A stretch of DNA of 64,000 nucleotides from Deltaproteobacteria bacterium (GTDB taxonomy: Bacteria; Myxococcota_A; UBA9160; SZUA-336): the NCBI GenBank assembly GCA_029261925.1, contig JAJDAJ010000070.1, forward strand, positions 67,613-131,612, read 5' to 3'. A program made the position numbers and the translations under genes. How positions within the stretch are numbered: the first letter of the stretch is position 1; every line of letters starts with the position of its first letter. The notes beneath the pieces were generated by a model. That model saw only the letters and a program-made list of their open reading frames with translations, did not search any database and was not told the origin of the DNA. This document shows, piece by piece, positions 1 to 64,000 of the stretch.

Positions 1-17
1 CAGGCCCGGAGACGCGC

Positions 18-674
18 TCAGCGCAGGCCGGCCAGGTGCACGGGGAGCTGGCTCGCGTCCATGATCGCGCGCCAGCCGCGCGCGCCCCCGCCGGTCACCT
101 CGCGCTCCCAGCGCGAGAGGCGCGCGCGGAACACGCCGGGATCGGCGTTGTCGTGCTGCAGGCGCTTGACGTTCATGGCCACCACGTCGATGCCCTCGAA
201 CTCACCCTGCTCGATGTCCCGGCGCGTGCCCGCGGGCAGGTCCTGCTCGAGGTCGCTGAAGACCAGGATCACCCGGCTGCCCGAGTCGAGCTCGCGCAGG
301 TAGTCGGTGCCGAGCATCATCGCGCCGTGGATGTCGGTGTGCTCCGAGTTCCCCTCGCGCGCGGCGAACGTGTCGAGCCGGCGCGCCAGCGCGAGCTTCT
401 GCGCGTTGGCCCGCGACGGCCGCGCGTCGAGCGTGACCAGGGCCTCGATGTTGTCCTTCTCGTAGCTCTCGCTGTCGATGCGGATCAGCAGCAGCGTGTC
501 GCCGGGCACCATCGCGGGCAGCACGTCGCGCTTGAGGATGGCCGCGACCTCGCCCTTCTGGTCGGCGTAGGTGCCCGACACGTCCACCAGCACGCAGATT
601 GCCTGGTCGTAGCGGCGGCCGTCGGTGCAGCCGAGCAGCAGCCCGGCGACGGCGAGAAGGGTGGCGGCCCTCAC
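18..674 (-). CDS. Putative lipoprotein with VWA-like fold (hypothetical)
   Basis: Same frame as ORF 18..1565. GTG at 672-674 gives 218 aa starting VRAATLLAVAGLLLGC (lipobox LLGC). DVSGT ... IRIDSES ... LVFSDLEQD spacing resembles a VWA/MIDAS fold. The GTG overlaps the stop of the upstream gene (GTGA at 671-674). The upstream part of the 515-aa ORF is Arg/Gly-rich, overlaps gene 671..2128, and is discarded. Confidence 0.6.
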   Translation of the reverse strand: MRAATLLAVAGLLLGCTDGRRYDQAICVLVDVSGTYADQKGEVAAILKRDVLPAMVPGDTLLLIRIDSESYEKDNIEALVTLDARPSRANAQKLALARRLDTFAAREGNSEHTDIHGAMMLGTDYLRELDSGSRVILVFSDLEQDLPAGTRRDIEQGEFEGIDVVAMNVKRLQHDNADPGVFRARLSRWEREVTGGGARGWRAIMDASQLPVHLAGLR

Positions 675-2128
675 AGCCGGCTCTCCCCGGTGACCGCCCC
701 CGCCTCGCGGCGCGCGCCGCGCAGCGGCGGCTCGTCCCAGTCGTTGCGGCTGCGGATCCACGCCTCGAGGCGCAGTGGTACAGCGATGTACACGTCGTAG
801 AGCGAGCAGGTCAGATCGGAGACGTGCGCCGCGACGCGTCCGACGATCCGCGCGGCGTGGCCCGTCACCTGAAGCACGAGAACCCCCGCGGACGCCATCA
901 CGTGGCGGCCGCTGTCGAGCAACATCTCGAGCGGGATGGCCACCATGGCCAGCACCCAGGGCAGCACGAAGCCGAGCACGGCCTGTCCGATCACCGGGAT
1001 GCGCGAGCTGCTGGCCTCGGCCACCACGCGACCGGTCTCGCCGGCCAGGGCGAGCTTGAGCGCGGCGTCGGCCTCCACGATCTGCTCGCGCAGGATCGCG
1101 AGCGACGCCTCCACCGAGGCGAGCACGAAGAGCGCCGCCAGCCCGACCCCGAGGATCAGGCGCCGGCGCGACGAGGCGATGCCGGCGAGCTTCGGGAAGA
1201 GCTCGGTGATGCCCAGGACGTCCATCACGAAGATGCCGACGGCCGCCTCCATCATCACGATCACCAGCGCCGCGAACGTCGATACCGGAACCCCGCCGAT
1301 GCGCGCGCCTGCCGGCACCAGCTCGGACATGGGAAGCGCGATCAGCTGGAAGTTGATGAAGGCCCCACCCAGGGCGATGGCGAGCACGATCACCGAGACC
1401 ACGAAGAGCTTCATCGCGGAGTAGCCCAGGGCCTGCGCCGCACGCTCCTCGTCGTCGCGGATCGCCTGGTAGTCCTCGGCGTAGCCGTCGATGCGCACCG
1501 TGATCTCGAGCGCCTCGGCCACCGCCTCGTGCATGCGCGACATCCAGCCGCGCACCTCCTTCCACGCCCCGGTCATGCGGCCCAGGAGCGTGTGGCGCTT
1601 CGCCGTGGCCTCGCGGTAGGCCGCCAGGGCCTTCTTCTCGCCCTCGCCCGAGGAGCGGCGGATCCCCTCGAGCACCTTGTGCACGTTGGGATCGCTCGAG
1701 GTGGGGATGGTCGCGATCGCCTGCGCGGCGGCGCTCCAGCCCGGCACCTCGGGCGGCGCGTCGCCGCAGTGCTCGTAGTCCTCCTCGAGCTTCTGGAGCA
1801 GGTCGTCCAGGCGCCGGTGCAGCTTCGAGTACTGCCCGAGCTTCGTGGCGAACTTCTGATCGATGCCGTGAAACTCCCGGTCGAGCTTGCGCTGCAGGTC
1901 CAGCGTGCCCGCCGCCAGCAGCACCGCCCGGCTGCGCTCACGCAGGGCGGCCGCGCCGGCCGCGCACCAGCCGGCGGCGGCACCGAGACCCTGGTCGACT
2001 CCCGAGCCGAGGCGGCGCAGCACGTCGAGCATCGGGGCGCGAGCCGCCCAGAGCAGCGCCACGCTCACCAGCCAGAGCAGGCCGAGCGAGAGAACCGGCC
2101 GCTCGGGCCAGAGGTAGATCGATTCCAT
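671..2128 (-). CDS. Hypothetical multi-pass membrane protein with long helical/charged domain
   Basis: 485-aa ORF. N-terminal TM segment (LSLGLLWLVSVALLWAA), about 200 aa of charged helical sequence (QRKLDREFHGIDQKF..LLQKLEEDYE), then 4-5 hydrophobic segments. No family recognised. Translationally coupled to the downstream lipoprotein gene. Confidence 0.6.
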   Translation of the reverse strand: MESIYLWPERPVLSLGLLWLVSVALLWAARAPMLDVLRRLGSGVDQGLGAAAGWCAAGAAALRERSRAVLLAAGTLDLQRKLDREFHGIDQKFATKLGQYSKLHRRLDDLLQKLEEDYEHCGDAPPEVPGWSAAAQAIATIPTSSDPNVHKVLEGIRRSSGEGEKKALAAYREATAKRHTLLGRMTGAWKEVRGWMSRMHEAVAEALEITVRIDGYAEDYQAIRDDEERAAQALGYSAMKLFVVSVIVLAIALGGAFINFQLIALPMSELVPAGARIGGVPVSTFAALVIVMMEAAVGIFVMDVLGITELFPKLAGIASSRRRLILGVGLAALFVLASVEASLAILREQIVEADAALKLALAGETGRVVAEASSSRIPVIGQAVLGFVLPWVLAMVAIPLEMLLDSGRHVMASAGVLVLQVTGHAARIVGRVAAHVSDLTCSLYDVYIAVPLRLEAWIRSRNDWDEPPLRGARREAGAVTGESRL

Positions 2129-2140
2129 GGCTTCACCCCG

Positions 2141-2208
2141 GTCACGCGCCCGGGATCGGGCGGAACGTGGGGAAATGCATCGGCGCGGCCCCGGGATCGG
2201 CGCGTGAC
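2141..2208. promoter_or_regulatory. Repeat motifs in divergent intergenic region (possible operator)
   Basis: CCCGGGATCGG occurs twice (2149-2159 and 2190-2200). It is nested in a 10-bp inverted repeat, GTCACGCGCC (2141-2150) / GGCGCGTGAC (2199-2208). The region lies between divergent genes 671..2128(-) and 2357..3061(+). Confidence 0.2.
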
Positions 2209-2356
2209 CCCAGGCACGGAAGGGCCGGCGCAGGCCCGCAGCAGCACGCCGTGCCGGGTCCCTGGTCAGACTCCCGCAGCGCGGAGCAGGCAGCAGACTC
2301 GGCGCTCGGAGCGACGGGGCTGTTCAGCCCCCGCCCGTTCTGAGACACTGCGGAGC

Positions 2357-3061
2357 ATGCGGAGTCCGCCCCGAGTCCTGCGCATCGTCGCCGTCCTCTG
2401 CGCCGCGCTGCTGGCACCACGCCAGGCGGCGGCGTTCTGGATCGAGCTCTCCAGCAGCGAGTTCGCGCTCGACAACCTGTTCAGCAGCGTCACCAGCTTC
2501 ACGCTGGAGATCGAGGTGGTCGCCCCGCTGCAGCCCGGTGCGTACGAGAACCCGCCGCTGGGCGACATCGAGTTCCGGGTGGTCGGCAGCCTGGACCCGA
2601 GCACGCCCGCCCGCAGCGCGAACTCCGCATTCACGGGCTTCGCCGTGGAGGACCGGGAGGAGCTCTCGGGACAGGCCTTCTACGCGCAGGGCAACGCGCT
2701 GCGCTTCGAGATCGCGAGCGACGCCGAGCTCGCCGACGGGCTCCAGGTATCGGAGCTGGCCGGCAGCGGGATCGTGTTCGAGTTCGACGGCCGCGAGCTG
2801 GGCACGGGCCGCTATCACCCGCCGATCCTCCAGCTGCGGGGCGACGGCAGCGGCTCGATCCGCAATGCGGCGAACACCGGCGGCATCAATCCCTTCACCG
2901 ACGTGGAGGTGAATGCAAGTATCGGCGACGAGTACGACGTGAGCCTCGGCTTCGATCCCGCCAGCTTGACGCTCGTCGAGGCACCCGAGCCGCCTTCCGC
3001 GGCCGTGCTGGCCGCCGCCGTCGCGATGCTGGCGGCGGCGCGACGACGACGACATCGCTGA
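2357..3061 (+). CDS. Secreted protein with PEP-CTERM-like C-terminal anchor
   Basis: ATG at 2357 in the frame of ORF 599..3061 (upstream part is antisense to gene 671..2128). Signal peptide MRSPPRVLRIVAVLCAALLAPRQAAA. C-terminus is VEAPEPPSAAVLAAAVAMLAAARRRRHR: PEP motif, hydrophobic helix, Arg cluster. Confidence 0.65.
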   Translation: MRSPPRVLRIVAVLCAALLAPRQAAAFWIELSSSEFALDNLFSSVTSFTLEIEVVAPLQPGAYENPPLGDIEFRVVGSLDPSTPARSANSAFTGFAVEDREELSGQAFYAQGNALRFEIASDAELADGLQVSELAGSGIVFEFDGRELGTGRYHPPILQLRGDGSGSIRNAANTGGINPFTDVEVNASIGDEYDVSLGFDPASLTLVEAPEPPSAAVLAAAVAMLAAARRRRHR

Positions 3062-3169
3062 CGGCGCCTCGGCGGCGGAACGCTCGATCGGCGCTCCGCG
3101 ACGGACGGCCAGCGGGCTGCTGAACGACCCGCGGTCCGGGCTTCTCGAGCGGACTGCTAGACTCGCGCC

Positions 3170-4486
3170 ATGCGCCGCCTCCTGACCGTCCTGCTCGCGC
3201 TCCTGGCGGCGGCCAGCGCGCCCGCGCCGGGCGCGAGCGCCAGCGACTGTGCCGCGACCTCGGTGGGCTTCACGCCGCTGCTGGACCTGGGAACCGGAAC
3301 CTACCTGGGCTTCGAGGGCGGGCTGTACCCCGGCGGGAGCAGCGTGCCGCCCGCCGCGCACCTCGCGGCCGCGCTGGCCGCGGCCGGCGCCGTCGAGCGG
3401 CTCGACGCCAGCGGCGCGCCCGACCCGGGCGGGCGCTACGTGCTGCTCTCGATCGGCATGTCGAACACCGTGCAGGAGTTCCGACCGTTCGTGGAGCTGG
3501 CCGCGGTGCACCCCGACGTGGATCACGACGGGCTCGTGATCGCGAACGGCGCCCGCGGAGGTCAGAGCGCCCAGCTCTGGGACGCTCCCGACGAGCCGAA
3601 CTACGACCGCGTGCGCGACACGGTGCTGGCCGACCTGGGCGTGACCGAGGCCCAGGTACAGGCCGTGTGGATCAAGCAGGCGCTGCCGGCGCCGACGATC
3701 TCGCTCGCCGACGACCCGCCGAGCTCGGACGCCGTGACGCTGCAGGCGATCCTGGGCGACGTGGTCCGGGCCGTCCGCACCCGTTACCCGAACATCCGCC
3801 TCGCCTTCCTGTCCAGCCGCATCTATGCCGGCTACGCCGACAGCCCCCTGAACCCCGAGCCATTCGCGTACGAGACCGGCTTCTCGGCTCGCTGGCTGAT
3901 CTCGGCGCAGATCGGCCAGCAGGCGGGGCTGGGCATCGACGGGGTCTCCGGAGATCTCGACCCCGCCACGGCCGCGCCGCTGCTCGCCTGGGGCCCCTAC
4001 CTGTGGGCCGACGGGCTGGTCCCGCGCTCGGACGGGCTGGTCTGGATCTGTACGGACCTGGAGAGCGACGGCACCCACCCCTCGACCAGCGGCGAGGAGA
4101 AGGTCGCCGGGCTGCTGCTCGACTTCATGCTGGAATCGCCGCTCGCCCGCCCGTGGTTCCGCGCCGACGGCGGCGCTGGCCTGCTCGACGCCGACTCCGA
4201 CGGCCTCGCCGATGCCGCGGATCTCTGCCCGCTGTATCCCTCGAGCAACGCGGACGCGGACGGCAACGGGATCGGCGACGAGTGCGAGTGCGGCGATCAG
4301 AGCGGCGATGGCCTCGTCAACGTGGCGGACCTGCTCGCCATCAACGCCGCGATCTTCGACCCGACGCTGGTCACGCCGCTCTGCGACACCAACGACGATG
4401 GGGTCTGCGACGTGGGCGACATCCTGGGCGCCAACGCCCGGATCTTCGGGGCAGAGGCATTCTGCTCGCGGCGCCCGGCCCTGTAG
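3170..4486 (+). CDS. Secreted protein: possible SGNH-like hydrolase-fold domain + TSP3/dockerin-like C-terminal module
   Basis: 438-aa ORF with signal peptide MRRLLTVLLALLAAASAPAPGASA. YVLLSIGMSNT sits at a block-I-like position (fold assignment weak). C-terminal DADSDGLADAADLCP...DADGNGIGDECECGDQSGDGLVNVADLLAINAAIF...LCDTNDDGVCDVGDILGANARIFG...CSRRPAL. Confidence 0.8.
   Translation: MRRLLTVLLALLAAASAPAPGASASDCAATSVGFTPLLDLGTGTYLGFEGGLYPGGSSVPPAAHLAAALAAAGAVERLDASGAPDPGGRYVLLSIGMSNTVQEFRPFVELAAVHPDVDHDGLVIANGARGGQSAQLWDAPDEPNYDRVRDTVLADLGVTEAQVQAVWIKQALPAPTISLADDPPSSDAVTLQAILGDVVRAVRTRYPNIRLAFLSSRIYAGYADSPLNPEPFAYETGFSARWLISAQIGQQAGLGIDGVSGDLDPATAAPLLAWGPYLWADGLVPRSDGLVWICTDLESDGTHPSTSGEEKVAGLLLDFMLESPLARPWFRADGGAGLLDADSDGLADAADLCPLYPSSNADADGNGIGDECECGDQSGDGLVNVADLLAINAAIFDPTLVTPLCDTNDDGVCDVGDILGANARIFGAEAFCSRRPAL
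4188..4486 (+). other. TSP3 + dockerin-like Cys-containing C-terminal module (domain, copy 1)
   Basis: See CDS 3170..4486. Duplicated GDxxGDGxVNxxDxL / DxNDDGxCDxxDIL segments follow a DxDxDG...DLCP loop. Confidence 0.7.
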
Positions 4487-4598
4487 GGGCGCCGCCTCGC
4501 AAGCGTGATCGCTCTCACAGCGGCGCAGGCCCACGATCCGATCGAATAGGGGCCCGTTGCCCGGCGGCGACCGTCCGGTGCACGAGGCCGGAGGCCCG

Positions 4599-5993
4599 AT
4601 GGACAGGCAGCGCTCGAATCTCACCGGGGTGCCCCTCGCCCTGCTCGCGGGTCTCGCACTCGCACTGGTGGCCCCGCAGGCACACGCCGCGTGCGGAGAC
4701 GGCCTGGTCCAGGCCGGCGAACAGTGCGACGACGGCAACACGCGAGACACAGACGGCTGCACGGCCAGCTGCGAGACGCAGTCCGGGTACACCTGCGGGG
4801 GCGCGCCGAGCGTGTGCGCGACGAGCGGCCTCAACGTCTACCACATCGGGCACAGCCTGGTGAACGACATGATGCCCGAGATGCTGAGGGACCTGGCGGT
4901 CGATGCGGGCTTCGGACACAGCTACGACAAGCACCGCGTCAGCTCACCTTTCTCGCCGACACTGCGCTTCAAGTGGAACAACCCGACCATCGAGGGCGAC
5001 GGCGACTCGCTGTCGTTCGTCGAGCTCCCGACCGGGAACTACGACGTACTCGTGCTCACCGAGGGCCTGCCGCTCGACGTGGTCGGCGACGAGACCGCGC
5101 TGTACGCGGGCAACTACTACGACATGGCGCTCTCGAGCAACCCGACCGCCCAGGTCTACCTGTACGAGACCTGGTACCGGAACCAGCAGCCCGATCTCGC
5201 GGCGTTCCGCGAGAATACCCTGGCCTGGCGAGCGCAGTGGCAGCAGGTGATCGAGCAGGTGAACGCCGAGCGCGCGGGACCCGACATGCACCTCGTGCCC
5301 GGTGGCGCCGCACTGGTCGCCCTGCTCGATGCGATCGACTCGGAGCCGGACTTCCCTCAGATCGACTCGCTGCTCGATCTGTTCCGCCTGACGCCCCAGG
5401 GTGAGGTGGATCGCATCCACCTCAGCGAGCTGGGTCGCTACTTCATCGCGCTGGTCCATTTCGCGACCCTCTATCGCGAGAGCCCGGTGGGCCTCACGTT
5501 CCAGACAACCGACCGCGACGGCGATCCGTTCGAGGCCCCGAGCCCCGAGCTCGCGCTGCGCATGCAGCAGATCGCCTGGGAGGTCGTGAGCAGCGAGCCG
5601 CTGACGGGCGTCGGCACCGGGCCCGACGGCGACGGGGACGGTGTCGCCGACGCGGTCGACAACTGCCCGGCGGACCCCAACGCCTCGCAGACCGACCGCG
5701 ACGCGGACCTGCTCGGAGACGCCTGCGACCTCTGCCCGGACTTCGCCTCGTCCAACCAGGACACCGACGCCAACGGCATCGGCGACGAGTGCGAGTGCGG
5801 CGATCAGACCGGCGATGGCCGGGTCGACGTCGCGGACATCCTGGCGATCAACGCGGTGATCCTGGGGCAGGCACCGGCCGGCCCGCTGTGCGACGCGAAC
5901 GACGACGGCCTCTGCAACATCGCCGACATCCTGGGCGCGAATGCGAAGATCTTCGGCGCCCCGGCCTTCTGCGCCCGCCATCCCGCCCCCTGA
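4599..5993 (+). CDS. Secreted protein: Myxococcus-type Cys-rich repeat + SGNH-like region + TSP3/dockerin-like C-terminal module
   Basis: ATG 4599 is preceded by GGAGG (4590-4594). The alternative start is TTG 4557. Signal peptide ...LALLAGLALALVAPQAHA. CGDGLVQAGEQCDDGNTRDTDGCTASCETQSGYTCGG matches the TIGR02232-type repeat pattern. C-terminal DGDGDGVADAVDNCP..DRDADLLGDACDLCP..DTDANGIGDECECGDQTGDGRVDVADILAINAVIL..LCDANDDGLCNIADILGANAKIFG..CARHPAP. Confidence 0.8.
   Translation: MDRQRSNLTGVPLALLAGLALALVAPQAHAACGDGLVQAGEQCDDGNTRDTDGCTASCETQSGYTCGGAPSVCATSGLNVYHIGHSLVNDMMPEMLRDLAVDAGFGHSYDKHRVSSPFSPTLRFKWNNPTIEGDGDSLSFVELPTGNYDVLVLTEGLPLDVVGDETALYAGNYYDMALSSNPTAQVYLYETWYRNQQPDLAAFRENTLAWRAQWQQVIEQVNAERAGPDMHLVPGGAALVALLDAIDSEPDFPQIDSLLDLFRLTPQGEVDRIHLSELGRYFIALVHFATLYRESPVGLTFQTTDRDGDPFEAPSPELALRMQQIAWEVVSSEPLTGVGTGPDGDGDGVADAVDNCPADPNASQTDRDADLLGDACDLCPDFASSNQDTDANGIGDECECGDQTGDGRVDVADILAINAVILGQAPAGPLCDANDDGLCNIADILGANAKIFGAPAFCARHPAP
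5622..5993 (+). other. TSP3 + dockerin-like Cys-containing C-terminal module (domain, copy 2, most complete)
   Basis: See CDS 4599..5993. Three TSP3-like loops followed by the double dockerin-like segment. Confidence 0.7.
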
Positions 5994-6052
5994 GGCGACC
6001 CCGGCGCGACCTGCACCCGGTCGTTCTTACACCGCCTTGCAAGTCCGGGAAG

Positions 6053-6103
6053 CCCCGCGCCGCGGGGCCGGTCCCGCACCGTCCCGAAAGTGCTTTCGGG
6101 ACG
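6053..6103 (+). terminator. Two consecutive GC-rich hairpins downstream of CDS 4599..5993
   Basis: Palindrome CCCCGCGCCGCGGGG (6053-6067), then CGTCCCGAAAG-TG-CTTTCGGGACG (6080-6103, 11-nt complementary arms). No T-tract follows, so the intrinsic-terminator role is uncertain. Confidence 0.3.
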
Positions 6104-6200
6104 GGCACCTGGATCGCATCCGGGCCGGCCGTGCAGGCTGGCACAGCAGCTGCAAGGAACCCCTTCAGCTCGCCATCCCGGCGAGAGACAGGAGGGTCCA

Positions 6201-6377
6201 TTGCTTTACTGGTCGATCGTCTTCTTCGTCGTGGCACTGCTCGCCGCCCTGTTCGGGTTCGGCGGCATCGCGGCGGGAGCCGCGGGGATCGCGAAGATCC
6301 TGTTCTTCGTGTTCGTGGTGCTGTTCGTGGTGAGCCTGATCATCGGTGGCCGCACGCGCGCGGCGCCGCCCGTGTGA
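6201..6377 (+). CDS. DUF1328 (YtjA-like) small membrane protein
   Basis: TTG 6201 with GGAGGG at 6191-6196. The 58-aa product [50 protein letters not shown] matches the DUF1328/UPF0391 signature (GFGGIAg.[10 protein letters not shown]). Confidence 0.75.
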
Positions 6378-6388
6378 GGGAGGACACC

Positions 6389-6934
6389 ATGAGTCGTTCC
6401 AGGAATCTACGACACGCAGTCATGGTGCTGGGCGCTCTGGCGCTGGCGATCTCGCCGGCCGTCAGCGCGGCTCCCCCTCCCAGCTCGATCGCGGGGGCGA
6501 TCCCGGGCTGCGCCTGCGACGCCGACCGCGCCCAGCTGCTGGAGCGCTGGGAGAGCATCACCGCTGCGGCCAGCGTGGACGAGGCCCGATCCCTGGCCCT
6601 CGCCGACGTGGAGTCCGCGACCCGCGCACTGAGCCGCGCGCGCTGGTTCGCTCCGTTCAGCGACGATCTCGTGACCGCGCGGGAGCGCCTCGAGCGCTAC
6701 GGCGTTCGCGTCGCCGCCGCCGACAGCTCGCCAGCCGTCGCCGCGGAGTTCGCCAGCCTCGTCAAGCTGCCCCGGTCGGGAGCCCGCGTGCTCGGCGACA
6801 TCGACCTCGATGACGACGTCGACCTGAACATCGATGCCGGCTGCAGCTTCAGCGGCGGGGAGGTCATCGCCATCGTCCTCGGGTTGATCCTGGGGATCAT
6901 TCCCGGCCTCATCCTGCTCATCCTGCTCTGCTAG
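6389..6934 (+). CDS. Hypothetical secreted protein with C-terminal hydrophobic anchor
   Basis: ATG 6389 with GAGGGAGG upstream. Signal peptide LRHAVMVLGALALAISPAVSA. C-terminal EVIAIVLGLILGIIPGLILLILLC. Only 11 nt after the DUF1328 gene. Confidence 0.6.
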   Translation: MSRSRNLRHAVMVLGALALAISPAVSAAPPPSSIAGAIPGCACDADRAQLLERWESITAAASVDEARSLALADVESATRALSRARWFAPFSDDLVTARERLERYGVRVAAADSSPAVAAEFASLVKLPRSGARVLGDIDLDDDVDLNIDAGCSFSGGEVIAIVLGLILGIIPGLILLILLC

Positions 6935-6948
6935 CCGGAGGTCCACCC

Positions 6949-7377
6949 ATGCCCCGTATACGCCAGACCCTGGCGCTCGCCGCCGCCTCCGCGCTCCTGA
7001 GCGGGTGCTTCGGCAGCTTCAACGTCACCCGCAACCTGTACGCGTTCAATGGCTACGTGACCAGCGAGCGCTGGCCCAGGACCGGCGTGTTCATCGCCAT
7101 GAACATCGCACCGGTCTACACGGTCGGCGTGCTCATGGACGTGCTGCTGGCCAACCCGGTCGAGTTCTGGACCGGCGTGAACCCGATCAAGGACTCCGAG
7201 CGCTGGTTCGGCGCCCGGGTCGAGGTCGAGGCGATCGACGCGACCACCCGGCACATCGGTGTGATCGATCCGGACGGCGTCGCACACCGCTTCGTGGCCG
7301 AGCGCGGCCCGGACGGCATCCGCGTCGTGACCGACTCGGGCGCTCTGGTGGCCCGCCTGCCCGCCCCGGCGGACTGA
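6949..7377 (+). CDS. DUF3332-like lipoprotein
   Basis: 142-aa ORF with lipobox LLSGC. GSFNVTRNLYAFN...IAPVYTVGVLMDVLLANPVEFWTGVNPI matches the DUF3332 pattern as I remember it. Confidence 0.7.
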   Translation: MPRIRQTLALAAASALLSGCFGSFNVTRNLYAFNGYVTSERWPRTGVFIAMNIAPVYTVGVLMDVLLANPVEFWTGVNPIKDSERWFGARVEVEAIDATTRHIGVIDPDGVAHRFVAERGPDGIRVVTDSGALVARLPAPAD

Positions 7378-7486
7378 TCCCGGCGCACTGCGGCGGAGCC
7401 CGCGGAAGCGGGCCCTGCCGCAGCGCATCCGGCGCGATCAAGACCGCCTCCCGGCCGGCCGATGCATCGGCCAGCCGGGAGGCTCC

Positions 7487-8254
7487 TTGGCGCGTCGCCC
7501 CCTCAGCTCGAACCTGCCCTCCCCCCGGATTCCGGCCCTGCTGGCGGCCCTCGTGCTGCTCGGATGCGGCGCGCCCCTTCCCGAGGAACGCCACGGCTAC
7601 GCCGGCCAGTGGGACGGCGAGCGCACGAGCCTGAGGATCACGCTCGACGGCTTCGTCAGCTACGAGCGCCAGGCCGCGGCGGGCCGGGTCCACGTCGACG
7701 GCCCGATCCGGGGGTTCCAGGGCGACGACTTCAGCGTGGGCCTGCCCCTGATCCAGACCACGTTCCGGGTCGAGCGTCGTCCCTGGTTCGAGAAGGGACG
7801 CTGGCGCATGGTCGTGGACGGGACCGAGCTGGTCCGCAGTCCCGATACCGGCGCCCCTCGCAGCGCGGACGTGGGCGCCCCGAGCATCGAGATCCTCGAC
7901 GCAGGCGTCTTCGGGCCGCAGCGCCGTGACGGCTCGCGGGGGATCGTCGAGTCCACCACGCGCATCCCCGCGGCCGTGGGTCGCAGCTTCGGCGTCTGGT
8001 TCGCGTATCACGATCCCGACGACGCGACCCGCGTGCTCACCTTCCGCTGGGACATCCCGCCGATCCGCGATCCGCGCGCCGGCCGGGTCCAGCGGGAGCT
8101 CGTCGTGCACTCGGCCGTCGAGCCGCGCGGCACGCACTGGGTCTCCGCCGACTTCGAGACGCGCCACGACCTCGTGGGCGGCCGCTGGACGCTCAGCGTG
8201 CTCGACGGGGAGCGCCTGATCACCCGCAAGGCCTTCCAGGTCCACGTGCCCTGA
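7487..8254 (+). CDS. Hypothetical lipoprotein
   Basis: TTG 7487 with GGGAGG at 7477-7482. Lipobox LVLLGC. 255 aa, no catalytic motif recognised. Confidence 0.65.
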   Translation: MARRPLSSNLPSPRIPALLAALVLLGCGAPLPEERHGYAGQWDGERTSLRITLDGFVSYERQAAAGRVHVDGPIRGFQGDDFSVGLPLIQTTFRVERRPWFEKGRWRMVVDGTELVRSPDTGAPRSADVGAPSIEILDAGVFGPQRRDGSRGIVESTTRIPAAVGRSFGVWFAYHDPDDATRVLTFRWDIPPIRDPRAGRVQRELVVHSAVEPRGTHWVSADFETRHDLVGGRWTLSVLDGERLITRKAFQVHVP

Positions 8255-8296
8255 GCCCCGGCGCGGCCCATCGCGCTCTGACGGATCGATCCGGGC

Positions 8297-8324
8297 CCGG
8301 GCGCGCCCCCGGCCCCGCGCCCGG
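8297..8324 (+). terminator. GC-rich hairpin between lipoprotein gene and mmsA
   Basis: CCGGGCGCG (8297-8305), a 10-nt loop, then CGCGCCCGG (8316-8324). No T-tract. Confidence 0.3.
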
Positions 8325-8401
8325 CCGGGCCATGCCGGCCACGGGTCGTGCCGGGCCCCGACTACCGCAAGCGCCGCGGAGGGTCTAAGGTCCCCCCGCC
8401 C

Positions 8402-9886
8402 ATGAAGACGATCGGTCACTGGATGGATGGCAAGGCCGTCCCGGGCGCCTCCGGGCGCACCGGCGGCGTTTACGATCCCGCGCGCGGCGTCGAGGCGGCG
8501 CGCGTCGCGCTGGCCTCGAGCGCCGAGGTCGACACCGCGGTACGCGGCGCGGCGGAGGCGGCCCGCGCGTGGGCCGCCACACCCCTGGGGGCGCGCGCGG
8601 CGGCGATGTTCCGGCTGCGCGAGCTGGTGGACGCGAGTCGCGAGCGGCTGGCCGCCGCGGTCACCGCGGAGCACGGCAAGGTCCTCTCGGACGCCGCGGG
8701 CGAGGTCGACCGCGGCCTCGAGAACATCGAGTTCGCCTGCGGGATCCCCAACCTGCTCCGCGGCGCGCACTCCACCCAGGTCTCGAACGGGATCGACGTG
8801 CACACCGTGCGCACGCCGCTGGGCGTGGTCGCGGGCATCACGCCCTTCAACTTCCCGGTGATGGTTCCGCTGTGGATGCTGTCCGGCGCCCTGGCCTGCG
8901 GCAACGCGTTCGTGCTCAAGCCGTCCGAGAAGGATCCCTCGGCATCACTGATCCTGGCGGAGCTGGTGCAGGAGGCCGGCTTCCCGGACGGGCTGCTCCA
9001 GGTGGTGCAGGGAGACGCCGAGGCCGTCGATGCCCTGCTCGAGCACCCCGGGGTCGCCGCGATCTCGTTCGTGGGCAGCACCCCGGTGGCGCGCCACGTG
9101 TACGAGACCGGCACGCGCCACGGCAAGCGCGTGCAGGCGCTGGGCGGCGCCAAGAACCACATGGTGGTGCTGCCCGACGCCGACGTGAACGCCGCGGCCG
9201 ACGCCGCGATCTCGGCGGCCTACGGCTCCGCGGGCGAGCGCTGCATGGCGATCTCCGTGGTGGTGGCCGTCGGCGCCGTCGCCGACCCGCTCGTCGCGGC
9301 CATCGCGGAGCGGATCCCCTCGATCGAGATCGGCCCCGGCGCGGACCCGGATTCGGCCATGGGCCCGCTGATCACCGCGCAGCATCGCGATCGCGTGCGC
9401 TCCTACGTGGACGGGGCCGAGGCAGAGGGCGCACGCCTGGTGGTGGACGGCCGCGACCAGGGACCCGGCACGGGCTTCTTCCTGGGCTGCACGCTGCTCG
9501 ACGAGGTGCGACCCGGCATGAAGGTCTACGACGACGAGATCTTCGGCCCCGTGCTCGGCGTGACCCGCGTGGGCAGCTTCGACGACGCGCTCGCGCTCGT
9601 GAACTCCAGTCCCTACGGCAACGGCGTGGCGCTGTTCACGCGCGACGGCGGCGTGGCCCGGCGCTTCGAGCTGGAGGTCGAGGTGGGCATGGTCGGCATC
9701 AACGTGCCGATCCCGGTACCCGTCGGCTACCACTCCTTCGGGGGCTGGAAGGACTCGATCTTCGGCGACAGCGCCATGTACGGGCCCGAGGGCGTGCGCT
9801 TCTACACGCGACCGAAGGTGGTCACGACGCGCTGGCCGGACCCGTCGACCAGCGCGATCGACCTGGGCTTCCCGACCAGCCGCTGA
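8402..9886 (+). CDS. mmsA: Methylmalonate-semialdehyde dehydrogenase (CoA-acylating), ALDH family
   Basis: ATG 8402 (MKTIGHWMDGK). ALDH motifs FNFPVMVPLWM, VLKPSEKDP, FVGSTPVARHVY, AGERCMA (catalytic Cys) and NVPIPVPVGYHSFGGWKDS, which is typical of MmsA. Confidence 0.9.
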   Translation: MKTIGHWMDGKAVPGASGRTGGVYDPARGVEAARVALASSAEVDTAVRGAAEAARAWAATPLGARAAAMFRLRELVDASRERLAAAVTAEHGKVLSDAAGEVDRGLENIEFACGIPNLLRGAHSTQVSNGIDVHTVRTPLGVVAGITPFNFPVMVPLWMLSGALACGNAFVLKPSEKDPSASLILAELVQEAGFPDGLLQVVQGDAEAVDALLEHPGVAAISFVGSTPVARHVYETGTRHGKRVQALGGAKNHMVVLPDADVNAAADAAISAAYGSAGERCMAISVVVAVGAVADPLVAAIAERIPSIEIGPGADPDSAMGPLITAQHRDRVRSYVDGAEAEGARLVVDGRDQGPGTGFFLGCTLLDEVRPGMKVYDDEIFGPVLGVTRVGSFDDALALVNSSPYGNGVALFTRDGGVARRFELEVEVGMVGINVPIPVPVGYHSFGGWKDSIFGDSAMYGPEGVRFYTRPKVVTTRWPDPSTSAIDLGFPTSR

Positions 9887-9892
9887 TCCGCC

Positions 9893-10756
9893 TCAGAGCT
9901 TGACCTCGGCGTCGGCCCACTCGATCAGCTGCGGCACCAGCAGGGGCCAGCGCTCGAACAGGCTCCCGCCCTGCGCCGCCGAGATCCCGCGCTCGATCCA
10001 CTCGCGGTCGCCCCAGGGCGGCTCGACCAGCTTCGCGGTCGGCAGCAGCTCGGCGAGGCGCTCGGTGGTCTCGCGCGTGTGGTGCACGTCGCTCGCACCG
10101 CTGCGGAAGACCAGCGCGGGGACGGCCAGCCCGCGTGCCTGGGCGTCGGGCAGGCCGGGGATCAGCTCGTCCTCCGGCGGCACGTAGGCCAGCATCCACT
10201 TCTCGAGCTTCGCGATGAACTCGCGGCGATCCTGCTTGAGGATCCGGTCGCGGTTGCCCGGGTTGCGCTCGATGACCTCCTGCCACTCCGGCAGGTCCGC
10301 CACCGCCTCCATCCCGTCCTGCCAGGCCGCCTGGATCGAGCCGCCGCAGTAGTGCACGCCCAGGCTCATCAGACCGAAGGGTCCGCCGCTCATCCACCAC
10401 ATGGCCACGCCCGCCGCCACGTCGGGGTGGCGCACCGTCGTCAGCAGGGAGCAGCGCGAGCCGCCCGACCCGCCCACGATGACCGCCGGCGCCATGCCGA
10501 GCTGGCGCAGCAGGCCCGCGAGCGCGTCGGCCTGCATGGCCGATTCGGACGGCCCGGTGAAGCACACGTCCGAGGCCCCGCAGTTCGGGCGGTCGTAGAT
10601 CAGCACCTTCTTGCCGTGCGCCGCGAGCGCGCTGGCCATCTCGCGGATGCCGCCGTAGTCCTTGCTGAAGCGCCCTCCGGGCGTGATCACCCAGGGCTGC
10701 CCCTCGCCGATGACCTCGTAGGCGAGCGAGAGACCGTCCACATCGGCAACTGGCAT
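9893..10756 (-). CDS. Alpha/beta hydrolase
   Basis: 287-aa ORF with nucleophile elbow VGGSGGS. Overall length and pattern match alpha/beta-fold hydrolases. Confidence 0.85.
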   Translation of the reverse strand: MPVADVDGLSLAYEVIGEGQPWVITPGGRFSKDYGGIREMASALAAHGKKVLIYDRPNCGASDVCFTGPSESAMQADALAGLLRQLGMAPAVIVGGSGGSRCSLLTTVRHPDVAAGVAMWWMSGGPFGLMSLGVHYCGGSIQAAWQDGMEAVADLPEWQEVIERNPGNRDRILKQDRREFIAKLEKWMLAYVPPEDELIPGLPDAQARGLAVPALVFRSGASDVHHTRETTERLAELLPTAKLVEPPWGDREWIERGISAAQGGSLFERWPLLVPQLIEWADAEVKL

Positions 10757-10903
10757 GCTGGTTCCCCTGTTCCATCGTGGCCAGCGAGCGTCCCGGCGGC
10801 CGCCCTGGCCCCGGGAGCACGCGACATCCGGTGGCGGTACTATAAGCCATCGGGCCTTTCTGGGCGGCGCGCCGCGCCGCCGGGCCTCTCGAGGGAGCCG
10901 GGA

Positions 10904-12082
10904 ATGTCGGATCTAGCGCCGGGCGTACGTGTCATCGACTGCGACAGCCACTTCACAGAGTCACCCGATCTCTGGACGAGCCGCGCGCCCGCCGCCTACA
11001 AGGACAAGGTCCCACGGGTGGAGAAGATCGACGGACGGCCGACCTGGATCGTCGAGGAGAAGACCGAGCTGGGCTTCGCCGGCGGCGGCAGCGTCATCGA
11101 CCGCGACGGCAAGAAGTTCCCGTTCGCCGAGTCGATGACCGAGTGGGACATCGATCGCTCGCACGTGGCGGCCCACGACTGGAGGGCCCGGCTCGAGGTG
11201 CTGGACGACTCCGGCATCTGGGCGCAGGTGCTCTTCCCGAACTCGTTCGGCCTGGGTGGTCAGGACCTGATCGGTGTCGAGGATCCCAAGCTGCGCGACC
11301 TGTGCATCGAGATCTACAACGACGCGGCGGCCGAGCTGCAGGACGCCTCGGGTATCCGCTTCCTTCCGATGCCCGTGATGCCGGCCTGGGACATCGACGC
11401 CTGCGTGCGCGAGGCCGAGCGCGTCGCGGGCCTCGGCCTGCGCGGCATCAACATGACCTGCGACCCCCAGGACCTGGGCGCGCCGGATCTCGCGAACCGC
11501 GCCTGGGACCCGCTCTGGGACGTCTGCGAGGATCTGCACCTGCCGGTGCACTTCCACATCGGCGCCAGCATCACCACCATGAACTTCTACGGCGAGTACT
11601 TCTGGGAGTCCCAGCACGAGTACGTCAAGCCGGCGATCGGCGGCTCCATGCTCTTCCTGAACAACGCGCGCGTGGTCATCAACACGATCCTGAGCGGAAT
11701 GTTCGACCGGCACCCGAAGCTGAAGATGGTCTCGGTCGAGAGCGGCGTGGGCTGGGTGCCCTTCATCCTCGAGACCACCGACTACGAGGTGGCCGAGAAC
11801 GCGCCCGAGCAGCTCAAGGACCTGAACCGCATGCCCTCGGAGTACTTCAAGGACCACTGGTACGCGACCTACTGGTTCGAGAAGAGCCAGGGCAACCTGC
11901 AGGCGCTGATCGACGCGGTGGGCGACGAGTGCGTGCTCTTCGAGACCGACTTCCCGCACCCGACGTGCCTGTATCCGAAGCCGCTCGACGAGATCAGGGA
12001 TCACGTCTCGAAGCTGCGTCCCGAGACGCGCCGCCGCCTGCTGGGCGAGAACGCGCAGAAGCTGTACCGGCTCGAGTTCTAG
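10904..12082 (+). CDS. Amidohydrolase family 2 (ACMSD-like metal-dependent hydrolase/decarboxylase), paralog A
   Basis: ATG 10904 in the frame of ORF 10079..12082. VIDCDSHFTE, LHLPVHFHIGAS and LFETDFPHPTC motifs. Strongly similar to CDS 36761..37930. Confidence 0.9.
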   Translation: MSDLAPGVRVIDCDSHFTESPDLWTSRAPAAYKDKVPRVEKIDGRPTWIVEEKTELGFAGGGSVIDRDGKKFPFAESMTEWDIDRSHVAAHDWRARLEVLDDSGIWAQVLFPNSFGLGGQDLIGVEDPKLRDLCIEIYNDAAAELQDASGIRFLPMPVMPAWDIDACVREAERVAGLGLRGINMTCDPQDLGAPDLANRAWDPLWDVCEDLHLPVHFHIGASITTMNFYGEYFWESQHEYVKPAIGGSMLFLNNARVVINTILSGMFDRHPKLKMVSVESGVGWVPFILETTDYEVAENAPEQLKDLNRMPSEYFKDHWYATYWFEKSQGNLQALIDAVGDECVLFETDFPHPTCLYPKPLDEIRDHVSKLRPETRRRLLGENAQKLYRLEF

Positions 12083-12096
12083 GCGGCGGACCGGCC

Positions 12097-14694
12097 TCAG
12101 TAGCGATAGCGCAGGCGAACGCCGTAGAAGCGGGGCTCCGAGTACCACGCGAGCGGCGGCGAGCCGAACGTCCTGGGGCCGATCAGGATGTTCTGCTTGA
12201 TCGCGTCGTCCTCGACGTTGTTCACGAAGACCTCCGCCTCCCAGCGCTCCTCGGGGCTCGTGTAGAGCAGCTTGAGATTCGTGGTGTGGAAGTCGTCCTG
12301 CAGGTCGAAGCTCCGGTTGAAGATCCGGAAGTAGGTCTCGTCCTGCCAGGCGTACTGGACCCGCGGCGTGAGCGTTCCCCAGGCGCCCAGCGGGATGTCG
12401 TACTCGACGCTCACGTTGAGCTTCCAGCGCGGCGCCCTCGACAGCTCCCGTCCGCCGAAGTCGTCGAGACCGTCGCGATCGCCCAGGGCTCCGCAGGGCA
12501 CCTGGTTCGCGAAGTCGTCGGGGCCCGCGGGACAGTTGCGATCCTCCTGGAAGGACAGTCCGCGCCGCTCTGCGATCGTGCGCTGCAGGAGCCGCTCCGC
12601 CTCGAAGTCGTCGCCCAGCGACGCCGGATCCAGGGAGAAGTAGTCGCGCGTCTCCGTGTCGATGAACGAGATCAGCCCCTGGACCCGTAGCCCCGGGAGC
12701 GGGAACGCGCGCACCTCGAGATCCCAGCCGTACATTCGCGCATCGGTGTTCTCGGTGCGGATGCGCGTGCCGTCGATCAGGGCGAGCTGCATCGAGTCAT
12801 AGGCGTAGAAGAACCCCTCCAGGTTCAGCTGCAGGCTGCTGCCGAGGAACTCGCTCTTCGAGCCCAGCGTGTACGCCCAGATCTTCTCCGGCTCGTACGT
12901 TCCCACGCCCCCCGTCCCGAATCCCCCGGACTTGTAGCCCCGGTCGATGCCCGCGTAGAGCAGCTGATCGTCGGTCGGGCGCCACTCCAGGCGCGCACCC
13001 CACATGGTGCCGCGCTGCGTCAGCGAGCAGTCGGGCAGCGGCGGATCGACCCCGGACACGACCTGCCGGAACTCGAGTCCGTCGTTCCGGGACTCGCACG
13101 CCTCGTAGGTGGACTCGTTGCGCGCGGACAGGAAGCTGCGCTTGCGGTCCTTGATCCAGCGCCCGCCCAGGCCGAACGTCACCCTCTCGGCGAGCTGGTA
13201 CTCCGCGTGGAGCGCCGCGCCGTAGCTCTTGTTCTCGACCTCCTGCAGGATCACGAGCCGGTCGACGTTCGCGTTGCGGATCTGCGGGGAGGTGATCAGG
13301 CCCTCGCCCCGCTGCCGCATGAAGAACAGGCTGGACTGCCAGGTGAGGCGCTCGCCCGTCACGCCGCTCCACTGCACCTCGCCGGAGTACTCGTCGAAGC
13401 GGGAGTCCGAGAACAGGTTGAAGAACTCGCTGTCGACGCTGTCGAAATCCCAGTCGAAGCGATTCTCCGTGCGCTGGTAGCCGCCCAGGAGCTTCAGGCT
13501 GCTGGTGCCGAGCAGCGGCAGGTCCGGAAGCTCCCAGTCCGCACGACCCGTCAGGCCCCAGTAGCGGTCGTCCTGGGCCGCGAGCATGTCTGCGTGGGTG
13601 CGGCGCGGGTCCAGGTCCTCCGTGGCGGGCGCGTGGCGGAACGGCTCGAACGTGCCGGTCGTGAAGTCGAAGCCGCCCTCGACCCGGCAGGCGGCAGCGA
13701 TCGGCATGAACGAGGTGAAGTCCGGGGAGATCAGCCCGCCCGGGGGCGCGCTGGCCAGATCGCAGGGGTCGGAGTTGAACACCGGAACCACGTCCGCCTG
13801 CGGTCCGTTGCCCGTCTCCTTGTAGTAGTTGTAGCCCAGCACCACGTCGAGGGCGTCGGTGGGCTGCAGGCGGATCTTGGCCCGCAGACCGAAGTTGTCG
13901 GCGTCGAACGGATCGCGGCTGTCGCTGACGCTCACGTTGTCGAGAAAACCGTCGCGATCCTCGTGGAAGACTGCGAGGCGCGCCGCCATGCGCTCGCCGA
14001 GCGGCAGGTTCACCATGCCGCGGATCCGCACGCGATCGTAGTTTCCGAAGAGCACGTCGGCCTCGGCCTCGTACTCCATCGAGGGATCGTTGGTGATGAC
14101 GTGGATCGCGCCCGAGGTCGAGTTCTTCCCGCCCGTCAGCCCCTGCGGTCCGCGCCGGACCTCGATCGCCTGGACGTCGAAGAAGGCGACGCGGGCCGCC
14201 GCGGGGCGCCCGTAGTTGATGCCGTCCACGTGAAACGCCACCCCGGGCTCGCCGGTCAGGCTGGCATTCTCCGTTCCCACCGCGCGCAGCGTGACGATGG
14301 CCTGCTGGCCCTGCTGGCCCACGTGGAGGCCCGGCACGTTGAGCGAGAGCCCGTCCACGTTCCCGATGCTCATCCGGTCGAGGTCACCGGCGGCGAATGC
14401 GGTGATCGCCTGCGCCTCGTCCTGGACGTCGGTCACGTCGATGCGCTCTCCGGTGACCGAGATCGCCTCGATGCCGACGGGCGTGGGGACCGCCTCCTCG
14501 CCCGCTGCAGCCTCCGCCGCAGCGGGCGCCGCGGGAGGATCCTCCTGCGCGAGGGCCGGTCCGGCTGCGGGCAGCCGTAGCGCCAGCGCGAAGGCGGCCA
14601 GGAGTCGCCGCAGGGCGGCGCCCGGCGGCGACGAGCGGGGGGCGGCGCCCGCGCGCCTCCCCCCGCTCCGGAGAACGGGATCCCCTCGCCTCAC
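12097..14694 (-). CDS. TonB-dependent outer-membrane receptor
   Basis: 865-aa ORF, GTG start. Signal peptide RRLLAAFALALRLPAAGPALA. Plug motifs ISVTGER, IEVRRGPQGLTGGKNSTSGAIHV. C-terminal beta-barrel ends in YGVRLRYRY. Starts 3 nt after the stop of the upstream gene. Confidence 0.9.
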   Translation of the reverse strand: MRRGDPVLRSGGRRAGAAPRSSPPGAALRRLLAAFALALRLPAAGPALAQEDPPAAPAAAEAAAGEEAVPTPVGIEAISVTGERIDVTDVQDEAQAITAFAAGDLDRMSIGNVDGLSLNVPGLHVGQQGQQAIVTLRAVGTENASLTGEPGVAFHVDGINYGRPAAARVAFFDVQAIEVRRGPQGLTGGKNSTSGAIHVITNDPSMEYEAEADVLFGNYDRVRIRGMVNLPLGERMAARLAVFHEDRDGFLDNVSVSDSRDPFDADNFGLRAKIRLQPTDALDVVLGYNYYKETGNGPQADVVPVFNSDPCDLASAPPGGLISPDFTSFMPIAAACRVEGGFDFTTGTFEPFRHAPATEDLDPRRTHADMLAAQDDRYWGLTGRADWELPDLPLLGTSSLKLLGGYQRTENRFDWDFDSVDSEFFNLFSDSRFDEYSGEVQWSGVTGERLTWQSSLFFMRQRGEGLITSPQIRNANVDRLVILQEVENKSYGAALHAEYQLAERVTFGLGGRWIKDRKRSFLSARNESTYEACESRNDGLEFRQVVSGVDPPLPDCSLTQRGTMWGARLEWRPTDDQLLYAGIDRGYKSGGFGTGGVGTYEPEKIWAYTLGSKSEFLGSSLQLNLEGFFYAYDSMQLALIDGTRIRTENTDARMYGWDLEVRAFPLPGLRVQGLISFIDTETRDYFSLDPASLGDDFEAERLLQRTIAERRGLSFQEDRNCPAGPDDFANQVPCGALGDRDGLDDFGGRELSRAPRWKLNVSVEYDIPLGAWGTLTPRVQYAWQDETYFRIFNRSFDLQDDFHTTNLKLLYTSPEERWEAEVFVNNVEDDAIKQNILIGPRTFGSPPLAWYSEPRFYGVRLRYRY

Positions 14695-14697
14695 TGC

Positions 14698-15053
14698 TTA
14701 CTGGCCGGCCACCGGGGAGCGGCCGCAGGTCGTGGTGAGGCCGCCGGCGCTGAAGATGTCCGCGTTCACGGCGAGCAGGTCGAGGATGTCGGCCACGTCG
14801 TCGAAGTTCGCGTCGGCCAGCGGCGCGGAGAGGCGGATGTTGCCCTCGGCGGTCGTGCCCGCCCCCGGGTCGACGAAGACGAACGAGTTGATCAGCAGGA
14901 TGTCGCCGATGTTGACCAGCCCGTCGCGCGTGGCGTCCCCGCACTCGCACTCGTTGCCGCGTCCGTTCCCGTTCGTGTCGGAGAGCTGGTCGATCTCCGA
15001 GTAAGAGGGACAGAGATCCACGCCGTCCGCCACGCCGTCACAGTCGAGATCCG
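14698..15053 (-). other. TSP3 + dockerin-like C-terminal module (domain, copy 3, divergent)
   Basis: See CDS 14698..16077. The second half lacks the LCD..C Cys pair, and the C-terminus is TTTCGRSPVAGQ rather than CARxPAP. Confidence 0.6.
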
Positions 15054-16077
15054 GACGGAAGTGGGGGCCGTAGTTGCGGACCGCGCAGTCGGGCCCCGGA
15101 TCCCCGTTCACGGGGTAGACCTGGATGATGCTGCAGTTCTCCTCCGGGAAGCCGCGGAAGACGAACGGCGCCGTGTTGCAGATCGTCGTGTTCGGGGATC
15201 CGTCCGCCAGCACGTCATTGGGCTGGAAGCGCCAGCCGCGCTCGCGCAGGTCGCAGCCCCCCAGTGCATCGCACTGGCTGCCGGTCGAGGTGCAGGGCAC
15301 GGTGCGGTCGTCCAGGCACACGCCGTGCAGCTGGCCCGGGACCTCGAAGTCCTCGTCCATGGCGAACGGGGTGCCCGGGCCGCCCTCGAAGATCCAGGGC
15401 GCCATGTTCGCCTGGTCGAAGGCGAGCGAGGGCGCGTCGGTGATCACCGGGTACTTGCTCAGGCTCCCGGCGGCGCAGAGGGCTCCGTCGATCAGATCGT
15501 TGCAGCAGATCAGGCTGCGGTTGGCGTCCCCGGTGCCGTTGTTGATCAGCGTCCAGCGGATCTCGGTGCTGCCGGGCGGGTCGCTGCGCGCGAAGCGAAG
15601 GCCCGTGCCCGCCAGGTCGCCGTTGACCGCGGCCGAGATCCAGATCGGCCCGGCCTGGGTCGGCGTCACCGACTGGAAGCCGTTGGCGTAGACGTGGTCG
15701 ATGCCCTGGGTGCCCACGTCCACCGCCATCTCGACCGGGCAGCCCTCCGTGAGCGTGGGCACGCAGTCGTCCTGCTCGCGGATGAAGAAGGCCCCGAAGA
15801 GCGGCGCGAAGGCGCGCTCGGAGCCGCAGTCGGGACCGCCGAGACCGGTGCTCCGGATGTACAGGTAGCTGCCATCGAAGTCCTCGTGATCCCAGGCGAA
15901 CGGGTCGGCGGGAGCCGGCTCGCGGCCATAGGAGTTCGGGGCGCTCAGCCCGTACTTCGTCACCGTGCAGCCGCCCGAGCAGTCGATGGCGATCTGTGCG
16001 TCGGCGCCCGGCGCGTACATCCACCCCGCGATGGCGAGCGCCCCGACGATGCTCCAGCTTCTTGCGTTCTGTCTCAT
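14698..16077 (-). CDS. Secreted Cys-rich protein with TSP3/dockerin-like C-terminal module
   Basis: ATG at 16075-16077 with GGAGGG upstream. Signal peptide MRQNARSWSIVGALAIAGWMYAPGADA. Many Cys in the N-terminal ~340 aa. C-terminal DLDCDGVADGVDLCP..DTNGNGRGNECECGDATRDGLVNIGDILLINSFVF...DANFDDVADILDLLAVNADIF (divergent copy). Confidence 0.8.
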   Translation of the reverse strand: MRQNARSWSIVGALAIAGWMYAPGADAQIAIDCSGGCTVTKYGLSAPNSYGREPAPADPFAWDHEDFDGSYLYIRSTGLGGPDCGSERAFAPLFGAFFIREQDDCVPTLTEGCPVEMAVDVGTQGIDHVYANGFQSVTPTQAGPIWISAAVNGDLAGTGLRFARSDPPGSTEIRWTLINNGTGDANRSLICCNDLIDGALCAAGSLSKYPVITDAPSLAFDQANMAPWIFEGGPGTPFAMDEDFEVPGQLHGVCLDDRTVPCTSTGSQCDALGGCDLRERGWRFQPNDVLADGSPNTTICNTAPFVFRGFPEENCSIIQVYPVNGDPGPDCAVRNYGPHFRPDLDCDGVADGVDLCPSYSEIDQLSDTNGNGRGNECECGDATRDGLVNIGDILLINSFVFVDPGAGTTAEGNIRLSAPLADANFDDVADILDLLAVNADIFSAGGLTTTCGRSPVAGQ

Positions 16078-16141
16078 CTTTCCCTCCTCGAGCAAGCCGT
16101 GGTCACGCGCTTGCGCTGTGATCGAATCGAATCGCGCGCGG

Positions 16142-17842
16142 TCAGCCCGCACCCTGGCGGAGCAGCTGGCCCGGCGCGCTGCCCAGCGGCCGGTCGTCCT
16201 GGATGGTCGGCTCGCCGTTGACCAGCACGTGGCGGTAGCCGCGTGCCCGCTGGACACGGCGCCACTCCCCGGCGGGCAGGTCCGAGAGCTTCTCCATGGG
16301 CAGGATCTCGAGCCGGTCCAGGTCGTACACGACCACGTCGGCCGCTGCGCCGATGCGCAACGTGCCCCGATCCCCGAGACCGGCGCAGTGCGCGGGAAGG
16401 CCCGACAGGCGCCAGTGTGCCTGCTCCAGCGTCAGCCAGTCGCGTTCCCGCACGCTCGAGATCAGCAGCTCGGTGGTGAAGCGGCCCGGCGTCGTGAACT
16501 TCATGTGTGCCCCGCCGTCCGACACCCCGGGGATCGCCGACGGGTTGGCGAGCAGCTCATCGAGGTACTGGTAGCCGTCGTTCGGGAGCGCGCCGTAGAA
16601 CTCGGTCTCCAGCCGCTCCGACACCGCGATGTCGAGCATGGCGTCCACCGGGTGCACGCCCAGGATTCCCGCGGCCTCCTCCACCGTCTTGCCCTGGAAG
16701 CGCGCGTTCTCCGGGCGCGTCACCTCCGTGATCACGTGCTGGGGAATGGGCAGGGTGACCACGTGCGGCAGGTTCTCGCGGAGGCCCGGGCGACGCGCGG
16801 GATCCGAGAGCTTGTGCAGCTTCTCCTCGAGGCTGCCGTTGGTCGCTTCCGCCCACTCGGGAACCTCGTCGAACATGTTCATGTCGATGAACTGGTACCA
16901 GAAGCCCGAGCAGTTCGAGACCAGCTGCGCGTAGATGGGAAGCCCGCGCTCCCGGCACGACGTGATCCAGTCCATGACGCCGCGGTGGCGCTCGGGCTGC
17001 TTGCCGTAGACCAGGACGACGTTGTGCAGCACCGGCCGGCTGCTGGCGGCAGCGATGCGCTCCATGAGCTGGAACGTCGCCGCCGGCGATCCCTTGTACA
17101 GCGTCAGCTGGATGATGCCCTGGTTCAGGCGCCCCAGCGTGCCCGCGAGCCGCAGCAGGGTCTCCTCGTGCATCACGTCGGTGACCATCGGCGAGCCGTC
17201 CCAGTCGCGCTGCACCTGGACGCCGCTGCCGGGCGGAAGATGCTGCGCGGACCAGCCGCCCGCTCCCGCCTCTACCGCCTGCTGGAGCAGGGCCTCCATC
17301 CGCAGGTGCTCCTCCTCGCTCGGCAGGGCACCTGCCTTCGCCCGGTCTGCCCCCAGCACCTGCGAGACGAGCGGCGCGAGCGGCTGCAGCGCCCGGACGT
17401 TGACCGCCTTGGGAGTCCGCTCGACGCTGTCGAGAAACTCCGGGAAGGTCTCCCAGTCCCAGGGCATGCCGACCTTCATGGTGTCGAACGGGATGGCCTC
17501 GACACGCGTCATCGAGCGCATCGCCGCCTCGCGTCGCTCGGCGGGCAGGGGTGCGAAGCCGAAGCCGCAGTTGCCGATCACGACCGACGTGACGCCGTGC
17601 CAGCCGGACATGGAGCAGTACGGATCCCAGAAGACCTGGGCATCGTAGTGCGTGTGCAGGTCCACGAAGCCGGGCGCGACCACGCACCCGGACGCGTCGA
17701 TCTCGCGTCGCGCGGCGGAGCGCTCGATCCGGCCGATGCTGGCGATGCGGCCCCGCGAGATCCCCAGGTCCGCCTGGACCCGGGGCGCCCCCGTCCCGTC
17801 GACGACGAGTCCCCCGCGGATCGCGAGGTCGAACTCCGGCAC
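16142..17842 (-). CDS. N-acyl-D-amino-acid deacylase (D-aminoacylase) family amidohydrolase
   Basis: GTG 17842 is preceded by GAGGAGGAG. The ORF extends to 17923, but its first 27 codons lack support. Motifs: FDLAIRGGLVVDG, GFVDLHTHYD (HxH metal site), GVSDGGAH. Confidence 0.85.
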   Translation of the reverse strand: MPEFDLAIRGGLVVDGTGAPRVQADLGISRGRIASIGRIERSAARREIDASGCVVAPGFVDLHTHYDAQVFWDPYCSMSGWHGVTSVVIGNCGFGFAPLPAERREAAMRSMTRVEAIPFDTMKVGMPWDWETFPEFLDSVERTPKAVNVRALQPLAPLVSQVLGADRAKAGALPSEEEHLRMEALLQQAVEAGAGGWSAQHLPPGSGVQVQRDWDGSPMVTDVMHEETLLRLAGTLGRLNQGIIQLTLYKGSPAATFQLMERIAAASSRPVLHNVVLVYGKQPERHRGVMDWITSCRERGLPIYAQLVSNCSGFWYQFIDMNMFDEVPEWAEATNGSLEEKLHKLSDPARRPGLRENLPHVVTLPIPQHVITEVTRPENARFQGKTVEEAAGILGVHPVDAMLDIAVSERLETEFYGALPNDGYQYLDELLANPSAIPGVSDGGAHMKFTTPGRFTTELLISSVRERDWLTLEQAHWRLSGLPAHCAGLGDRGTLRIGAAADVVVYDLDRLEILPMEKLSDLPAGEWRRVQRARGYRHVLVNGEPTIQDDRPLGSAPGQLLRQGAG

Positions 17843-18025
17843 GGATCTCCTCCTCGCCAGGAGCCCTGCGTGCCCCCCGGCCATCCAGCCTACGAATACC
17901 ACAGACCCGGTGGTAAGAACCACGCAAACGCGTAGCCAGAGGAGCGAAGAAGCGACGTATCCGGGCCGGAGCCCCGGCCCGCTCGGCCCCTCCGGGCGCG
18001 CGGCCGCGCGCCCCGGGGACCGGCG

Positions 18026-18793
18026 CTACGGCCAGGACTTCCCGAACTCCGGCACCCAGAGGATCTGGCCGCTGATCCCGTCGCCGCGCTGCCGCGCCAG
18101 GTGGATCAGTGGCGGGCCGAGGTACTCCACCGAGGGGTGCTGCCAGTCGATGTCGTACTGCGCCAGCTTCGAATCGGGCGCGGCTAGCCGGGCCTCGACG
18201 GCCTCGGTGATGACGGAGCCCGGACTGAGGGCATTGACCGCGATGTTCTGCGGCCGGTACTCCTCGGCCAGCCACGTGGTCAGGCGGTTGAGCGCCGCCT
18301 TGGTGACCGAGTACATGCAGGAGTGATCGGTCGTGTAGCGCAGGGACGCGAGCGACGTGATGTTGACGATGCTGCCGCCGCCCTGGGCGATCATGTGCGG
18401 CAGCGCCGCCTGGCTCGCGAGCAGCGGGCCGCGCACGTTGACCGCGAAGGCGCGATCGATCTGGCCCGGGTCGAGGTTGAGGAACGGAAAGGCGTCCATG
18501 AGCGCGGCGTTGTTCACCAGCACGTCGACGCGCCCGTGCTCCAGCACGGCCCTGCCGATCATGCGCTGCATGCTCGCGGGATCGGCGGCGTCCGCCCGCA
18601 CCGCGGTGGCCCTGCCCCCGGCGTCGCGGATCTCGCCGGCCACGCTGTCGATCGTGCCGGGCAGCGGCCCGGCCTCGCGGCTGCGGCCGACGACGACCAC
18701 CGCCGCCCCGGCCTGTCCGAGCGCGAGCGCGAAGTAGCGCCCGATCCCGCGCGTCGCTCCCACGACCACCGCGACCTTGCCCTCGAGCTCCAT
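18026..18793 (-). CDS. SDR family oxidoreductase
   Basis: 255 aa. Motifs: GKVAVVVGATRGIG (TGxxxGIG type), NNAA, YSVTKAAL (YxxxK). Confidence 0.9.
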   Translation of the reverse strand: MELEGKVAVVVGATRGIGRYFALALGQAGAAVVVVGRSREAGPLPGTIDSVAGEIRDAGGRATAVRADAADPASMQRMIGRAVLEHGRVDVLVNNAALMDAFPFLNLDPGQIDRAFAVNVRGPLLASQAALPHMIAQGGGSIVNITSLASLRYTTDHSCMYSVTKAALNRLTTWLAEEYRPQNIAVNALSPGSVITEAVEARLAAPDSKLAQYDIDWQHPSVEYLGPPLIHLARQRGDGISGQILWVPEFGKSWP

Positions 18794-18895
18794 GGGTCCC
18801 TCCCGCGGGCACCACGCCCGGACGCCAGGCTACACGGCGCGCAGCGTGCTGCGGGAACCGCCCGGCCCACGACCGGGCGCGGGCGGGGCGCGGAC

Positions 18896-19867
18896 TCAGC
18901 GCGGCGTCGAGCCGGGCCGCAGCGCGGCCAGCCGGTCGATCTCGCGCCAGAAGCCGGCCACGGTGTCCTCGATGATGTCCTTGACCGGGCGAACCTCGTG
19001 CACGAGCGCCGCGCTCTGGCCGGCGGTGCCCGCGGTGCCCTCGACGTCGCCCCCGACGTACAGTCCCTCGATCACGCTGTCCATGCGGCCGGGGGCCGCC
19101 GTGCCCTCGAGCAGCGCAAGCGCCGCGGGCGTGCGCAGCGTGCGCAGCTTGGCGCGCGGGGGCCGGGGCAGCAGGAAGGTCGCGTCGGTGCCGGCGGCCA
19201 CGATCGCCTGCTTGTAGTTCGGGTGCACGGGGCTCTCTGCGGAGGCCACGAAGCGCGTGCCCATGGCGACGCCCTCGGCGCCCAGCGCCATGGCGGCCGC
19301 CATGCCGCGGCCGTCCACGATGCCCCCGGCGGCGACGATGGGCAGGTCCACGCGCTCGCGCACGGCCTGCAGCAGCACGAAGCTGCTCACCTCTTCCTGG
19401 TTGCGGATCCCGGCGCTCTCCGCACCCTCGACGATCAGCCCGTCCACGCCCGCGTCGGCGGCCTTGAGCGCGGCCTCGAGCGTGGGCACCGCGTGGTAGA
19501 CGACCACGCCCGCGTCATGCAGCTGCTGCACGTGGCGGCGCGGGCTGCCGGCCGACGTCGTCACGAAGCGCACACCGTGCTCGATGATCCACGCCAGGAT
19601 GGCGCGCTCCATGGCCTCGTTCTGGCGCAGGAACAGGATGGCGAGGTTCACGCCGAACGGGCGGTCGGTGACCGCCCGGATCGCCTCGAACTCGCGCCGG
19701 GTGACGTCGAGATCCACGCTCGAGGTCTCCATCACGCCGATGCCGCCGGCGGCAGAGACCGCCGCGGTGAGCTGGGCGCGGGCGACCCAGGTCATCGGAG
19801 CCTGGATGATCGGGTAGCGAGCGCCCGTGTGCGCGACGACCCGGTTGCCCGCGAACATCTCCGTCAT
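18896..19867 (-). CDS. Nitronate monooxygenase (NMO / 2-nitropropane dioxygenase-like, FMN)
   Basis: 323 aa. Motifs: YPIIQAPMTWV, AGGIGVM, IVAAGGIVDGRGMAAAMALGAEGV. The ATG overlaps the stop of the upstream SDR (ATGA at 19864-19867). Confidence 0.85.
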   Translation of the reverse strand: MTEMFAGNRVVAHTGARYPIIQAPMTWVARAQLTAAVSAAGGIGVMETSSVDLDVTRREFEAIRAVTDRPFGVNLAILFLRQNEAMERAILAWIIEHGVRFVTTSAGSPRRHVQQLHDAGVVVYHAVPTLEAALKAADAGVDGLIVEGAESAGIRNQEEVSSFVLLQAVRERVDLPIVAAGGIVDGRGMAAAMALGAEGVAMGTRFVASAESPVHPNYKQAIVAAGTDATFLLPRPPRAKLRTLRTPAALALLEGTAAPGRMDSVIEGLYVGGDVEGTAGTAGQSAALVHEVRPVKDIIEDTVAGFWREIDRLAALRPGSTPR

Positions 19868-20685
19868 GGCCGCAGCTCCATCTCCACGCCGCCGGGCATG
19901 GGCTCGCCGCTGTCCGCGACCAGCAGCGGGCCCTTGCCCTCGACGGCGCGGAACACGCGCCCGGTGCTGACCTCGATGCCGGCCTGCAGCAGGTCGGCCA
20001 CGACACCGGCGGGTACCGCGGGGTCATGCGCCGCGGACGCATCGAGACCCGCCGCGGCCGCCGTCTGATCGACCAGCACCGTGCGCGTGTAGCCCGGGTC
20101 GACCGCGAAGACGCTGACGCCGTCGGCGCGCAGCTCGCGCGCGAGCAGCGTGGTGAGCCGGTTCAGGGCGGCCTTGGTGGTGCCGTACGTGATGCCGGGA
20201 ACCTCGTACTGGCCGATCAGGCCCGCGCCCGAGGTGATGTTGACGATCGCGCCGCCGTCGCCCGCGCGCAGCGCCGGTGCGAGCCGCTTCGCGAGCAGGA
20301 ACGGCGCGGTGAGGTTCGCGGTGAGCTGGCGGGTCCAGCTCTTCAGGCTGGTCTCGTCGAGCGAGTGGTAGGCCGCACGGCCCAGGAAGGCGGCGTTGTT
20401 CACCAGCACGTTCGGGCCGCCGCGCCAGGCGAGCGCCGCGGAGGCCAGCGCCTCGACCGACGCCGTGTCGGTCAGGTCGGCGCGCACGACGTGCGCCTCG
20501 CGGCCCAGCCCGCGCACCAGCGCGGCAGTCTCCGCCAGCGTGCCGGGCATGGTCGCCGTGCTCTCGTCGACGCTGCGCGCCGCCAGGATCAGGTGCGCGC
20601 CGCGGCGCGCCAGCTCCACGGCGATCGCCTGCCCGACGCCGCGGCTCGCCCCCGTCACCAGTGCGACGCTGTCGCTCAGCTCCAT
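19864..20685 (-). CDS. SDR family oxidoreductase
   Basis: ATG at 20683-20685 in the frame of ORF 19864..21963 (the upstream part is antisense to the MFS gene). 273 aa. Motifs: VALVTGASRGVG, NNAA, YGTTKAAL. Confidence 0.9.
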   Translation of the reverse strand: MELSDSVALVTGASRGVGQAIAVELARRGAHLILAARSVDESTATMPGTLAETAALVRGLGREAHVVRADLTDTASVEALASAALAWRGGPNVLVNNAAFLGRAAYHSLDETSLKSWTRQLTANLTAPFLLAKRLAPALRAGDGGAIVNITSGAGLIGQYEVPGITYGTTKAALNRLTTLLARELRADGVSVFAVDPGYTRTVLVDQTAAAAGLDASAAHDPAVPAGVVADLLQAGIEVSTGRVFRAVEGKGPLLVADSGEPMPGGVEMELRP

Positions 20686-20808
20686 TGGCCCCACCTTCGC
20701 ACCCCACCCTGCCACAGCGCGGCCGCGCAGGTCTCGCGGGGCGCCGCGCGGGCCCGTGCTGGAGGCACCGGCCGGGAGAGCCACGCACACGTATGATGCG
20801 CCCGGCTC

Positions 20809-22167
20809 ATGGAGTACCGGTGGAGGGCGCTGGGGGCGGTCGGGTTCGGCCTGTTCATGGCGACGATGGACTTCGGCATCGTCAACCTGGCGCTGCCTCG
20901 CCTGGCCGCCGATCTCGCGCAGCCCCCCGACGTGGTGGTCTGGGCGGCGCTCTCGCACAGCCTGGTGATGACCGGCGCGACGCTGACCGCAGGTCGTGCC
21001 GGCGACCTGTTCGGGCGCCGGCGCGTGTACCTGACGGGCTGGTGCGTCTTCGGCGTCGGGCTGGTCGCGGCCTCGCTGACGCGCACGATCGAGACGCTGG
21101 TGGCCGCGCGGCTCCTGCAGGCCTGCGGGATGTCGATGGCCATCGCCAACTCCAACGCGATCGTGCTCGACGCCTTCCCCGACCGCGAGCGCGGCCGCGC
21201 GCTGGGCATCGTGACGGCCATCGTGGGAGCGGGGCTGATGTCGGGCCCCGCCGTCGGTGGCTTCATCCTGACCGGCTTCGAGTGGCCGGCGATCTTCTGG
21301 CTGCGCATCCCCATCGTCGCGATCGCGATCGCCGTGGGCTGGCGGTACGTGCGCGAGAGCGGGGGCGTGCGCGACGGCTCCCGCCTGGATGTGCCCGGGG
21401 CGATCGCGCTCTTCGTCGCGCTGGCGTCGCTCCTGGTCGCGATCAACCGCGGTGGATCCTGGGGCTGGGCGTCGCCGCGGACGCTGGGCCTCGCGGCCGC
21501 GGGGCTGGCAACGCTGGCGCTCTTCGCGCGCCTCGAGTCCCGCTCGGGGAGCCCCATCCTCTCGCTCCACCTGTTCCGGACGCGCAACTTCGCGGTCTCG
21601 GTGGGTAGCCTGATCTTCACCTACATGGCGCACGTCTCGGTGCTGTTCGCCCTGCCCTTCTACCTGATGGACGTCCGTGGCTTCCCGGCGGCATCCAGCG
21701 GGCTGATCGTGACCGCCGTCCCGCTCATGCTGCTGCTGTTCGCTCCGCTCAGCGGCCTGCTCTTCGATCGCCACGGCTCGCGCGCCCAGGCCACGCTCGG
21801 ACTGGTGTGCGTCGGCCTGGGCGTGCTCTCGCTGGCCTGGCTCGACGAGGCCACGCCGCTGAGCGGCGTGCTGCTCCCGCTGGCACTCGTCGGCCTGGGC
21901 ATGTCGGTGTTCGGGCCGGCCAACTCGAGCACGATCTTCGCGGGCGTGCCGCGCGAGGCGCACGGCACCGCCGGGGCGAGCATCGCCACGTCGCGCAACA
22001 TCGGAAGCGCGCTGGGCCTGGGCATCTACAGCGTGGTGCTGGTGCGGCCCGCGCGCCTGGTCGACGGCGTGAGCGACGTGTTCGGGGTGGCCGCGCTGCT
22101 GGCGCTGGTCGCGGTGCTGGCGTCCGCGCAGCGGGGCTCGACCAGGGCCGGGTCCGCGACCCGCTGA
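20809..22167 (+). CDS. MFS transporter (DHA2/EmrB-like, 14-TM type suspected)
   Basis: 452 aa. FMATMDFGIVNLALP, GRAGDLFGRRRVYL and multiple TM segments. Confidence 0.9.
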   Translation: MEYRWRALGAVGFGLFMATMDFGIVNLALPRLAADLAQPPDVVVWAALSHSLVMTGATLTAGRAGDLFGRRRVYLTGWCVFGVGLVAASLTRTIETLVAARLLQACGMSMAIANSNAIVLDAFPDRERGRALGIVTAIVGAGLMSGPAVGGFILTGFEWPAIFWLRIPIVAIAIAVGWRYVRESGGVRDGSRLDVPGAIALFVALASLLVAINRGGSWGWASPRTLGLAAAGLATLALFARLESRSGSPILSLHLFRTRNFAVSVGSLIFTYMAHVSVLFALPFYLMDVRGFPAASSGLIVTAVPLMLLLFAPLSGLLFDRHGSRAQATLGLVCVGLGVLSLAWLDEATPLSGVLLPLALVGLGMSVFGPANSSTIFAGVPREAHGTAGASIATSRNIGSALGLGIYSVVLVRPARLVDGVSDVFGVAALLALVAVLASAQRGSTRAGSATR

Positions 22168-22383
22168 GCGCCGACCGCGGCGCGATGCCGGTCCCGCTTC
22201 GCCCCGCGACGGGGAGTCCCGCGCCGCCCGGCGCTACCCTGTCCGGATGCGCCTCACGCGGCCCCGTACCGCGCGCGTGGCGGCCGGTCCCGCCGGCCGG
22301 CCTGCGGATCCGGGACCGTCCGGGTCGCGGGCCCGGAAGCACGTCCCTGAGGGCCACGGACGATCGGACGAGGAGTCTCGCGG

Positions 22384-23988
22384 ATGAGATACACGGTCCG
22401 CTACGGCGGCAGGGACGGGGCGCACCACGACCTCGACATCGCCGATGACCTGGTCGTGGTGCGCTCGCGCCGCGCACCCTCGCTGGCACGGGCCGTGCGC
22501 AGCCGGACGGTCGCCCGGATCGTCGGCACGACGGACCGGATCGCGCACTTCCCGGATGCCGGGGTCGAGGTCCTGCGGATCCGGGCCCGCAGGAACCGGC
22601 TGCGTGAGCGCGACCGGATCCGCCGCGCCCTCAAGGCTGAGCCCGGCATCGAGTTCGCGGGCCGCGTGCTGCGGGACGGACCCTCGATCCTGCCGGTGGT
22701 CTACACGGAGAACCTCTTCGTCAAGTTTCGCGACGATGTGAGGCTGGCCGACGCCCGCCAGCTGCTCGCGCGACACGACCTGAAGATCAAGCGGCGGCTG
22801 CGGGTCGCCCCGCGGGCCTGGTTCGTGGGTGCCACGCCGGGTACGGGCCTGCGGGTCTTCGCCATGGCGAATCGGCTGCTGCGCGACAGGTCGGTCGAGC
22901 TCTGCCACCCCGAGCTCGTGCGTCCCAGGGGCACGAAGCGCGCCGACCGGCGCCAGTGGCACCTCAAGCAGACCCGCATCGGCGGTCGGACGATCCGTGC
23001 GCATGCGAACGTGCGCGCGGCGTGGCGTCTGTCGACCGGCAAGCGAACGGTCATCGCGGTGATCGACGACGGCTTCGACATCGACCACGAGGAGTTCTCC
23101 TCGCGCCGCAAGATCGTCGCGCCCCGCGACGCGACACGGCGCGTCAGCGATCCCCGGCCGTACTTCTCGGACGATGACCATGGAACGGCCTGCGCGGGGG
23201 TGGCATGTGCGGACGGGGAGTTCGGCGCCTCGGGTGTGGCCCCCGACGCGCGGCTGATGCCGGTCCGGCTGCGGTCCGGCCTCGGGTCGCAGGCCGAGTC
23301 CGACGCGCTCGTCTGGGCTGCCGACCACGGAGCCGACGTGATCTCATGCAGCTGGGGCCCCGAGGACGGCGACTGGTGGGACGACGACGACCCGCGCCAT
23401 CGCCGCTACTCGCCGCTGCCGGACAGCACCCGGCTCGCGATCGACTACGCCACGCGGCGCGGGCGCGACGGCAAGGGCTGCGTGATCACATGGGCAGCCG
23501 GAAACGGCGACGAGAGCGTCGAGAACGACGGCTACGCGAGCTACCCGCCGGTGATGGCGGTGGCCGCCTGCAACGACCGCGGACGCCGGAGCGTCTACAG
23601 CGACTTCGGCGCGGCCATCTGGTGCGCGTTCCCGAGCAGCGACCTGGGCCCGCCCGCGCCCCGCACGCGCGGAATCTGGACGACGGACCGCAGCGGACCG
23701 GCGGGGTACAACCCGCACCAGGGCGGGGGCGACCGGGCGGGCGACTACACCGACGACTTCGGCGGCACGTCGAGCGCCTGTCCGGGCGCGGCGGGCGTGG
23801 CGGCGCTGGTGCTCTCGGTACGGCCCTCCCTGAGCTGGGAGGAGGTGCGCGAGGTACTCGCCCGGAGCTGCCGCAAGATCGACCGCCGGGGCGGGCGCTA
23901 CCGTGCCGGTCGGAGTCCCTGGTACGGCTTCGGGCGTCTCGATGCCCGGCGCGCGGTACGGATCGCACGCGAGTGGCCCCGCCGCTGA
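22384..23988 (+). CDS. S8 (subtilisin) family serine peptidase, no signal peptide
   Basis: 534 aa. Catalytic triad contexts VIAVIDDGFD (Asp), DDHGTACAGVA (His), GGTSSACPGAAGVAAL (Ser). The N-terminal ~200 aa is a non-hydrophobic extension. Confidence 0.85.
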   Translation: MRYTVRYGGRDGAHHDLDIADDLVVVRSRRAPSLARAVRSRTVARIVGTTDRIAHFPDAGVEVLRIRARRNRLRERDRIRRALKAEPGIEFAGRVLRDGPSILPVVYTENLFVKFRDDVRLADARQLLARHDLKIKRRLRVAPRAWFVGATPGTGLRVFAMANRLLRDRSVELCHPELVRPRGTKRADRRQWHLKQTRIGGRTIRAHANVRAAWRLSTGKRTVIAVIDDGFDIDHEEFSSRRKIVAPRDATRRVSDPRPYFSDDDHGTACAGVACADGEFGASGVAPDARLMPVRLRSGLGSQAESDALVWAADHGADVISCSWGPEDGDWWDDDDPRHRRYSPLPDSTRLAIDYATRRGRDGKGCVITWAAGNGDESVENDGYASYPPVMAVAACNDRGRRSVYSDFGAAIWCAFPSSDLGPPAPRTRGIWTTDRSGPAGYNPHQGGGDRAGDYTDDFGGTSSACPGAAGVAALVLSVRPSLSWEEVREVLARSCRKIDRRGGRYRAGRSPWYGFGRLDARRAVRIAREWPRR

Positions 23989-24125
23989 GGCCACGGTCGG
24001 GCACCGCCGCGGCCGGACGGACGGCGCCCTGCCCCATCCGGTCCCGCGGGCGCAGTGCGCCCCATACTTGCTAGAAACAGGGAGCCGGCAGGCCCGGCCC
24101 CCTCACTGCAGGACAGGTAGAACGC

Positions 24126-25268
24126 ATGGATCTCGATCTGAGCGAGGATCAGGAGTTCTTCCGGGACACGACCCGGAAGTTCCTCGAGTCCCGGATTCCC
24201 GTCGAAACCGTACGCAAGCTCGCGAAGCACCCGGACGGCTTCGAGCGCGACTGGTGGCAGAGCGGCGCCGAGATGGGCTGGACGTCGATGCTCGTCCCCG
24301 AGGAGCACGGCGGCGGCAGCCTCGCCGGGGAAGGCCTGCTCGACCTGGTGATCGTCGCCGAGGAGATGGGCCGGCTCCTGACGCCGGGCCCGCTGCTGGT
24401 CACCAACGTCGTGGCCGCAGCGATCTCGGAGCGCGGGACGCCGGAGCAGCAGAAGGCGCTGCTCCCGGGCATCGTCTCGGGCGAGACGCTGGCGAGCTGG
24501 GCGCTCGACGAGCCCGGAGGGCGCTGGCAGGCCGCCGAGCTCGACGTCGAGGCCCGCGCGCACGACGGAGGCTTCCTGCTGCGCGGCGTCAAGGCACCGG
24601 TCGAGGCGGCGGGCCAGGTCGATCAGCTGCTGGTCACGGCGCGCACCCGGACCGGGCTCACCCAGCTGCTGGTGCCGGCCGACGCCGCGGGAATCAGCCT
24701 GAAGCCCATGCAGGGTCTGGACCTGGTGCGCCGCTACGCGGAGGTCCGCTTCGACGACGTCTTCGTGCCGGAGTCAGCCGCCCTCGGCCGGGTCGGCGAG
24801 GCCCACGAGGACGTCGAGCGCCAGCTCCAGATCGCCATCGCCCTGCAGCTTGCCGAGACCATGGGCGCGGTCGACCGCGTCTTCGAGTTCACGCTCGAGT
24901 GGATGTTCGACCGCCACTCCTTCGGCCGCCCGCTCGCGTCGTACCAGGCGCTCAAGCACCGCTTCGCGGACATGAAGCTGTACCTGGAGGCCGGCATGGC
25001 GACGGCGACGGCCGTCGCGCGCGCCGTCCAGCAGCGCGACCCGGAGGCCGCGGCCCGGGTCAGCGCCGCCAAGTCCTACGTCGGCGACCACGCCACGTTC
25101 GTGCTGCAGGAGTGCGTGCAGATGCACGGAGGGCTCGGCGTGACCTGGGAGTACGACCTCCACCTGTACCTGCGCCGGGCCACGACCAACCAGCTGCGCT
25201 ACGGCACCCCGCGCGACCACCGTGAACGGATCGCCCGGCTCATCGGCATGGACGGGGGATCGCGATGA
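24126..25268 (+). CDS. Acyl-CoA dehydrogenase family protein, beta-like subunit of a probable heteromeric pair
   Basis: 380 aa. HGGGSL.., FGRPLASYQALKHRFADM, VQMHGGLGVTWEYDLHLYLRRA. ATGA overlap with the next ACAD gene. Confidence 0.9.
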   Translation: MDLDLSEDQEFFRDTTRKFLESRIPVETVRKLAKHPDGFERDWWQSGAEMGWTSMLVPEEHGGGSLAGEGLLDLVIVAEEMGRLLTPGPLLVTNVVAAAISERGTPEQQKALLPGIVSGETLASWALDEPGGRWQAAELDVEARAHDGGFLLRGVKAPVEAAGQVDQLLVTARTRTGLTQLLVPADAAGISLKPMQGLDLVRRYAEVRFDDVFVPESAALGRVGEAHEDVERQLQIAIALQLAETMGAVDRVFEFTLEWMFDRHSFGRPLASYQALKHRFADMKLYLEAGMATATAVARAVQQRDPEAAARVSAAKSYVGDHATFVLQECVQMHGGLGVTWEYDLHLYLRRATTNQLRYGTPRDHRERIARLIGMDGGSR

Positions 25269-26512
25269 CCGACACCGAGACGCAGATAGAGAGCCCCGAG
25301 GAGTTCCGCCTCCGCGCCCGCGCCTGGCTCGCGGACAACATGCCGCCCCGGCCCGAGGGCCGGAGCTACGAGCGCAACTTCGAGCGCTGCCGCGAGCTGC
25401 AGGCCATGCTGCACGAGGGCGGCTTCGCGGGTGTGTGCTTCCCGCGCGAGTACGGCGGGCTCGGGCTGACCCCCGAGCACCAGCGCGCGCTCGACCTCGA
25501 GACCCTGAGCTACGAGATGCCGCTAGCGCTCAACGTCCCCACCTTCGGGATCATCGGCGCCACACTGCTCGAGTTCTGTACCCACGAGCAGAAGCTGCGC
25601 TTCCTGCCACCGATGCTGCGCGGCGAGCACGTCTGGGTCCAGTTCCTCTCCGAGCCCACGAGCGGCTCCGACCTGGCGTCGCTCACCACGCGGGCGACGC
25701 TCGACGGCGACGCCTTCGTGATCAACGGCTCCAAGATCTGGAGCTCGGGTGCGCACGCGGCCGACTACGGGGTCCTCGTGGCTCGCTCGAACTGGGACGT
25801 TCCCAAGCATGACGGGATCACGGTCCTGATCATGAAGATCGACCAGCCCGGGGTCACGGTGGAGCAGATCGTGGACACGGGCGGCGGAACCGAGTTCTGC
25901 CAGGAGTTCTTCGACGACGTGCGTGTCCCCCTCGACCACGTGATCGGGAAGGTGGACGCCGGCTGGACCGTCGTGAGGGGGCTGCTGGCCCACGAGCGCA
26001 ACTCGATGGGCGACGCGTCGATCTACGTGAGCGGGCTGCACAATGCGCCGACCGAGCGCGCCCGCTCCGACATCATGGAGCTCGCCCTCGCCAGCGGGAA
26101 GGCCGACGACCCGGAGGTCCGGCAGCTGGTCGGCGAGGACTACGCGCTGCGCTTCGCGCAGGACGAGGCGGCACGGCGCGTCGGGGCCGGGATGGCGACC
26201 GGGCACTTCCCGCCCACGGCGGGAGCGATGCTGCGCCTGATGGGCGCCCGCTCCGGCGTGCGGCGCGCGGACATGGCCCTGGAGATCGCGGGCAGCGCCG
26301 CTGTCGCCTGGCACGACGGCGACCCGGCGGCGCCGGTCGGCGTGCGCTTCGTGGGTCGCCAGTCCATCGAGATCGGCGGCGGCACCACCGAGATGCAGCG
26401 CAACCTCATCAGCGAGCGCCTGCTCATGATGCCGCGCGAGCCCGCCGCCGACCGGGGCGTGCCCTTCAACGAGGTACGCCACAACGCCGCGCCCACGCGC
26501 GAGAAGAGCTAG
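25265..26512 (+). CDS. Acyl-CoA dehydrogenase, alpha-like subunit
   Basis: 415 aa. LSEPTSGSDLASL, INGSKIWSSGAH, IEIGGGTTEMQRNLISERLL. Confidence 0.9.
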   Translation: MTDTETQIESPEEFRLRARAWLADNMPPRPEGRSYERNFERCRELQAMLHEGGFAGVCFPREYGGLGLTPEHQRALDLETLSYEMPLALNVPTFGIIGATLLEFCTHEQKLRFLPPMLRGEHVWVQFLSEPTSGSDLASLTTRATLDGDAFVINGSKIWSSGAHAADYGVLVARSNWDVPKHDGITVLIMKIDQPGVTVEQIVDTGGGTEFCQEFFDDVRVPLDHVIGKVDAGWTVVRGLLAHERNSMGDASIYVSGLHNAPTERARSDIMELALASGKADDPEVRQLVGEDYALRFAQDEAARRVGAGMATGHFPPTAGAMLRLMGARSGVRRADMALEIAGSAAVAWHDGDPAAPVGVRFVGRQSIEIGGGTTEMQRNLISERLLMMPREPAADRGVPFNEVRHNAAPTREKS

Positions 26513-26518
26513 CCAGAA

Positions 26519-27322
26519 GTGGTGCCGGTGCCCGCCCTCTCCCGCTGCCTCGTCGCCGTCGGACTCGTCGCCGCGCTCGCCGCCACCGCCTGCATCACCT
26601 CGCCCATGGGCCGCCAGCAGCTGGTGCTCTTCCCGGAGTCCGAGATGGCCACCATGGGCGCGGCCGCGTTCGACAAGCTCAAGACCGACCTGCCCACCTC
26701 ACGCGACGCGGCCCGCCAGCGCTACGTGCGCTGCGTGGCCGACGCCATCACCGCGCAGCTGCGCCCCGGCGAGGGCGCGCGGAGCTGGGAGGTGACGGTC
26801 TTCGAGGACGCCTCCGCGAACGCCTTCGCCCTGCCCGGCGGCAAGATCGGCGTGCACACGGGGCTGCTCCAGGTGGCGCGGGACCAGCACCAGCTGGCAA
26901 CCGTGATCGGGCACGAGGTGGCCCACGTGGTGGCACGGCACTCGAACGAGCGCGTGTCGAACCAGTTCGCCGCCCAGACCGGGCTGCAGCTCGCCGGCAG
27001 CATCGCCGGGGGCTCCCCGCAGCTCATGGGCCTGCTGGGCGTCGGGGCACAGGTGGGCGTGCTGCTGCCCTTCGACCGCGCGCAGGAGAGCGAGGCCGAC
27101 CTCCTGGGGCTCGACCTCATGGCGCGCGCCGGATTCGACCCGCGACAGAGCGTCCCGCTCTGGCGGAACATGGAAAAGGCCGGCGGCGGCGCCCCGCCCG
27201 AGTTCCTGTCGACCCATCCGTCGGCCGGGCGCCGCATCCAGGAGCTCTCGCAGCGGATTCCCCGCGTGCTGCCGGTCTACGAGAGTGCCCGCGCCGCGGG
27301 CCGGCGCCCCGCCTGCTCCTGA
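26519..27322 (+). CDS. M48 family zinc metalloprotease lipoprotein (BepA/LoiP-like)
   Basis: GTG start. Lipobox LAATAC. HEVAHVVARH (HExxH), ESEADLLGLDLMARAGFDP, STHPS. Confidence 0.85.
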   Translation: MVPVPALSRCLVAVGLVAALAATACITSPMGRQQLVLFPESEMATMGAAAFDKLKTDLPTSRDAARQRYVRCVADAITAQLRPGEGARSWEVTVFEDASANAFALPGGKIGVHTGLLQVARDQHQLATVIGHEVAHVVARHSNERVSNQFAAQTGLQLAGSIAGGSPQLMGLLGVGAQVGVLLPFDRAQESEADLLGLDLMARAGFDPRQSVPLWRNMEKAGGGAPPEFLSTHPSAGRRIQELSQRIPRVLPVYESARAAGRRPACS

Positions 27323-27431
27323 AGCAACGGGGCCGAAGGACGCTCCCGGACCGGGTCCGCACCGGGTAGACTGGAAGCCCGGGCTCCGGACCGGTGGGGA
27401 GCCCGGACTCACGGGATCAGCGGAGGGATCG

Positions 27432-28691
27432 ATGCTCACGCACGAGGAGAACGAGCGACTGACGCGGATCGAGGGCGATGCGCCCATGGGCCAGCTGATG
27501 CGAGAGCAGAGCTGGATCCCGGCCTGCCTCTCCTTCCAGCTTCAGGCCGACGGGGCACCGCGGCGGGTGCGCCTGCTCGGCACCGACTACGTCGCCTTCC
27601 GCGACACACGCGGCCGGGTCGGGTTTCTCGACGAGGCCTGCCCGCATCGCAACGTCTCGCTGGTCCTCGCCCGCAACGAGGACTGCGCCCTCACCTGCAT
27701 CTTCCACGGCTGGCGCATCGACGTCACCGGACAGGTGATCGAGGCGCCCACGCACGCCCCGAACGCGGAGGCCTTCGCCTCCAGGATCCGCACCCGCAGC
27801 TATCCCGTGGTGGATGCGGGCGGCCTCATCTGGGTGTATCTCGGCGAGGGAGCGGCGCCCCGCTTCCCGCACCTGCCCTTCACCGTGCTTCCCGAGCGCC
27901 ACGTCTGGGTGACCGCGACCGAGTGCGCCTGCAACTGGCTCCAGGGGGTCGAGGCCACCCTGGATACGGCACACATCGGGACGCTGCACCGCTCGTACAT
28001 CACCTCGCTGGCGGCGAACAACGACGCGAACACCATCGGCCAGACGCTCGGCGCGCTGGCACCGGGCTACGAGGTCGAGGACACGCCCTACGGAATCGAC
28101 GCCAGCGGCCTGCGTCCGCTTCCCGACGGGAGCACGTACGTCCGCACGACCCGCTGGGTCCTGCCGTTCGTCAGCCTGGTTCCCGGGAATCCGGGGCAGA
28201 GTGACGGCGTCATCTTCATCGTCTCGCCCGTGGACGACCACAACCACGTGCTCTTCTTCGGCCACTGGAGCCTCGAGAGCCCGATGCACGACGGCAAGTA
28301 CGAACGCATGCCCGAGACCCACGCGTCGATCGTCGGGGACCGGCCGTTCGACATCGAGAACTTCGGCGGCTTCACGGGCGGTCGAGACGACAGCTGGGGC
28401 CAGGACCGGGAGGCCATGAAGAACGGGCACTTCAGCGGCTTCACCGGCAACCTGCTCCAGGAAGACACGGTCACGCAGATCAGCATGGGGCCGATCGTCG
28501 ATCGCACCCGCGAGCACCTGTCGAGCAGCGACGTCGCGGTCATCCACGCGCGGCGCGCGCTGCTGCGAGCGCTGGACAACGTGGCGGCCGGCCGCCCCCC
28601 CGTGGGAGACGCGCTGCCCGACGACCTGAGCGACGCCCACCCCGTCGACCGCATCCTGCCGGCCGACCGGGCGTCGGCCGACGCGAGGTAG
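27432..28691 (+). CDS. Rieske [2Fe-2S] non-heme iron oxygenase, alpha-only type (phthalate/KshA-like class)
   Basis: ATG 27432 with GGAGGG upstream. Rieske motif CPHRNVSL...CIFHGW. Mononuclear iron motif NWLQGVEATLDTAHIGTLH (DxxHxxxxH). Confidence 0.85.
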   Translation: MLTHEENERLTRIEGDAPMGQLMREQSWIPACLSFQLQADGAPRRVRLLGTDYVAFRDTRGRVGFLDEACPHRNVSLVLARNEDCALTCIFHGWRIDVTGQVIEAPTHAPNAEAFASRIRTRSYPVVDAGGLIWVYLGEGAAPRFPHLPFTVLPERHVWVTATECACNWLQGVEATLDTAHIGTLHRSYITSLAANNDANTIGQTLGALAPGYEVEDTPYGIDASGLRPLPDGSTYVRTTRWVLPFVSLVPGNPGQSDGVIFIVSPVDDHNHVLFFGHWSLESPMHDGKYERMPETHASIVGDRPFDIENFGGFTGGRDDSWGQDREAMKNGHFSGFTGNLLQEDTVTQISMGPIVDRTREHLSSSDVAVIHARRALLRALDNVAAGRPPVGDALPDDLSDAHPVDRILPADRASADAR

Positions 28692-28782
28692 CCGGGCTCG
28701 CAGCGGCCTCGGCGGCTGCATCAGCGATCCACCCGGGCCCGCCGCGCGGCGTATACTCCCGCCACCGGAGCGGGAGAGCGAC

Positions 28783-29709
28783 TTGGGAGTACTCGATGGC
28801 AAGGCGGTTGCCATCACGGGCTCTGGCCGTGGCATCGGGGCCGCCTGCGCAAGGGGCGCGGCCCGTCAGGGCGCCGCGGTCGTCGTCAACGACGTCGATC
28901 GTCGCGAGGCCGAGGAGACGGCGGCGGCGATCGTCGCCGAGGGTGGCCGGGCCGTCGCCTGCGTGGCCGACGTCACGAGATGGGAGGAGGCCGGCCAGCT
29001 GGTCGAGACCTGCATCTCGAGCTTCGGGAAGATCGACGGGCTGGTGAACAACGCCGCCCTCTTCCACCGGGGACGCCTCGACGCACTCGACCCGCAGGCC
29101 GCGCGGTCGCTGGTCGAGGTCAACGTGCTCGGCCCGCTTCACTGCGCCGCGCACGCCGTCAGGCCCATGCTCGCGCAGGGATCCGGCTCGATCGTCAACG
29201 TCGTCTCGGGCGCACACATGGGCATGCCGACCATGGGCATCTACGGCGCGACCAAGGGTGCCGCCGCGTCGATGGTCTACACCTGGGCGATGGAGCTGGA
29301 CGGCTCCGGCGTGCGCGTCAACGGCCTGTCCCCCTTCGGGCTGACGCGGATGGGCGCGTTCTCGGAGCAGGAGCTGCAGGACCCCGAGGTCGCGAAGCGG
29401 GTCGCCGAGATGCCGCCGCCCGAGAGCAACTCACCGGTCGTGGAGTATCTCCTGTCGGATCTCTCGGTCGGCGTGAACGGCCAGCTGGTCCGGATCGACC
29501 GGGGCGAGCTGCAGCTGTACACGCATCCCGCATTGCTCGTCCCGCCCATCGTGCGCTCCGAGTGGACCGCCGAGACGGTGGCGGAGGCCTTCGAGCGGGA
29601 TCTCGGAGACCGCCAGATCCCGTGCGGCGTCTGGGGCATGCAGGGTCCGCCGCTCGATCTGCAGAGCGGCTACTGGAAGCGGGTCAGCGGCACGCAGGAG
29701 GCCAGTTGA
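28783..29709 (+). CDS. SDR family oxidoreductase (extended C-terminus)
   Basis: TTG start. GKAVAITGSGRGIG, NNAA, YGATKGAA. 308 aa. Confidence 0.85.
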   Translation: MGVLDGKAVAITGSGRGIGAACARGAARQGAAVVVNDVDRREAEETAAAIVAEGGRAVACVADVTRWEEAGQLVETCISSFGKIDGLVNNAALFHRGRLDALDPQAARSLVEVNVLGPLHCAAHAVRPMLAQGSGSIVNVVSGAHMGMPTMGIYGATKGAAASMVYTWAMELDGSGVRVNGLSPFGLTRMGAFSEQELQDPEVAKRVAEMPPPESNSPVVEYLLSDLSVGVNGQLVRIDRGELQLYTHPALLVPPIVRSEWTAETVAEAFERDLGDRQIPCGVWGMQGPPLDLQSGYWKRVSGTQEAS

Positions 29710-31298
29710 CCGGGGAAGCGTTCGACGTGGCCGTCGTCGGAGGGGGCCTCGGTGGCATCTACGCCTCCCACCGCTTCCGCGACGAGGGGCTCTCGGTGGT
29801 CGGGATCGAGGGCGCCTCCGGCTTCGGAGGCGTCTGGTATCACAACGGCTACCCGGGATCGCGGGTCGACGTCGACAGCCTCGACTACTGCTACCTGTTC
29901 TCGAGGGAGATCTTCGAGAAATGGCGCTGGCCGGAGCGCTACGCCTCGCAGCCGGACCTGATGGCGTACCTGAACTGGGCGGCCGACCTGCTCGACGTCC
30001 GGGGCCTGTTCCGCTTCGACACCTGGCTGCGCGAGGCGCGGTGGTCGAGCGACGACGATCGCTGGCATCTGGTGACCGACCGCGGGGAGCGCATCGCCTG
30101 CCGGTTCCTGGTCATGTGCACCGGGAACCTGTCCGAGCCCAAGCCGGTGAGCTTCGCCGGGCTCGAGCGCTTCCGGGGCGAGTGCCTGCAGACCAATCGC
30201 TGGCCCCACCGGGAGGTTCCCCTGGACGGTCGCCGCATCGGGATCGTCGGGACCGGCTCGTCGGGCGCCCAGGCCATTCCCGTGCTGGCCGATGCCGCCG
30301 AGCACCTCGTCGTCTTCCAGCGCACCCCGCACTACGCGGTCCCGGCGCAGAACGGCCCCGCCGAGCCGGGGCTGCAGGACGCGATCGCCCGGGATCTCGA
30401 GACCGTGCGCGAGGATTCCCTGGCCCGGTTCACCTTGCCCCGGAACCTCGAGAATCCCCGGCCGGCGGCGAGCCACTCGCCCGCGAAGCAGCGCGAGCTG
30501 CTCGAGCGACAGTGGGAGTGCGGCGGGCACGGCATGTCGTACCTCTTCTCGGACATCGGCACCGACCGGGCCGCCAACGAGGTCGTGGCCGAGTTCGTCC
30601 GGGAGAAGATCCGCGCGCGGGTGAACGACCCCGTCCTGGCCGCAAAGCTCTGCCCCGACTATCCGATCGGCACGCGGCGGCTGATCCTGGAGATCGGCTA
30701 CTACGAGGCCTTCAACCGCGGCAACGTCACGCTGGTCGACACGCGAGAAGCGCCCATCGTGGAGATCACCGAGACGGGCGTCCGAACGGCCGACGAGCAC
30801 CACGAGGTGGACCTGCTGATCTTCGCGCTCGGGTTCCGGCCCTTCCTCGGCGCCATCGATCGTGCCGGGGTCCGCAACGCCAAGGACCAGTCGCCGCGTG
30901 ACGTCTGGGCCCGTGGCCCGCGGACCGTGTTCGGGCTCATGACCCCGGGGTTCCCCAACTTCTTTCACCCGACCAACGCCGGCAGCCCGTCCGTGCTCGG
31001 TCCCCTCTTCCTGCAGAACGAGTTCCACTCCGACTGGATTGCCGACTGCATCGCGCACATGCGGCGCTCGGGCTGCTCGATCGTCGAGGCCACGGAGGAG
31101 GGAGCGGACGTCTGGGGTCGCAAGTCCGCCGCGGTCGCGGAGCGCATGCTCCGCCGGCAGGTCGACAACTACATGGTTCACGTCAATGCCGACGACGGAT
31201 CGCGGGTCTTCCAGCCCTGGGGGGCCGGCCTGGCCACCTACGTGCCCGAGGTGCGCGCCATGACCGCCCGGGACTACGAGGGCTTCGCGTTTCGCTGA
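29706..31298 (+). CDS. Type I Baeyer-Villiger (flavin-containing) monooxygenase
   Basis: TTG 29706 overlaps the SDR stop (TTGA). A start slightly downstream is possible. DVAVVGGGLGGIY, GGVWYHNGYPGSRVD, FRGECLQTNRWP (fingerprint variant), IGIVGTGSSGAQ. Confidence 0.85.
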   Translation: MTGEAFDVAVVGGGLGGIYASHRFRDEGLSVVGIEGASGFGGVWYHNGYPGSRVDVDSLDYCYLFSREIFEKWRWPERYASQPDLMAYLNWAADLLDVRGLFRFDTWLREARWSSDDDRWHLVTDRGERIACRFLVMCTGNLSEPKPVSFAGLERFRGECLQTNRWPHREVPLDGRRIGIVGTGSSGAQAIPVLADAAEHLVVFQRTPHYAVPAQNGPAEPGLQDAIARDLETVREDSLARFTLPRNLENPRPAASHSPAKQRELLERQWECGGHGMSYLFSDIGTDRAANEVVAEFVREKIRARVNDPVLAAKLCPDYPIGTRRLILEIGYYEAFNRGNVTLVDTREAPIVEITETGVRTADEHHEVDLLIFALGFRPFLGAIDRAGVRNAKDQSPRDVWARGPRTVFGLMTPGFPNFFHPTNAGSPSVLGPLFLQNEFHSDWIADCIAHMRRSGCSIVEATEEGADVWGRKSAAVAERMLRRQVDNYMVHVNADDGSRVFQPWGAGLATYVPEVRAMTARDYEGFAFR

Positions 31299-31426
31299 GC
31301 GGCGGACCCCACGCGTCCCGGCACCGGCGTCGCGGCTGCCGCCCTTGTGAAACGACGGGCGGGCCGGATAATGGGCTCCAGCGCGCAACGCGCCGCCACT
31401 GCGGTGCCGCAGCGCGAGGAGGAATC

Positions 31427-32566
31427 ATGGTCCAGCGCGTGATCTCGGCCGACAACCACATCCTGGAGCCACGCGACCTGTGGACGAGCCGCCTGCCCGC
31501 GAGCCTGCGCGAGCGCGCGCCCAGGGTCGCGAGCCACCCCGACGGCGGCGACGGCTGGAGCTTCCACGGGGAGGTGCCGCGGCGGCCATTCGGCCTGGAG
31601 GCGGTCGCGGGACGCAAGCTCAGCGACATCACCGACCGCGGGGGGCTGCGCTGGGAGGAGATCATGCCCGGCAACTACGATCCCGCAGAGCACCTGGTCG
31701 ACATGGACCGGGACGGCATCGACGCAGTCGTGGTGTACCCGGCCGTCGCGATGGCGGCCTGGGTGGAGCCGGACCGCGAGCTGGGGGTGGCGCTCCTGCG
31801 CGCCTACAACGACTGGATGCTCGACGACTTCCAGGCTCACGATCCGGCCCGCATCGTCGGCCTGCCTCTGCTGCCCATCGACGACGACCTCGACACGGCC
31901 CTGGGCGAGCTTGACCGCTGCTCGGCCAAGGGCGCGCGGGCGATGCTGATTCCCGGGAGCCCCGAGCGCCCCTACAACGACCCGGAGTACGACCCGATCT
32001 GGGCGGCGGCGGCGGACGCCGGCGTGGTGCTGACGTTCCATCGCAACCACGGCGGGCGCTCGAAGGACACCTTCTACGACGAGCTGGCGGCCCGGCAGGA
32101 GATCAGCGTCGCGGGCATCACGACGCGCTTCTTCAGCGCGGTCTCCCCGCTGACCTACATGATCTTCTCGGGCGTGTTCGAGCGCCATCCGCGGCTGCGC
32201 ATCGTCGCGGCCGAGGTGAACTGCGGCTGGCTTCCGTTCCTCGCCCAGACCATGGACCAGCAGTACGGGCTCCAGGACACCTGGGCCGGGCTACCGATCC
32301 AGCGCGCGCCGAGCGAGTACCTGGGGGAGAACGTCTTCGTCACGATCCTCGACGATCACGTGGGCTTCAAGCTGATGCGCGACGACGAGCGTCTCTGTGC
32401 AGCGTCGATGTACTCGACCGACTACCCCCACAGCGTCACGCTCTGGCCCGACAGCGCGAAGTGGACGGTGGAGCTGACGGAGGGGCTGAGCGCGACGCAG
32501 CGCGAGCGCGTGCTCTCGGGCAACGCGGCGCGGCTCTACGGCCTCTCGCCCGGCGGCGCCCGGTAG
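31427..32566 (+). CDS. Amidohydrolase family 2, paralog B (more divergent)
   Basis: ATG with GAGGAGG upstream. VISADNHILEP, VVLTFHRNHGG, MYSTDYPHSV. Confidence 0.9.
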   Translation: MVQRVISADNHILEPRDLWTSRLPASLRERAPRVASHPDGGDGWSFHGEVPRRPFGLEAVAGRKLSDITDRGGLRWEEIMPGNYDPAEHLVDMDRDGIDAVVVYPAVAMAAWVEPDRELGVALLRAYNDWMLDDFQAHDPARIVGLPLLPIDDDLDTALGELDRCSAKGARAMLIPGSPERPYNDPEYDPIWAAAADAGVVLTFHRNHGGRSKDTFYDELAARQEISVAGITTRFFSAVSPLTYMIFSGVFERHPRLRIVAAEVNCGWLPFLAQTMDQQYGLQDTWAGLPIQRAPSEYLGENVFVTILDDHVGFKLMRDDERLCAASMYSTDYPHSVTLWPDSAKWTVELTEGLSATQRERVLSGNAARLYGLSPGGAR

Positions 32567-32663
32567 CCGCGAGCCTTCCGGGCCCGGCGGATCGAGCTCG
32601 GCCCGCGGCATGGGCGCGAGTCGAAGTCCGCATCCCGTACACTCGGTGCGAGGAGGAAGAGCC

Positions 32664-33668
32664 ATGGAGTACCGCGAGTTCGGCAGGACCGGCATCCGGG
32701 TCTCGGCCATGGGCTTCGGCTGCTGGGAGATCGGCGGCGGCTACGGCGCGGTCGAGGCCGATGCGTTCGCCCGGGCGGTGCAGCGCGCGCTCGACCTGGG
32801 CGTGAACTGCTTCGACACCGCGGAGGCCTACGGCTTCGGCGCGTCGGAGCGCGAGCTCGCGCGTGCACTCGGAAGTCGGCGTCAGGAAGCGGTGGTCGTG
32901 ACCAAGTTCGGGATCGGCTATCCCGACATGCCGCGCATGCGCGACAGCAGCCCCGCCAGGATCGCGCAGTCGGTGGAGGGCAGCCTCGAGGCCCTGGGCA
33001 CGGACTACATCGACGTCTACCTGATCCACTGGCCCGACCTGAACACGCCCTTCGACGTCACCATGCGCGCGCTCGAGGATCTCGTCACCCAGGGCAAGGT
33101 GCGCCACGTCGGCGTCTCGAACTTCCGTCGCGAGCAGATCGAGGAGGCCGCGGCGACGCGCCCGGTCGAGGTCGTGCAGTGCGGCTGGAACCTCTTCGAC
33201 CGCCGCATGGGCCGGGAGATCCTCCCCTACTGCGCCGGGAACGGGATCGGGGTGATGGGCTACGGACCGCTCGCGTACGGGATGCTCACGGGCACCTTCA
33301 GCGAGGAGATGGAGTTCTCGCAGGACGACTGGCGGGCCGGCCGCGGGAACATGGGCGTGATTAACCTGACCCGCACGCTGTTCGGCCCGCGCTACTTCGT
33401 TCGCAACGTGCGCGCCGTAGAGGAGCTCAAGGGGATCGCAGCGGGCCACGGCAAGACCGTCGCCCAGCTCGCGCTGCGCTGGGCCACGACGCACCCGGCC
33501 ATGAGCGTGGCTCTGGCCGGATGCCGGAACTCGAAGGAGGTCGAGGAGAACGTCGCCGCCCTCGACCTCACCCTGGGCGAGGACGACCTGGCGGCGATCG
33601 ACGCGGTCTTCGACCGGTACGGGATCGAGACCTCCCCCGACACCTGGGTCGAGGACGACGAGGAATAG
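32664..33668 (+). CDS. Aldo/keto reductase
   Basis: ATG 32664 with AGGAGG upstream. GFGCWEIGG, NCFDTAEAYG, DVYLIHWPD, VGVSNF. Confidence 0.9.
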   Translation: MEYREFGRTGIRVSAMGFGCWEIGGGYGAVEADAFARAVQRALDLGVNCFDTAEAYGFGASERELARALGSRRQEAVVVTKFGIGYPDMPRMRDSSPARIAQSVEGSLEALGTDYIDVYLIHWPDLNTPFDVTMRALEDLVTQGKVRHVGVSNFRREQIEEAAATRPVEVVQCGWNLFDRRMGREILPYCAGNGIGVMGYGPLAYGMLTGTFSEEMEFSQDDWRAGRGNMGVINLTRTLFGPRYFVRNVRAVEELKGIAAGHGKTVAQLALRWATTHPAMSVALAGCRNSKEVEENVAALDLTLGEDDLAAIDAVFDRYGIETSPDTWVEDDEE

Positions 33669-33770
33669 CGCCGGCCGGCATCCGGCGGTCAGGCCCGGGC
33701 CACGCTGCACGTCGGCGCCGGCCTACAATGAGCCGGCGCCCGCCTCGTGGCGCCGGCCCCGGAGGACCCC

Positions 33771-35936
33771 ATGCCCATCGGCATCAGCGACGAGCACCAG
33801 GAGCTGGCCCGCGTCGCGCGCGCCTTTCTCACCGACAGCGGCGCCCGCGCGGCCTCGCGCGCGCTGCTCGAGGCTCCAGAGGAGCCGCTGCCTGCCTTCT
33901 GGAAGGCGCTGTGCGAGCTCGGCTGGACGGGGCTGCACCTGCCCGAGGCGCACGGGGGCCAGGGCTTCGGACTGCCCGAGCTCGCGGTGGTGCTCGAGGA
34001 GCTCGGCCATGCGGTCGCGCCCGGACCCTTCCTGCCGACCGTCTGGGCCTCGGCCGTGATCGACGCGGCCGGCAGCGAGGTGCACAGGAGCGAGCTGCTG
34101 CCGGGCCTGGCGCGCGGTGAGACCGTCGGCGCGGTCGGTCTCGGCGGCGCACTGTCGCGGGGCTCCGACGGGTCGGTCCACGGGACGGCGGGGCTCGTCC
34201 TGGGCGCCGGGCTCGCGGGGCTGCTCGTGCTCGCGGCCGGGGACGACCTGGTGATCGTCGAGCGCGACCAGCCCGGCGTGAGCGTCCTGCCGCGCCCGAG
34301 CATCGATCCGGGCCGTCGCGTCGCCGAGGTCACGCTCGATGCCGTGCCGGTCGCTGCCTCGCGCGTGCTCGGCGGCGCGCGCGGCACCGCGCTGCGCCTG
34401 GGTCGCGCGCTGGCGGCTGCCGAGGCCTCGGGCGCCGCCCACGCCTGCACGGAGATGGCCACGGAGTACGCGAAGGTCCGCGAGCAGTTCGGGCGCGTGA
34501 TCGGCACCTTCCAGGCGGTCAAGCACCACTGCGCGAACATGCGGGTCGAGGCCGAGCAGGCCACGGCCGCGGCCTGGGACGCGGCACGCGCCGAGGTCGA
34601 CGGGCAGCAGGCCGAGCTCGCCAGTGCCGTCGCGGCCGGCATCGCACTGCCGGCCCTCGCATTCTGCTGCCAGCTCAACGTGCAGGTGCACGGCGGCATC
34701 GGCTTCACCTGGGAGCACGACGCCCACCTGTACGTGCGCCGCTCCGGAGCGCTCTCGGCGATCTTCGGTCCCGACCTCGCCCTCGAGGACGTGACGCGAC
34801 TCTCACGGGAAGGCGTGGCCCGGAGCTACGCGCTCCAGCTGCCCCCCGAGGCCGAGGCGTTCCGCGCCGAGGCACGCGAGTTCATCGAGCGCTGCCGGTC
34901 CCTGCCCGGAGATCAGCAGCGCAAGGCGCTCTCCGACTCGGGCTACCTGGTGCCGCACTGGCCCAAGCCCTGGGGCCGCGAGGCGGGCGCGGTGGAGCAG
35001 CTCGTCATCGACCAGGAGTTCGCGGCCGCGGGCCTGCGGCGCCCCGAGCTCGGGATCAGCGGCTGGAACACCCTGACGATCGCGCAGCACGGTACCGAGG
35101 AGCAGATCGCCCGCTGGGTGCGGCCCGCGCTCGAGGGCGAGCTCGAGTTCTGCCAGCTCTTCAGCGAGCCCAGCGCGGGCTCCGACGCCGCGGGCGTGCA
35201 GACCCGCGGCATCAAGGTCGACGGCGGCTGGCTCGTGTCCGGCCAGAAGGTCTGGACGAGCGGCGCGCATCGCTGCAATCGCGGCTTCGCCACCGTGCGC
35301 ACCGATCCCGATGCCCCCAAGCACGGGGGCATCTCGATGATGGTGATCGACATGCACGCCAGGGGCGTCGAGATCCGACCGCTGCGTCAGGTGACCGGAC
35401 ACGCCGACTTCAACGAGGTCTTCCTCGACGAGGTCTTCGTTGCCGACACCGACGTTGTCGGCCCGGTGCACCAGGGCTGGACCGTGGCGCGCGCCACGCT
35501 CGGCAACGAGCGCGTCTCGATCGGCGGCGGCGTGGGAGGCGCACCGGACCGGCGCAGCTCACCGCTGCAGCTGCTCCACGAGCGCGCCCCCGACGACCGC
35601 GGCATGGCTCGCGAGGTCGGCGCGCTGGTTGCGGCCGACGGGGTGCTGAGCCTGATGAACCTGAGGCAGGCGGCGCGCGCCGTCGCCGGCGCCGAGCCCG
35701 GTCCCGAAGGCAACGTCACCAAGCTCCTGGGCTCAGAGCAGATCCTGCGCCGGGCGGCACTGGCCGCACGCCTCGTCGGTGAGGACGGCGCGCTCGCGGA
35801 GGGCGTCGGCGGAGCCGTGGCGATGGGCCTGCTCGCCTCGCGCGCCGGAGCGATCGCGGGCGGCACCTCGGAGATCGTGCGCAACCAGATCGCCGAGCGC
35901 ATCCTGCGCCTGCCCCGGGACCCGCTGCTGAAGTAG
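33771..35936 (+). CDS. Fused double acyl-CoA dehydrogenase (beta-like half + alpha-like half)
   Basis: ATG 33771 with GGAGGA upstream, 721 aa. The N-terminal half ends VQVHGGIGFTWEHDAHLYVRRS, as in CDS 24126..25268. The C-terminal half has FSEPSAGSDAAG, VSGQKVWTSGAH and IAGGTSEIVRNQIAERIL, as in CDS 25265..26512. Confidence 0.85.
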   Translation: MPIGISDEHQELARVARAFLTDSGARAASRALLEAPEEPLPAFWKALCELGWTGLHLPEAHGGQGFGLPELAVVLEELGHAVAPGPFLPTVWASAVIDAAGSEVHRSELLPGLARGETVGAVGLGGALSRGSDGSVHGTAGLVLGAGLAGLLVLAAGDDLVIVERDQPGVSVLPRPSIDPGRRVAEVTLDAVPVAASRVLGGARGTALRLGRALAAAEASGAAHACTEMATEYAKVREQFGRVIGTFQAVKHHCANMRVEAEQATAAAWDAARAEVDGQQAELASAVAAGIALPALAFCCQLNVQVHGGIGFTWEHDAHLYVRRSGALSAIFGPDLALEDVTRLSREGVARSYALQLPPEAEAFRAEAREFIERCRSLPGDQQRKALSDSGYLVPHWPKPWGREAGAVEQLVIDQEFAAAGLRRPELGISGWNTLTIAQHGTEEQIARWVRPALEGELEFCQLFSEPSAGSDAAGVQTRGIKVDGGWLVSGQKVWTSGAHRCNRGFATVRTDPDAPKHGGISMMVIDMHARGVEIRPLRQVTGHADFNEVFLDEVFVADTDVVGPVHQGWTVARATLGNERVSIGGGVGGAPDRRSSPLQLLHERAPDDRGMAREVGALVAADGVLSLMNLRQAARAVAGAEPGPEGNVTKLLGSEQILRRAALAARLVGEDGALAEGVGGAVAMGLLASRAGAIAGGTSEIVRNQIAERILRLPRDPLLK

Positions 35937-35987
35937 ACCGGCCGCAGCGCGTTCCTGACCTGGTATGCCCGCCATCGGCTGCTCGCG

Positions 35988-36734
35988 CTACAGGAAGTCG
36001 TACTCGAGGGGGATCAGCGGCCGGAACGGCCCGCCGAAGAGCAGCCGGACGGCCTTTCCCGGCGCCTCGAGGCGCCCCCGATCGCGCAGTCCCGGCATGC
36101 GCTCGCGCAGCGCGGCCAGGGCCCTGGCGGGATGCGCGTCCAGGTAGAACAGGTTCATGAAGCGACCGTCGCGCTCCGGATCCGGATCCACCGGCACCAG
36201 GTGCACCGCCGCCAGGAAGCCCGGCGTCTCGAGGATGTCGGGGATGTGGACCTGGTCGTACCACGCCTCGATCTCCGCGGTCCGCGCCTTCTCGGTGATC
36301 CTCCCGATCGAGACCTGGATCGCCACGTGGCCGATGTACGGGATCGCCACGGGCTCGATCCCGAGGTCGCTGCGGCTCCAGGCGTTGACCAGGCGCTGCG
36401 GACCCTCGTAGCTCGAGCGACCCTTGCCGAAGCCGCGGCCCTCGGTGCCGAGTCGGGCCGCCAGGGCGGCCATCGCGCCCATGCCCGCAGCCACGTTCTC
36501 CGTCGCGTAGCTGTACACGTGGCAGTAGGCCGCGCGCCCCGGCTCGAAGGTCGGCTCCTCCACCGGTCCGCGCAGCGCCTGGTACTCGGGCGTTGCCACG
36601 TAGCGGCGCGCCCCGGCAAGCTCGGACAGAGCGGCGTTCTCGGGACCCATGGTCAGGTCCCACCAGCGGTTGTACTCCAGCGCGTGCTCGGGCTTCACAT
36701 CCACGAACCCGATGCCCATGCCGTGTACTCGCAT
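35988..36734 (-). CDS. Hypothetical protein (possible tandem EthD/Dabb-like fold)
   Basis: 248-aa ORF with ordinary amino-acid composition, 26 nt downstream of the amidohydrolase gene on the same strand. Weak resemblance to CDS 44361..45110 (YxxW..L...PE near the N-terminus; PF..L.P near the C-terminus). Confidence 0.6.
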   Translation of the reverse strand: MRVHGMGIGFVDVKPEHALEYNRWWDLTMGPENAALSELAGARRYVATPEYQALRGPVEEPTFEPGRAAYCHVYSYATENVAAGMGAMAALAARLGTEGRGFGKGRSSYEGPQRLVNAWSRSDLGIEPVAIPYIGHVAIQVSIGRITEKARTAEIEAWYDQVHIPDILETPGFLAAVHLVPVDPDPERDGRFMNLFYLDAHPARALAALRERMPGLRDRGRLEAPGKAVRLLFGGPFRPLIPLEYDFL

Positions 36735-36760
36735 CCTGGGCCTCCGACGCGTCCCCGGAC

Positions 36761-37930
36761 TCAGAGCCGGTACAGCTTCCGGGCGTTCTCGCCGAGGATC
36801 TTGCGCCGCGCCCCGGGCGTGAGCGTGGCGAGCCTCGGCTCGACGGACTTCAGGGGGTTCGGGTACAGGCAGGTCGGATGCGGGAAGTCCGTCTCGAACA
36901 GGATGCTGTCCTCGCCGATCGCCTCGATCAGGTCAGGCAGCTTGTTGCGATGGGTCTCGAACCAGTAGGTCGCGTAGAGATTGCTGCGGAAGTACTCCGA
37001 GGGCAGCTTCTTCAGCTTCCTGAGCTCGTCGGGCGCATTCTCGTTCATCTCGTAGTCCAGCGCCTCGAGGATGAAGGGAACCCATCCGAGGGCGCTCTCC
37101 ACGGAGACCATCTTCAGACCGGGATGCCGGTCGAACATCCCGGACACGATGGCATTGGCCACGACGCGCGCATTTCCGAAGAACAGCAGCGTTCCGCTGA
37201 GCGCGAGCTGCGTGTTGGAAGCCTGCGACGGCCAGTGGTAGTTCCCCCGGAACGCCTCCGCGGTCATGCTCGCACCGATGTGGAAGTGCACGGGCATCTG
37301 CAGCTCCGCGCACACCTCCCAGAACGGATCCCACGCCGGATGCGCGAGGTCCGGTGCGCCGAGATCCTGCGGGTCCGAGGTCATGTTGATCCCGCGGGCG
37401 CCGTTGCGTCCCACCCGCCTGGCCTCTTCGACCGCCACGCCGACGTCCCACGCGGGCAGCACCGGCAGCGGCAGGAGCCGGTTGTTCGAGCTGGCCTGGA
37501 TCTCGGCCTGCGCATCGTTGTAGAGCTGGATCGTCACGAGCGACAGCTCGTGGTCGCCGATCTTGCTCAGGTGCTCCCCGCCGAGACCGATCGTGCTGGG
37601 GAAGATGATCTGCGCGTCGATGCCGCACTCGTCGAGCACCTGCAGGCGAACCACCGGGTCGTAGGCGCCCACGTGGACGTCGTCGAGCGTCCACTCGAAC
37701 AGCCCGAGCTCGGCAGGCACCTTGCTGCCGTCCCGAGCGATGACGGCAGCGGCACTGACACGGCCGACGGGCTGGCCGTCGAAGACCCACGTGGGCTCGC
37801 CATCGACCTCCTCCACGCGAGGGACCCGGTCCCTGTACTTTGCGGGAGCGATCCTGGTGAACAGGTCGGGAGGCTCGGACCAGTGGGAATCGGCGTCAAC
37901 GATGAACAGGTCTTCCGCGATCGTCTGCAT
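36761..37930 (-). CDS. Amidohydrolase family 2, paralog C (close to paralog A)
   Basis: 389 aa. IVDADSHWSEP, GINMTSDPQDLGAPDLAHPAWDPFWEVCAELQMPVHFHIGAS and LFETDFPHPTC are near-identical blocks to CDS 10904..12082. Confidence 0.9.
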   Translation of the reverse strand: MQTIAEDLFIVDADSHWSEPPDLFTRIAPAKYRDRVPRVEEVDGEPTWVFDGQPVGRVSAAAVIARDGSKVPAELGLFEWTLDDVHVGAYDPVVRLQVLDECGIDAQIIFPSTIGLGGEHLSKIGDHELSLVTIQLYNDAQAEIQASSNNRLLPLPVLPAWDVGVAVEEARRVGRNGARGINMTSDPQDLGAPDLAHPAWDPFWEVCAELQMPVHFHIGASMTAEAFRGNYHWPSQASNTQLALSGTLLFFGNARVVANAIVSGMFDRHPGLKMVSVESALGWVPFILEALDYEMNENAPDELRKLKKLPSEYFRSNLYATYWFETHRNKLPDLIEAIGEDSILFETDFPHPTCLYPNPLKSVEPRLATLTPGARRKILGENARKLYRL

Positions 37931-37982
37931 GCGCTCTTTCTCCTCGGTCCTCAGCCAGTGGGCTGCATCGCAGGCATACTAG

Positions 37983-37995
37983 CCCTGATCCGACA
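37983..37995. repeat. IS left inverted repeat (CCCTGATCCGACA)
   Basis: Read directly. Begins with CC, as I recall for IS1380-family ends. Confidence 0.8.
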
Positions 37996-38091
37996 TTCGA
38001 TCTTGGGGTGAAACGCCCAAATTGAAAGTGGCCTCGACGGAGGTAGAAGTGAAGTTGCAACGCAACACGCCTCCTCCGAAGGGCCACTGTC

Positions 38092-39477
38092 GTGCGTCTA
38101 AGAAAACGCGATCTTCGCGTCCGGGTCAAGGGTTCCTGGCCGATCCGTTTCTCCAGGGAGCAGATTTCCGCCTACGGGGGCCTGGAGTTCTTCCGGCGCT
38201 TCCTGTTCGCCATCGACATGCCGCGGCGGCTGCGCGAAGCGCTCGCGCCCCACGGACTCGACGGCGACTACGGAGCGGCGCGGCTCGCTCTTGCGATCGT
38301 GGCGCTGATCGTGGTCGGGGGGCTGCGCATCAGCCACATTGCCTTCCTGGGCCAGGACCCGGTGGTGCTGCGATTCGTCGGGCTCAAGCGGCTGCCCAGT
38401 GATCGAACACTCGGCCGCTGGCTGGAGCGGTTTTCGAGTCCCGCGCTGCTTTCCCTGGAGATCTTGATCCGCGACCTGGTCTACGAGCAGGTCGAGCGCT
38501 CCAACCTGAACCGATTGACCCTCGATATCGATGGGACCGTCCTGCGCACGGGGGTACGGGTGGAGGGCACGGCGCGTGGCTACAACCCCCACCACCCCAA
38601 GGACAAGTCGTACTACCCCCTGACGGCCCACATCGCCGAGCTCGGCCAGATCCTGCGCGTGCGCAACCGACCCGGAAACGTCAACGACGCACATGGAGCT
38701 GTCGGCTTCCTCCGGGTCATCGTCGAGGAACTGCGCTCGCACTTCGGCGGCCGGATGCCCGTGCGGCTGCGCATGGATGGCGCCTTCTTCACGCCCCAGA
38801 TCCTGCAGTTTCTCGACGATCGAGACGATCTGGGCTGGGCGATGAAGGTGCCGCTGTGGCAGTGGCTGGGGATTCGAGAGGAGATCTCCCGGCGCCACAC
38901 CTGGGTACAGGTCGCACCGGGCATCGAGGGCTTCGTGACGGCCGTGATCTTCGATCGCCCTCGCTGGCCGCAAGCCGTGCCCATCGTGGTCTACCGCAAG
39001 CACGTCTCTCATCGGACTCGCAAGAACTTCCAGCTCGACCTGTTCACGCCCGATGACGGGCACTACGAGTACTCGGCCGTCGCGTCCAACCTCGGGCTCG
39101 GCATCCGGAACCTGTGGAAGTTCATGGCGGGACGAGGCGCCCATGAAAAGACCCTCGGCGATCTCAAGACGCACTTCGCGTTCGACGTGATCCCCAGCCA
39201 GGATCGCCACGCCAATCGCGCCTGGCAGATGCTCAGTGTGCTGACGTTGAACCTGGTGCGCAGCTTCCAGATCCAGCTCGGTGCACCCCGCCGCAAGCAC
39301 ACGGCCAAGTACACCTACCTCTACGAGTTCCAGAGCCTGCGCACGCTCGGCTTCGAGCTCATCCGACTGCCCGCACGGCTGGTCACACCCGCAGGACGTG
39401 CCCAGCTCCGATTTGCGATCCCACCGCCTGCCCGGCGGCGTGTCGAACGCGCCCTGCAACATCTCGAAGCTGCCTGA
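38092..39477 (+). CDS. IS1380-family DDE transposase
   Basis: 461-aa ORF (GTG 38092; TTG 38056 also possible). ISAYGGLEFF..., LTLDIDGTV, ARGYNPHHPKDKSYYPL, NRPGNVNDAHGAVGFL, VRLRMDGAFF and GAHEKTLGDLK fit the IS1380 (PF13701-type) pattern as I remember it. Confidence 0.85.
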   Translation: MRLRKRDLRVRVKGSWPIRFSREQISAYGGLEFFRRFLFAIDMPRRLREALAPHGLDGDYGAARLALAIVALIVVGGLRISHIAFLGQDPVVLRFVGLKRLPSDRTLGRWLERFSSPALLSLEILIRDLVYEQVERSNLNRLTLDIDGTVLRTGVRVEGTARGYNPHHPKDKSYYPLTAHIAELGQILRVRNRPGNVNDAHGAVGFLRVIVEELRSHFGGRMPVRLRMDGAFFTPQILQFLDDRDDLGWAMKVPLWQWLGIREEISRRHTWVQVAPGIEGFVTAVIFDRPRWPQAVPIVVYRKHVSHRTRKNFQLDLFTPDDGHYEYSAVASNLGLGIRNLWKFMAGRGAHEKTLGDLKTHFAFDVIPSQDRHANRAWQMLSVLTLNLVRSFQIQLGAPRRKHTAKYTYLYEFQSLRTLGFELIRLPARLVTPAGRAQLRFAIPPPARRRVERALQHLEAA

Positions 39478-39512
39478 GACTCAGCCCGCTACCTCCCAAC
39501 GGCCCGATTTAT

Positions 39513-39525
39513 TGTCGGATCAGGG
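39513..39525. repeat. IS right inverted repeat (TGTCGGATCAGGG)
   Basis: Exact reverse complement of 37983-37995. Confidence 0.8.
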
Positions 39526-39837
39526 CTAGCCGGGGGCACGTGCCGCTGGCAAAGACCCGGACGCAAGCCTGCTGGGGCCGGGCCGCGAGGTCGCGAACCG
39601 CATGCTGCGTTGGCGCCCGCGCCTCGCGCGCTCTCGCAATGCGCCGCATCCTCCTTCGGCGCTCCGGAACGCAGCATCTCGCCGTGACCGGCCGCGTCCA
39701 CCCTGCAGCGGCAGCGGCACGTGTCGTCGAGGTCGACAGGGCACAGGTTGCTCGGAGGTGACCACATCGATAGCCTGCCGCACGCTTGCCTGCCCCTCTT
39801 CCTGATGACCCTGACCCAGACTTGGAGCTGAACTCGT

Positions 39838-41163
39838 ATGAACCTGACCCACCGCGATCTCCGCTACCTGACCGTTGCGACTCTCCTCAGCGCCGTGCTC
39901 CTGTGGCCGGCGGCAGGATCCGCACAGCAGAGCTTCACGCATCGCCTGACCTCGATCGTCTACGACTACGACAACAACGGCACGACCGACGCGACGACCC
40001 TGTTCGAGTACGACACCAGCGGGCGCGCCACCTCCACGAGCTACGCGTATGCGGGGGATGGCACGCCCGATCTGTTCGTCACCGAGGATGACGACGCCGC
40101 TTCCGAGGCGGGCGTCGTGGGCTACGATGCGGACGATCTATTGACCTCATTTGCCCTGGTTCGACAGCTGATGGGAGGGGGCACCGAGGAGTTCGATTCG
40201 ACGTTCACTTTCGTGAATGGCGCGCTCACCCGCGTGGACTCGGCGTTCATGCTGGGCGGAGTCCCGAACGCGGGCTTCACGACGGTGAGCTACCTGGACG
40301 GCAGGATCGACAGGATCGAGGACCGCATGACGTCGAACGGAGCGCTCGTATCCGAGCAGTTCTACGCCTACGGGCCGGACGATCTCCCGAACCTCGTGAC
40401 CTTCGAATCCTCGGGCATCGACGCCGTCACCACACTCGCGTTTCGAGGCGACGGCCAGCTCGATGATCTCTCGACAACCGTCACGTTCGGCGCGGCGCAG
40501 ATCGGGGCAGGCGGTGCCGATTACGCGTACGACGCCGACGGCGTCATCCAGAGCGAGGCGTGGGCGATGACGGGCACGGTCGGATCCCCCTTCGCAGAGT
40601 TCCAGGGCGTGAGCTACCGGAAGACCTACACCTACGACGCCGCCAACCTCAAGGCCCTCGAGCAGATCGACATCGGCGATGACGGAAGCGTCGAGGCAAC
40701 GCGAACGTTCGTCTGGCAGCCAGGAGCCTGTGTGCCAGCGTTCATCTTCGCGCAGAACGGGCGCCCGAACTTCGCACGCTTCGACGGCCTCTCCTACGTT
40801 CCGGGAACCGGAGCCACCTATCTCGAGAACTGCGGTCCCGTCGGCTGTAGCGACCCCTCCGATCTGGACTGCGATGGCATCGCGAACGTGCTGGACCTGT
40901 GCCCCTTCTTCAGCTCGCCGAACCAGACGGACTCCGACATGAACGGGATCGGCAATGTGTGCGAGTGCGGGGATCAGAACGGTGACGGATTCGTCAACGT
41001 GGCCGACATCCTGGACATCAACGCGGCAATCTTCGAGCTCCAGCCAGCGGGACCCCTGTGCGACACGAATGACGATGGTCTTTGCAACATTGCCGATGTC
41101 CTCGGGGTGAACGCCAGGATCTTCGGTACGCCGGCGCACTGCGCGAGGTACCCGGCGCCGTAG
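39838..41163 (+). CDS. Secreted YD-repeat-like protein with TSP3/dockerin-like C-terminal module
   Basis: 441 aa. Signal peptide LTVATLLSAVLLWPAAGSA. YD-type repeats (YDYDNNG, YAYAGDG, YAYDADG, YTYDAAN). C-terminal DLDCDGIANVLDLCP..DSDMNGIGNVCECGDQNGDGFVNVADILDINAAIF..LCDTNDDGLCNIADVLGVNARIFG..CARYPAP. Confidence 0.8.
   Translation: MNLTHRDLRYLTVATLLSAVLLWPAAGSAQQSFTHRLTSIVYDYDNNGTTDATTLFEYDTSGRATSTSYAYAGDGTPDLFVTEDDDAASEAGVVGYDADDLLTSFALVRQLMGGGTEEFDSTFTFVNGALTRVDSAFMLGGVPNAGFTTVSYLDGRIDRIEDRMTSNGALVSEQFYAYGPDDLPNLVTFESSGIDAVTTLAFRGDGQLDDLSTTVTFGAAQIGAGGADYAYDADGVIQSEAWAMTGTVGSPFAEFQGVSYRKTYTYDAANLKALEQIDIGDDGSVEATRTFVWQPGACVPAFIFAQNGRPNFARFDGLSYVPGTGATYLENCGPVGCSDPSDLDCDGIANVLDLCPFFSSPNQTDSDMNGIGNVCECGDQNGDGFVNVADILDINAAIFELQPAGPLCDTNDDGLCNIADVLGVNARIFGTPAHCARYPAP
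40846..41163 (+). other. TSP3 + dockerin-like Cys-containing C-terminal module (domain, copy 4)
   Basis: See CDS 39838..41163. Confidence 0.7.
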
Positions 41164-41359
41164 CAGTGCGGCGTGAAGCGCGAGCCCGCAGGGACTCGCA
41201 CTGGCCTGTTTCCCGGGACCTGGGGCACCTGCACAGGCGGTCGGGTAGCCATGTGGTGCCAGACCGATGACACGCTGTACCCGGACTACACTGATCCGTG
41301 AATACCCGCGCCTGGGCTGAGCCGCTCGGCTCTGCCAGGCGACTGCACTGGAGGATGGC

Positions 41360-42286
41360 ATGACTCAGCTCTCCGGGCGTCGCGTCCTCATCACCGGTGC
41401 GAGCGGACTCGTGGCATTGCCCGTCGCCGTGGCACTTGCCCGGTCCAACGAGGTCCATGCAGTGGCGCGCTTCTCGGACCCCGGGCAGAAGCGCCTGATC
41501 GAGGCCGCCGGCGCGCACGCCATCCCCTTCGACCTTGCGAATCCGGACCTGTCACCGCTGCCAGAGTCGGTTGATGTCGTGATCAACTACGCGGTCCTGC
41601 CGCCGGGCCACAAGGATGCCTACGAGGTCAATGCGGGCGCCGCAGGGCGTCTGGCCCGGCGCTACCGCGACTGCGAGGCCTTCGTCCACGGCAGCACGGG
41701 CTCGCTGTACCAGTACCAGGGGGAGCGCCCATTGCGCGAGGACGATCCCTATGGCCTGCACAGCTCGGCCGAGCCCTACGCCGCCAGCAAGATCGCGGCG
41801 GAATTCCTCATCAAGCACCTGAGCGAGGACTACCAGATGCCGGCGACGATCGTCCGGATCTTCTCGTTCTACGGCCCCCGGGGCGGAGGCGTCACCCAGC
41901 GGATCGATCAGGTCGCCCGGGGGGAGGCCGTGAGTGTCTACCCCGGCGTCCGCAACGTTCACACGCCCCTGTACGAGGACGACTACGTCGAGAAGACGAT
42001 CGCGGCGGCTGGAATCGCGAAGCCCGGAGCCGAGATCATCAATCTCGCCGGAACCGAGCCGGTGACCACGCAGGAGTACTGCCGGATGGCCGGGGAGATG
42101 CTCGGCAAGGAGCCGATCTTCGTGGAGAACAGCAGGGCCTGGCCCATCTGGGCCGATACCGGCAAGATGGTCGAGCTGCTCGGCCCGAACAAGATCTCGG
42201 TCCGGGAAGGCGTGCGCCGGTCGGTCGAGGCTGCGCAGGCCGAACGCGTGGCCACGCACCATGTGATTGGCGAGCCGGGGGACTAG
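41360..42286 (+). CDS. NAD-dependent epimerase/dehydratase family protein
   Basis: 308 aa. VLITGASGLV, YAASKIAAE (YxxxK). Confidence 0.85.
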   Translation: MTQLSGRRVLITGASGLVALPVAVALARSNEVHAVARFSDPGQKRLIEAAGAHAIPFDLANPDLSPLPESVDVVINYAVLPPGHKDAYEVNAGAAGRLARRYRDCEAFVHGSTGSLYQYQGERPLREDDPYGLHSSAEPYAASKIAAEFLIKHLSEDYQMPATIVRIFSFYGPRGGGVTQRIDQVARGEAVSVYPGVRNVHTPLYEDDYVEKTIAAAGIAKPGAEIINLAGTEPVTTQEYCRMAGEMLGKEPIFVENSRAWPIWADTGKMVELLGPNKISVREGVRRSVEAAQAERVATHHVIGEPGD

Positions 42287-42343
42287 GCGGCGACCGTCTT
42301 CGCGGCGCGAGCCCGGTGCCTCGGTAGCGGGAAGAAGAACCGG

Positions 42344-42703
42344 ATGATCACGTTCATCGCCCATCTACGGGTGAAGCCCGAGAACGCCGCCGCGTTCGAG
42401 GCACTGATGACCCATGTCGCCGCCATGACGCACGAGCACGAGCCGGGCGTGCTCTACTACGAGTTCGCCAGGAGTGTCGATGAGCCCGACACTTATGTGG
42501 TGGTGGAGGTCTACCAGGACGTGCAGGTCCATGCGGCGCACATGGAGAGCGAGTGGGTCCGGGAGGGGCTCCCCAGGTCCGCGCAGCTGATCGAGGGAGA
42601 GCCCGACATCAAGCAGTACGTCAGCCCTGGAGCCGAGCCCGTGCGCCGTCGCTCGCCCGGACGGGACATCCCACCGCACGGGAACGCCGATGACCACGGA
42701 TGA
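42344..42703 (+). CDS. Antibiotic-biosynthesis-monooxygenase (ABM/YgiN-like) domain protein
   Basis: 119 aa. MITFIAHLRVKPENAAAFEALM...EPGVLYYEF...YVVVEVYQD..VHAAHMES is the typical ABM ferredoxin-like pattern. The C-terminal tail overlaps the next gene by 14 nt. Confidence 0.75.
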   Translation: MITFIAHLRVKPENAAAFEALMTHVAAMTHEHEPGVLYYEFARSVDEPDTYVVVEVYQDVQVHAAHMESEWVREGLPRSAQLIEGEPDIKQYVSPGAEPVRRRSPGRDIPPHGNADDHG

Positions 42704-43166
42704 GCTCCTGGCGCGCGAGAGCATCCGTCACACGCTCGCGAGCTACAACATGGCGGGCGACCGGCTGCGGGTGGACGATCTCGTCGCGGTGTTCACCGAG
42801 GATGGCATCCTGGAGTCGGAAGGCGTGCCGGAGAAGGACGCCTTCCGGAACGTCGGTCGCGATGAGATCCGGGCCTGGATGACGCGCTGGGGAGGCGGCT
42901 CCAGGGATCCAGACCCGGTGCACCCGTCGACCTTCATCCGCCATCACCTCTCCACCTGCCAGATCGAGTTCGCGGGTCCGGGCACGGCGCAGGTACGCAC
43001 CTACTGGGTGGCCTACACCGACATCGGCCCGGATCATTGCGGCTACTATCTCGACGCGTTCCGCAAGGTCGGGGACCGCTGGCTGATCGCGCACCGCAAG
43101 GTGCGCATGGACTGGACCGCGCCCGGGAGCCTGTACACGTCAGTCGTCGAGAAGCTGCGTCGCTGA
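42690..43166 (+). CDS. SnoaL-like / NTF2-family protein
   Basis: 158 aa. ESIRHTLASYNMAGDRLRVDDLVAVFTEDGILE...HHLSTCQIEF...YYLDAFRKVGDRWLIAHRKV fits the SnoaL_4-type pattern. Confidence 0.75.
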   Translation: MTTDELLARESIRHTLASYNMAGDRLRVDDLVAVFTEDGILESEGVPEKDAFRNVGRDEIRAWMTRWGGGSRDPDPVHPSTFIRHHLSTCQIEFAGPGTAQVRTYWVAYTDIGPDHCGYYLDAFRKVGDRWLIAHRKVRMDWTAPGSLYTSVVEKLRR

Positions 43167-43220
43167 AGACACGTACAGGTTTCGCTGGCGGCAGGGTTCA
43201 GGCCCGTCCGCCGAGCCGGC

Positions 43221-44270
43221 TCACGGGATGTAGCGCCGCCGCCGCATCTCGTCGAAGAGCTCGAGCATGCGGTCGCTGGAGTCCAGACAGTCGTGGAATC
43301 CAGCCTGCCGGATCTTGATCGTGCTGGTGTGGATCTCTGGCATTCCGGGGGACAGCCCGGTGTGCTGCCAGCCGACGAGATCATCGAAGTTCACGACGAG
43401 ATCGTGCTTGCGCTCGAGCTCGTCCCAGAGAGGCCGCTTGTCGCGCATGAACAGCTCGAGGTCGAGGAGGACAGGATGACCCGGCTCCACGCGGAAGTAC
43501 CCGGCGATGCGAGGCCACACGTCGGACCAGCGAAAGAGGTCGCCGTTGGTGATGTTGTAGATCACGTTCTCCGAGTGTGACTCGAGCGCTGCCCACACCG
43601 AGCCGCGCGCCAGGAGCCTCGAATCGGTCAGCTGGATGAGGGCATCGAACGTGACAGGTCCGGCCGGAAAATAGAGGGGAAGCCCGAGTGCCTGGCAGAC
43701 CGTCCCGTACACCGCGACGGTGTGCACCAGGTTCACGTAGCTCCCGAAACCGATCCCGGCGATGAAGTCCGGACGCAGGACCGTCGTGGCGAAGCCATCC
43801 TTCGCGCCGCGTCGGTAGAGCAGATCCTCCTGGTCGTAGTAGAACAGCGGGCCGGGGACGCGCGGGTCACTCTCCCGGGCGGGAGACCTCATCGCGCCGA
43901 GCAGTGCACCGTAGGCCTTGCTGCCCTGGTAGATGACGACGCGTCGGAGATCGGCACCGGCCCCGGAGAGCGCGTCGAGCGTGTTCTCCAGGATCGCCAC
44001 GTTGACCCTGATCTCCTCGTAGGGATCCGCCGCGAACTGGAACGCCGCGAAGAACAGGTGCGTGACGTCACCGCATCCGGACATCGCCTCCCGCGTCGCT
44101 CCGGGGTCCTGGAGGTCCACCGAGATGTAGTCCAGCCCCTCGAACGGAGGCCCGGGGCGGCGTCCGAGGGCGGTCAGCTTCCAGTCCGGACGCTCCCTCA
44201 GCTCCTCGGCGAGATTGAAGCCGACGATGCCATGAGCGCCGGTGACGAGCGCGTGGTGCCGTTCCGTCAC
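43221..44270 (-). CDS. Atypical SDR, PRISE-like (progesterone 5-beta-reductase/iridoid synthase-like), paralog 1
   Basis: 349 aa. ALVTGAHGIVG, QGSKAYG, YNITNGDLFRWSDVWPRIAGYF. Paralogous to CDS 61285..62382. Confidence 0.8.
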   Translation of the reverse strand: MTERHHALVTGAHGIVGFNLAEELRERPDWKLTALGRRPGPPFEGLDYISVDLQDPGATREAMSGCGDVTHLFFAAFQFAADPYEEIRVNVAILENTLDALSGAGADLRRVVIYQGSKAYGALLGAMRSPARESDPRVPGPLFYYDQEDLLYRRGAKDGFATTVLRPDFIAGIGFGSYVNLVHTVAVYGTVCQALGLPLYFPAGPVTFDALIQLTDSRLLARGSVWAALESHSENVIYNITNGDLFRWSDVWPRIAGYFRVEPGHPVLLDLELFMRDKRPLWDELERKHDLVVNFDDLVGWQHTGLSPGMPEIHTSTIKIRQAGFHDCLDSSDRMLELFDEMRRRRYIP

Positions 44271-44360
44271 GCTCTCTCCGCGTCCGATGGAAGGAAGGTC
44301 ATGTCATGCGACCCGGGGCGATCTGCGTGCGCCGGGCTGCCCGGCGCCTCTCGATGCGAC

Positions 44361-45110
44361 TCAGGGAAGATGGCGCTCCCAGTCGTGGGGCACGAGCGCG
44401 TGGAACGGAGCCGCCAGGAGCGGGACGACGCCGGCGCCGGCCCAGCGCTTCTCCAGCGCTGGACGCAGGCGCTCTGCCGTGGCGGGCGGGTCGTCGTCGA
44501 GGCAGCAGTAGGTGATCCGCAGCCCCTCGATGTCGGCCGGCGTGAACGGAGGCCCGACGGGGCTCGCGGGTCCCCACCATGCGCCCGCCACGCCGGGAAC
44601 CTCCAGGAGATCGTCCACCGGCGCCTCGCCCCGCTCCACCAGCAGATAGACGCCCCGCATCGGCCACCACGGCAAGACGTCGGCTCCGATCTTGATGCGA
44701 GGTGCGGCCACCATTCCCTCGAGCTGGTACACGGCCATCTCGACCGACGGCAGCAGGTAGGGAATGCGCCCGGCGTTCCGCAGCGCCTCGCCCAGGGCAC
44801 CGAAGCCCGGGAGACCTTCGAGCCCGGCCCACAGATAGGTCATCACGTGGTCGACGTCGTCGTAGCGCGCGTCACTCGCGGCGCGCGCCGCGCGGCAGGC
44901 CGGCGTCGACACGAAGCGGAGCGCGGCCCTCAGGGCGGCGAGCCGGTACTGCTCGGGCCGATGGTCCAGGGTGTGCCACTGGAGGTAGTCCGCATCCAGA
45001 CCTTCCGGATGGCGGGCCGACATCGAGACGAAGATCGTCGTGATGTCGCTACGCCCGGTGGCGAGGACCTCCGGGGCGTCGTCCGACGGTGCACCGATGA
45101 TGGGGGCCAT
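44361..45110 (-). CDS. Hypothetical protein (distant paralog of 35988..36734?)
   Basis: ATG at 45108-45110 gives 249 aa (the ORF extends to 45161). Upstream of, and on the same strand as, the PRISE-like SDR. Confidence 0.55.
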   Translation of the reverse strand: MAPIIGAPSDDAPEVLATGRSDITTIFVSMSARHPEGLDADYLQWHTLDHRPEQYRLAALRAALRFVSTPACRAARAASDARYDDVDHVMTYLWAGLEGLPGFGALGEALRNAGRIPYLLPSVEMAVYQLEGMVAAPRIKIGADVLPWWPMRGVYLLVERGEAPVDDLLEVPGVAGAWWGPASPVGPPFTPADIEGLRITYCCLDDDPPATAERLRPALEKRWAGAGVVPLLAAPFHALVPHDWERHLP

Positions 45111-45243
45111 CAGAGCCTGGCACTCTAGCGCGGGGTCAGGCGGGCCACAACGCCAGGCCACACCTGCCCCCTCGATCCAGCCCGGCGAGCGAGGGGCCGG
45201 CGCGCGGGAGCCTTGAGGCGCTGCAGAGTCAGCTTGCGGTGGC

Positions 45244-45678
45244 CTACGCCATCGCTTCGAGTTCCCTCAGGGCCTGCCGCTTGCCCATCGCCTTGACGGT
45301 CCCCCATGCGGCCAGCTGCTTGGCCTGCGGCCGGGACTTGCCCTTCTCCCAGTTGTAGATCGTCATCGGGGACACACCCACGAGCATTCCGTAGTCGGCC
45401 TGCGACAGACCGAGCTTCTGGCGGTGGCTCGACACCCACTGGGGTGCGAACCGGACCTGGTGCCCGTTCTCGACATTCGCCGCAGCCGCCTTGCCCTTGC
45501 GTAGCGCAGCTTCGAGATGAGCGACCTTTCCACTCAGGGCCTTGTTCGCACGCTTGAGGGCAGCGATATCACGTCTGTACTGCGCGCTCGCGGACCGAAG
45601 ACTGGCGACTTGCTCTCTGGCCTCTTTCCTGGCGAGGCGGCGGATTTCATCTTTGAGAACGGAAGCGAGATTGGGCAT
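45244..45678 (-). CDS. XRE-family HTH transcriptional regulator with N-terminal coiled coil
   Basis: 144 aa. The N-terminal half is heptad-like (LKDEIRRLARKEAREQVASLR...LKRANKALSGKVAHLEAAL). C-terminal LGLSQADYGMLVGVSPMTIYNWEKGKSRP is a classical XRE HTH. Confidence 0.75.
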   Translation of the reverse strand: MPNLASVLKDEIRRLARKEAREQVASLRSASAQYRRDIAALKRANKALSGKVAHLEAALRKGKAAAANVENGHQVRFAPQWVSSHRQKLGLSQADYGMLVGVSPMTIYNWEKGKSRPQAKQLAAWGTVKAMGKRQALRELEAMA

Positions 45679-45842
45679 GGATCCTCATGGTGGCAGGGGA
45701 GACGGCTTCATACCGAGACGGGGCTCGTGCTGCAAACCGAGGTTAGCCGAGGACCCCGGGGCCGCTTCTACGAGGCGCGGGGGCTCGTGGAGAACGGAGC
45801 CCGGATATACTGGCTGCCTGTACACGTCTGCTCGGAGGGTCC

Positions 45843-47111
45843 ATGAGTGATGCCATCGATGCCGCCTCGCGCGAGCTGGATCTCGATGCGCTCGACCTCA
45901 CCGACCACGGCCTGTTCAGTCGCGGCTTCCCGCACCCCATCTTCAGCCGGCTGCGCGAGGAAGCCCCGGTCTGGCGCCACCGGGAGACCGATCCGGGCAA
46001 CGCGATCGGAGGCCGCCCCTTCTGGGTCCTGAGCCGGCATGCCGACGTGCAGGCGGCCAACCGCGACTCCGAGACCTTCAGTCCCCGCGGTGGCCCCGGG
46101 CTCCAGCTGCGCGAGGAGATGGGCGTGTTCCTCACCAACCTGAGCGGCGCGACCCACGCGCGGCAGCGGCGGCTGATCAGCGCCGGCTTCACGCCGCGGA
46201 TGGTGGGACGCCTCGAGCAGAATCTCTGCGAGTGGTCCACGAAGATCTTCGACGACGCGCTCGAGCGCGAGACCATCGACTTCGTCGAGGACGTCGCCTA
46301 TCCGCTGCCGATGCACCTGATTGCCGACGTCATGGGCATTCCCGTCGAGGACCGCGCCTGGCTGTTCACCACGGCCAGCACGTTCCTGCAGTCGCAGGAG
46401 CCCGCGAGGGCGCTGCCCAAGGACCAGCAAGACGCCCTCCAGCTCGAGCTGTTCCAGTACGGGCAGCGGCTGAGCGCGGCCAAGCGGGCGGATCCACAGG
46501 ACGACGTGTGGACCCGGCTGACCCAGGCCGAGTACGAGGCCGAGGACGGCAGCATCCAGCGGCTCGAGGGCCTCGAGCTCGACATGTTCTTCGTCGTTCT
46601 GATCCTCGCGGGAAGCGAGACAACGCGCAATGCGATCACCGGCGGGCTGATGGCGCTGCTCGAACACCGCGATCAGCTCGAGCGGCTTCGCCGCGAGCCG
46701 GGCCTGATGAAGGACGCGACCGAGGAGATCCTGCGCTGGTCGTCCCCCGTCGCCTACTTCATGCGCACGGCCACGTGCGATACCGAGCTCCGCGGCATGC
46801 CGATCGCGGAAGGCGACATCGTGTCGATGTGGTACGCCTCTGCGAACCGTGACGCCGACGTCTTCGAGGACCCCTTCCGCTTCGACATCACGCGACGCCC
46901 GAACGAGCAGGTCGCCTTTGGCGGCGGGGGTCCGCACTTCTGCCTCGGCGCTAACCTCGCGCGGCGCGAGATCTCGACCCTGTTCGACGAGATGCTGCGC
47001 CGGGTCGACGACGTCGAGCTGCTCGGCGAGCTGGAGTACAGCAATCTGGGCATCGGCTCCCCGATCGTGGTCTCGCCCAGGGCACTGCCCGTGCGCCTCA
47101 AGGGTCGTTGA
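45843..47111 (+). CDS. Cytochrome P450
   Basis: 422 aa. I-helix LAGSETT, EEILRW (ExxR), heme loop FGGGGPHFCLGANLAR. Confidence 0.9.
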   Translation: MSDAIDAASRELDLDALDLTDHGLFSRGFPHPIFSRLREEAPVWRHRETDPGNAIGGRPFWVLSRHADVQAANRDSETFSPRGGPGLQLREEMGVFLTNLSGATHARQRRLISAGFTPRMVGRLEQNLCEWSTKIFDDALERETIDFVEDVAYPLPMHLIADVMGIPVEDRAWLFTTASTFLQSQEPARALPKDQQDALQLELFQYGQRLSAAKRADPQDDVWTRLTQAEYEAEDGSIQRLEGLELDMFFVVLILAGSETTRNAITGGLMALLEHRDQLERLRREPGLMKDATEEILRWSSPVAYFMRTATCDTELRGMPIAEGDIVSMWYASANRDADVFEDPFRFDITRRPNEQVAFGGGGPHFCLGANLARREISTLFDEMLRRVDDVELLGELEYSNLGIGSPIVVSPRALPVRLKGR

Positions 47112-47113
47112 GG

Positions 47114-48190
47114 TCAGTCCTCGATGCACCAGACGCGAGCGAACGTGCTGTCGCAGGCTGCCGTCGACACGTCCCAGGGACCCAGGTCCTGTGATGCGTG
47201 ATCGTCCGACAGGACGATGATCGACCCGGCGGCCCCCACGCCAGGGTCGTCGTAGCCGAGGCACGTCGCGCCATCGCCAACGAAGGCCCAGCCTTCGAGA
47301 AGGGTTTGCGGGCCGCTCCCGATGTTTGGGCTGACACGGTATCCACGAATCGAGTCGTAGTGCAGGCTTGACGGATTGATCAGCTCCCACACCGAGGCGA
47401 CATGGAAACCCGCCGGGCACTCCGCCGCCGCATTGCCCCCATCCACAGGGTCACCTTCCGTCAAGAAGTAGCGGCGTAGACCGCGAGTCGAGCAGCTTCG
47501 ATCAGAGCACCTGTTCCCACCCGTTCTTCCACCCCCCTCCATGTCAAGGCCGTTGGCGCTGGGGACACGACCGTTCCGCACCGCCAGATTCCCGTGAAGC
47601 ACGGTCTCGCCTGCATTCCCGAACTGACCGGTCGAGATGTTCTCATCGACCCGAATGCCTGAGCCGCCGTTCAACACGGCCTGGCAGTTGATCACGCTGC
47701 TGAACGGACCGACCTCGATCCCGATCCCGCCGTTGCTCCTCGCCACGACACCTTCGACGTAGTCGAAGTTCTGCAGGAAAATGCCGTGGTCGCCCATCCC
47801 GATCACACGGCCATTCCTCACGGTGACATCGGTCGTGGTGATGTTCGCGGCGATCCCGTGACCGGTTCCCACCGGGATGCAGAAGAAGCCAATACCACTA
47901 CAGCTTGTGGGTCCGAGAATGGCGAAGCCATTCAGGTCGATCGAGCTGCGATCGGCATCCGCACCGAGCTCGATCGCCGTCGTGTTCTCGTCGGGCACGA
48001 CAAGATTGCTGGTGAGGCGATAGCTGCCTGACTCGGTGATGGTGACGGGGAAGCCTGGTGCATCTGCCGGAAAGCATCCGGCTGAGACGCAAGCCTGGTT
48101 GATCTCGATCACGCCATCGCCGGCCAGAGCGACGACCGGCCACAGCGCCAGTGCCAGGGCGCTCCTGTACATCCACGCACGAGCACTCAT
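47114..48190 (-). CDS. Secreted right-handed beta-helix repeat protein with Cys-containing C-terminal domain
   Basis: ATG at 48188-48190 in the frame of ORF 47114..48574. Signal peptide MSARAWMYRSALALALWPVVALA. Repeats of the type GHGIAANITTTDVTVRNGRVIGMGDHGIFL / SNGGIGIEV / NGGSGIRV. C-terminal RYFLTEGD..AAAECPAGFHVASVWEL...ARVWCIED. Confidence 0.7.
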   Translation of the reverse strand: MSARAWMYRSALALALWPVVALAGDGVIEINQACVSAGCFPADAPGFPVTITESGSYRLTSNLVVPDENTTAIELGADADRSSIDLNGFAILGPTSCSGIGFFCIPVGTGHGIAANITTTDVTVRNGRVIGMGDHGIFLQNFDYVEGVVARSNGGIGIEVGPFSSVINCQAVLNGGSGIRVDENISTGQFGNAGETVLHGNLAVRNGRVPSANGLDMEGGGRTGGNRCSDRSCSTRGLRRYFLTEGDPVDGGNAAAECPAGFHVASVWELINPSSLHYDSIRGYRVSPNIGSGPQTLLEGWAFVGDGATCLGYDDPGVGAAGSIIVLSDDHASQDLGPWDVSTAACDSTFARVWCIED

Positions 48191-48518
48191 CCCTGCTCCC
48201 TTCCGCGGTTGCTGATGGGGATTCTGCACCGGGCTGTCCCCTCCGGTCCAGAGGTGCGTCCATCGCGCCAGGACCGTCATCCAGGTGAGCGCCGGGAATG
48301 TGGTCGTCGTCACGGCCCCGGGCAGGGGCATGCAATCGACGACGGGAGATGCAAGGTTGGCGACGTCCTGGACATGAACGCCGAGATTCCCTGGCCGTGA
48401 AGCGTTTCCTGTGCCGGGTATCCGGCTCCCTGGGCGGCGCGTGAGAGCATCCAGATCGGTTCCTGCCCAAGTCGTCCAGGAAGCCCGCCGATACGGAGTC
48501 GTGGACATCGCGCGCAAG

Positions 48519-49481
48519 ATGCAGCGGGACTGGGACCGGCGGGCAGGCGAGCATGCCCGCTTCTTCATCGCCACCGAGGACTACCAGGACGAGTCGCGCT
48601 TCGCGGCCTCGGGCGAGGCGACGGCGCGGGACCTGATCGAGCAGCTCGGCGGACGCGACACCCGCGAGTGGACGGCTCTCGAGATCGGCTGTGGCATCGG
48701 GCGGGTGCTGCGCGCGCTCGCACCGCGGTTCCGGCGCCTCTGCGGCGTCGATGTCTCGCGCGCAATGATCGAGCAGAGCCGGACCTGGCTCGCGGGCGTC
48801 GAGAACGTGGAGACCTGGGCGAACACGGGCGTGGACCTCTCTGCCGCACGGGCGGGCACGTTCGATCTCGTCTACTCGTACGTCGCGTTCCAGCACATGC
48901 CCCGCGAGGTGTTCTCGAGCTACCTGGCCGAGAGCAGACGCGTGCTCCGCCGCGACGGCTGGCTGCTCTTCCAGGGCTACCTGGGACCCCGCAGCGACCC
49001 GGATCTCGGCGACACGATCTCGCTGCGGATCTACGAGCCCGAGGAGCTCCGTGCTCGCCTCGACGATGCGGGCTTCGCAGCTTGTACCGGGCTCGATCCG
49101 GTGAACGGCCCGGCAGTCAGCCGCTGGGTCCTGGCGCGCCCCGAACGCGAACCGCGCCCCGAGCACGACGCGGCATGGCGCGAGCAGGAGTGTGAGGATC
49201 GCCCGGCGCCGCTCGACAGCCACCTTCAGCGCTGCCTCGCGGAGCAGCTGCTGGAGGCGGGCGATCTGGCGGGAGCGCGTGAGGCCTGCGCACGGCTGAT
49301 CGCGTACGATCCGCAGGAGCTCGGCGCGTGGCTCCTGCTCGTGTCGGTGCACCTGGAGCTGGGCGACCGGAGCTGCGCCCTCGCCGAGCTGGAGCGCCTG
49401 TGCACCGCGCACCCGGACTACACCCCGGCCCACCCGCTCCTGGACCGGCTGCGGCGGATCGTTCGACAGTCAGGTTCCTGA
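48519..49481 (+). CDS. Class I SAM-dependent methyltransferase with C-terminal TPR-like helical region
   Basis: ALEIGCGIGRVLRALA (motif I), DLVYSYVAFQHM. The C-terminal LLEAGDLAGAREACARLIAYDPQELGAWLLLVSVHLELGD is TPR-like. Start uncertain (ATG 48519 or GTG 48411). Confidence 0.7.
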   Translation: MQRDWDRRAGEHARFFIATEDYQDESRFAASGEATARDLIEQLGGRDTREWTALEIGCGIGRVLRALAPRFRRLCGVDVSRAMIEQSRTWLAGVENVETWANTGVDLSAARAGTFDLVYSYVAFQHMPREVFSSYLAESRRVLRRDGWLLFQGYLGPRSDPDLGDTISLRIYEPEELRARLDDAGFAACTGLDPVNGPAVSRWVLARPEREPRPEHDAAWREQECEDRPAPLDSHLQRCLAEQLLEAGDLAGAREACARLIAYDPQELGAWLLLVSVHLELGDRSCALAELERLCTAHPDYTPAHPLLDRLRRIVRQSGS

Positions 49482-49725
49482 CGTCGTCGTCGCCGATCCC
49501 GCACAGGTTGCCGCGGTGCGGCCACTGCTCTCCTGCACCGGGCCCCGGGTGACGCGTCGCATCGATCGCGAGGCTTCGGGAGATGTCCGGTAGCACGCGG
49601 TGATCCGCTTCGTGGACGGACCGTGGCGCTGCGGCAGGGTCATCGACCCGTCAGATTCTCCAGAGCATCGTGCGGAGTAGCCCGGTAAGCTACCGCGCGA
49701 CGGTGCAGAACCCGGAGGAGCAGCC

Positions 49726-49818
49726 ATGAATCTCGACGGGGCCAGGACCCTGATGACCGGCGCTTGCCCCGGCATCCGTGCAGCCCTCGCCGGATCCGGA
49801 CCCGTGCTGCCGCGATGA
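49726..49818 (+). other. 30-codon upstream ORF / SDR N-terminal remnant coupled to the amidohydrolase gene
   Basis: GGAGGAG lies 5 nt upstream of ATG 49726. MNLDGARTLMTGACPGIRAALAGSGPVLPR resembles a decayed SDR N-terminus (LxGKxxLVTGAxxGIG). The stop overlaps the ATG of the next gene (ATGA at 49815-49818). Confidence 0.3.
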
Positions 49819-51401
49819 GCTCCGCATCCACGAGCCAGATCGCATTCACCGGCGGCCGGATCCTCAGCATGGATCCGCGGTATCCCGACCCCGCGATCGC
49901 GATCGTCGAGGACGGTCGCGTCTCGGCCCTGGGTCCGCGCGACATGCTCGCCGCCTTCCCCGCGGCGCGGGTTCACGATCTGCGCGGGCGGACGCTGCTC
50001 CCCGGCTTCATCGACGCCCACAATCACCTCTGCATCGCGGCGCTCCACCCCGTCTGGGCGGACCTGTCACAGGTGAGCAGCGAGGAGGAGCTGCTCGGGG
50101 CGCTGGCCGAGCAGGCTGCGCGCGAGCCCGGGGCGCGCTGGGTCCGCGGGATCGGCTGGAACGAGACGACCACCGGACTGCAGCCCGACCGCGCCCTGCT
50201 CGACCGGCTCGGACTCGACCGTCCCGTGATCGTGGCGCACTACTCGCTGCACCAGTGCGTCGTGAGTTCGCTCGGTCTCGACGAGCTCGGGATCGGCAGG
50301 ACGGCGCCGGACCCGCCCGGCGGCGTCATCGACCGTGATGCCCGTGGGGCCCCCACGGGTCTCCTGATCGAGCGCGCCTGGAGCGAGGCGCACGCCCGTT
50401 CGCTGGCGGAGTACCACGACGGGGATCGATGGGCCGAGCTCGTGGCCCGGCGGGCACGCGTGCTGCTCGCCGATGGGATCACGTGCGTGCACGACGCCGC
50501 GTGCCCGCCCTCCGCCGAGGCGCTGTACTTCGGGATGGCGCGCGAGGGCACGCTGCCGATCTCCGTGCTCACGATGCCTCACCCGGAGGCCCTGCTGATG
50601 CCCCTGTCCGCGGCGCGTCTCGAGGGGCCCCTGACCGGAGAGGGGGACGAGCGGGTTCGCGTCGGCCCCATCAAGCTGTTCGCCGACGGCGGCGTGATGC
50701 CGGCGATCGATACCTCCGTCAACGGTCAGCGCTTTCAGAGCGGTGCGTGCTTCGCGGACCTCGAGGACGGCGTGCTCCTGGCCCATTCCCGGGGCTTCCG
50801 GGTCGCGGTGCACGCCATCGGCAACCGGGGACTCGCCGCCGCCCTCGACGCGTTCGCCCGTGCGGCCCGCACGCGCGCCAGCGTAGATCCGCGCTTCCGG
50901 GTCGAGCATGCCTCGCTCGCGTCGCAGGTGCAGATGCGCACCATGGCCGAGCTCGGCGTGGTCGGCGTCGTGCAGCCGGGCTTCCTGCACCACATGGGCC
51001 AGGCCATCGAGCAGGTCGCCTTCGACGGCGATCCGTGGATGCCCTTCGGCGACATGGCCCGCGCGGGCGTTCCGCTGGCCGCCTCGTCCGACGACCCGTG
51101 CACGTTCCACGAGCCGCTGCGCACGTCGGCGCACGGTGCAACGCGCATCACCGGATCCGGAGGGGTGCTCGATCCGGAGCAGTCGCTCGAGTACGTGGAC
51201 TGGCTGCGGGCCTACACCTCGGGCGCCGCCTGGGCCGGCGGGCAGGAGGACGAGCGTGGCTCCCTCTCCCCGGGCAAGCGGGCCGACCTGGTCGTGCTCG
51301 AGGGCGAGCTCGATCCCGCCCATCCCCCCGTCGTCGCCGAGACCTGGGTCGAGGGGGAGCAGGTCTTCGAGCGTCCGGTTCCGGGAAGCACCGGGGCCTG
51401 A
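49815..51401 (+). CDS. Amidohydrolase (Amidohydro_3 / YtcJ-like)
   Basis: ATG 49815. LLPGFIDAHNHL (HxH), VAVHAIGNRG, FRVEHAS, AASSDDP, ADLVVL. Confidence 0.85.
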   Translation: MSSASTSQIAFTGGRILSMDPRYPDPAIAIVEDGRVSALGPRDMLAAFPAARVHDLRGRTLLPGFIDAHNHLCIAALHPVWADLSQVSSEEELLGALAEQAAREPGARWVRGIGWNETTTGLQPDRALLDRLGLDRPVIVAHYSLHQCVVSSLGLDELGIGRTAPDPPGGVIDRDARGAPTGLLIERAWSEAHARSLAEYHDGDRWAELVARRARVLLADGITCVHDAACPPSAEALYFGMAREGTLPISVLTMPHPEALLMPLSAARLEGPLTGEGDERVRVGPIKLFADGGVMPAIDTSVNGQRFQSGACFADLEDGVLLAHSRGFRVAVHAIGNRGLAAALDAFARAARTRASVDPRFRVEHASLASQVQMRTMAELGVVGVVQPGFLHHMGQAIEQVAFDGDPWMPFGDMARAGVPLAASSDDPCTFHEPLRTSAHGATRITGSGGVLDPEQSLEYVDWLRAYTSGAAWAGGQEDERGSLSPGKRADLVVLEGELDPAHPPVVAETWVEGEQVFERPVPGSTGA

Positions 51402-51465
51402 ACGGCGCCGATGCGTGACGCGGCACGCGACACCAGAAGCGGGGCCCATGGCCCCGGGAGGCTGC

Positions 51466-53379
51466 ATGTCTGAACAGGTACCCCTGCATCCGCTCGAGCC
51501 GCTGCGCCCCGACGAGATCTCCCGCGCGTCGCGGATCCTCCGGGAGAGCGAGCGCATCGGCGACGGCGCCCGCTTCTGCTGGATGGCCCTGCACGAGCCG
51601 GAGAAGGAGGCGCTCGCCGCCTTCGAGAGCCGCGGCGCCGCGGTGGACCGGCAGGCACGGATCATGGTCTTCGACCGCGAGGGCGAGGGAAGCCTCGACG
51701 CGATCGTCTCGCTGTCCGGAGGGAAGGTGCTCTCCTGCACGCGCGCCCCGGACGGACACGTCGCGCTCTCCTTCGCCGACATGATCCGGGTGATCCAGCT
51801 CGTGAAGGCGGACCCCGCCTGGCAGGCCGCCATCCGCAGGCGCGGGATCGAGGACCTCGACAGCGTCCAGGTGGATCCATGGGTGACCGGCGGGTTCGAG
51901 CCGGAGGAGCGCCGGGGCGCCCGCATGATGCGGGCGCTCTCGTATCGCCGCGACTTCGCAGCGGACAACGGGTACGCGCACCCGATCGAGGGGGTCGTGG
52001 CCCTGGTAGATCTCAGCGCCGACGAGGTGGTCGAGGTCCTGGATCACGGCGTCACGCCGTTCCCCCCGGGGCACGGGAACTACGCTGCCGAGGATGTCGA
52101 CGGCTTCCGGAAGGACCTCAGACCTCTCGAGATCACCCAGCCCGAGGGCCCGAGCTTCGATGTGCTGGGCAACGAGATCCGCTGGCAGAAGTGGCGCTTC
52201 CGGACCTCGCTGCATCCGGTGCACGGGCTGGTGCTGCACACCGTCAGCTATCGCGATGGCGACCGCGAGCGCAGGATCCTGCACCGTGCCGCGCTGGCCG
52301 AGATGGTCGTCCCCTACGGCGATCCCGGTCCCATGCACTACTGGAAGAGCGTCTTCGACGCGGGCGAGATGGGGATCGGACAGTTCACGAACTCCCTGGT
52401 CCTGGGCTGCGACTGTCTCGGGGAGATCCGGTACTTCGACGTGTCGCTCTGTGGCCCGCAGGGCGATCCCTTCACGATCTCGAAGGGCATCTGTCTCCAC
52501 GAGGAGGACTTCGGGATCCTCTGGAAGCACACGGATCTCGCATCCCGATCCACGCAGGTCCGCCGCTCCCGGCGTCTCGTGGTCAGCGCGATCCACACGG
52601 TGGGCAACTACGACTACGGCTTCTTCTGGTACTTCTACCAGGACGGCACGCTACAGATGGAGGTCAAGCTGACCGGCATCCTGCAGACCTCGGCGGTCGC
52701 GCCGGGCGAGCAGCCCCCCTGCGCTCCCCTGGTCGCGCCACAGCTCGCCGCGCCGGTCCACCAGCACCTGTTCAACGTGCGCCTCGACTTCGACCTGGAC
52801 GGCCGGAAGAACTCGGTCTACGAGGTCGATGCCGTGCGTCTGCCCGACCCGGAGAATCCCGCCGGCAATGCGTTCGCCGCGCGCGCCACGCTGCTGGGCC
52901 GGGAACGCGAGGCACGGCGCGACATCGATCCCTCGGCGAGCCGCTACTGGAAGATCGTCAATCCGGAGGTGAGCAACGCCACGGGCCAGCCCGTGGGCTA
53001 CAAGCTCGTTCCCGGGAACGCGCCGACGCTGCTGGCGCATCCCGACTCGAAGGTGGCCCGCCGGGCCGCGTTCGCCACGCACAACCTGTGGGTGACGGCG
53101 TACGATCCATCCCAGCTGTCCGCTGCCGGCGACTTCCCGAACCAGCACCCGGGCGGAGCGGGGCTCCCCGAATACTCTGCTGCGGACCGTCCCCTCGAGA
53201 ACACCGACGTGGTCGTCTGGTACAGCTTCGGCGTCACCCACATCCCGGTTCCCGAGCACTGGCCCGTGATGCCCGTCGAGTACGCCGGCTTCACGCTCCA
53301 TCCCGCGGGCTTCTTCGATCGAAACCCCGCCCTCGACGTCGCACCCAGCAGCGCGTGTCATTCGCCAGAGAGCGACTGA
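51466..53379 (+). CDS. Copper-containing primary amine oxidase (topaquinone enzyme)
   Basis: ATG 51466 with GGGAGG upstream, 637 aa. TPQ consensus TVGNYDYGFFWYF. Cu ligands VHQHLF and the C-terminal VTHIP region. No signal peptide. Confidence 0.9.
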   Translation: MSEQVPLHPLEPLRPDEISRASRILRESERIGDGARFCWMALHEPEKEALAAFESRGAAVDRQARIMVFDREGEGSLDAIVSLSGGKVLSCTRAPDGHVALSFADMIRVIQLVKADPAWQAAIRRRGIEDLDSVQVDPWVTGGFEPEERRGARMMRALSYRRDFAADNGYAHPIEGVVALVDLSADEVVEVLDHGVTPFPPGHGNYAAEDVDGFRKDLRPLEITQPEGPSFDVLGNEIRWQKWRFRTSLHPVHGLVLHTVSYRDGDRERRILHRAALAEMVVPYGDPGPMHYWKSVFDAGEMGIGQFTNSLVLGCDCLGEIRYFDVSLCGPQGDPFTISKGICLHEEDFGILWKHTDLASRSTQVRRSRRLVVSAIHTVGNYDYGFFWYFYQDGTLQMEVKLTGILQTSAVAPGEQPPCAPLVAPQLAAPVHQHLFNVRLDFDLDGRKNSVYEVDAVRLPDPENPAGNAFAARATLLGREREARRDIDPSASRYWKIVNPEVSNATGQPVGYKLVPGNAPTLLAHPDSKVARRAAFATHNLWVTAYDPSQLSAAGDFPNQHPGGAGLPEYSAADRPLENTDVVVWYSFGVTHIPVPEHWPVMPVEYAGFTLHPAGFFDRNPALDVAPSSACHSPESD

Positions 53380-53385
53380 CGGGGA

Positions 53386-53410
53386 CCGGAAGGAAACTGG
53401 CGCGCCCGCA
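53386..53410. repeat. Distal copy of 25-bp direct repeat (partial tRNA-Arg 3' end; att-like)
   Basis: CCGGAAGGAAACTGGCGCGCCCGCA is identical to 61081-61105. Confidence 0.75.
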
Positions 53411-53417
53411 ACGGAGC

Positions 53418-54296
53418 ATGAGCTCCAGCCTCGCATGGAGGAGGACAGTGCACCGGTCGCCCCAGTACACGGCCCACCGGGGCTCGGTCCGCCGCTATAT
53501 TCGCTCACGCGTGGTGGAACACCCCTTCTCAGACATTGACTCCCAGCCGGATCCGTCGGCCTGGCTGGAGTGCCTCGACACGACTCGCCAGGAGCCGTTC
53601 CACCAGCGCTACAAGCAGCTCTTGCTGGAGATGCTCCGGGTTCGTCCGGGCGGTCGCTACCTGGATGTCGGTTGCGGGACGGGCGACGACGCCCGGGCCC
53701 TGGGCGACAGGGGAGCATCCGCGGTAGGCATCGATCTCGCCCGCACGATGACGGCCGAGAGCCGGAGGCGGGGGCTCTCCATGGTGGTGCAGGGAGATGC
53801 CGCCGCTCTGCCCTTCGAGTCCTCCACCTTTGATGGCACGTGGGCCGATCAAACATTCCAGCATCTCGCGGATCCACACCTGGCCCTGACGGAGCTGATC
53901 CGCGTCGTACGGCCAGGCGCTCGGGTGGCCGTCGCAGATCCCGACTACAGCACGCAGTCCATGAACTTTCCTGACCGCGAGCTCGCACGCCAAGTGTTCC
54001 AGTTCCGGGCATTCCACGCGCTCCGAAACGGGACCCTCGCCCACACCATGGACGCCGAGTTCAGGAAGGCCGGTCTTGTGGATGTTGAATCTCGAAAGGA
54101 ACGACTGGACGTCCGCGATCCGAGAACCGTGGACCACGTGATGGGCTTGCGCTCCTGGGCCTCTGCTGCCGGCAAGCGCGGCCTGATGTCATCCGCCCAG
54201 GTGAAGCTATGGGAACAGCTCTACGACGAGATGGCGGCCTCCACAAGGTTTCGCTGGTCGGTCTCGTTCTATCTGACGGCGGGCTCGAAGCGCTAG
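53418..54296 (+). CDS. Class I SAM-dependent methyltransferase (Methyltransf_11-like)
   Basis: YLDVGCGTGDDARAL (motif I), FDGTWADQTFQHLADP, VRPGARVAVADPD. Start uncertain (ATG 53418 or GTG 53511). Confidence 0.75.
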   Translation: MSSSLAWRRTVHRSPQYTAHRGSVRRYIRSRVVEHPFSDIDSQPDPSAWLECLDTTRQEPFHQRYKQLLLEMLRVRPGGRYLDVGCGTGDDARALGDRGASAVGIDLARTMTAESRRRGLSMVVQGDAAALPFESSTFDGTWADQTFQHLADPHLALTELIRVVRPGARVAVADPDYSTQSMNFPDRELARQVFQFRAFHALRNGTLAHTMDAEFRKAGLVDVESRKERLDVRDPRTVDHVMGLRSWASAAGKRGLMSSAQVKLWEQLYDEMAASTRFRWSVSFYLTAGSKR

Positions 54297-54300
54297 AGGG

Positions 54301-54501
54301 CAGGCGGCGGGCGAGCACGGGGCGCGTGTTCTCGAAGGAGACGCGTACGGCGGGGGTCCGCGCCACGAGCCGGACGACCGCGAAGCCGCCTCCGCTGGGA
54401 ACCGGATCCGCCACGGTCCCGGGCCGCTGCAGCGCGAACGCCGTGCTCAGGATCTCGGCCGGCACCCCGGGGCTGTTGCGCTCGAGCCAGCCGCCGCCGG
54501 A
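54301..54501 (-). pseudogene. Remnant of a parvulin-type PPIase domain (C-terminal half only)
   Basis: The minus-strand translation SGGGWLERNSPGVPAEILSTAFALQRPGTVADPVPSGGGFAVVRLVARTPAVRVSFENTRPVLARRL parallels the pattern GGDLGWF.RG.MVPEFE.AAF.L..GE.S.PV.T.FGYHII...R....SFEEV. No N-terminal half and no plausible start. Confidence 0.4.
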
Positions 54502-54622
54502 GATCGGCTTTCCATCCCTGATGGGCCAGCGCGCGCCCCTTTCCCGGGTGCGATCAGCGGCGCGCGCTATATCTTGAGTCCGGCACCCGACACCGTTTCG
54601 CGTGCCACGAAGGGGGGGTGAG

Positions 54623-54970
54623 ATGGATTGGTACCTTGCCGCGCTGCGCAAGTACGCGGAGTTCAGCGGCCGGTCCCGGCGGACCGAGTATTGGATGTTC
54701 GTTCTCGTCTACGTGATCATTCTCGTGGTGCTCGCGCTGATCGAGGGCGCGCTGGGCATGCCCGGTGTCGTCTCCGGGCTTTTCCAGCTCGCGATGCTCG
54801 TCCCCGCCCTGGCGGTCGGCGCCCGGCGGCTCCATGACACGGGACGCAGCGGCTGGTGGCAGCTGATCAGCCTGATTCCGCTGATCGGCGCAGTCGTGCT
54901 CATCGTCTTCTTCGTGCAGGACAGCCAACCGGGCGACAACGGGTACGGGGCGAACCCGAAGGGCGGGTAG
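54623..54970 (+). CDS. DUF805 (YhaH/YhaI-like) inner-membrane protein
   Basis: ATG 54623. YAEFSGRSRRTEYWMFVL, ARRLHDTGRSGWWQLISLIPLIGAVVLIVFF, NGYGANP. Confidence 0.8.
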   Translation: MDWYLAALRKYAEFSGRSRRTEYWMFVLVYVIILVVLALIEGALGMPGVVSGLFQLAMLVPALAVGARRLHDTGRSGWWQLISLIPLIGAVVLIVFFVQDSQPGDNGYGANPKGG

Positions 54971-54974
54971 GCTC

Positions 54975-55200
54975 GGCAGTGAGTCGCGGGCGGTCCAACC
55001 AGGCGTTGGACCGGACCGGCAACAGCTCGGGGGTCCGGGGTCCCTGCGGGCGCGCCCCGTCCTCGGTGCGATACTGCACGACGAAGGTCTTGACGCCGGT
55101 CCGCTTGACGCGAACGCCGAAGCCACCCGAACAGACGAACACGTCACCGGTCGGGATTCGGCTTGGTGGCGTCGAGTCCGGCTCCCAGCGGATCGTCCGT
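54975..55200 (-). pseudogene. Frameshifted N-terminal remnant of a P4-type tyrosine integrase (arm-binding/DUF4102-like region)
   Basis: Minus strand. ...LDATKPNPDR-stop sits in one frame. GDVFVCSGGFGVRVKRTGVKTFVVQYRTEDGARP..PELLPV sits in the adjacent frame. This compares with the integrase pattern AKP..K.Y.L.DGGGL.LRV.PSGSK.W.FRYR..GK....LG.YPE.SL. The catalytic domain is absent; the DUF805 gene starts where it should continue. Confidence 0.5.
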
Positions 55201-55628
55201 TACCCGACCGGCCTCTAGCCACGCGCCGACCTCGAGCAGGCGCCCGGATCGGCACGCCCGTACGACGTCCGCGAGCTCATCCTCACTGTCGGCGAGGCGA
55301 CGCTCGGGCCCCGATAGGGCAGCGCGCACGATGCCTCGATCGATGCCCAGCTTGTCACGGTTGCGCACCTCGCCTTGGCAGGCGTTGGCGGGCCTGGGGC
55401 GGAATCAGCCCATCGGGGAGACAAGGAAGCCCCGGCGACCCTCGGGTGACCCGGCGGCCCCCGGATCGGCTAGGGCCGCGACCCGTAGAACGATTGTGTT
55501 CGGAGCGCCCTGATCGGACCTCAGATGCCCCTGGAGAGCCCCTCGACGTGGGGTGCGTCGACGGCAGCTGATCCGTTGGCACCAGCTGGCGTGATATCGT
55601 GGGACGGGGGTCGTCGGAGGGAGATCCT

Positions 55629-58600
55629 GTGCGATCTTATGGGCTTGGCCTGGCTCTCTGGCTCTCTGGATTCTTGATCGCTCCTGCTGCGCTGGGACTG
55701 GAGCTCGTTGAGGAAGTCGCTCCGCCCGGGCAACCGGGATCGCCCGGTGCCGCAGGCGAGGACGGAACCGACGGAACCAACGGCGAGGACGCTGATCTCC
55801 AGACGACGGCGACCGGCCTGGATCCGGAAGTCTTTTTCCGCGTCATCGGGGGCGACGGTGGAGCGGGCGGTCAAGGCGGTAGCAGCCAGGGGCTAGGCGT
55901 CCGTGGTGGTGCCGGAGGCTCGGGCGGCGACGGGGGTGATGCCGCGGCCACTTGCCTTGCCACCGATGCGGACTTCGAAAGCGTTCGACTTCATGCGACC
56001 GGCGGGGACGGCGGCGCCGCAGGTTTCGGGGGTGGGACGTTCTCTGACCGCGGACCCCCGGGGAGTTCGGGTGATGGCGGCAGTGCCCAGGCCGATCTCG
56101 AAGTGAGCAGCACGTCGGCGGACCCGGTCGCCATCGAGGTATTCGCGATGGGCGGCCGCAGCTCTGGGAGCTCCACGCCCGCCAGCGGAGGGGATGGGCG
56201 AGCACATCTCGACGCCACGGCGGTCGGGACCGAGCTAGATGCCTGGGTCATCTCCACCGGAGGTGGAGGCTCCTCGGGGGCAACAGCGCCGGACGGCACG
56301 CGGGCAGATGGCGGCCCCGGGGGCTCTGCCGACGCGACAGCGACTCTCGCTGGCCTCGGAGACGCCCGGGTTGTTCTGATTCTGCAAAGCGAGGGAGGAC
56401 AGGGTAGCACCGCGGCGCGAGCGGGCGCCGCGGGAGCGGCATCCGCAAGCGTCGTTGGATCCTCCGAGGCCGGAGACATCGACCTCAGCTTGCGGGTTGA
56501 AGGTGGCGACGCAGCGGGGTCCCTCGACTCCCAGGACGATCCCGATGCGGGCGCAGCGACAGCTCATGTGGAAGCGGCTTCCTCTGAAGGGGGCGACGTG
56601 GACATCTACGTCGTGGCGGTCGGTGGGCGCGGCGGACGACTGACCGGCCCGACCGGCACTGCGGGAAGTGGTGGGGCGACCGAGGTGACCGCCACTGGCA
56701 GCTCGACGACCGGGGATGTCTCCGTGTACATCGAACAGCTCGGTGGCGCTGGCGCCGCAGGCGCTGGCGGAGCCACGGCCGGCTCCGGTGCGGACTCGGT
56801 GCTGGAGGACGCGGCCTCCGGATCCACGGCAGGCACGCTTTTCCTCGAGCAGAGGGCAGAGGGTGGCCGGGGAGGAGAATCGGACGATCAGGCTCGCTTC
56901 GGATCGGCCGGCTCCGGTATCAGTCGACTGCACACATCTAATGCCGGTGGCGGCGACATCGTGGCACGGGCCATCGCGACGGGCGGGGATGGTGCGCGCA
57001 AGGACCCCAATAGCTCGGCCCCGACGGGGGGCGCCGGAGGCGTTGCCGAGGCCGAGGTCGTCGCGAGCGGCAGCGGAGACGTCACGATACTTGCCTCAGC
57101 CCACGGCGGCCGAGGAGGGACCGGCGTGAACTCCCCGAATGAAGAGTGGGGAAGCGGTGGAGCTGCGCGTCTGGGTCGCGTCTACGGATCTTCAGACGGC
57201 GGCGGTGAGGTCTCCGTGGTCGGCGAGCTGGCGCACGGCGCGGGAGGAGGAGGTGGGCCTGATGCGATCCTCGTGAACGCTGTTGACGGCGACACGACTG
57301 GACGGCTGTCGCTTGAGCAGATTGCTCATGCTGGCCCCCAATTTGAACTCCGCACAGGTGGTGACCTTCAGGGAGACGCGGGGAACAGCACTAGCGCCCT
57401 CGACGTGAGCAAGAGCGTGGAGCACCTGATGGTGCGTACGGAGGCAATCGCCGGGGTGACGGGTAGCGGTGCACCAGGCGTCGCGGAATCCACTGCTCGT
57501 GCGTTCAATGACGCGGGAAGTGTGCAGGTTCTCGCCGAGGCGACGGGCGGGGAGCGCTTCGGGAGCGAAGGGACTGAGAGCGCGGGGGCAGCCTTCGTAG
57601 AATCGCACGCGCGAACCACGGGCGACGATCACACGATCTGGATCGGGGCGCCGCCCGATCAGGACCCCTCCTTGCATGGTGCGTTTGGCGGAGCCGCCAC
57701 GGGTGAGGCGGGAAGCGCGGGAGACGCCACGAGCTCGTCGCAGGGGATCGCTGAGGGAGACTCGGAGGTCGTTGTCTGGGACCTGGCCTTCGGTGGCAGG
57801 TTCAGGCGAGACGAGAGCTCCGGCGCCGAGCTCGTCACCGGCGGCGATGCATCGTCGACAGCCATCGGAATCAACGCGGGCTCCAGTCCGGTCAGCGTTC
57901 ACGCGGAGGCCACCGGAGGGGGCCACCCCAACCCTGGATTCCTCGTCAGCCCCGGGAGTGAGGGCGGAGCCCACGGCGGAAATGCGAGCGCCGTCGCACA
58001 CGGCGAGTCGTCCTCGGGAGCAGTCACGGTCGAGGCCGTTACCCGCGGCGGTAGCGGAGAACGCGGTGTGCCTGCGAACGGAGGAGGAGGCGACGGAGCG
58101 GACGTGGTCGCGATCGACTCGGTGTCGGGCCGCACGACCGGCTCGCTGACGCTCGTGCAGCGCGCGCAGGGAGGCGAAGGGGGCTGGGGGATTGCCCGGA
58201 CCCACCTGAGCGAGAGCGCCGACGGAGGAGACGGCGGAGCGGCTCGTTCGGAGCTCATCCCGGACAACGATCGGGGCGGAGCCCTCGTCGCGACCGTCGG
58301 GGCCGTGGGAGGCAACGGCGGCCGCGGGTTCGGGGAGGGTCGCGCGGGACGCGGCGGCGATGCGGCCGGCTCCGTGGTGATCCGGGATTCGCCCGCAAGT
58401 GCGATCGACCTGATCCTGGAGATTCGCGGAGGAGCGGGCGGCGAGGTCCGCGATGGACGGAGCGGAAGCGCGGGGGATGGCGGCATGGCCGCGGTGGGAG
58501 AGGTCTTCGCGTCTTCGGCGCTCGGCGCTCCCATCAGCATCGACCTGCTCGTGAGTCCCGGTCAAGGAGGAGACGCCACCGGCGATGCCCCAGCCGGCAG

Positions 58601-60920
58601 CGGCTGGGACGCCGTCCTGGACAACGCGATCGACGGGGAGACCACAGGATCGCTGAGCCTGCGGCAGGTCGCGCGGGCGAGTCGCAGTGGACTCGCCGAA
58701 GCGGGCGCCCGGGGTCGGGCAGGTCGAGCTTCGAGCCACCTCTCGAAGTCGGGGAGCTTCGACTCTCTCACCCTCGAGGCCATCGCGCAGGGCGGCTCGT
58801 TCGGAGGCCCCGGCAGCAGCGCCACGGCCGAGGCCGTCGTGGATGCGCTCAACGATGCCGGCGCCGTGGTGGCTGTGGGCGAAGCAACGGGAGGCGTGTT
58901 CGGAACTGCGAGCAGTGCCGTGACGGCTCGCTCGACGGCTCCAGGAGCGCCGGTCACGGCTACGGGTCGCGGGATCGGCGGCTCTTCGGGTGCTGGAGAC
59001 TCATCCCTGAGCCGTGGCATGGATGCGACGAGCGAGACCACGGCCATCTCGGAAGCCGGGGGTGACGTTACGGTCACCGATGTCGCCTACGCAGGTGGAG
59101 GGACCAGCGATGGCCGACCCGGGGGAAATGCATCTTCCCGGGCTCTCGGACAGACCACCGGCACCGGAACAGTCGAGGTGTCCGCAAGTGCCCGTGCCGG
59201 AAGCGGGCTATCGGGCGGATCGAGCGGCGCTACCGGTACCGTGTCCGTGGAGGCCCGGGGCGAGTCGGAACTCGGGGACGTGAGCGTCACGGCAGCGGCC
59301 GACTTCAATCGGCCGGGCTTCGGTGACTCGGGCCCCGGGCCGGCGCCGGTGGCGATCCTCGAGGATGTCGTCACCGGCCGCACAGGAGGGCATCTGACGC
59401 TGCGACAGATCGCCGACGCCTTCAGCGCGGCACCGCGCGACGGCTCGGATCGCGGCCGCGCCGAGTCGATCCTCCACGGCACCAATCCCGGCGGCGGAGC
59501 CATCACGGCCATCGCCGAGGTCAGGACCGCATCGAGAGAGGTCGATACGAGAGCGCTGGTGGAATCGTCCAGCTCCACGGCCGCCGCGACGGCCGTCGGG
59601 GTTGCCTGGGGCGGGCCCCTCGCCGAGGTGTTTGCGACGGCTCGGACCGTGGGAGACGATCACCCCGTAACCGTGGGTCTCGCCGAGGGCCCGGGAGAGC
59701 CCACTCCCGGCGCATGGCCGCGGGTCGGAGCATGGGGCGGGAGCTCGAACTTCGGTGAAGCCCCAGGTGACGCACGAAGCCGCTCCGAGGGCGTCGCCGG
59801 GGGTCACAGCGCCGTGTCCGTGTACGACTACGCCGTCGGCGGCAGCGGTCAACGGAACGATGGTGGCTCCGGCGAGTCCGTCGCGCTGGCCACGGGAAAC
59901 GGAGCCCCGGTGCTTGCCAGCGCCACCGCCGCGGGGGGCTGGGCCGGGAGCACCCTGTTCAGTCGCGAGTTCTCCTACGGCTTCAGTCGGCCCCCATTGG
60001 ACCCGGTTCCGCTCGGTGGAACCGCACGCGCGAGATCGGATGCCAGCGGGACCGGCCAGGTCGACGCGCGCGCGGTCGCGACCGGTGGAATCGGCAGCGA
60101 CAGGGACCCTCTGGTGTTCCCCGAGCTCGATGACACCCCGGCGGTCGTGGCCTTCGCGGTCGGCGAAGGCGGAGACGCGATCTCTTCCGCGACCGCGCAG
60201 GGTGCGACCGGGAGTGCCGTAGCGCGCAGCATCACACAAGGTGGCCAGGCCGGTTGGATCGAGGCCAGCGCGAGCGCCTGGTTCCACGATGGCGAAGCGA
60301 CGGGGGCGGCCGCGGTCGGCGTGGCTGGGGGGCCGCTTGCCGACTTGCCCGCTGGCGCCGCGGCGATCTCGGCAGCTCGCCTTCGTCCGGCGCCAAGTGA
60401 GCCTGGCGCTTCCACGCTGACGATCGCATCCGGGACCCTGGGCGCCGGCTTCGGCGGCGGGGGCAACGAAGGTGTCCAGAGGACCGAAGCTCGGGCCTCG
60501 GTAGAGTTCCACGCCGCCGTGACATCCGGGAGGTCGGATCTGTTGCTGGAGTTCAACGATCCGATCGTGGGCCCGGACGGATTCGACGAGCTGGTGATCC
60601 GCGTTCTCGATGACGTCGGGACCATCATGCAGATGCGTTTCGACGACGAGGAGCAGGCGAACCTGTTTCTTCGTGGGTCGACAATAGATGTAGGCAACGT
60701 CTTCCCACCGGAGCTCATGGAGACGCCACCGTTCGGATTCGAGCGCCTCGTGCCCGAGCTGTTCGCTCTGACCGTGATTGTGGAGGTGCTCGGGATCCAC
60801 AGCCAAGCAACGGGACTCACTACGGAGTTTCGCCTCATTCAGGCCGCCGCAGTACCAGAACCTCGCGCCTGGGCCCTGTTCGCGATCGCAATTGCGGTGC
60901 TCGTCCTTCGACCGAGGTGA
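55629..60920 (+). CDS. Giant glycine-rich repetitive surface protein with PEP-CTERM anchor
   Basis: GTG 55629 is preceded by GGAGGGAG (the ORF opens at 55599), ~1763 aa. Signal-like LGLALWLSGFLIAPAALG. Short collagen-like GXY run. Hundreds of GG-rich beta-helix-like segments. A recurring ...D.V.G.TTG.L.L.Q.A... motif occurs 5 times. C-terminal AAAVPEPRAWALFAIAIAVLVLRPR. Confidence 0.8.
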   Translation: MRSYGLGLALWLSGFLIAPAALGLELVEEVAPPGQPGSPGAAGEDGTDGTNGEDADLQTTATGLDPEVFFRVIGGDGGAGGQGGSSQGLGVRGGAGGSGGDGGDAAATCLATDADFESVRLHATGGDGGAAGFGGGTFSDRGPPGSSGDGGSAQADLEVSSTSADPVAIEVFAMGGRSSGSSTPASGGDGRAHLDATAVGTELDAWVISTGGGGSSGATAPDGTRADGGPGGSADATATLAGLGDARVVLILQSEGGQGSTAARAGAAGAASASVVGSSEAGDIDLSLRVEGGDAAGSLDSQDDPDAGAATAHVEAASSEGGDVDIYVVAVGGRGGRLTGPTGTAGSGGATEVTATGSSTTGDVSVYIEQLGGAGAAGAGGATAGSGADSVLEDAASGSTAGTLFLEQRAEGGRGGESDDQARFGSAGSGISRLHTSNAGGGDIVARAIATGGDGARKDPNSSAPTGGAGGVAEAEVVASGSGDVTILASAHGGRGGTGVNSPNEEWGSGGAARLGRVYGSSDGGGEVSVVGELAHGAGGGGGPDAILVNAVDGDTTGRLSLEQIAHAGPQFELRTGGDLQGDAGNSTSALDVSKSVEHLMVRTEAIAGVTGSGAPGVAESTARAFNDAGSVQVLAEATGGERFGSEGTESAGAAFVESHARTTGDDHTIWIGAPPDQDPSLHGAFGGAATGEAGSAGDATSSSQGIAEGDSEVVVWDLAFGGRFRRDESSGAELVTGGDASSTAIGINAGSSPVSVHAEATGGGHPNPGFLVSPGSEGGAHGGNASAVAHGESSSGAVTVEAVTRGGSGERGVPANGGGGDGADVVAIDSVSGRTTGSLTLVQRAQGGEGGWGIARTHLSESADGGDGGAARSELIPDNDRGGALVATVGAVGGNGGRGFGEGRAGRGGDAAGSVVIRDSPASAIDLILEIRGGAGGEVRDGRSGSAGDGGMAAVGEVFASSALGAPISIDLLVSPGQGGDATGDAPAGSGWDAVLDNAIDGETTGSLSLRQVARASRSGLAEAGARGRAGRASSHLSKSGSFDSLTLEAIAQGGSFGGPGSSATAEAVVDALNDAGAVVAVGEATGGVFGTASSAVTARSTAPGAPVTATGRGIGGSSGAGDSSLSRGMDATSETTAISEAGGDVTVTDVAYAGGGTSDGRPGGNASSRALGQTTGTGTVEVSASARAGSGLSGGSSGATGTVSVEARGESELGDVSVTAAADFNRPGFGDSGPGPAPVAILEDVVTGRTGGHLTLRQIADAFSAAPRDGSDRGRAESILHGTNPGGGAITAIAEVRTASREVDTRALVESSSSTAAATAVGVAWGGPLAEVFATARTVGDDHPVTVGLAEGPGEPTPGAWPRVGAWGGSSNFGEAPGDARSRSEGVAGGHSAVSVYDYAVGGSGQRNDGGSGESVALATGNGAPVLASATAAGGWAGSTLFSREFSYGFSRPPLDPVPLGGTARARSDASGTGQVDARAVATGGIGSDRDPLVFPELDDTPAVVAFAVGEGGDAISSATAQGATGSAVARSITQGGQAGWIEASASAWFHDGEATGAAAVGVAGGPLADLPAGAAAISAARLRPAPSEPGASTLTIASGTLGAGFGGGGNEGVQRTEARASVEFHAAVTSGRSDLLLEFNDPIVGPDGFDELVIRVLDDVGTIMQMRFDDEEQANLFLRGSTIDVGNVFPPELMETPPFGFERLVPELFALTVIVEVLGIHSQATGLTTEFRLIQAAAVPEPRAWALFAIAIAVLVLRPR

Positions 60921-61080
60921 CCCGATGCTGACCCGAGCCTCGGGAATCTTACCCAAGAGCTTGGAACGGCTCTGGAAACGCGGATTAGCCACCTGATCGG
61001 CCCTCTCCGACAGCATCAGCATCTTGTAGAGCAGTGCTTCGCCGAATAGTTCCCATGTCCGGGAGCTGGCTCGCAACTAC

Positions 61081-61105
61081 CCGGAAGGAAACTGGCGCGC
61101 CCGCA
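61081..61105. repeat. Proximal copy of 25-bp direct repeat (last 13 nt of tRNA-Arg + 12 nt downstream)
   Basis: Identical to 53386-53410. Confidence 0.75.
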
Positions 61106-61169
61106 GGGACTCGAACCCCGAACCCCCTGATCCGAAGTCAGGTGCTCTATCCAATTGAGCTACGGGCGC
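61093..61169 (-). tRNA. tRNA-Arg (anticodon TCG), CCA encoded
   Basis: Reverse complement folded by hand: GCGCCCG TA GCTC AATTGGATA GAGC A CCTGA CTTCGGA TCAGG GGGTT CGGGG TTCGAGT CCCTG CGGGCGC G CCA. 77 nt, all four stems pair (one G-U), U33 present, anticodon TCG. Confidence 0.9.
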
Positions 61170-61284
61170 GTGCGGGCGCAGGGTGCCGGATCGGCCAGGG
61201 AGCTGCCAGGGATCGGGGGGACCCGGAGGGCCCGGGTGGGGCATCATCCCGCGGTCGAAACGAAGCACGTGCGGGAGGCGGTCG

Positions 61285-62382
61285 ATGGCGCGCAACAAGG
61301 CCCTGGTCGTGGGGGCGCTGGGCCTGGTGGGGCGAGCCACGGTGGAGCACCTGGAGACGCTCGAGGACTGGGACGTGGTCGGTGCGTCGCGGCGGAAGCC
61401 GGACGGGGAGTCGTCCACGCCCTTCCTCTCCTTCGATGCGCGCGACCGCGCGGCCTGCGAGGCGCAGCTCGGGGAGCTCCGGGACGTGACGCACCTGGTG
61501 TACACGGCGCTGTACGAGGCGCCGCGCCTGGGTGCGGGCTGGGTGGATCCGGCGCACGCCGAGATCAACCTGGAGATGCTGCGCAACGTGGTCGAGGTGC
61601 TCGATCAGGCCTCGCCCCTGCGACACGTCACGGTCCTGCAGGGAACGAAGGCGTACGGTGTGCACCACGGACCGCCGGCGCGAACGCCGTGCAAGGAGCG
61701 CGAGCCGCGCTACCTGCCACCCAACTTCTACTACGCGCAGGAGGACTTGCTGCGCGAGCGCGCGCGAACGCGCGACTGGAGCTGGACGGCGCTGCGGCCG
61801 CAGCTCGTGTGCGGCTTCGCGCTGGGCAGCCCCAACAACGGCGTCGCGGTGCTCGGGGTGTACGCCGAGATCTGCCGGGAGCTCGGCCTGCCGCTGCGCT
61901 GCCCGGGCGCCTCGGGGCGCATCCTGGAGGCGACCGACGCGCGGCTGCTTGCCCGGGCGGCGGTCTGGGCCGGGACCACGCCGGCGTGCGCGGGCGAGGC
62001 CTACAACATCACCAACGGCGACGTCTTCACCTGGCCCGACCTCTGGCCGCGGATCGCGGACTTCTTCGGAATGGAGGCCGGCCCGCTGCATCCGATCCCC
62101 TTCGAGGTCGTCATGGCCGACAAGCAGCCGCTCTGGGATCGCATCGTCGAGAAGCACGGCCTGCGCTACGGCATGCGGGAGCTGGTGCCGAGCTGGGAGT
62201 TCGCCGACATGATCTTCGCGACCGGCGTGCACCCGTCGCTGGGCGCGAGCGCGGCGACGCCTTCGATCCTGGTGAGCACGATCAAGGCGCGGCAGCACGG
62301 CTTCGCCGACTGCCTCGACACCGAGGACATGCTGATCGAGTGGCTCGAGGAGCACCGCCGGCGCGGCGCCCTGCCCGGCTAA
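61285..62382 (+). CDS. Atypical SDR, PRISE-like, paralog 2
   Basis: ATG 61285 with GGGAGG upstream. ALVVGALGLVG, QGTKAYG, YNITNGDVFTWPDLWPRIADFF. Collinear with CDS 43221..44270. Confidence 0.8.
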   Translation: MARNKALVVGALGLVGRATVEHLETLEDWDVVGASRRKPDGESSTPFLSFDARDRAACEAQLGELRDVTHLVYTALYEAPRLGAGWVDPAHAEINLEMLRNVVEVLDQASPLRHVTVLQGTKAYGVHHGPPARTPCKEREPRYLPPNFYYAQEDLLRERARTRDWSWTALRPQLVCGFALGSPNNGVAVLGVYAEICRELGLPLRCPGASGRILEATDARLLARAAVWAGTTPACAGEAYNITNGDVFTWPDLWPRIADFFGMEAGPLHPIPFEVVMADKQPLWDRIVEKHGLRYGMRELVPSWEFADMIFATGVHPSLGASAATPSILVSTIKARQHGFADCLDTEDMLIEWLEEHRRRGALPG

Positions 62383-62412
62383 GCGCCGGACACGACGCGC
62401 GCTGCACGGCGC

Positions 62413-63696
62413 TCAGTCGAAGACGCGCTCGCCGGTCGCCATCGCCAGCCAGCACACCGTTCCCAGCACGTACACGCCCGCGGCCAGCCCGAACACGATC
62501 TGCCACGAGCCCGTGGTGTCGAGGATCCAGCCGGTGATGCCCACGCCGACGATGCCCGGGATCGTGCCCGCGGTGTTCGAGAAGCCCAGCAGCATGCCCG
62601 CGTAGCGCGGGCCGATGTCGAGGTGGTTCACGCCGTAGCCCGCGAGCGAGAACGCGGCCAGGCCGAGCGCGCAGGCGATGTAGATCGCCGCCTGCAGCGG
62701 CGTCTCCACGCCGCCCACGGCGAGCAGGAAGGCAGCGGGCCCCAGGAAGCCGATCGTCTGCATGAGCTTGCGCACGCGCGTGATCGGCACGCCGCGGTTG
62801 AGCATGGCGTCGGCGATCCAGCCCACCGCGTTGTTGAGCACGAACATCGTCAGCCAGGGCATGACGGTGTAGAAGCCGAGCTGCGAGACATCGACGCCGA
62901 AGGCCTCGACGAAGTACGTGGGCAGCCAGCTCAGGATCACGTAGATGCCCCAGTTGTTCGCGAAGTGAGCGATGATGATCGCCCAGGTCGCGCGACGGCT
63001 CAGCAGCGTGCGCCACGAGGCGCGCGTGTCGCCGTCGAGTGGCGGGCGATTGGCCAGGATCCACTCGCGCTCACCGGTCGCGATCCTCGGATCGGTCGCC
63101 GGGTCGTCGGTGACGCCCACGCGCCAGAACAGGTACCAGACGAAGCCGATCGCCCCGAACGAGTAGAACGCCATGGGCCAGCCGAAGCGCTCCACGATCC
63201 AGGGGCAGACGAGCAGCGCCACCACGGTGCCCAGCGAGATTCCGCTGCCGACCAGGGCGATCGAGCGCGTGCGCTCGGGCAGCGGGATCCAGCGCGCCAG
63301 CATGCTGTAGGTGGCCGGAAAGGACACGCCCTCGCCCATGCCCAGCCCCACGCGCACCGCGAAGAGCACGGCCAGTGGCAGCGCCGCGACCATGGGCGTG
63401 GCCAGGGTGAATACCGACCACCAGAGAACGGCCACACCCAGCACGATCTTGCCGCCGTAGCGGTCCGCGAGCCAGCCGCCGAGGATCTGCGTGGCCAGGT
63501 AGCCGTAGAAGAACGCCGAGAGCACGACGCCCTGCGTGGACAGGCTCCAGCCGAGCTCCTGGGCCATCGGGATGATGGCGACCGAGATGTTGACCCGGTC
63601 GAGGTAGCAGATGAACGTGGAGCAGAAGCACAGGCCCACGATGTTGAAGCGCAGCGGCCAGCGGCGCGGGACGGCGGCTGCGACGGGTTCGTTCAT
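62413..63696 (-). CDS. MFS transporter, anion:cation symporter (ACS)-like
   Basis: ATG at 63694-63696 (MNEPVAAAV). CYLDRVNISVAI, GGWLADRYGGK, 12 TM-like segments. Confidence 0.85.
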   Translation of the reverse strand: MNEPVAAAVPRRWPLRFNIVGLCFCSTFICYLDRVNISVAIIPMAQELGWSLSTQGVVLSAFFYGYLATQILGGWLADRYGGKIVLGVAVLWWSVFTLATPMVAALPLAVLFAVRVGLGMGEGVSFPATYSMLARWIPLPERTRSIALVGSGISLGTVVALLVCPWIVERFGWPMAFYSFGAIGFVWYLFWRVGVTDDPATDPRIATGEREWILANRPPLDGDTRASWRTLLSRRATWAIIIAHFANNWGIYVILSWLPTYFVEAFGVDVSQLGFYTVMPWLTMFVLNNAVGWIADAMLNRGVPITRVRKLMQTIGFLGPAAFLLAVGGVETPLQAAIYIACALGLAAFSLAGYGVNHLDIGPRYAGMLLGFSNTAGTIPGIVGVGITGWILDTTGSWQIVFGLAAGVYVLGTVCWLAMATGERVFD

Positions 63697-63811
63697 GGCG
63701 CGGCATCCTACGCGAGCCGGCGCCGCGCGCGCCCGCGGCGCCGGCTGCCCCCCGCGTACCCCGGGGCCGCTCCGGATGCGCGGGTCTGCCCGGAAGGCGT
63801 AGTCTGTCGGT

Positions 63812-64000
63812 ATGCCGTCCCCACGCATGCGCTTCGGCGTCTTCCTGGCGCCCTACCACAACGACCGCGAGAGCCCCACGCTCCAGATCCGGCGCGACCT
63901 CGAGCTGGCCGAGCACCTCGACCGGCTGGGCTACGACGAGATGTGGATCGGGGAGCATCACTCGGCGTCGTTCGAGATGATCCCGTCCCCCGAGCTGTTC
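63812..64000 (+). CDS. LLM-class (luciferase-like) flavin-dependent oxidoreductase, 5' fragment cut by window end
   Basis: My own translation from ATG 63812: MPSPRMRFGVFLAPYHNDRESPTLQIRRDLELAEHLDRLGYDEMWIGEHHSASFEMIPSPELF. This is the typical LLM N-terminus (FG.F..P.......LA...D.LG.DE.W.GEHH). Confidence 0.7.
   Translation, partial: MPSPRMRFGVFLAPYHNDRESPTLQIRRDLELAEHLDRLGYDEMWIGEHHSASFEMIPSPELF

Follow-up and report, generated by a model that had tools for sequence, protein, structure and literature searches.

Why do four secreted proteins with unrelated cargos end in the same module of ~100 amino acids? The question arises from a 64,000-nucleotide stretch of a deltaproteobacterial contig, here called the window. 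A preliminary description of this DNA had noted four such open reading frames, had read their common end as TSP3-like repeats followed by a dockerin-like domain, and had proposed a single mechanism of anchoring, assembly or export for all carriers. The four reading frames are present where it had placed them, and the module is indeed common to four unrelated cargos.

Four carrier genes and their common C-terminus

Gene A (positions 3170-4486, plus strand) encodes a Sec-signal protein of 438 aa, whose cargo (residues ~25-339) is one of a very large family of secreted proteins, with 7084 homologs; a TSP3 repeat (4187-4285, plus strand; D-x-D-x-D-G...D-L-C-P...N-G-I-G-D-E-C) leads into a putatively Cys-stapled dockerin (4289-4483, plus strand; C-G-D-Q-S-G-D-G ... 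C-S-R-R-P-A-L). The product of gene B (4599-5993, plus strand), 464 aa long, carries a Sec signal and, in its N-terminal part, a myxo Cys-rich repeat (TIGR02232, DUF4215); its module, at 5622-5993, consists of two TSP3 repeats (5622-5792, plus strand), a dockerin of the same putatively stapled kind (5796-5990, plus strand) and the stop codon. The product of gene C (14698-16077, minus strand) is a Cys-rich Sec-signal protein of 459 aa, in which a TSP3 repeat (14947-15051, minus strand) is followed by a divergent dockerin (14701-14943, minus strand) with the C-terminal end C-G-R-S-P-V-A-G-Q. Gene D (39838-41163, plus strand) encodes a Sec-signal protein of 441 aa with a TSP3 repeat (40861-40962, plus strand) and a putatively Cys-stapled dockerin (40966-41160, plus strand) that ends in C-A-R-Y-P-A-P. 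By inspection and hydropathy, each of the four proteins has a signal-peptide-like hydrophobic segment at its N-terminus and none has a hydrophobic C-terminal anchor. A TonB-dependent receptor gene (12097-14694) is co-directional with gene C, its start 3 nt from the gene C stop; a DDE transposase lies just upstream of gene D, and the gene D segment is of lower GC.

Alignment of the last ~100 residues of proteins A-D gives 37 invariant columns and 46-69% identity. At the nucleotide level, the window copies share only 69-73% identity, and 19 of 66 same-amino-acid codons differ between the A and B modules, which indicates that the modules are old paralogs under selection. The motif details of the preliminary description hold up in the alignments: the NGIGDxCECGD junction, the duplicated GDxxGDGxVNxxDIL and DxNDDGxCNxxDIL segments, and the C-terminal tail, which takes the form C-[ASR]-R-x-P-x-P. 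The six conserved Cys residues that it assigned to three copies are seen in A, B and D; in copy C, the Cys pair of loop 2 is replaced by Ala/Ala, and 11 residues are inserted between the helices. Proteins A, B and D have almost the same helix motifs, in keeping with a single partner for all copies in a genome. A candidate fifth copy, at ~48362, was discarded, being a 17-residue half-repeat in a non-coding context that neither HMM detects and that probably arose by chance.

A TSP3 repeat joined to a type-I-like dockerin

The first part of the module is a 36-residue, Asp-rich TSP3 repeat with a conserved Cys pair. In profile searches, module positions 1-35 match the TSP3 repeats of COMP (E 2.2e-13) and TSP-2 (E 3e-10), and an NCBIfam scan returned partial matches to NF047638 (MtsC) and NF033765 (CglD). 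The likeness to thrombospondin/COMP type-3 repeats (PDB 3FBY, 1YO8), bacterial OmpA (5WTL) and MtsC (NF047638) lies in the first ~35 residues of the module; unlike thrombospondin and COMP, the window module has 1-2 repeats only and forms no long Ca-binding wire. Its TSP3 repeats appear instead to be a Ca-rigidified linker into the dockerin.

The second part of the module is a true dockerin of type-I-like character. It comprises two tandem segments of ~22 residues, each with a 12-residue Ca loop (ligands at positions 1, 3, 5, 9 and 12) followed by a helix, and the two halves of the protein B dockerin are identical at 10 of 21 positions. For the protein B dockerin, AlphaFold (AF2) predicts two 11-residue helices, each preceded by a loop (pLDDT 89, pTM 0.79). 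When this model was compared with the PDB by Foldseek, 27 of 34 matches were dockerins in complex with cohesin (TM-score by target 0.62-0.78, rmsd 1.5-2.9 Å), with E-values that are weak (0.2-1) because the domain is small. A dockerin-only profile, built from 44 sequences with the TSP3 repeat removed and searched against the PDB, found dockerins in 21 of its 23 matches, the best being the CelS dockerin (E 2.4e-4). Fold and profile evidence thus bear out the earlier structural reading of one or more TSP3 repeats followed by a two-loop, type-I-like dockerin.

Curated models miss the module at their thresholds. For PF00404 (dockerin; cutoff 22.9 bits), B scores 15.1 and C 14.6 bits, A and D give no match at E<=1, and only 6 of 43 relatives match at E<=1e-3. 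The window proteins reach 14-20 bits against PF02412 (TSP3), below its cutoff of 25, a model matched by 33 of the 43 relatives at E<=1e-3. The NCBIfam GC-type dockerin NF041540 (67-position model, cutoff 29 bits) matches no window protein at E<=1; the positive controls P0293, P0299 and P0366 score 35-63 bits.

Calcium ligands and Cys residues were counted over 120 modules. The ligand positions are D38, N/T/S40, D42, N/D/T46 and D49 in loop 1, and D68, N70, D72, N/D/T76 and D79 in loop 2, so that both loops are intact in ligand pattern and the module is likely to bind Ca2+. C14, C34, C36 and C94 are present in 118-120 of the 120 modules, whereas C67 and C75 are lost together in six of the seven modules that miss either one. 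Six conserved Cys residues suggest three disulfides, and co-variation of the Cys residues leads to a predicted pairing of C14 with C34 in the TSP3 repeat, of C67 with C75 across Ca loop 2, and of C36 with C94. In dockerins, a residue at -3 to -1 before G0 contacts a C-terminal residue as a clasp (PMC3821032). C36 stands at -1 relative to G0, that is, at the clasp position, and its predicted pairing with the invariant C-terminal C94 would be a covalent form of this N-to-C clasp.

A clasp between the domain termini, predicted for the window module, is a feature of type I dockerins such as those of Clostridium thermocellum Cel48S/CelS (2MTE/1DAQ) and of Xyn10B (1OHZ/2CCL). Shared with these are the duplicated ~22-residue segment with its two F-hand loops and helices, the predicted fold (TM-score by target up to 0.78) and the usual C-terminal place on a modular secreted protein. 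In contrast to these dockerins, the window module has V-x and N-x in place of the Ser-Thr and Lys-Arg recognition residues, falls below the PF00404 cutoff (about 15 versus 22.9 bits), and carries three putative disulfides, a constant TSP3 fusion and an invariant C-x-R-x-P-x-P end; it also sits on non-CAZyme cargo in a diderm host, with no cohesin found in the sequence surveyed.

An annotated sister subtype is the GC-type dockerin NF041540 of Planctomycetota/Phycisphaerales. It, too, is a dockerin variant at the C-terminus of secreted, non-cellulosomal proteins in diderms, and it is found on direct homologs of cargo A. Both types have a Cys just before loop 1 and a C-terminal Cys (C36 and C94, in 118-119 of 120 window-type modules). 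GC-type domains, however, measure about 55-65 aa, with aromatic-rich helices (DFFxF) and a G-C-x end (G-C, then 0-3 residues), and they have neither a TSP3 repeat nor a Cys pair in loop 2; the window type always follows a TSP3 repeat and ends in C-x-R-x-P-x-P. A literature search yielded no paper on, or binding partner for, either type. Dockerin and TSP3 also occur together in non-cellulosomal extracellular proteins described from the genomes of other diderms, with proposed roles in attachment or assembly and putative partners: the giant 'dockerin-type' proteins of Omnitrophota (bioRxiv 10.1101/2023.11.21.568195), the hypothetical 'planctosome' of planctomycetes (PMC6461901) and the dockerin-like motifs of Saccharophagus degradans (PMC2386152). 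Those are giant multi-repeat proteins or specific predicted complexes, whereas the window type is a single compact TSP3-dockerin cassette that recurs as a C-terminal tag on many small unrelated cargos. The module is therefore an uncurated variant of a known non-cellulosomal dockerin. It does have the additional conserved Cys residues and the invariant tail that the preliminary description had pointed out, and it falls below the thresholds of curated models, but its novelty was overestimated: a sister subtype with the same Cys bracket is already annotated as NF041540, and dockerins are already common as C-terminal tags on non-cellulosomal secreted proteins of diderms.

Distribution, cargos and gene neighbourhood

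Of the top 150 representative clusters from an exhaustive search, 57 matched the full profile, so the module is not a chance resemblance. The expanded family that four copies in one window had implied is real: many metagenome clusters carry the module, and one unrelated contig (L006) has five copies within 10 kb. Among 116 full-length matches, 106 end no more than 10 aa from the C-terminus, on cargos of 100-2580 aa; internal or tandem copies occur in P0106 (three) and in P0109, P0228 and P0233 (one each). Public sources give the carriers no informative names.

The cargos are diverse. Those of A and B are unrelated (best BLASTP E 20), and the cargo Pfam families of 43 scanned relatives are varied and non-CAZyme, with no glycoside hydrolase or CBM found by Pfam in these relatives or among the window cargos. 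Of the earlier cargo labels, the myxo Cys repeat of B was borne out (TIGR02232, 46 bits against a cutoff of 20.8), and the 'SGNH-like' and 'YD-like' labels were not confirmed by Pfam. A survey of 120 cargo A homologs at 55-65% identity revealed different C-terminal extensions on one cargo family: ~81 have dockerin-like tails, including NF041540 ('GC-type dockerin domain-anchored') and type I, ~17 have a hydrophobic helix and a basic tail that is weakly IPTL-CTERM-like, and ~10 have no C-terminal extra at all. Such swapping of anchors suggests that the module tethers or localises its cargo, although it shows only that the C-terminal position is modular and does not make all its occupants anchors. 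PEP-CTERM and IPTL-CTERM tails, which take this same place on the cargo A family in other lineages, consist of a short motif, a transmembrane helix and an Arg-rich tail and are processed by exosortase; the window module is a soluble folded domain and has no such combination of motif, transmembrane helix and basic cluster. The maximal 10-residue hydropathy in the last 30 aa of the window proteins is 1.3-1.7 with no basic tail, and PF07589 and TIGR sorting-domain models gave no match on any of the four. A literature search on dockerins together with PEP-CTERM found no paper.

No cohesin (PF00963) was detected by Pfam scans in the about 44 open reading frames of the window, so the earlier remark that no cohesin-like partner is visible there holds at Pfam sensitivity; a PDB sequence search with three unannotated window reading frames came back empty. 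For a search for conserved neighbours, narrow search patterns left only 15 loci from a metagenome scan (mostly 1-5 kb) and three from a genome scan. Across seven longer loci, no neighbour family recurs. No cohesin is annotated next to the module genes of L004, L006-8 and L031-33, and neither in the window nor in the surveyed loci is a secretion or sortase-like gene repeatedly found close to the module. Many genomes with dockerins but without cohesins were reportedly described by Peer et al. in 2009.

A PEP-CTERM protein whose gene (2357-3061) lies 108 nt upstream of A and B was considered as a cryptic cohesin or anchor and rejected. It is confidently predicted by AF2 as a beta-sandwich; its listed top 50 Foldseek matches include no cohesin (TM-scores 0.1-0.2), and its homologs lie in unrelated neighbourhoods with no module gene near, which means that the adjacency is not conserved. 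PEP-CTERM tails are present on other proteins of the window as well. The ORF-poor region at 55-61 kb had been considered for rRNA, which was rejected, as Rfam gives one tRNA and the stretch is a 1773-aa PEP-CTERM reading frame. The genes around the module genes in the window are catabolic enzymes for non-carbohydrate substrates, and the host, a diderm, encodes TonB receptors as well as PEP-CTERM proteins.

What the module may do

We propose, with a probability of roughly 0.6, that the composite module is a cargo-independent docking handle, folded by Ca2+ and disulfides, that tethers Sec-exported cargos to a common receptor of the envelope or matrix. Tagged proteins would be exported by Sec, after which the module would fold with Ca2+ and disulfide formation, its TSP3 repeat or repeats connected by the C-E-C junction to the type-I-like dockerin, in which a helix follows each of the two F-hand Ca loops. 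The folded module would then dock diverse cargos onto one common receptor of the cell envelope or matrix; a candidate receptor, cohesin-like or other, may be encoded elsewhere in the genome. In its tethering role, the module would be interchangeable with GC-type dockerins and exosortase-type anchor tails. Both the tethering and the partner are inferences on our part. The single mechanism of anchoring, assembly or export put forward at the outset thus gains plausibility from anchor swapping, and stops short of being demonstrated because no partner was found in the sequence surveyed.

A bolder extension, which we regard as speculative, is that uncultivated diderms practise cohesin-independent surface tethering, in which a non-cohesin envelope receptor captures a regulon of tagged exoproteins in a Ca2+- and disulfide-dependent manner. 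A rival reading of low probability is an orphan dockerin with no protein partner, acting as a Ca-dependent unit of folding, stability or solubility, or using its acidic Ca sites to bind a non-protein ligand such as exopolysaccharide, LPS or a mineral surface. The absence of cohesin from all sequence surveyed, both window reading frames and relatives' loci, would suit such a module, as would the annotation of TSP3-rich bacterial proteins in Ca-dependent cell cohesion and gliding (NF047638 and NF033765, partial matches) and the variability across the family of positions equivalent to the cohesin-specificity residues 11 and 18. Both helices are nevertheless strongly conserved, with Asn at helix position 17 in 100-111 of 120 modules and near identity among A, B and D; such conservation is more than Ca binding and the packing of a small hydrophobic core would demand and argues against a partnerless domain, as does the place of the module on cargo A homologs, where it stands in for membrane-anchor tails.

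We disfavour, as improbable, the export or sorting signal of the preliminary description, whereby a dedicated secretion or sorting machine would recognise, and might also cleave, the module and above all its C-x-R-x-P-x-P end, as happens to exosortase substrates or T9SS C-terminal domains. The extreme C-terminal location in 106 of 116 matches, the conserved terminal motif and the alternation with exosortase-like tails on one cargo family are all compatible with such a signal, but cellulosomal dockerins are mostly C-terminal too and are not sorting signals. Moreover, the module is a confidently folded helical domain, Ca-binding by its ligand pattern and devoid of a transmembrane segment or basic cluster; the genuine PEP-CTERM tails of the window look quite different; the internal and tandem copies would be out of place; and no secretion or sortase-like gene recurs alongside. 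A classical cellulosome-like complex, with the four proteins on a multi-cohesin scaffoldin for polysaccharide degradation, is highly improbable despite the homology to type I dockerins and an internal two-fold sequence symmetry typical of dual-binding dockerins, given that no dockerin sits on a carbohydrate-active enzyme (no GH or CBM) among the window cargos or the 43 relatives scanned, that no cohesin or scaffoldin was seen in the sequence surveyed, that the host is a diderm of the TonB and PEP-CTERM kind, and that the nearby catabolic genes serve non-carbohydrate substrates.

Non-cellulosomal dockerins are abundant in genomes, but for hardly any of them is a partner known or a role established. 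The window subtype is compact and sharply conserved, with several copies per genome and small cargos that should express easily; together with its position in place of anchor tails, these properties make it a practical handle on orphan dockerins in outer-membrane bacteria. With a dedicated HMM, many proteins now called 'hypothetical' would be annotated as exoproteins that are probably tethered, and the predicted disulfide-clasped dockerin could serve protein engineering as a robust docking part. If the non-cohesin receptor exists, tethering of this kind would operate alongside exosortase sorting and the GC-type dockerins of Planctomycetes and be exchangeable with both in evolution, and finding that receptor would settle what 'orphan' dockerins bind, a question of long standing.

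Four secreted proteins and their common C-terminal module

Genes A (3170-4486, +), B (4599-5993, +), C (14698-16077, -) and D (39838-41163, +) are open reading frames whose products all begin with a signal-peptide-like segment and lack a hydrophobic C-terminal anchor. Over their last ~100 residues the four align with 37 invariant columns and 46-69% identity; their N-terminal parts, or cargos, are mutually unrelated, the adjacent pair A and B reaching a best BLASTP E of 20. Reading frames, module alignment and A/B cargo comparison thus all agree with the preliminary description of one C-terminal module on four unrelated proteins. At the nucleotide level the modules are 69-73% identical, and between A and B 19 of the 66 codons for the same amino acid differ, so that, judged by sequence, they are old paralogs maintained by selection rather than recent copies. 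By a six-frame motif scan and two HMMs, the window contains exactly four copies; a possible fifth at ~48362 is a 17-residue half-repeat in a non-coding context, probably due to chance. Directly upstream of gene D lies a DDE transposase (DDE_Tnp_1_4; 38092-39477, +). GC content is 65-67% over ~38000-48000, compared with 70-74% elsewhere in the window, and GC3 is 0.84 for gene D versus 0.91-0.94 for A-C; this ~10-kb segment may be mobile or may have arrived by horizontal transfer.

A dockerin behind a thrombospondin repeat

No Pfam or NCBIfam model reaches its own cutoff on the modules of A-D: Pfam Dockerin_1 (cutoff 22.9 bits) scores 15.1 on B, 14.6 on C and nothing on A and D, Pfam TSP_3 (cutoff 25 bits) scores 14-20, and NCBIfam matches are partial and far under threshold. 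The module is therefore not captured at threshold by a curated model. Searched against PDB sequences, a four-module profile splits it into two parts, with positions 1-35 a genuine thrombospondin type-3 (TSP3) repeat (COMP, E = 2.2e-13; TSP-2, E = 3e-10) and positions 37-90 giving weak dockerin matches. With TSP3 removed, a dockerin-only profile of 44 sequences finds 23 PDB matches; 21 are dockerins, that of CelS ranking first (E = 2.4e-4). An AlphaFold2 model built with a 62-sequence alignment is confident (pLDDT 89; >95 in the dockerin part) and predicts two loop-helix units, with helices of 11 residues. Foldseek places 27 of its 34 PDB matches among dockerins from cohesin-complex structures (TM-score by target 0.62-0.78, rmsd 1.5-2.9 A); TSP3 repeats and one chance match make up the rest. 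Because sequence profile and predicted fold concur, the module is very probably a type-I-like dockerin following one or more TSP3 repeats; the TSP3-like loops and the two EF-hand-like segments proposed earlier are upheld by the PDB profile searches, AlphaFold2 and Foldseek.

An exhaustive profile search of 1.84 billion representatives returned 13,869 matches at E<=1e-3, mostly giant TSP3-repeat proteins aligning to positions 1-35 only; 57 of the best 150 matched the whole profile. For 116 full-length matches from a retrieved sample that is skewed towards the query type, the module lies <=10 residues from the C-terminus in 106, and the tail of C-terminal modules reads C-[SAR]-R-[YQFH]-P-x-P. 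Internal modules account for the exceptions, one each in P0109, P0228 and P0233 and three in tandem in P0106 (1534 aa; residues 871-1252), the last being related cassettes of Q-C-G-D type without the loop-2 Cys pair. This predicted poly-dockerin architecture shows that the domain need not be terminal.

Across 120 aligned modules the canonical ligand positions are kept in both Ca loops, both helices carry D-I-[LV]-x-[IA]-N-x-x-I-F, and the Cys residues at alignment columns C14, C34, C36 and C94 are nearly invariant. The counts for C67 and C75 are 113 each, and six of the seven modules lacking either, copy C included, lack both. Cys conservation and this joint loss point to three disulfides: C14-C34 inside the TSP3 repeat, C67-C75 across loop 2, and C36-C94. 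C36 directly precedes the conserved Gly G0 (position -1). Dockerin structures show a residue at this position packed on the C-terminus, an 'intramolecular clasp' on which stability and cohesin binding depend (PMC3821032), and it is at this site that the putative C36-C94 disulfide falls.

NCBI already curates a sister subtype, the GC-type dockerin NF041540, as an anchor. Its tails have in common with the module a Cys bracket around the domain, but they have no TSP3 repeat, no Cys pair in loop 2 and no R-x-P-x-P end, and none of A-D matches this NCBIfam model. We found no paper mentioning the term 'GC-type dockerin', and none treating dockerin together with PEP-CTERM. Non-cellulosomal dockerins and combinations of dockerin with TSP3 are already on record without partners, from S. 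degradans (PMC2386152), the 'planctosome' proposal (PMC6461901) and Omnitrophota giant proteins (bioRxiv 10.1101/2023.11.21.568195). Given these precedents and the curated sister subtype, the window cassette is an uncurated dockerin variant rather than wholly new, set apart from other dockerins by obligate TSP3 fusion via a C-E-C junction, an extra putative loop-2 disulfide, a conserved helix Asn and the C-x-R-x-P-x-P end. Its novelty is more modest than the preliminary description proposed.

Carriers of the module and exchange of anchors

Among 43 relatives scanned with Pfam, cargos include RCC1, Laminin_G_3, FG-GAP, DUF11, MopE, DMFA2_C and many unannotated domains, with no glycoside hydrolase or CBM; Dockerin_1 is found at E<=1e-3 in only six. 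Public sources give exact-module carriers no name or 'hypothetical protein'; the MAGs that supply weaker relatives bear the labels Gammaproteobacteria, Deltaproteobacteria and Myxococcota. Five module ORFs are likewise packed into ~10 kb (9779-20338) of a 20-kb fragment from an unrelated metagenome contig (L006), one of which, P0053, has a deletion in the second helix; dense paralogous expansion thus recurs, and the locus shows local clustering of tagged genes and their turnover. On a 116-kb JGI contig (L004, 1-15663), a conserved ~200-aa family joins an N-terminal SELTAPSLLTVRAPT...GQSSPLG...TGFWPIAA domain to the module, often with C-E-C-S-D (P0011, P0013, P0014, P0017, P0028, P0033, P0036, P0208). 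It adjoins a TPS-domain protein, a ShlB/POTRA transporter, a CHAT protease, DUF928 and an ECF sigma factor, and the module may also be used inside such a two-partner-secretion/CHAT gene cluster. Positions 273-370, the C-terminal third, of NF045500 (Omp28-related selenoprotein, equivalog_domain) align to TSP3/dockerin (B, E = 1.3e-11), and P0150, an unrelated TSP3-dockerin protein, scores 195.5 bits against its cutoff of 200; with this model, TSP3-rich proteins could turn up as false positives near the threshold.

For the cargo of protein A, at least 7084 of 8000 candidates scored are homologs at E<=1e-5. In the 120 closest (55-65% identity), with tail classes partly assigned by eye, the conserved cargo end is followed by a dockerin-like tail in ~81, a hydrophobic helix and basic tail in ~17, nothing in ~10 and other domains in ~9; the TSP3 and Cys-stapled type occurs only in protein A itself. 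NF041540 ('GC-type dockerin domain-anchored protein'; cutoff 29) scores 35-63 bits on some of the dockerin tails, and the hydrophobic tails bear a weak, sub-cutoff likeness to IPTL-CTERM exosortase signals. The module thus fills a slot that evolution gives to recognised or presumed anchoring devices, and this is the strongest case available for a role in localising or tethering its cargo. Two further unannotated ends on these homologs are a ~70-aa Cys-bracketed domain (CRRG...VEVDC; P0318, P0352, P0368) and a ~150-aa domain finishing ...VEIAVE (P0283, P0306, P0326).

Docking partner and proposed role

Pfam scans of ~44 ORFs in the window identify catabolic enzymes, transporters, a subtilase and a transposase and leave several proteins unannotated. 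They reveal no secretion or sorting machinery and no cohesin, bearing out the first impression that no cohesin-like partner is visible here. ORFs without a Pfam match include 6260-6934 (+), directly downstream of gene B, with a signal peptide and the hydrophobic tail GLILGIIPGLILLILLC; 47114-48193 (-), a secreted Cys-containing protein; 671-2128 (-), a polytopic membrane protein; 44361-45161 (-); and 35988-36734 (-). Another, 55599-60920 (+), ends in VPEP, a TM helix and RPR and so encodes a giant PEP-CTERM protein (1773 aa, Gly/Ala/Ser/Asp-rich, repetitive); it is missed by a simple GC3 gene filter because its GC3 is below that of neighbouring genes, in a region of strong positive GC skew. 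A secreted 234-aa PEP-CTERM protein (2357-3061, +; tail VEAPEPP, TM helix, RRRRHR), the most promising partner candidate, lies 108 nt upstream of A and B and has 42 homologs, many with PF07589. AF2 predicts a confident beta-sandwich (pLDDT 88.9). It was rejected as a cohesin-like partner, the best 50 Foldseek matches listed containing no meaningful PDB structural match, cohesins included, and as a conserved neighbour, its homologs sitting in unrelated neighbourhoods without module genes; its fold may be undescribed. Across seven other loci, neither a cohesin nor any recurrent family accompanies the module genes. With the window ORFs, this indicates that a partner, if any, is not encoded beside its clients.

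The shared anchoring system of the preliminary description is plausible from the anchor swapping on cargo A homologs, although no partner was found in the ORFs and loci surveyed, and we put a tethering role at roughly 0.5-0.55. At appreciably lower odds, the module could be an orphan dockerin whose sole role is to stabilise the protein or to bind a non-protein ligand. We disfavour a secretion or sorting signal, which is improbable for a folded soluble domain with internal and tandem copies and no associated machinery found; the module also looks unlike the true PEP-CTERM tails of the window. A classical cellulosome, with neither CAZyme cargos nor a scaffoldin, is highly unlikely.

For tethering, the cassette, once Sec-exported, would bind Ca2+ and form its disulfides; the TSP3 repeat would act as a rigid Ca-loaded linker, and the two-helix face of the dockerin would dock to a shared receptor of the envelope or matrix. 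The TonB-dependent receptor, the PEP-CTERM proteins and the 70% GC mark the host as a diderm. Only 3 nt separate the end of gene C from the start of the same-strand TonB-dependent receptor gene (12097-14694, -), which makes co-transcription of the pair probable. A surface-retention role for C would be in keeping with a tethered, Cys-rich exoprotein that supplies an importer of the outer membrane.

Follow-up and report, generated by a model that had tools for sequence, protein, structure and literature searches.

A probable decayed, integrase-less tRNA-Arg island in an uncultured bacterial lineage

We analyzed a 64-kb stretch of DNA, hereafter the window, in which a 7.7-kb block of genes lies between two copies of a 25-bp sequence at a tRNA-Arg gene (Table 1). 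In our judgment, which we hold with good confidence, the block is a tRNA-Arg island that probably arose by tyrosine-integrase insertion at the 3′ end of the tRNA gene and subsequently decayed. As such it would be an ordinary element of a known kind: decayed, probably composite, tRNA-borne, devoid of an integrase and flanked by att sites, similar to a CIME. A direct repeat at the 3′ end of a tRNA gene, accompanied by a downstream fragment, is the signature by which tDNA islands are mapped (PMC4383910), and att sites of the asymmetric 3′-end type in tDNAs are presented as a known class in a preprint (bioRxiv 10.1101/2020.11.02.365908, citing Williams 2002).

Table 1. Features of the putative island and its flanks (positions in the window)
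Feature	Position	Strand	Basis or remark
Copper amine oxidase, left flank, complete	51400..53379	+	Pfam Cu_amine_oxid, E 2.6e-157
Distal repeat copy, attR-like, displaced tRNA 3′ fragment	53386..53410	.	
Class I SAM-dependent methyltransferase, apparently intact	53418..54296	+	Pfam Methyltransf_11, E 7.6e-21
Parvulin (PpiC-type) prolyl isomerase pseudogene fragment, C-terminal half	54322..54528	-	Pfam Rotamase_2
DUF805 small membrane protein, intact	54602..54970	+	Pfam DUF805, E 8e-32
Probable tyrosine-integrase N-terminal arm-type DNA-binding domain remnant, ~27 aa	55044..55124	-	Pfam Arm-DNA-bind_3
Breakpoint	55526..55527	.	contigs from runs X3 and X11 diverge exactly after 55526
ORF, 1773-aa secreted glycine-rich (20% Gly) protein	55599..60920	+	N-terminal signal peptide, PEP-CTERM-like tail
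Spacer, 160 nt, lower GC (0.63-0.64)	60921..61080	.	between giant gene and att copy
tRNA-proximal repeat copy, attL-like	61081..61105	.	last 13 nt of tRNA + 12-nt trailer
tRNA-Arg, anticodon TCG, intact, integration target	61093..61169	-	ARAGORN + Rfam
PRISE-type short-chain dehydrogenase, right flank, host-typical codons	61285..62382	+	Pfam PRISE

Exactly two copies of the 25-mer CCGGAAGGAAACTGGCGCGCCCGCA, both on the + strand, are present in the window, and these att-like sequences are identical at 25 of 25 positions. A third copy was sought across the 64 kb and not found, even with 3 mismatches allowed, and a scan of both strands for at least 17 of 25 matches revealed no degenerate copies near the island. 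Identity ends abruptly at either side of both copies. The window contains one other exact direct repeat of at least 25 nt, a 32-nt sequence common to two adjacent paralogous genes. Since the window comes from a metagenome-assembled contig, and the encoded proteins trace to one NCBI contig, the repeat might be suspected of being a chance match or an assembly chimera. The probability of this is practically nil, as both ideas are refuted by the number of 25-mer matches expected by chance (0.00; 100 shuffles) and by independent Logan assemblies. The latter reproduced the left junction in runs X1–X4, from two studies, and the right junction in runs X1 and X7, in each case without differences; an assembly artefact is therefore ruled out. 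The left junction is also present in every strain-level variant found. Hence, the repeat reported by the first-pass annotation is real by exact matching, shuffling and independent assembly.

The same annotation took the second copy to be the end of a tRNA-Arg(TCG) gene, including its CCA, followed by 12 nt of downstream sequence, a description upheld by ARAGORN and Rfam. The gene matches the Rfam tRNA model over its full length (68.5 bits), has an intact 7-bp acceptor stem and encodes the CCA; an 8-bp palindrome, GGCGCGCC, lies inside the tRNA-proximal repeat copy. The distal copy starts 6 nt past the amine oxidase stop codon and ends 7 nt ahead of the methyltransferase ATG. Within it, the displaced tDNA 3′ fragment occupies 53398–53410, downstream of the tDNA and in direct orientation. 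An intact tDNA with a cognate downstream 3′ fragment in the same orientation, bracketing foreign genes, is likewise the arrangement in the tDNA islands collected by Islander (Hudson, Lau and Williams 2015, PMC4383910).

Codon usage shifts at the repeat boundaries. GC3 is 0.91 ± 0.04 in 35 neighbouring genes of the window, among them the flanking amine oxidase (0.89) and PRISE (0.95) genes, but 0.79 in the methyltransferase gene and 0.74 in the giant gene. The synonymous-codon likelihood gave z values of −5.3 for the methyltransferase and −6.1 for the giant gene, and the deviation of the DUF805 gene is marginal; the amine oxidase, which matches model positions 2–407 of 407, has host-typical codons. 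With the 64-kb window as the reference set, the composition unlike the host that Islander looks for is thus seen in codon usage. Overall GC of the island shows no difference from its surroundings, so that of the compositional contrasts the first-pass annotation had proposed to check, the one in codons was borne out in the methyltransferase and giant genes and the one in GC was not.

To the right of the tRNA, the order PRISE-MFS-luciferase is kept in relatives, where these genes are ~74–84% identical; the same relatives have neither the tRNA nor the island on the left, and synteny breaks exactly here. Among the relatives available, even the nearest reach only ~74% amino-acid identity in the flanking genes, and their gene order differs; the best hits were 58% in GTDB and 74% in metagenomes, and PRISE relatives at ~74% have different left flanks. 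The closest amine oxidase (74% identical) is followed by a different gene, and another, with ~89% DNA-level identity and seen in runs X2 and X5, runs into other sequence as well. An empty site, in which the amine oxidase adjoins the tRNA, was found in none of the collections, nor did they include a sufficiently close island-free relative.

This lack of an empty site among the relatives available, together with the unremarkable overall GC, is what would be expected if the gene block were ancestral and the repeat had arisen without an integrase, either by local duplication of the tRNA end and trailer or as the leftover of a different, since-lost element. The trailer also fits an ancestral block: it appears to be native-type sequence, because tRNA-Arg genes in other organisms are likewise followed by part of it (CTTCCGG, or 10 of 12 nt). 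The flank in one other organism resembles the island-proximal side for ~13 nt past the repeat (16 of 21 positions, p ~0.004), and that organism may carry a related element, or else the stretch may be native DNA. Nevertheless, we regard an ancestral block as very improbable. To our knowledge, no process other than a recombinase places a directly oriented copy of just 25 bp from around a tRNA 3′ end at a distance of 7.7 kb. The enclosed genes are strongly deviant in codon usage, with boundaries that match the repeat, and the block contains an integrase remnant. Furthermore, transposon-type target duplications are far shorter than 25 bp, and a transposon origin is disfavoured because the island is without terminal inverted repeats.

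The domain scan of genes covered 38–64 kb of the window, and all five gene calls made earlier within the island were verified. In NCBIfam, the methyltransferase had only sub-threshold matches. The Rotamase_2 match of the parvulin fragment spans just model positions 54–120 of 121 (E 4.9e-7). The DUF805 protein also matches PHROG 12855, a membrane-protein moron family (E 5e-22); its translation probably begins at the ATG at 54623, and a related strain tolerates a 1-nt deletion at 54619. The non-giant parts of the island (53380–55700 and 60850–61095) yielded no relaxase, transfer gene or integrase catalytic domain, and the spacer beside the tRNA, where an integrase gene would normally be located, matched nothing in Pfam, PHROG or Rfam in any frame.

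The integrase remnant is oriented like the tRNA, and a frameshifted continuation to ~54950 is possible. Its match to Arm-DNA-bind_3 (E 0.002, 18.7 bits) falls below the gathering cut-off of 27. When the remnant was compared with 7.3 Gb of plasmid sequence by tblastn, every annotated match was an integrase N-terminus; residues 30–56 of Ruegeria and Sphingopyxis integrases match it with 63 and 61% identity, with pairwise E-values against the window of 1.3e-5 and 2e-4, respectively. A six-frame Pfam scan detected no Phage_integrase domain, none of the six frames encodes the C-terminal catalytic domain that would carry the R-H-R-Y active site, and there is no cognate integrase in the 64-kb window. 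The integrase had been described as destroyed, and an N-terminal remnant is indeed all that is left of it. The remnant sits ~5.9–6 kb from the tRNA, while in the classical layout the integrase directly adjoins it. We counted this distance against integration at the tRNA, along with the sub-cut-off arm match, the missing catalytic domain and empty site, the trailer shared elsewhere and the unchanged overall GC. The reading of the repeat copies as attL and attR is supported by their geometry, by atypical codons confined to enclosed genes and by the integrase remnant.

From these features we infer both the insertion and the order of later events. A tyrosine-integrase mobile element would have inserted site-specifically into the 3′ end of tRNA-Arg(TCG), with crossover within 25 bp common to element and chromosome (the 'asymmetric 3′-end' sublocation). 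Crossover inside the shared 25 bp would regenerate the tRNA and would have left its old 3′ end 7.7 kb away, beside the amine oxidase gene. Decay presumably followed, as suggested by the gene fragments inside the element: the integrase would have been reduced to an N-terminal remnant of ~27–80 aa with frameshifts, the parvulin gene would have been truncated, and the DUF805 gene would have come to lie between the two. What is left would be an integrase-less, att-flanked island whose genes encode the methyltransferase, the DUF805 protein and a giant PEP-CTERM-like surface protein; the giant-gene module next to the tRNA probably came in, or was exchanged, on a separate occasion.

Evidence for such a separate history comes from strain variation. 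Runs of one study (P2) contain 53205–55526 at ~99.5% identity, and past the breakpoint contigs from two of these runs (X3 and X11) continue into an alternative sequence that is absent from the window. None of the 31-mers of the giant-gene module (55600–61080) was found in the P2 runs, which do contain the left junction (shares of 0.61–0.94) and the PRISE side (0.13–0.40). Since the tRNA-proximal 5.5 kb with the giant gene differs between ~99.5%-identical strains, the block is probably composite, and the earlier view of an island fixed as one unit was overstated. Somewhat short of an even chance, in our estimate, is a specific version in which the distal 2.1 kb (53411 to ~55526, with the methyltransferase, parvulin fragment, DUF805 and integrase remnant) is an old decayed element and the giant gene and spacer, which make up the tRNA-proximal 5.5 kb, form a module of their own that came later. 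It could have entered through another integration event once the att site had been regenerated, with the middle att and its integrase being lost; alternatively, homologous recombination could have replaced one allele of a variable surface protein with another. Such a history would refine the tRNA-island reading, not exclude it. In keeping with it, the remnant of the integrase points away from the tRNA, as is classical, yet exactly the giant-gene module intervenes, and tDNA att sites are well known to accumulate elements in tandem (PMC5704250). A 200-nt contig ~90% identical to 60604–60655 hints at a divergent allele, but it cannot be assigned to the P2 strain. In contrast, no middle att is evident (the best local match near 55500 covers 9 of 14 positions, and none reaches 17 of 25), the methyltransferase and giant genes are similarly atypical in codon usage, and the P2 strain is covered just ~4–6x, with ~64% of contigs read.

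Because both att copies are perfect, excision or movement in trans is also conceivable, through an integrase of matching specificity supplied by another part of the genome or by an incoming element. We consider a still mobilizable island unlikely. It would account for 25-bp sites that are 100% identical in spite of the lost integrase, as in the definition of CIMEs (PMC5704250), and for the variation of the tRNA-proximal module between strains. However, the assemblies examined, which are contigs and drop rare variants, showed neither an excised nor an empty form, and the 64-kb window is without a cognate integrase. Quite unlikely as well is that the tRNA-Arg att serves as an active exchange point, at which an integrase encoded elsewhere swaps cassettes with different giant PEP-CTERM alleles beside the old remnant; if so, closely related strains would get different cell surfaces.

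Decay of a tRNA island, our preferred reading, places the block among known systems. Williams in 2002 is said to have found that Arm-DNA-bind_3 integrases mostly cross over in the T-loop, so that their repeats hold ~20 nt or more of the tRNA. Islands of P4-like Arm-DNA-bind_3 (DUF4102) integrases are inserted at tRNA 3′ ends; the remnant matches such integrases in the GFGxRVxxxGxKxFxxxYR strand region, residues 30–56, and is oriented like the tRNA. Here, in contrast to a T-loop crossover, the identity takes in only the last 13 nt of the tRNA and the 12 nt beyond, as in the asymmetric 3′-end class, and the remnant does not adjoin the tRNA. Compared with Islander islands (PMC4383910), the 7.7-kb length is plausible; between tDNA and fragment lies an N-terminal remnant in place of an integrase gene, and the Islander integrase filter fails since no such gene survives. 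BLAST for tDNA fragments would probably miss the island too, as the repeat holds only 13 nt of the tRNA. CIMEs, or cis-mobilizable elements, are remnants of integrative elements in which attL and attR persist but the genes for integration and transfer are gone (PMC5704250). The block resembles them in its perfect att copies, integrase remnant, lack of transfer genes (as scanned in the non-giant parts) and signs of accretion or exchange at the tRNA-proximal end. Unlike the Streptococcus elements in which CIMEs were defined, which derive from ICEs and IMEs, it shows no sign of conjugative ancestry.

The value of these results lies mainly in annotation: 53411–61080 can be marked as horizontally acquired in an uncultured, poorly sampled lineage. 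The island would explain the interruption of a catabolic gene neighbourhood by genes for a methyltransferase, a DUF805 protein and a giant surface protein, and a 13-nt tRNA overlap was enough to recognise an integrase-less island that would probably be overlooked by standard island finders. Biologically, only the variability of the giant PEP-CTERM-like module between strains is of some interest, as it points to cell-surface variation. Like PEP-CTERM/exosortase-sorted proteins, the giant protein has a signal peptide, a C-terminal VPEP, a hydrophobic stretch and a basic tail. Its own tail, VPEPRAWALFAIAIAVLVLRPR, differs in falling below the Pfam threshold (E 0.06, 13.9 bits against a cut-off of 20.7), and the homologues P0155, P0183 and P0235 have canonical PEP-CTERM tails.

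The 25-mer CCGGAAGGAAACTGGCGCGCCCGCA occurs twice in the window, both times on the + strand, and its copies delimit a ~7.7-kb island between a copper amine oxidase gene and a tRNA-Arg(TCG) gene. The tRNA is the only one detected in the window by ARAGORN and is also full-length by Rfam (68.5 bits). Read in the sense of the tRNA, the right-hand copy consists of TGCGGGCGCGCCA and then the 12-nt trailer GTTTCCTTCCGG; the former is the last 13 nt of the tRNA, whose acceptor stem and CCA are intact. The left copy lies between two genes, 6 nt past the stop codon of the amine oxidase (53377-53379) and 7 nt ahead of the methyltransferase ATG, and around both copies the identity stops sharply on either side. 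No further copy was present in the window with up to three mismatches allowed, and 100 dinucleotide-preserving shuffles gave zero matches. A looser scan of both strands of the window, accepting 17 or more matching positions out of 25, revealed neither a degenerate 25-mer near the island nor a third or middle att copy. Repeat scanning, ARAGORN and Rfam thus confirm the first-pass annotation in its description of two 25-mers, the second of which joins a tRNA 3' end to its trailer. Within the 64 kb, the only other exact direct repeat of at least 25 nt is 32 nt long and occurs in two paralogous genes that lie side by side; gene conversion is a possible cause.

Features of the island, its flanks and other window loci discussed in the text
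Feature	Position	Strand	Remark	Source
32-nt repeat	4271-4302 and 5778-5809		within paralogues 3170-4486 and 4557-5993	repeat scan
DDE transposase	38092-39477		DDE_Tnp_1_4, E 4.7e-29	
PRISE-type paralogue	43221-44270	minus		
Copper amine oxidase	ends 53379		complete	Pfam
25-mer, left copy	53386-53410	+		repeat scan
Class I SAM methyltransferase	53418-54296			Pfam
Parvulin domain	54322-54528	minus	C-terminal half	Pfam
DUF805	54602-54970		intact	Pfam
Arm-DNA-bind_3		minus	weak match	Pfam
Giant PEP-CTERM-like gene	55599-60920		1773-aa open reading frame	
25-mer, right copy	61081-61105	+		repeat scan
tRNA-Arg(TCG)	61093-61169	minus		ARAGORN, Rfam
PRISE dehydrogenase	61285-62382		MFS transporter next	Pfam

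Both junctions were recovered in independent Logan assemblies of public metagenome runs, and the repeat is therefore not an assembly artefact. The left junction is spanned by single contigs in runs X1-X4, from two studies, with zero differences around it, and the right junction by a 2.7-kb contig (X1) and a 151-nt contig (X7). We regard it as an ordinary tRNA-borne genomic island that has decayed, of a known kind. An integrase would have inserted the element into tRNA-Arg at its asymmetric 3'-end sublocation, an att-site class already described for tDNAs (bioRxiv 10.1101/2020.11.02.365908, which summarises Williams 2002), and deletional decay would have come after insertion. An intact tDNA with a displaced fragment is the signature on which Islander, a method for mapping islands in tDNAs, is based (PMC4383910).

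The first-pass annotation had described the integrase as destroyed, and only an N-terminal remnant was indeed found. The Arm-DNA-bind_3 match is sub-threshold (18.7 bits vs. a cut-off of 27), and a word-index protein search with the read-through fragment returned zero matches. Using tblastn against 7.3 Gb of plasmid sequence, we obtained five matches to the 50-aa fragment, and all three that fell in annotated features lay N-terminally in site-specific integrases or in proteins with an arm domain. Additionally, the segment 55124-55044 aligned with residues 30-56 of a Ruegeria integrase (63% identity, E 1.3e-5) and residues 31-53 of a Sphingopyxis integrase (61%, E 2e-4), both against the whole window. 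Because of these plasmid and pairwise matches, we consider the remnant probably real, N-terminal only and oriented like the tRNA; a frameshifted extension may reach about 54950, though the signal for it is weak. The catalytic domain was absent from six-frame translations of 53380-55700 and 60850-61095. Inside the remnant, TGCGGGCGCGCCC (55045-55057) agrees with the tRNA 3' end in 12 of 13 positions, in inverted orientation. It was rejected as an att copy, since chance alone would give roughly one match of this quality in this GC-rich window.

Of the compositional check proposed in the first-pass annotation, codon usage set the island apart and overall GC content, which is not distinctive relative to the surroundings, did not. 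GC3 is 0.79 in the methyltransferase, 0.74 in the giant gene and 0.87 in DUF805, vs. 0.91 +/- 0.04 in 35 other window genes and 0.89 and 0.95 in the flanking genes. Synonymous-codon likelihoods conditioned on amino-acid composition, with those 35 genes of the 64-kb window as reference, gave z-scores of -5.3, -6.1 and -2.4 for the methyltransferase, giant gene and DUF805, respectively. At gene resolution, the shift in codon usage matches both repeat copies. A transposon-type insertion was ruled out, as there are no inverted repeats at the ends of the island.

An unoccupied site would read ...GAGCGACTGACGGGGA, the 25-mer, GGGACTCGAACC..., and no such attB was seen in GTDB species genomes, metagenome contigs or public-run contigs. 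The relatives that this test could reach were at 58-74% identity. Among GTDB species genomes, the best amine oxidase match reaches 58% identity, and no match there lies near a tRNA-Arg(TCG); the best in metagenome contigs (74%) is followed by a convergent gene and no tRNA. Relatives of the PRISE protein at ~74% identity retain the PRISE-MFS-luciferase order rightward only, with an amidohydrolase and no tRNA to the left, and the remaining PRISE relatives have different neighbours on both sides and no tRNA adjoining PRISE. Since gene order is kept only to the right of the tRNA, synteny breaks exactly at the tRNA, which is consistent with an insertion hotspot. The exact 25-mer had no match in JGI metagenome contigs or IMG/VR, nor did the tRNA 3' 25-mer in IMG/VR. 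Among public-run contigs aligned to both junctions, there was neither a joint skipping the island nor a circular junction. The 12-nt trailer is partly shared by tRNA-Arg contigs that belong to other organisms in the same samples: 10 nt of it recur in one 2.8-kb contig, and several contigs carry CCGGAAG 4-5 nt downstream of the tRNA. The trailer portion of the repeat therefore resembles native sequence of a tRNA locus, which is what an attB should show. One flank is similar to the island-proximal side over a further ~13 nt outside the repeat (16/21 positions, p about 0.004; 61066-61092 vs. X3 and X11 contigs), and a related element in that organism could account for this.

The attL/attR reading of the first-pass annotation was largely right, and what has to be corrected is its view of the island as one fixed unit. 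Runs X1, X4, X7 and X16 of a biofilm study contain the whole island. In a second study (X2, X3, X5, X6 and X11), 53205-55526 is present at roughly 99.5% identity (~11 substitutions, 2 small indels), and the X3 and X11 contigs leave the window exactly after 55526, continuing into sequence absent from the window. None of the sampled 31-mers of 55600-61080 is shared by any second-study run, and portions of the PRISE side are present in these runs. At the low coverage available, the tRNA-proximal giant-gene module therefore differs between otherwise near-identical strains. In a second-study sample, a 200-nt contig matches 60604-60655 at ~90% identity, a hint that a divergent allele exists there. 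Because this strain-variable module separates the integrase remnant from the tRNA, and decayed fragments lie amid intact genes, the evidence suggests that the 7.7-kb block is composite rather than one element. Elements are documented to accrete in tandem and to decay to cis-mobilizable elements (CIMEs), which keep flanking att sites but no integrase (PMC5704250). Moreover, both att copies are perfect, so excision in trans is possible and fixation is not established.

The giant protein is 20% glycine and showed no significant internal repeats in a BLASTP self-comparison. The source record starts its gene at an internal GTG, residue 334 (1440 aa), leaving out 55599-56597. Since the full 1773-aa ORF opens with a signal peptide and its N-terminus resembles those of homologues, the public annotation is probably truncated. 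A word-index search with the C-terminal 424 aa gave zero matches; an exhaustive HMMER search later recovered 122 relatives, the closest at 53% identity. Several begin with a similar signal-peptide region, and three have canonical PEP-CTERM tails. The protein's own tail, VPEPRAWALFAIAIAVLVLRPR, scores E 0.06 against the PEP-CTERM model, under threshold.

Pfam bore out the gene list of the first-pass annotation; scans with Rfam and for promoters and terminators yielded only the tRNA, and exact database look-ups of window proteins left the majority without a record. The methyltransferase and amine oxidase genes share a strand, the ATG of the former lying 38 nt past the stop of the latter and the att copy between them (53379-53420), and the methyltransferase gene may therefore be transcribed by read-through from its host neighbour. 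At the start of DUF805 (54602-54623), a related strain has a 1-nt deletion at 54619 that would break the GTG-start form. This makes the ATG at 54623, with the purine-rich stretch GAAGGGGGG ahead of it, the probable true start. Elsewhere in the window, the DDE transposase heads a stretch of genes at 38-45 kb whose GC3 (0.83-0.88) is below that of the rest of the window, and which may be another acquired region. The second PRISE-type dehydrogenase lies amid ABM, SnoaL and P450 genes and shares ~34% identity with the PRISE protein of the relatives.

Follow-up and report, generated by a model that had tools for sequence, protein, structure and literature searches.

Environmental and biofilm bacteria carry very large numbers of PEP-CTERM proteins, and to our knowledge almost none of these has a known structure or role. 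The PEP-CTERM/exosortase systems were described by Haft in 2006 (PMC1569441), and for another group of glycine-rich proteins, PE_PGRS, a polyglycine-II (PGII) “sandwich” fold has been predicted (PMC9436101). Here we analysed a 64-kb stretch of DNA from a biofilm metagenome (hereafter the window) that carries a giant ORF combining a PEP-CTERM-type tail with a long glycine-rich body. Its product, a secreted acidic protein of ~164 kDa from an uncharacterised multi-phylum family, is probably an exosortase-sorted fibre of the cell surface or biofilm matrix; we infer a fibre or adhesin function purely from its architecture.

The frame is open on the plus strand from 55599 to 60920, and the complete ORF within it (55629–60920, +) runs uninterrupted for 1763 aa plus stop from a GTG start at 55629, preceded at a distance of 7 nt by a Shine-Dalgarno-like GGAGGGAG (55614–55621, +) read from the sequence. 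In agreement with the glycine-rich, repetitive protein of ~1760 aa described in an earlier reading made from the sequence only, this single ORF encodes 20.1% Gly, 15.9% Ala and 10.2% Ser; the mature protein is predicted to have a mass of ~164 kDa and a pI of 4.3, with 210 Asp and Glu vs. 91 Lys and Arg residues. The public gene call (P0001, 1440 aa) begins at an internal codon and so lacks 323 N-terminal residues of the 1763-aa protein, the predicted signal peptide among them. This shortened call, together with a GC3 of 0.74 that is atypical of the genome, could point to a low-complexity artefact, arising either as a chance ORF or through collapse of the assembly in GC-rich DNA. However, 1763 codons remain open at 70% GC, where base composition alone would give one stop per ~50 codons (our estimate), no other frame of the region has coding-like GC3, no DNA-level tandem repeats were found within the ORF, and contigs from four runs of one biofilm-metagenome study match it with zero substitutions or indels (read depth on the ORF is highest in what is probably the source sample, at only ~8x). 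An apparent joint at 57847→58346 in the contig-to-ORF comparison was dismissed because it stems from an unrelated contig that matches over 22 nt. The open codons and the contigs, with the hundreds of homologues, the strong covariation and the confident structure models described below, refute the artefact, and the gene is real and intact. Of the three ways in which the sequence-only reading had said that it could fail, two are answered here: the frame is unbroken in the contigs of all four runs, and models with AF2 pLDDT ~85, 43 homologues and covariation indicate an ordered fold.

The protein starts with a predicted Sec-type signal peptide (aa 1–23, MRSYGLGLALWLSGFLIAPAALG; 55629–55697, +), recognised by eye from its positive start and hydrophobic core; residues 1–22 have an AF2 pLDDT below 50, and the N-termini of homologues are of an equivalent signal-like type, as had been suggested for this one. 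Seven collagen-like Gly-X-Y triplets follow (aa 34–54, GQPGSPGAAGEDGTDGTNGED; 55728–55790, +), identified from the family alignment and AF2 and modelled at pLDDT 93–96. G34 and G52 are invariant in the family alignment, G37 and G40 nearly so, and at least five GXY triplets lie near the N-terminus in 65 of the 102 long relatives. At the other end, the non-repetitive domain noticed earlier was recovered as a distinct, conserved all-β domain of ~150 aa (aa 1591–1744; 60399–60860, +; AF2 and family HMM) with eight predicted strands, which we read as a β-sandwich. Of 161 relatives, 135 carry this domain according to the family HMM; it sits immediately ahead of the tail and ends a median of 26 aa from the C-terminus. 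A homologue search with the domain alone returned one fragment only (52% identity), and nothing in Pfam, NCBIfam or the PDB matched its sequence.

The last residues form a PEP-CTERM-type tail (60846–60917, +; HMMs and pattern scan) of VPEP, hydrophobic RAWALFAIAIAVLVL and RPR, the C-terminus reading ...AAAVPEPRAWALFAIAIAVLVLRPR* with Pro-Glu-Pro, a hydrophobic stretch and a basic cluster; scanning the window in all six frames revealed no second tail of this type. As an isolated 36-aa segment it scores 17.3 bits against TIGR02595 (cut-off 16) and 17.3 against PF07589 (cut-off 20.7), vs. 12.6 and 12.4, respectively, in a 204-aa context, and its matches extend to the C-termini of 12 further PEP-CTERM families; it aligns with 14 PEP-CTERM-type models. 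The PEP-CTERM tail of the sequence-only reading therefore stands on the isolated segment and on the relatives, 83 of 102 long ones having a PEP-type tail and most others VPVP/VPLP-type variants, but not at full length, where Pfam and NCBIfam scans gave no PEP-CTERM model at threshold. Homologues P0021 (17.0) and P0003 (16.6) exceed the TIGR02595 cut-off at full length. Judged by sequence, the assignment appears borderline for the ORF tail alone and near-universal at the same position in relatives. Neither the 64-kb window nor the 8–10 kb around five homologues contains exosortase or EPS genes.

Between these ends, AF2 secondary structure divides the body into ~37 rungs of ~39 aa, each made up of strand a (9 aa, with small inward residues A.A.A.G.S), a short arc of 3–5 aa, strand b (8–9 aa, V.V.A.A) and a Gly-rich arc (GG.GG....G.GGDA); in DSSP the a–b turns are as short as 1–3 residues and the Gly-rich arcs span 3 to 31. 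Most rungs belong to a super-repeat of ~430 aa composed of a short and a long module, and the first rung of each module is bulkier and highly conserved (D.V..DAV.G.T.G.L.L.Q.A). Super-repeat 1 (aa 380–816; 56766–58076, +) has 11 rungs, includes motif rungs 1 and 2 and was delimited by HMM (408 bits), alignment and AF2; super-repeat 2 (aa 820–1224; 58086–59300, +; HMM 245 bits, alignment) includes motif rungs 3 and 4 and is 38% identical to the first; a partial super-repeat 3 (aa 1232–1491; 59322–60101, +; HMM positions 153–426, 100 bits) consists of the long module only, with motif rung 5. Self-BLAST with 120-aa windows gave offsets of 433–441 aa (whole-protein BLASTP against itself returned the identity hit only). 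The N-terminal Gly-rich rungs with their GGxGGx runs (aa 55–379; 55791–56765, +; repeat HMM and AF2) match the short module only partially. No Pfam, NCBIfam or PDB match to the repetitive body was found in whole-protein scans and a PDB sequence search.

All five motif copies reported from the sequence were recovered exactly, at 56790–56858 (ADSVLEDAASGSTAGTLFLEQRA; AF2 strands 390–400 and 403–411), 57258–57326 (PDAILVNAVDGDTTGRLSLEQIA; AF2, with a strong G554–L560 coupling), 58098–58166 (ADVVAIDSVSGRTTGSLTLVQRA), 58605–58673 (WDAVLDNAIDGETTGSLSLRQVA) and 59346–59414 (PVAILEDVVTGRTGGHLTLRQIA), all on the plus strand and the last three by motif search. Their spacing, first taken to be irregular, alternates between 156, 280, 169 and 247 aa and is in fact regular, since two motifs fall in each ~430-aa super-repeat. 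The motifs had also been likened to PATR repeats, a superficial likeness of G.T.G.L.L to the PATR core that would make the protein a right-handed β-helix adhesin of the autotransporter or two-partner-secretion (TPS) kind. EtpA, Hbp and Ag43 do occur in the Foldseek list, but such β-helices have a probability of 0.00–0.04 and those adhesins a TM of at most 0.18. PF12951/TIGR02601 matched neither the whole protein at E≤1 nor, at E≤5, any of the 65-aa segments containing the five motifs, and the models for PATR, the autotransporter barrel, TPS and haemagglutinin were all without a match at E≤1–5. An adhesin of this kind would have a C-terminal β-barrel translocator or an N-terminal TPS domain, together with a right-handed β-helix passenger; here the C-terminus has the ~150-aa all-β domain, a predicted β-sandwich, followed by one membrane helix in the PEP-CTERM tail. 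The rung period of ~39 aa also departs from the right-handed β-helices, whose coil is typically shorter. The autotransporter reading is effectively refuted, and the proposed PATR resemblance is not supported.

AF2 models of aa 1–830 (pLDDT 85.7, pTM 0.84) and aa 820–1763 (pLDDT 84.7, pTM 0.82) are all-β with paired strands of 8–10 residues, and a high pTM across more than 800 residues argues for a single rigid body. AF2 tends toward solenoids for repetitive sequences. Covariation was computed by mean-field DCA on 188 repeat copies (effective number of sequences ~187) and gave couplings of up to z = 30, of which 83 of the top 90 (92%) connect residues of one rung or of neighbouring rungs. Stacking in register shows in a(n)–a(n+1), b(n)–b(n+1) and loop–loop couplings at separations of 31–45 residues. 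The a–b couplings are almost exclusively inward–inward (52 vs. 1, and 33 vs. 1) and outward–outward in 1/59 and 1/34, and the a(n)–a(n+1) couplings include 8 outward–outward pairs, a combination that fits two parallel sheets lying face to face. The covariation indicates one parallel sheet of a strands and another of b strands, and favours sheets packed face to face around a thin Ala/Ser/Gly/Val core with the Gly-rich arcs stacked in register. With 37 in-register strand-turn units, pTM values of 0.82–0.84 and DCA stacking, the body belongs with the β-solenoids, as the sequence-only reading had supposed, and its topology, taken from DSSP strings and covariation, favours a flattened two-sheet solenoid; at 4.8 Å per rung, the modelled rod would be ~18 nm long.

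We regard as unlikely an alternative in which the body is one long meander of antiparallel hairpins, with its small-residue face sheathed in polyglycine-II/PPII helices that the Gly-rich segments form. A β/PGII hybrid of this kind would be related to the springtail antifreeze bundles or the PE_PGRS “PGII sandwiches” (PMC9436101). The protein shares GGx triplet runs with these PPII/PGII bundles; Gly shows a 1.86-fold lag-3 enrichment in the N-terminal region; the best Foldseek PDB matches of the N-terminal model, weak and non-significant, are the snow-flea and Granisotoma PPII-bundle antifreeze proteins 7jjv, 3bog and 2pne (E 0.011–0.06, 21–31% identity); the Gly-rich segments are modelled confidently (pLDDT ~90) with no DSSP strand or helix; and some a–b turns have only 1–3 residues. 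However, a single-sheet meander predicts the opposite of the observed balance between outward–outward couplings across a–b pairs and between successive a strands, Gly-rich arcs of such variable length are hard to square with fixed PGII helices per rung, and the Foldseek probabilities are below 0.5. In contrast to the bundles, about half of each rung is canonical β-strand, and covariation supports sheet stacking. The two-sheet solenoid accordingly remains the reading that we carry forward; Foldseek against BFVD gave no meaningful match.

The family to which the protein belongs is uncharacterised, unnamed and present in several phyla. We collected 43 homologues (1055–2507 aa, 30–39% identity) with the same layout, most with two to four tandem copies of the ~430-aa super-repeat (up to 366 bits), and seven super-repeat copies align at 38–43% identity with 39 invariant columns; the family alignment was made with MAFFT from 20 full-length sequences. 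From a total of 1.84 billion, the repeat profile retrieved 686 representatives of 50%-identity clusters at E≤1e-3, and 203 of these reach E≤1e-30. A single-protein search of GTDB genomes found no close relative, related loci in genomes were located with a degenerate DNA pattern of the motif, and our literature search found no description of the family, which is patchy across at least four phyla. A more far-reaching reading, which we hold only tentatively, is that the super-repeat is an undescribed type of β-solenoid, with ~39-residue two-strand rungs, an Ala/Gly/Ser/Val core, an ordered and possibly PPII-like Gly-rich arc, “fat” rungs and a collagen-like cap, and that it serves as the shaft in a new class of surface fibres that depend on exosortase and have spread horizontally among Myxococcota, Gammaproteobacteria, Burkholderiaceae, Gemmatimonadales and Spirochaetales.

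The sequence-only reading presented the protein as the cargo of a mobile island. In that scenario, which we consider doubtful, an island was acquired horizontally at a tRNA-Arg, reaches from ~38 or 41 kb to 61.1 kb and carries the giant ORF as a mobile accessory trait. ARAGORN places a tRNA-Arg (TCG) at 61093–61169 (−), with its 3′ end toward the ORF stop codon 172 nt away; the same 3′ end recurs 20 kb upstream as a 20/22 direct copy (41180–41201, +), a possible distal att-like boundary, an unexpected 17-nt exact inverted copy lies 570 nt upstream of the ORF (55040–55056, −), and the 12-nt core of the repeat occurs only three times in the window. Chance alone would give ~0.6 matches of a 14-mer to the tRNA (our own estimate), so the repeat is only suggestive. 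A DDE transposase (DDE_Tnp_1_4; 38092–39477, +) marks the left edge of a lower-GC region, and composition deviates from the flanks in both GC (0.655–0.69 over 38–48 kb vs. 0.70–0.74 elsewhere) and GC3 (0.83–0.91 for the genes at 38–55 kb and 0.74 for the giant ORF vs. 0.90–0.96 on both flanks). Codon choice is likewise shifted (GAA 28% vs. 6%, GGA+GGT 42% vs. 21%), and the patchy distribution of the family would suit horizontal acquisition. Against the island, the ORFs of 36–64 kb include no integrase or recombinase, the single DDE transposase apart, and 38–61 kb contains no excisionase, conjugation or phage gene; the repeat-adjoining ORF at 39838–41163, considered as an integrase candidate, was rejected as it encodes a secreted protein and not a recombinase. 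The intervening genes encode ordinary metabolic enzymes of kinds also found beside homologues elsewhere, and the lowered GC3 is partly a family property (0.84 for P0003 vs. 0.92–0.98 in its neighbours). Homologues, too, gave no sign of being island-borne: the five neighbourhoods inspected are ordinary and free of mobile genes, and a tRNA occurs in 0 of 18 related loci scanned. What survives of the proposal is the tRNA, the repeat, the transposase and the composition; evidence for carriage by a mobile element is weak, and with relatives lying amid ordinary chromosomal genes the protein is less remarkable as “island cargo”.

On the preferred reading of an exosortase-sorted surface fibre, the protein would be exported by Sec, as in PEP-CTERM/exosortase systems (PMC1569441), and would be retained in the inner membrane by its C-terminal helix. 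An exosortase encoded elsewhere in the genome could then cleave at or near the PEP motif, so that the protein would be released or transferred to the cell exterior or the exopolysaccharide matrix, where the rod may serve as a structural or adhesive element. The conserved family, with several hundred 50%-identity clusters, has in this locus a clean, full-length representative, and its confidently predicted, covariation-supported rod, which has no Pfam, NCBIfam or PDB match, would if confirmed give a new β-solenoid type and a defined class of exosortase cargo. One relative comes from a genome assembly labelled Halioglobus japonicus. Halioglobus is a genus with cultured members; should a cultured strain have the gene, it could be amenable to genetics and surface proteomics.

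Among known systems, the Ca2+-dependent RTX β-roll (tandem GGxGxDxUx) resembles the protein in having Gly-rich turns leading into short strands, two parallel sheets, a conserved Asp (in the alignment consensus, that of GGDA before many a strands) and a very acidic secreted protein. It nevertheless seems quite improbable that the G.GGDA elements bind Ca2+ and that folding occurs only outside the cell: tandem nonapeptides are lacking, no HemolysinCabind or other RTX model in Pfam or NCBIfam matches, the period is ~39 aa and not 9 or 18, Foldseek returned no RTX structure, and on our reading the protein has a Sec signal and a PEP-CTERM tail in place of the C-terminal signal of type I secretion. 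The body resembles the β-solenoid and β-helix adhesins (PATR autotransporters, TPS proteins such as EtpA, phage tailspikes) in forming a long rigid rod by in-register strand-turn stacking, probably at the cell surface, but differs in its ~39-aa rung of two strands and a ~20-aa Gly-rich arc, in its Ala/Ser/Gly/Val core, in matching none of their sequence models and in its secretion and anchoring signals. Weak Foldseek matches over ~130–240 aligned columns, ascribed to the C-terminal domain on the basis of alignment length, connect the protein with the jelly-rolls of carbohydrate-binding modules and lectins (CBM11, CBM27, MAM, the BC2L-C N-terminal domain and the BcsB carbohydrate-binding domain), although with E 0.005–0.2, a target-normalised TM of 0.2–0.36 and no sequence-model match; this jelly-roll-like domain, which lies beside the anchor, may bind polysaccharide. 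The PEP-CTERM/exosortase substrates (TIGR02595, PF07589; e.g., the floc protein PepA, NF033554; PMC1569441) share with it the signal peptide, the VPEP, membrane helix and basic C-terminal end, the environmental biofilm source and the absence of any other annotated domain. Compared with them, the ORF stands away from an exosortase/EPS locus, the tail HMM score is borderline, and the protein is far larger than typical PEP-CTERM proteins (the named family models that it matches have lengths of ~165–307 positions), with a conserved multi-module architecture common to hundreds of proteins.

The + strand reading frame, in a window of ~70% GC, is open from 55599 to 60920, and a GTG start at 55629, 7 nt downstream of GGAGGGAG, gives a product of 1763 aa that is rich in glycine (20.1%), alanine (15.9%) and serine (10.2%), contains one cysteine and has AAAVPEPRAWALFAIAIAVLVLRPR as its C-terminus before the stop codon. 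A sequence-only reading had placed five copies of a D.V..DAV.G.T.G.L.L.Q.A motif in this ORF, and both the ORF and the motif copies were confirmed, the latter at exactly nt 56790, 57258, 58098, 58605 and 59346. In the public gene call (P0001, 1440 aa), translation is set to begin at an internal codon (MDIYVVAVGG...), which cuts off window 55629-56597 and with it the signal peptide, the Gly-X-Y segment and eight of the ~39-aa repeat units that we call rungs, counted from the N-terminus; the gene caller was probably misled by the untypical codon usage of the giant ORF. The N-terminal 323 residues missing from P0001 are real, since they align with the N-termini of relatives and are modeled with high confidence. 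Assembly collapse is unlikely, given that the ORF contains no DNA-level tandem repeats longer than 29 nt, that the protein repeats are only ~38–40% identical to one another, and that Logan contigs of four sequencing runs, all belonging to a single biofilm-metagenome study, show 0 substitutions or indels against it. Read depth over the ORF is low (~8x), and the best-covering run is probably the source sample.

Profile HMM analysis divides the protein into two partial short modules (aa 147-380), two super-repeats of a short plus a long module (aa 380-816 and 820-1224) and a partial third repeat consisting of the long module alone (aa 1232-1491), and self-BLAST by segments returned offsets of 433-441 aa. 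The motif spacing of 156, 280, 169 and 247 aa, previously described as irregular, is regular, because each super-repeat has two motifs, one at the opening of its short module and one at that of its long module. Relatives share four features with this protein: a signal peptide, a Gly-X-Y run directly after it (seven triplets at aa 34-54 here, of which G34 and G52 do not vary in the family alignment and G37 and G40 hardly vary), super-repeats, and a C-terminal domain of ~150 aa that is conserved, being found in 135 of 161 family proteins, where it stops a median of 26 residues short of the C-terminus. No NCBIfam model matched the consensus of the super-repeat or that of the C-terminal domain, and no Pfam model or PDB sequence matched the protein's own repeat body or the C-terminal consensus.

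AlphaFold2 models of the two halves, built from 20-sequence alignments, are all-beta (aa 1-830, mean pLDDT 85.7, pTM 0.84; aa 820-1763, mean pLDDT 84.7, pTM 0.82). With predicted strands mapped to the sequence, the body comprises ~37 rungs that recur every 39 aa on average. Each is made of a 9-aa strand in which every other residue is small (A.A.A.G.S; strand a), a 3-5-aa arc, a second strand of 8-9 aa (V.V.A.A; strand b) and a Gly-rich arc of 3-31 aa with GG at its start and G.GG(D)A at its end. The motif rungs follow the same plan, their conserved residues being bulkier (V, L, V followed by L, L, Q). AlphaFold2 is prone to draw solenoids from repeats, and we therefore ran a covariation analysis as an independent check, applying mean-field DCA to 188 super-repeat copies, all near-complete, taken from 161 proteins of the family. 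Couplings were strong (z up to 30), 83 of the top 90 joined the same or adjacent rungs (vs ~22% expected for random pairs), and their registers match the AlphaFold2 strands (e.g., 747-757, 749-755, 706-716).

The top 500 couplings were then sorted by strand and face, with the lower-entropy phase taken as inward. Inward-inward and outward-outward pairs numbered 52 and 1 for a(n)-b(n), 33 and 1 for b(n)-a(n+1), 18 and 8 for a(n)-a(n+1), and 20 and 2 for b(n)-b(n+1). On these counts, a and b are predicted to touch through small inward residues only, and successive a strands to be lateral neighbours. This pattern fits two parallel sheets packed face to face, as in a flattened solenoid of two sheets, and is at odds with a hairpin meander made of one sheet. 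Covariation thus supports the beta-solenoid proposed from sequence. Strong size-compensating Gly-Val and Gly-Leu pairs (747-757, 706-716, 792-801, 554-560) are consistent with a very thin core, and loop-loop couplings at separations of 31-45 residues indicate that the Gly-rich arcs are also stacked in register. At 4.8 Å per rung, the rod would be ~18 nm long.

A search of 5.8 billion proteins recovered 43 homologues (1055-2507 aa, 30-39% identity), encoded in MAGs of Myxococcota, "Deltaproteobacteria", Gammaproteobacteria and Pirellulales. In none does a Pfam domain cover the repeat body; most lack Pfam domains altogether, four carry others (PEP-CTERM, dockerin, ASH, Ig-like domain), and several are named just "PEP-CTERM sorting domain-containing protein" or "hypothetical". 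The ~430-aa super-repeat occurs in 2-4 tandem copies in most of them, with single copies scoring up to 366 bits in a local iterative HMM search. Seven copies from three proteins are 38-43% identical with 39 invariant columns, and their profile, searched against 1.84 billion sequences, gave 686 matches at E<=1e-3, each the representative of a 50%-identity cluster, and 203 of these reached E<=1e-30. A degenerate DNA pattern for DAVDG.T.G.L.L.Q matched 18 loci in GTDB species representatives, 16 of them true members by HMM; the organisms in the record titles are Myxococcota (six loci, and a further one listed as Deltaproteobacteria), a Pseudomonadota MAG, an uncultured Gammaproteobacteria bacterium, Halioglobus japonicus, Chromatiaceae, Burkholderiaceae, Gemmatimonadales and Spirochaetaceae/Spirochaetales. 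Such a patchy distribution across phyla suggests that the family has in general spread horizontally. At the locus of homologue P0019 (L022 8001-14644, GCA_041389465.1), the family member overlaps with a 990-aa ORF that comes next on the same strand and has no Pfam match, and P0019 may have been split by a frameshift or assembly error.

Whether the giant ORF is cargo of a mobile island, as was initially proposed, is a separate question. A tRNA-Arg(TCG) gene lies at 61093-61169 (-), 172 nt downstream with its 3′ end toward the ORF; a direct 20/22 copy of that 3′ end is found 20 kb upstream at 41180-41201 (+); a DDE transposase is encoded at 38092-39477 (+); and GC and GC3 are lower over ~38-61 kb (GC3 0.83-0.91 for genes there and 0.74 for the giant ORF, vs 0.90-0.96 on both sides). 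However, this region contains no integrase or transfer gene, and its other genes encode epimerases, ABM and SnoaL proteins, a P450, a methyltransferase-TPR protein, an amidohydrolase, a copper amine oxidase and a DUF805 protein. Five homologue neighbourhoods hold similarly ordinary genes and no mobile gene, a tRNA occurs in 0 of 18 related loci scanned, and GC3 is also below that of neighbours in homologue P0003 (0.84 vs 0.92-0.98). The mobile-cargo proposal is therefore weak, and the ~38-61 kb region may well have been acquired horizontally long ago.

Several other features of the window were recorded. The transposase (DDE_Tnp_1_4, 461 aa) looks intact, is the sole mobile-element gene and sits where GC falls from ~0.74 to 0.66. 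An inverted 17/17 copy of the tRNA-Arg 3′ end lies at 55040-55056 (-), 570 nt upstream of the giant ORF. The stretch of ~2.2 kb at 53380-55600, which separates the amine oxidase from the giant ORF, holds a DUF805 gene (54602-54970) and otherwise only doubtful low-GC3 ORFs, one with a weak Rotamase_2 match on the - strand, and may be degraded sequence. The amidohydrolase (49764-51401, +) is overlapped by ~490 nt by the longest copper amine oxidase ORF (50908-53379, +), whose Pfam domains begin only at residue 194, so that the oxidase gene probably begins further downstream, close to 51.4 kb. A 729-aa fused double ACAD (33747-35936, +) contains two tandem acyl-CoA dehydrogenase domain sets. Three secreted-looking paralogues (3170-4486, 4557-5993 and 39838-41163, all +) and a weaker one (14698-16257, -) share a conserved, Cys-containing C-terminal motif of ~40 aa (PLCD(T/A)NDDG(L/V)C.(I/V).D(I/V)LG.NA(K/R)IFG..A.C.R.P) that resembles one dockerin/EF-hand-type loop carrying three Cys; a DUF4215 repeat is also present in one paralogue, and one adjoins the transposase where the lower-GC region borders its flank.

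The isolated 36-aa tail of the giant protein scores 17.3 bits against both TIGR02595 (cut-off 16) and PF07589 (cut-off 20.7) and aligns to the C-termini of 12 further PEP-CTERM-type family models; in longer sequence contexts its score drops below threshold. Homologues P0021 and P0003 exceed the TIGR02595 threshold at full length, the tail position is conserved in the family, and 83 of 102 long members have a PEP-type tail, most others having VPVP/VPLP-type variants. On this comparative basis we accept the tail as a probable PEP-CTERM-type signal, in agreement with the sequence-only reading. It is the sole PEP-CTERM-like tail in the 64-kb window, and no exosortase was found there or in the five homologue neighbourhoods examined. 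A suggested resemblance of the motif to PATR repeats (TIGR02601/PF12951) was not borne out, as no PATR model matched the protein or the five motif segments; autotransporter models likewise gave no match to either, and the PATR reading was rejected. The protein is strongly acidic (pI 4.3) and comes from a biofilm source. Its N-terminus is of the secreted type, its repetitive body is predicted to be all-beta and rigid, and a conserved all-beta domain lies before the PEP-CTERM-type tail. By the route described for PEP-CTERM/exosortase systems (PMC1569441) and in floc protein work (PMC9850573), it would be exported by Sec, retained through its C-terminal helix, cleaved by exosortase and delivered to the cell surface or exopolysaccharide matrix, where the rod would provide a structural or adhesive fibre. 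Within this known exosortase-sorted class, the protein represents, at full length, a repeat family that is so far undescribed.

Foldseek searches of the PDB gave no match at E<=1e-3 for either model, a BFVD search gave nothing meaningful, and the rung architecture is so far without a structural match. The C-terminal-half model had only weak matches, with CBM, MAM and lectin jelly-rolls aligned over ~130-240 columns, which from their aligned length we attribute to the C-terminal domain; its eight predicted strands read as a beta-sandwich, and this jelly-roll-like domain beside the anchor might bind polysaccharide. The Gly-rich arcs may be PPII-like or irregular, with glycine lag-3 enrichment, high pLDDT without DSSP structure and the antifreeze-protein matches favoring the former. 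Those matches, to springtail PPII-bundle antifreeze proteins, are the best, although non-significant, for the N-terminal half (E 0.011-0.06); ordinary beta-helices (EtpA, Hbp, Ag43, tailspikes) reach a Foldseek probability of at most 0.04.
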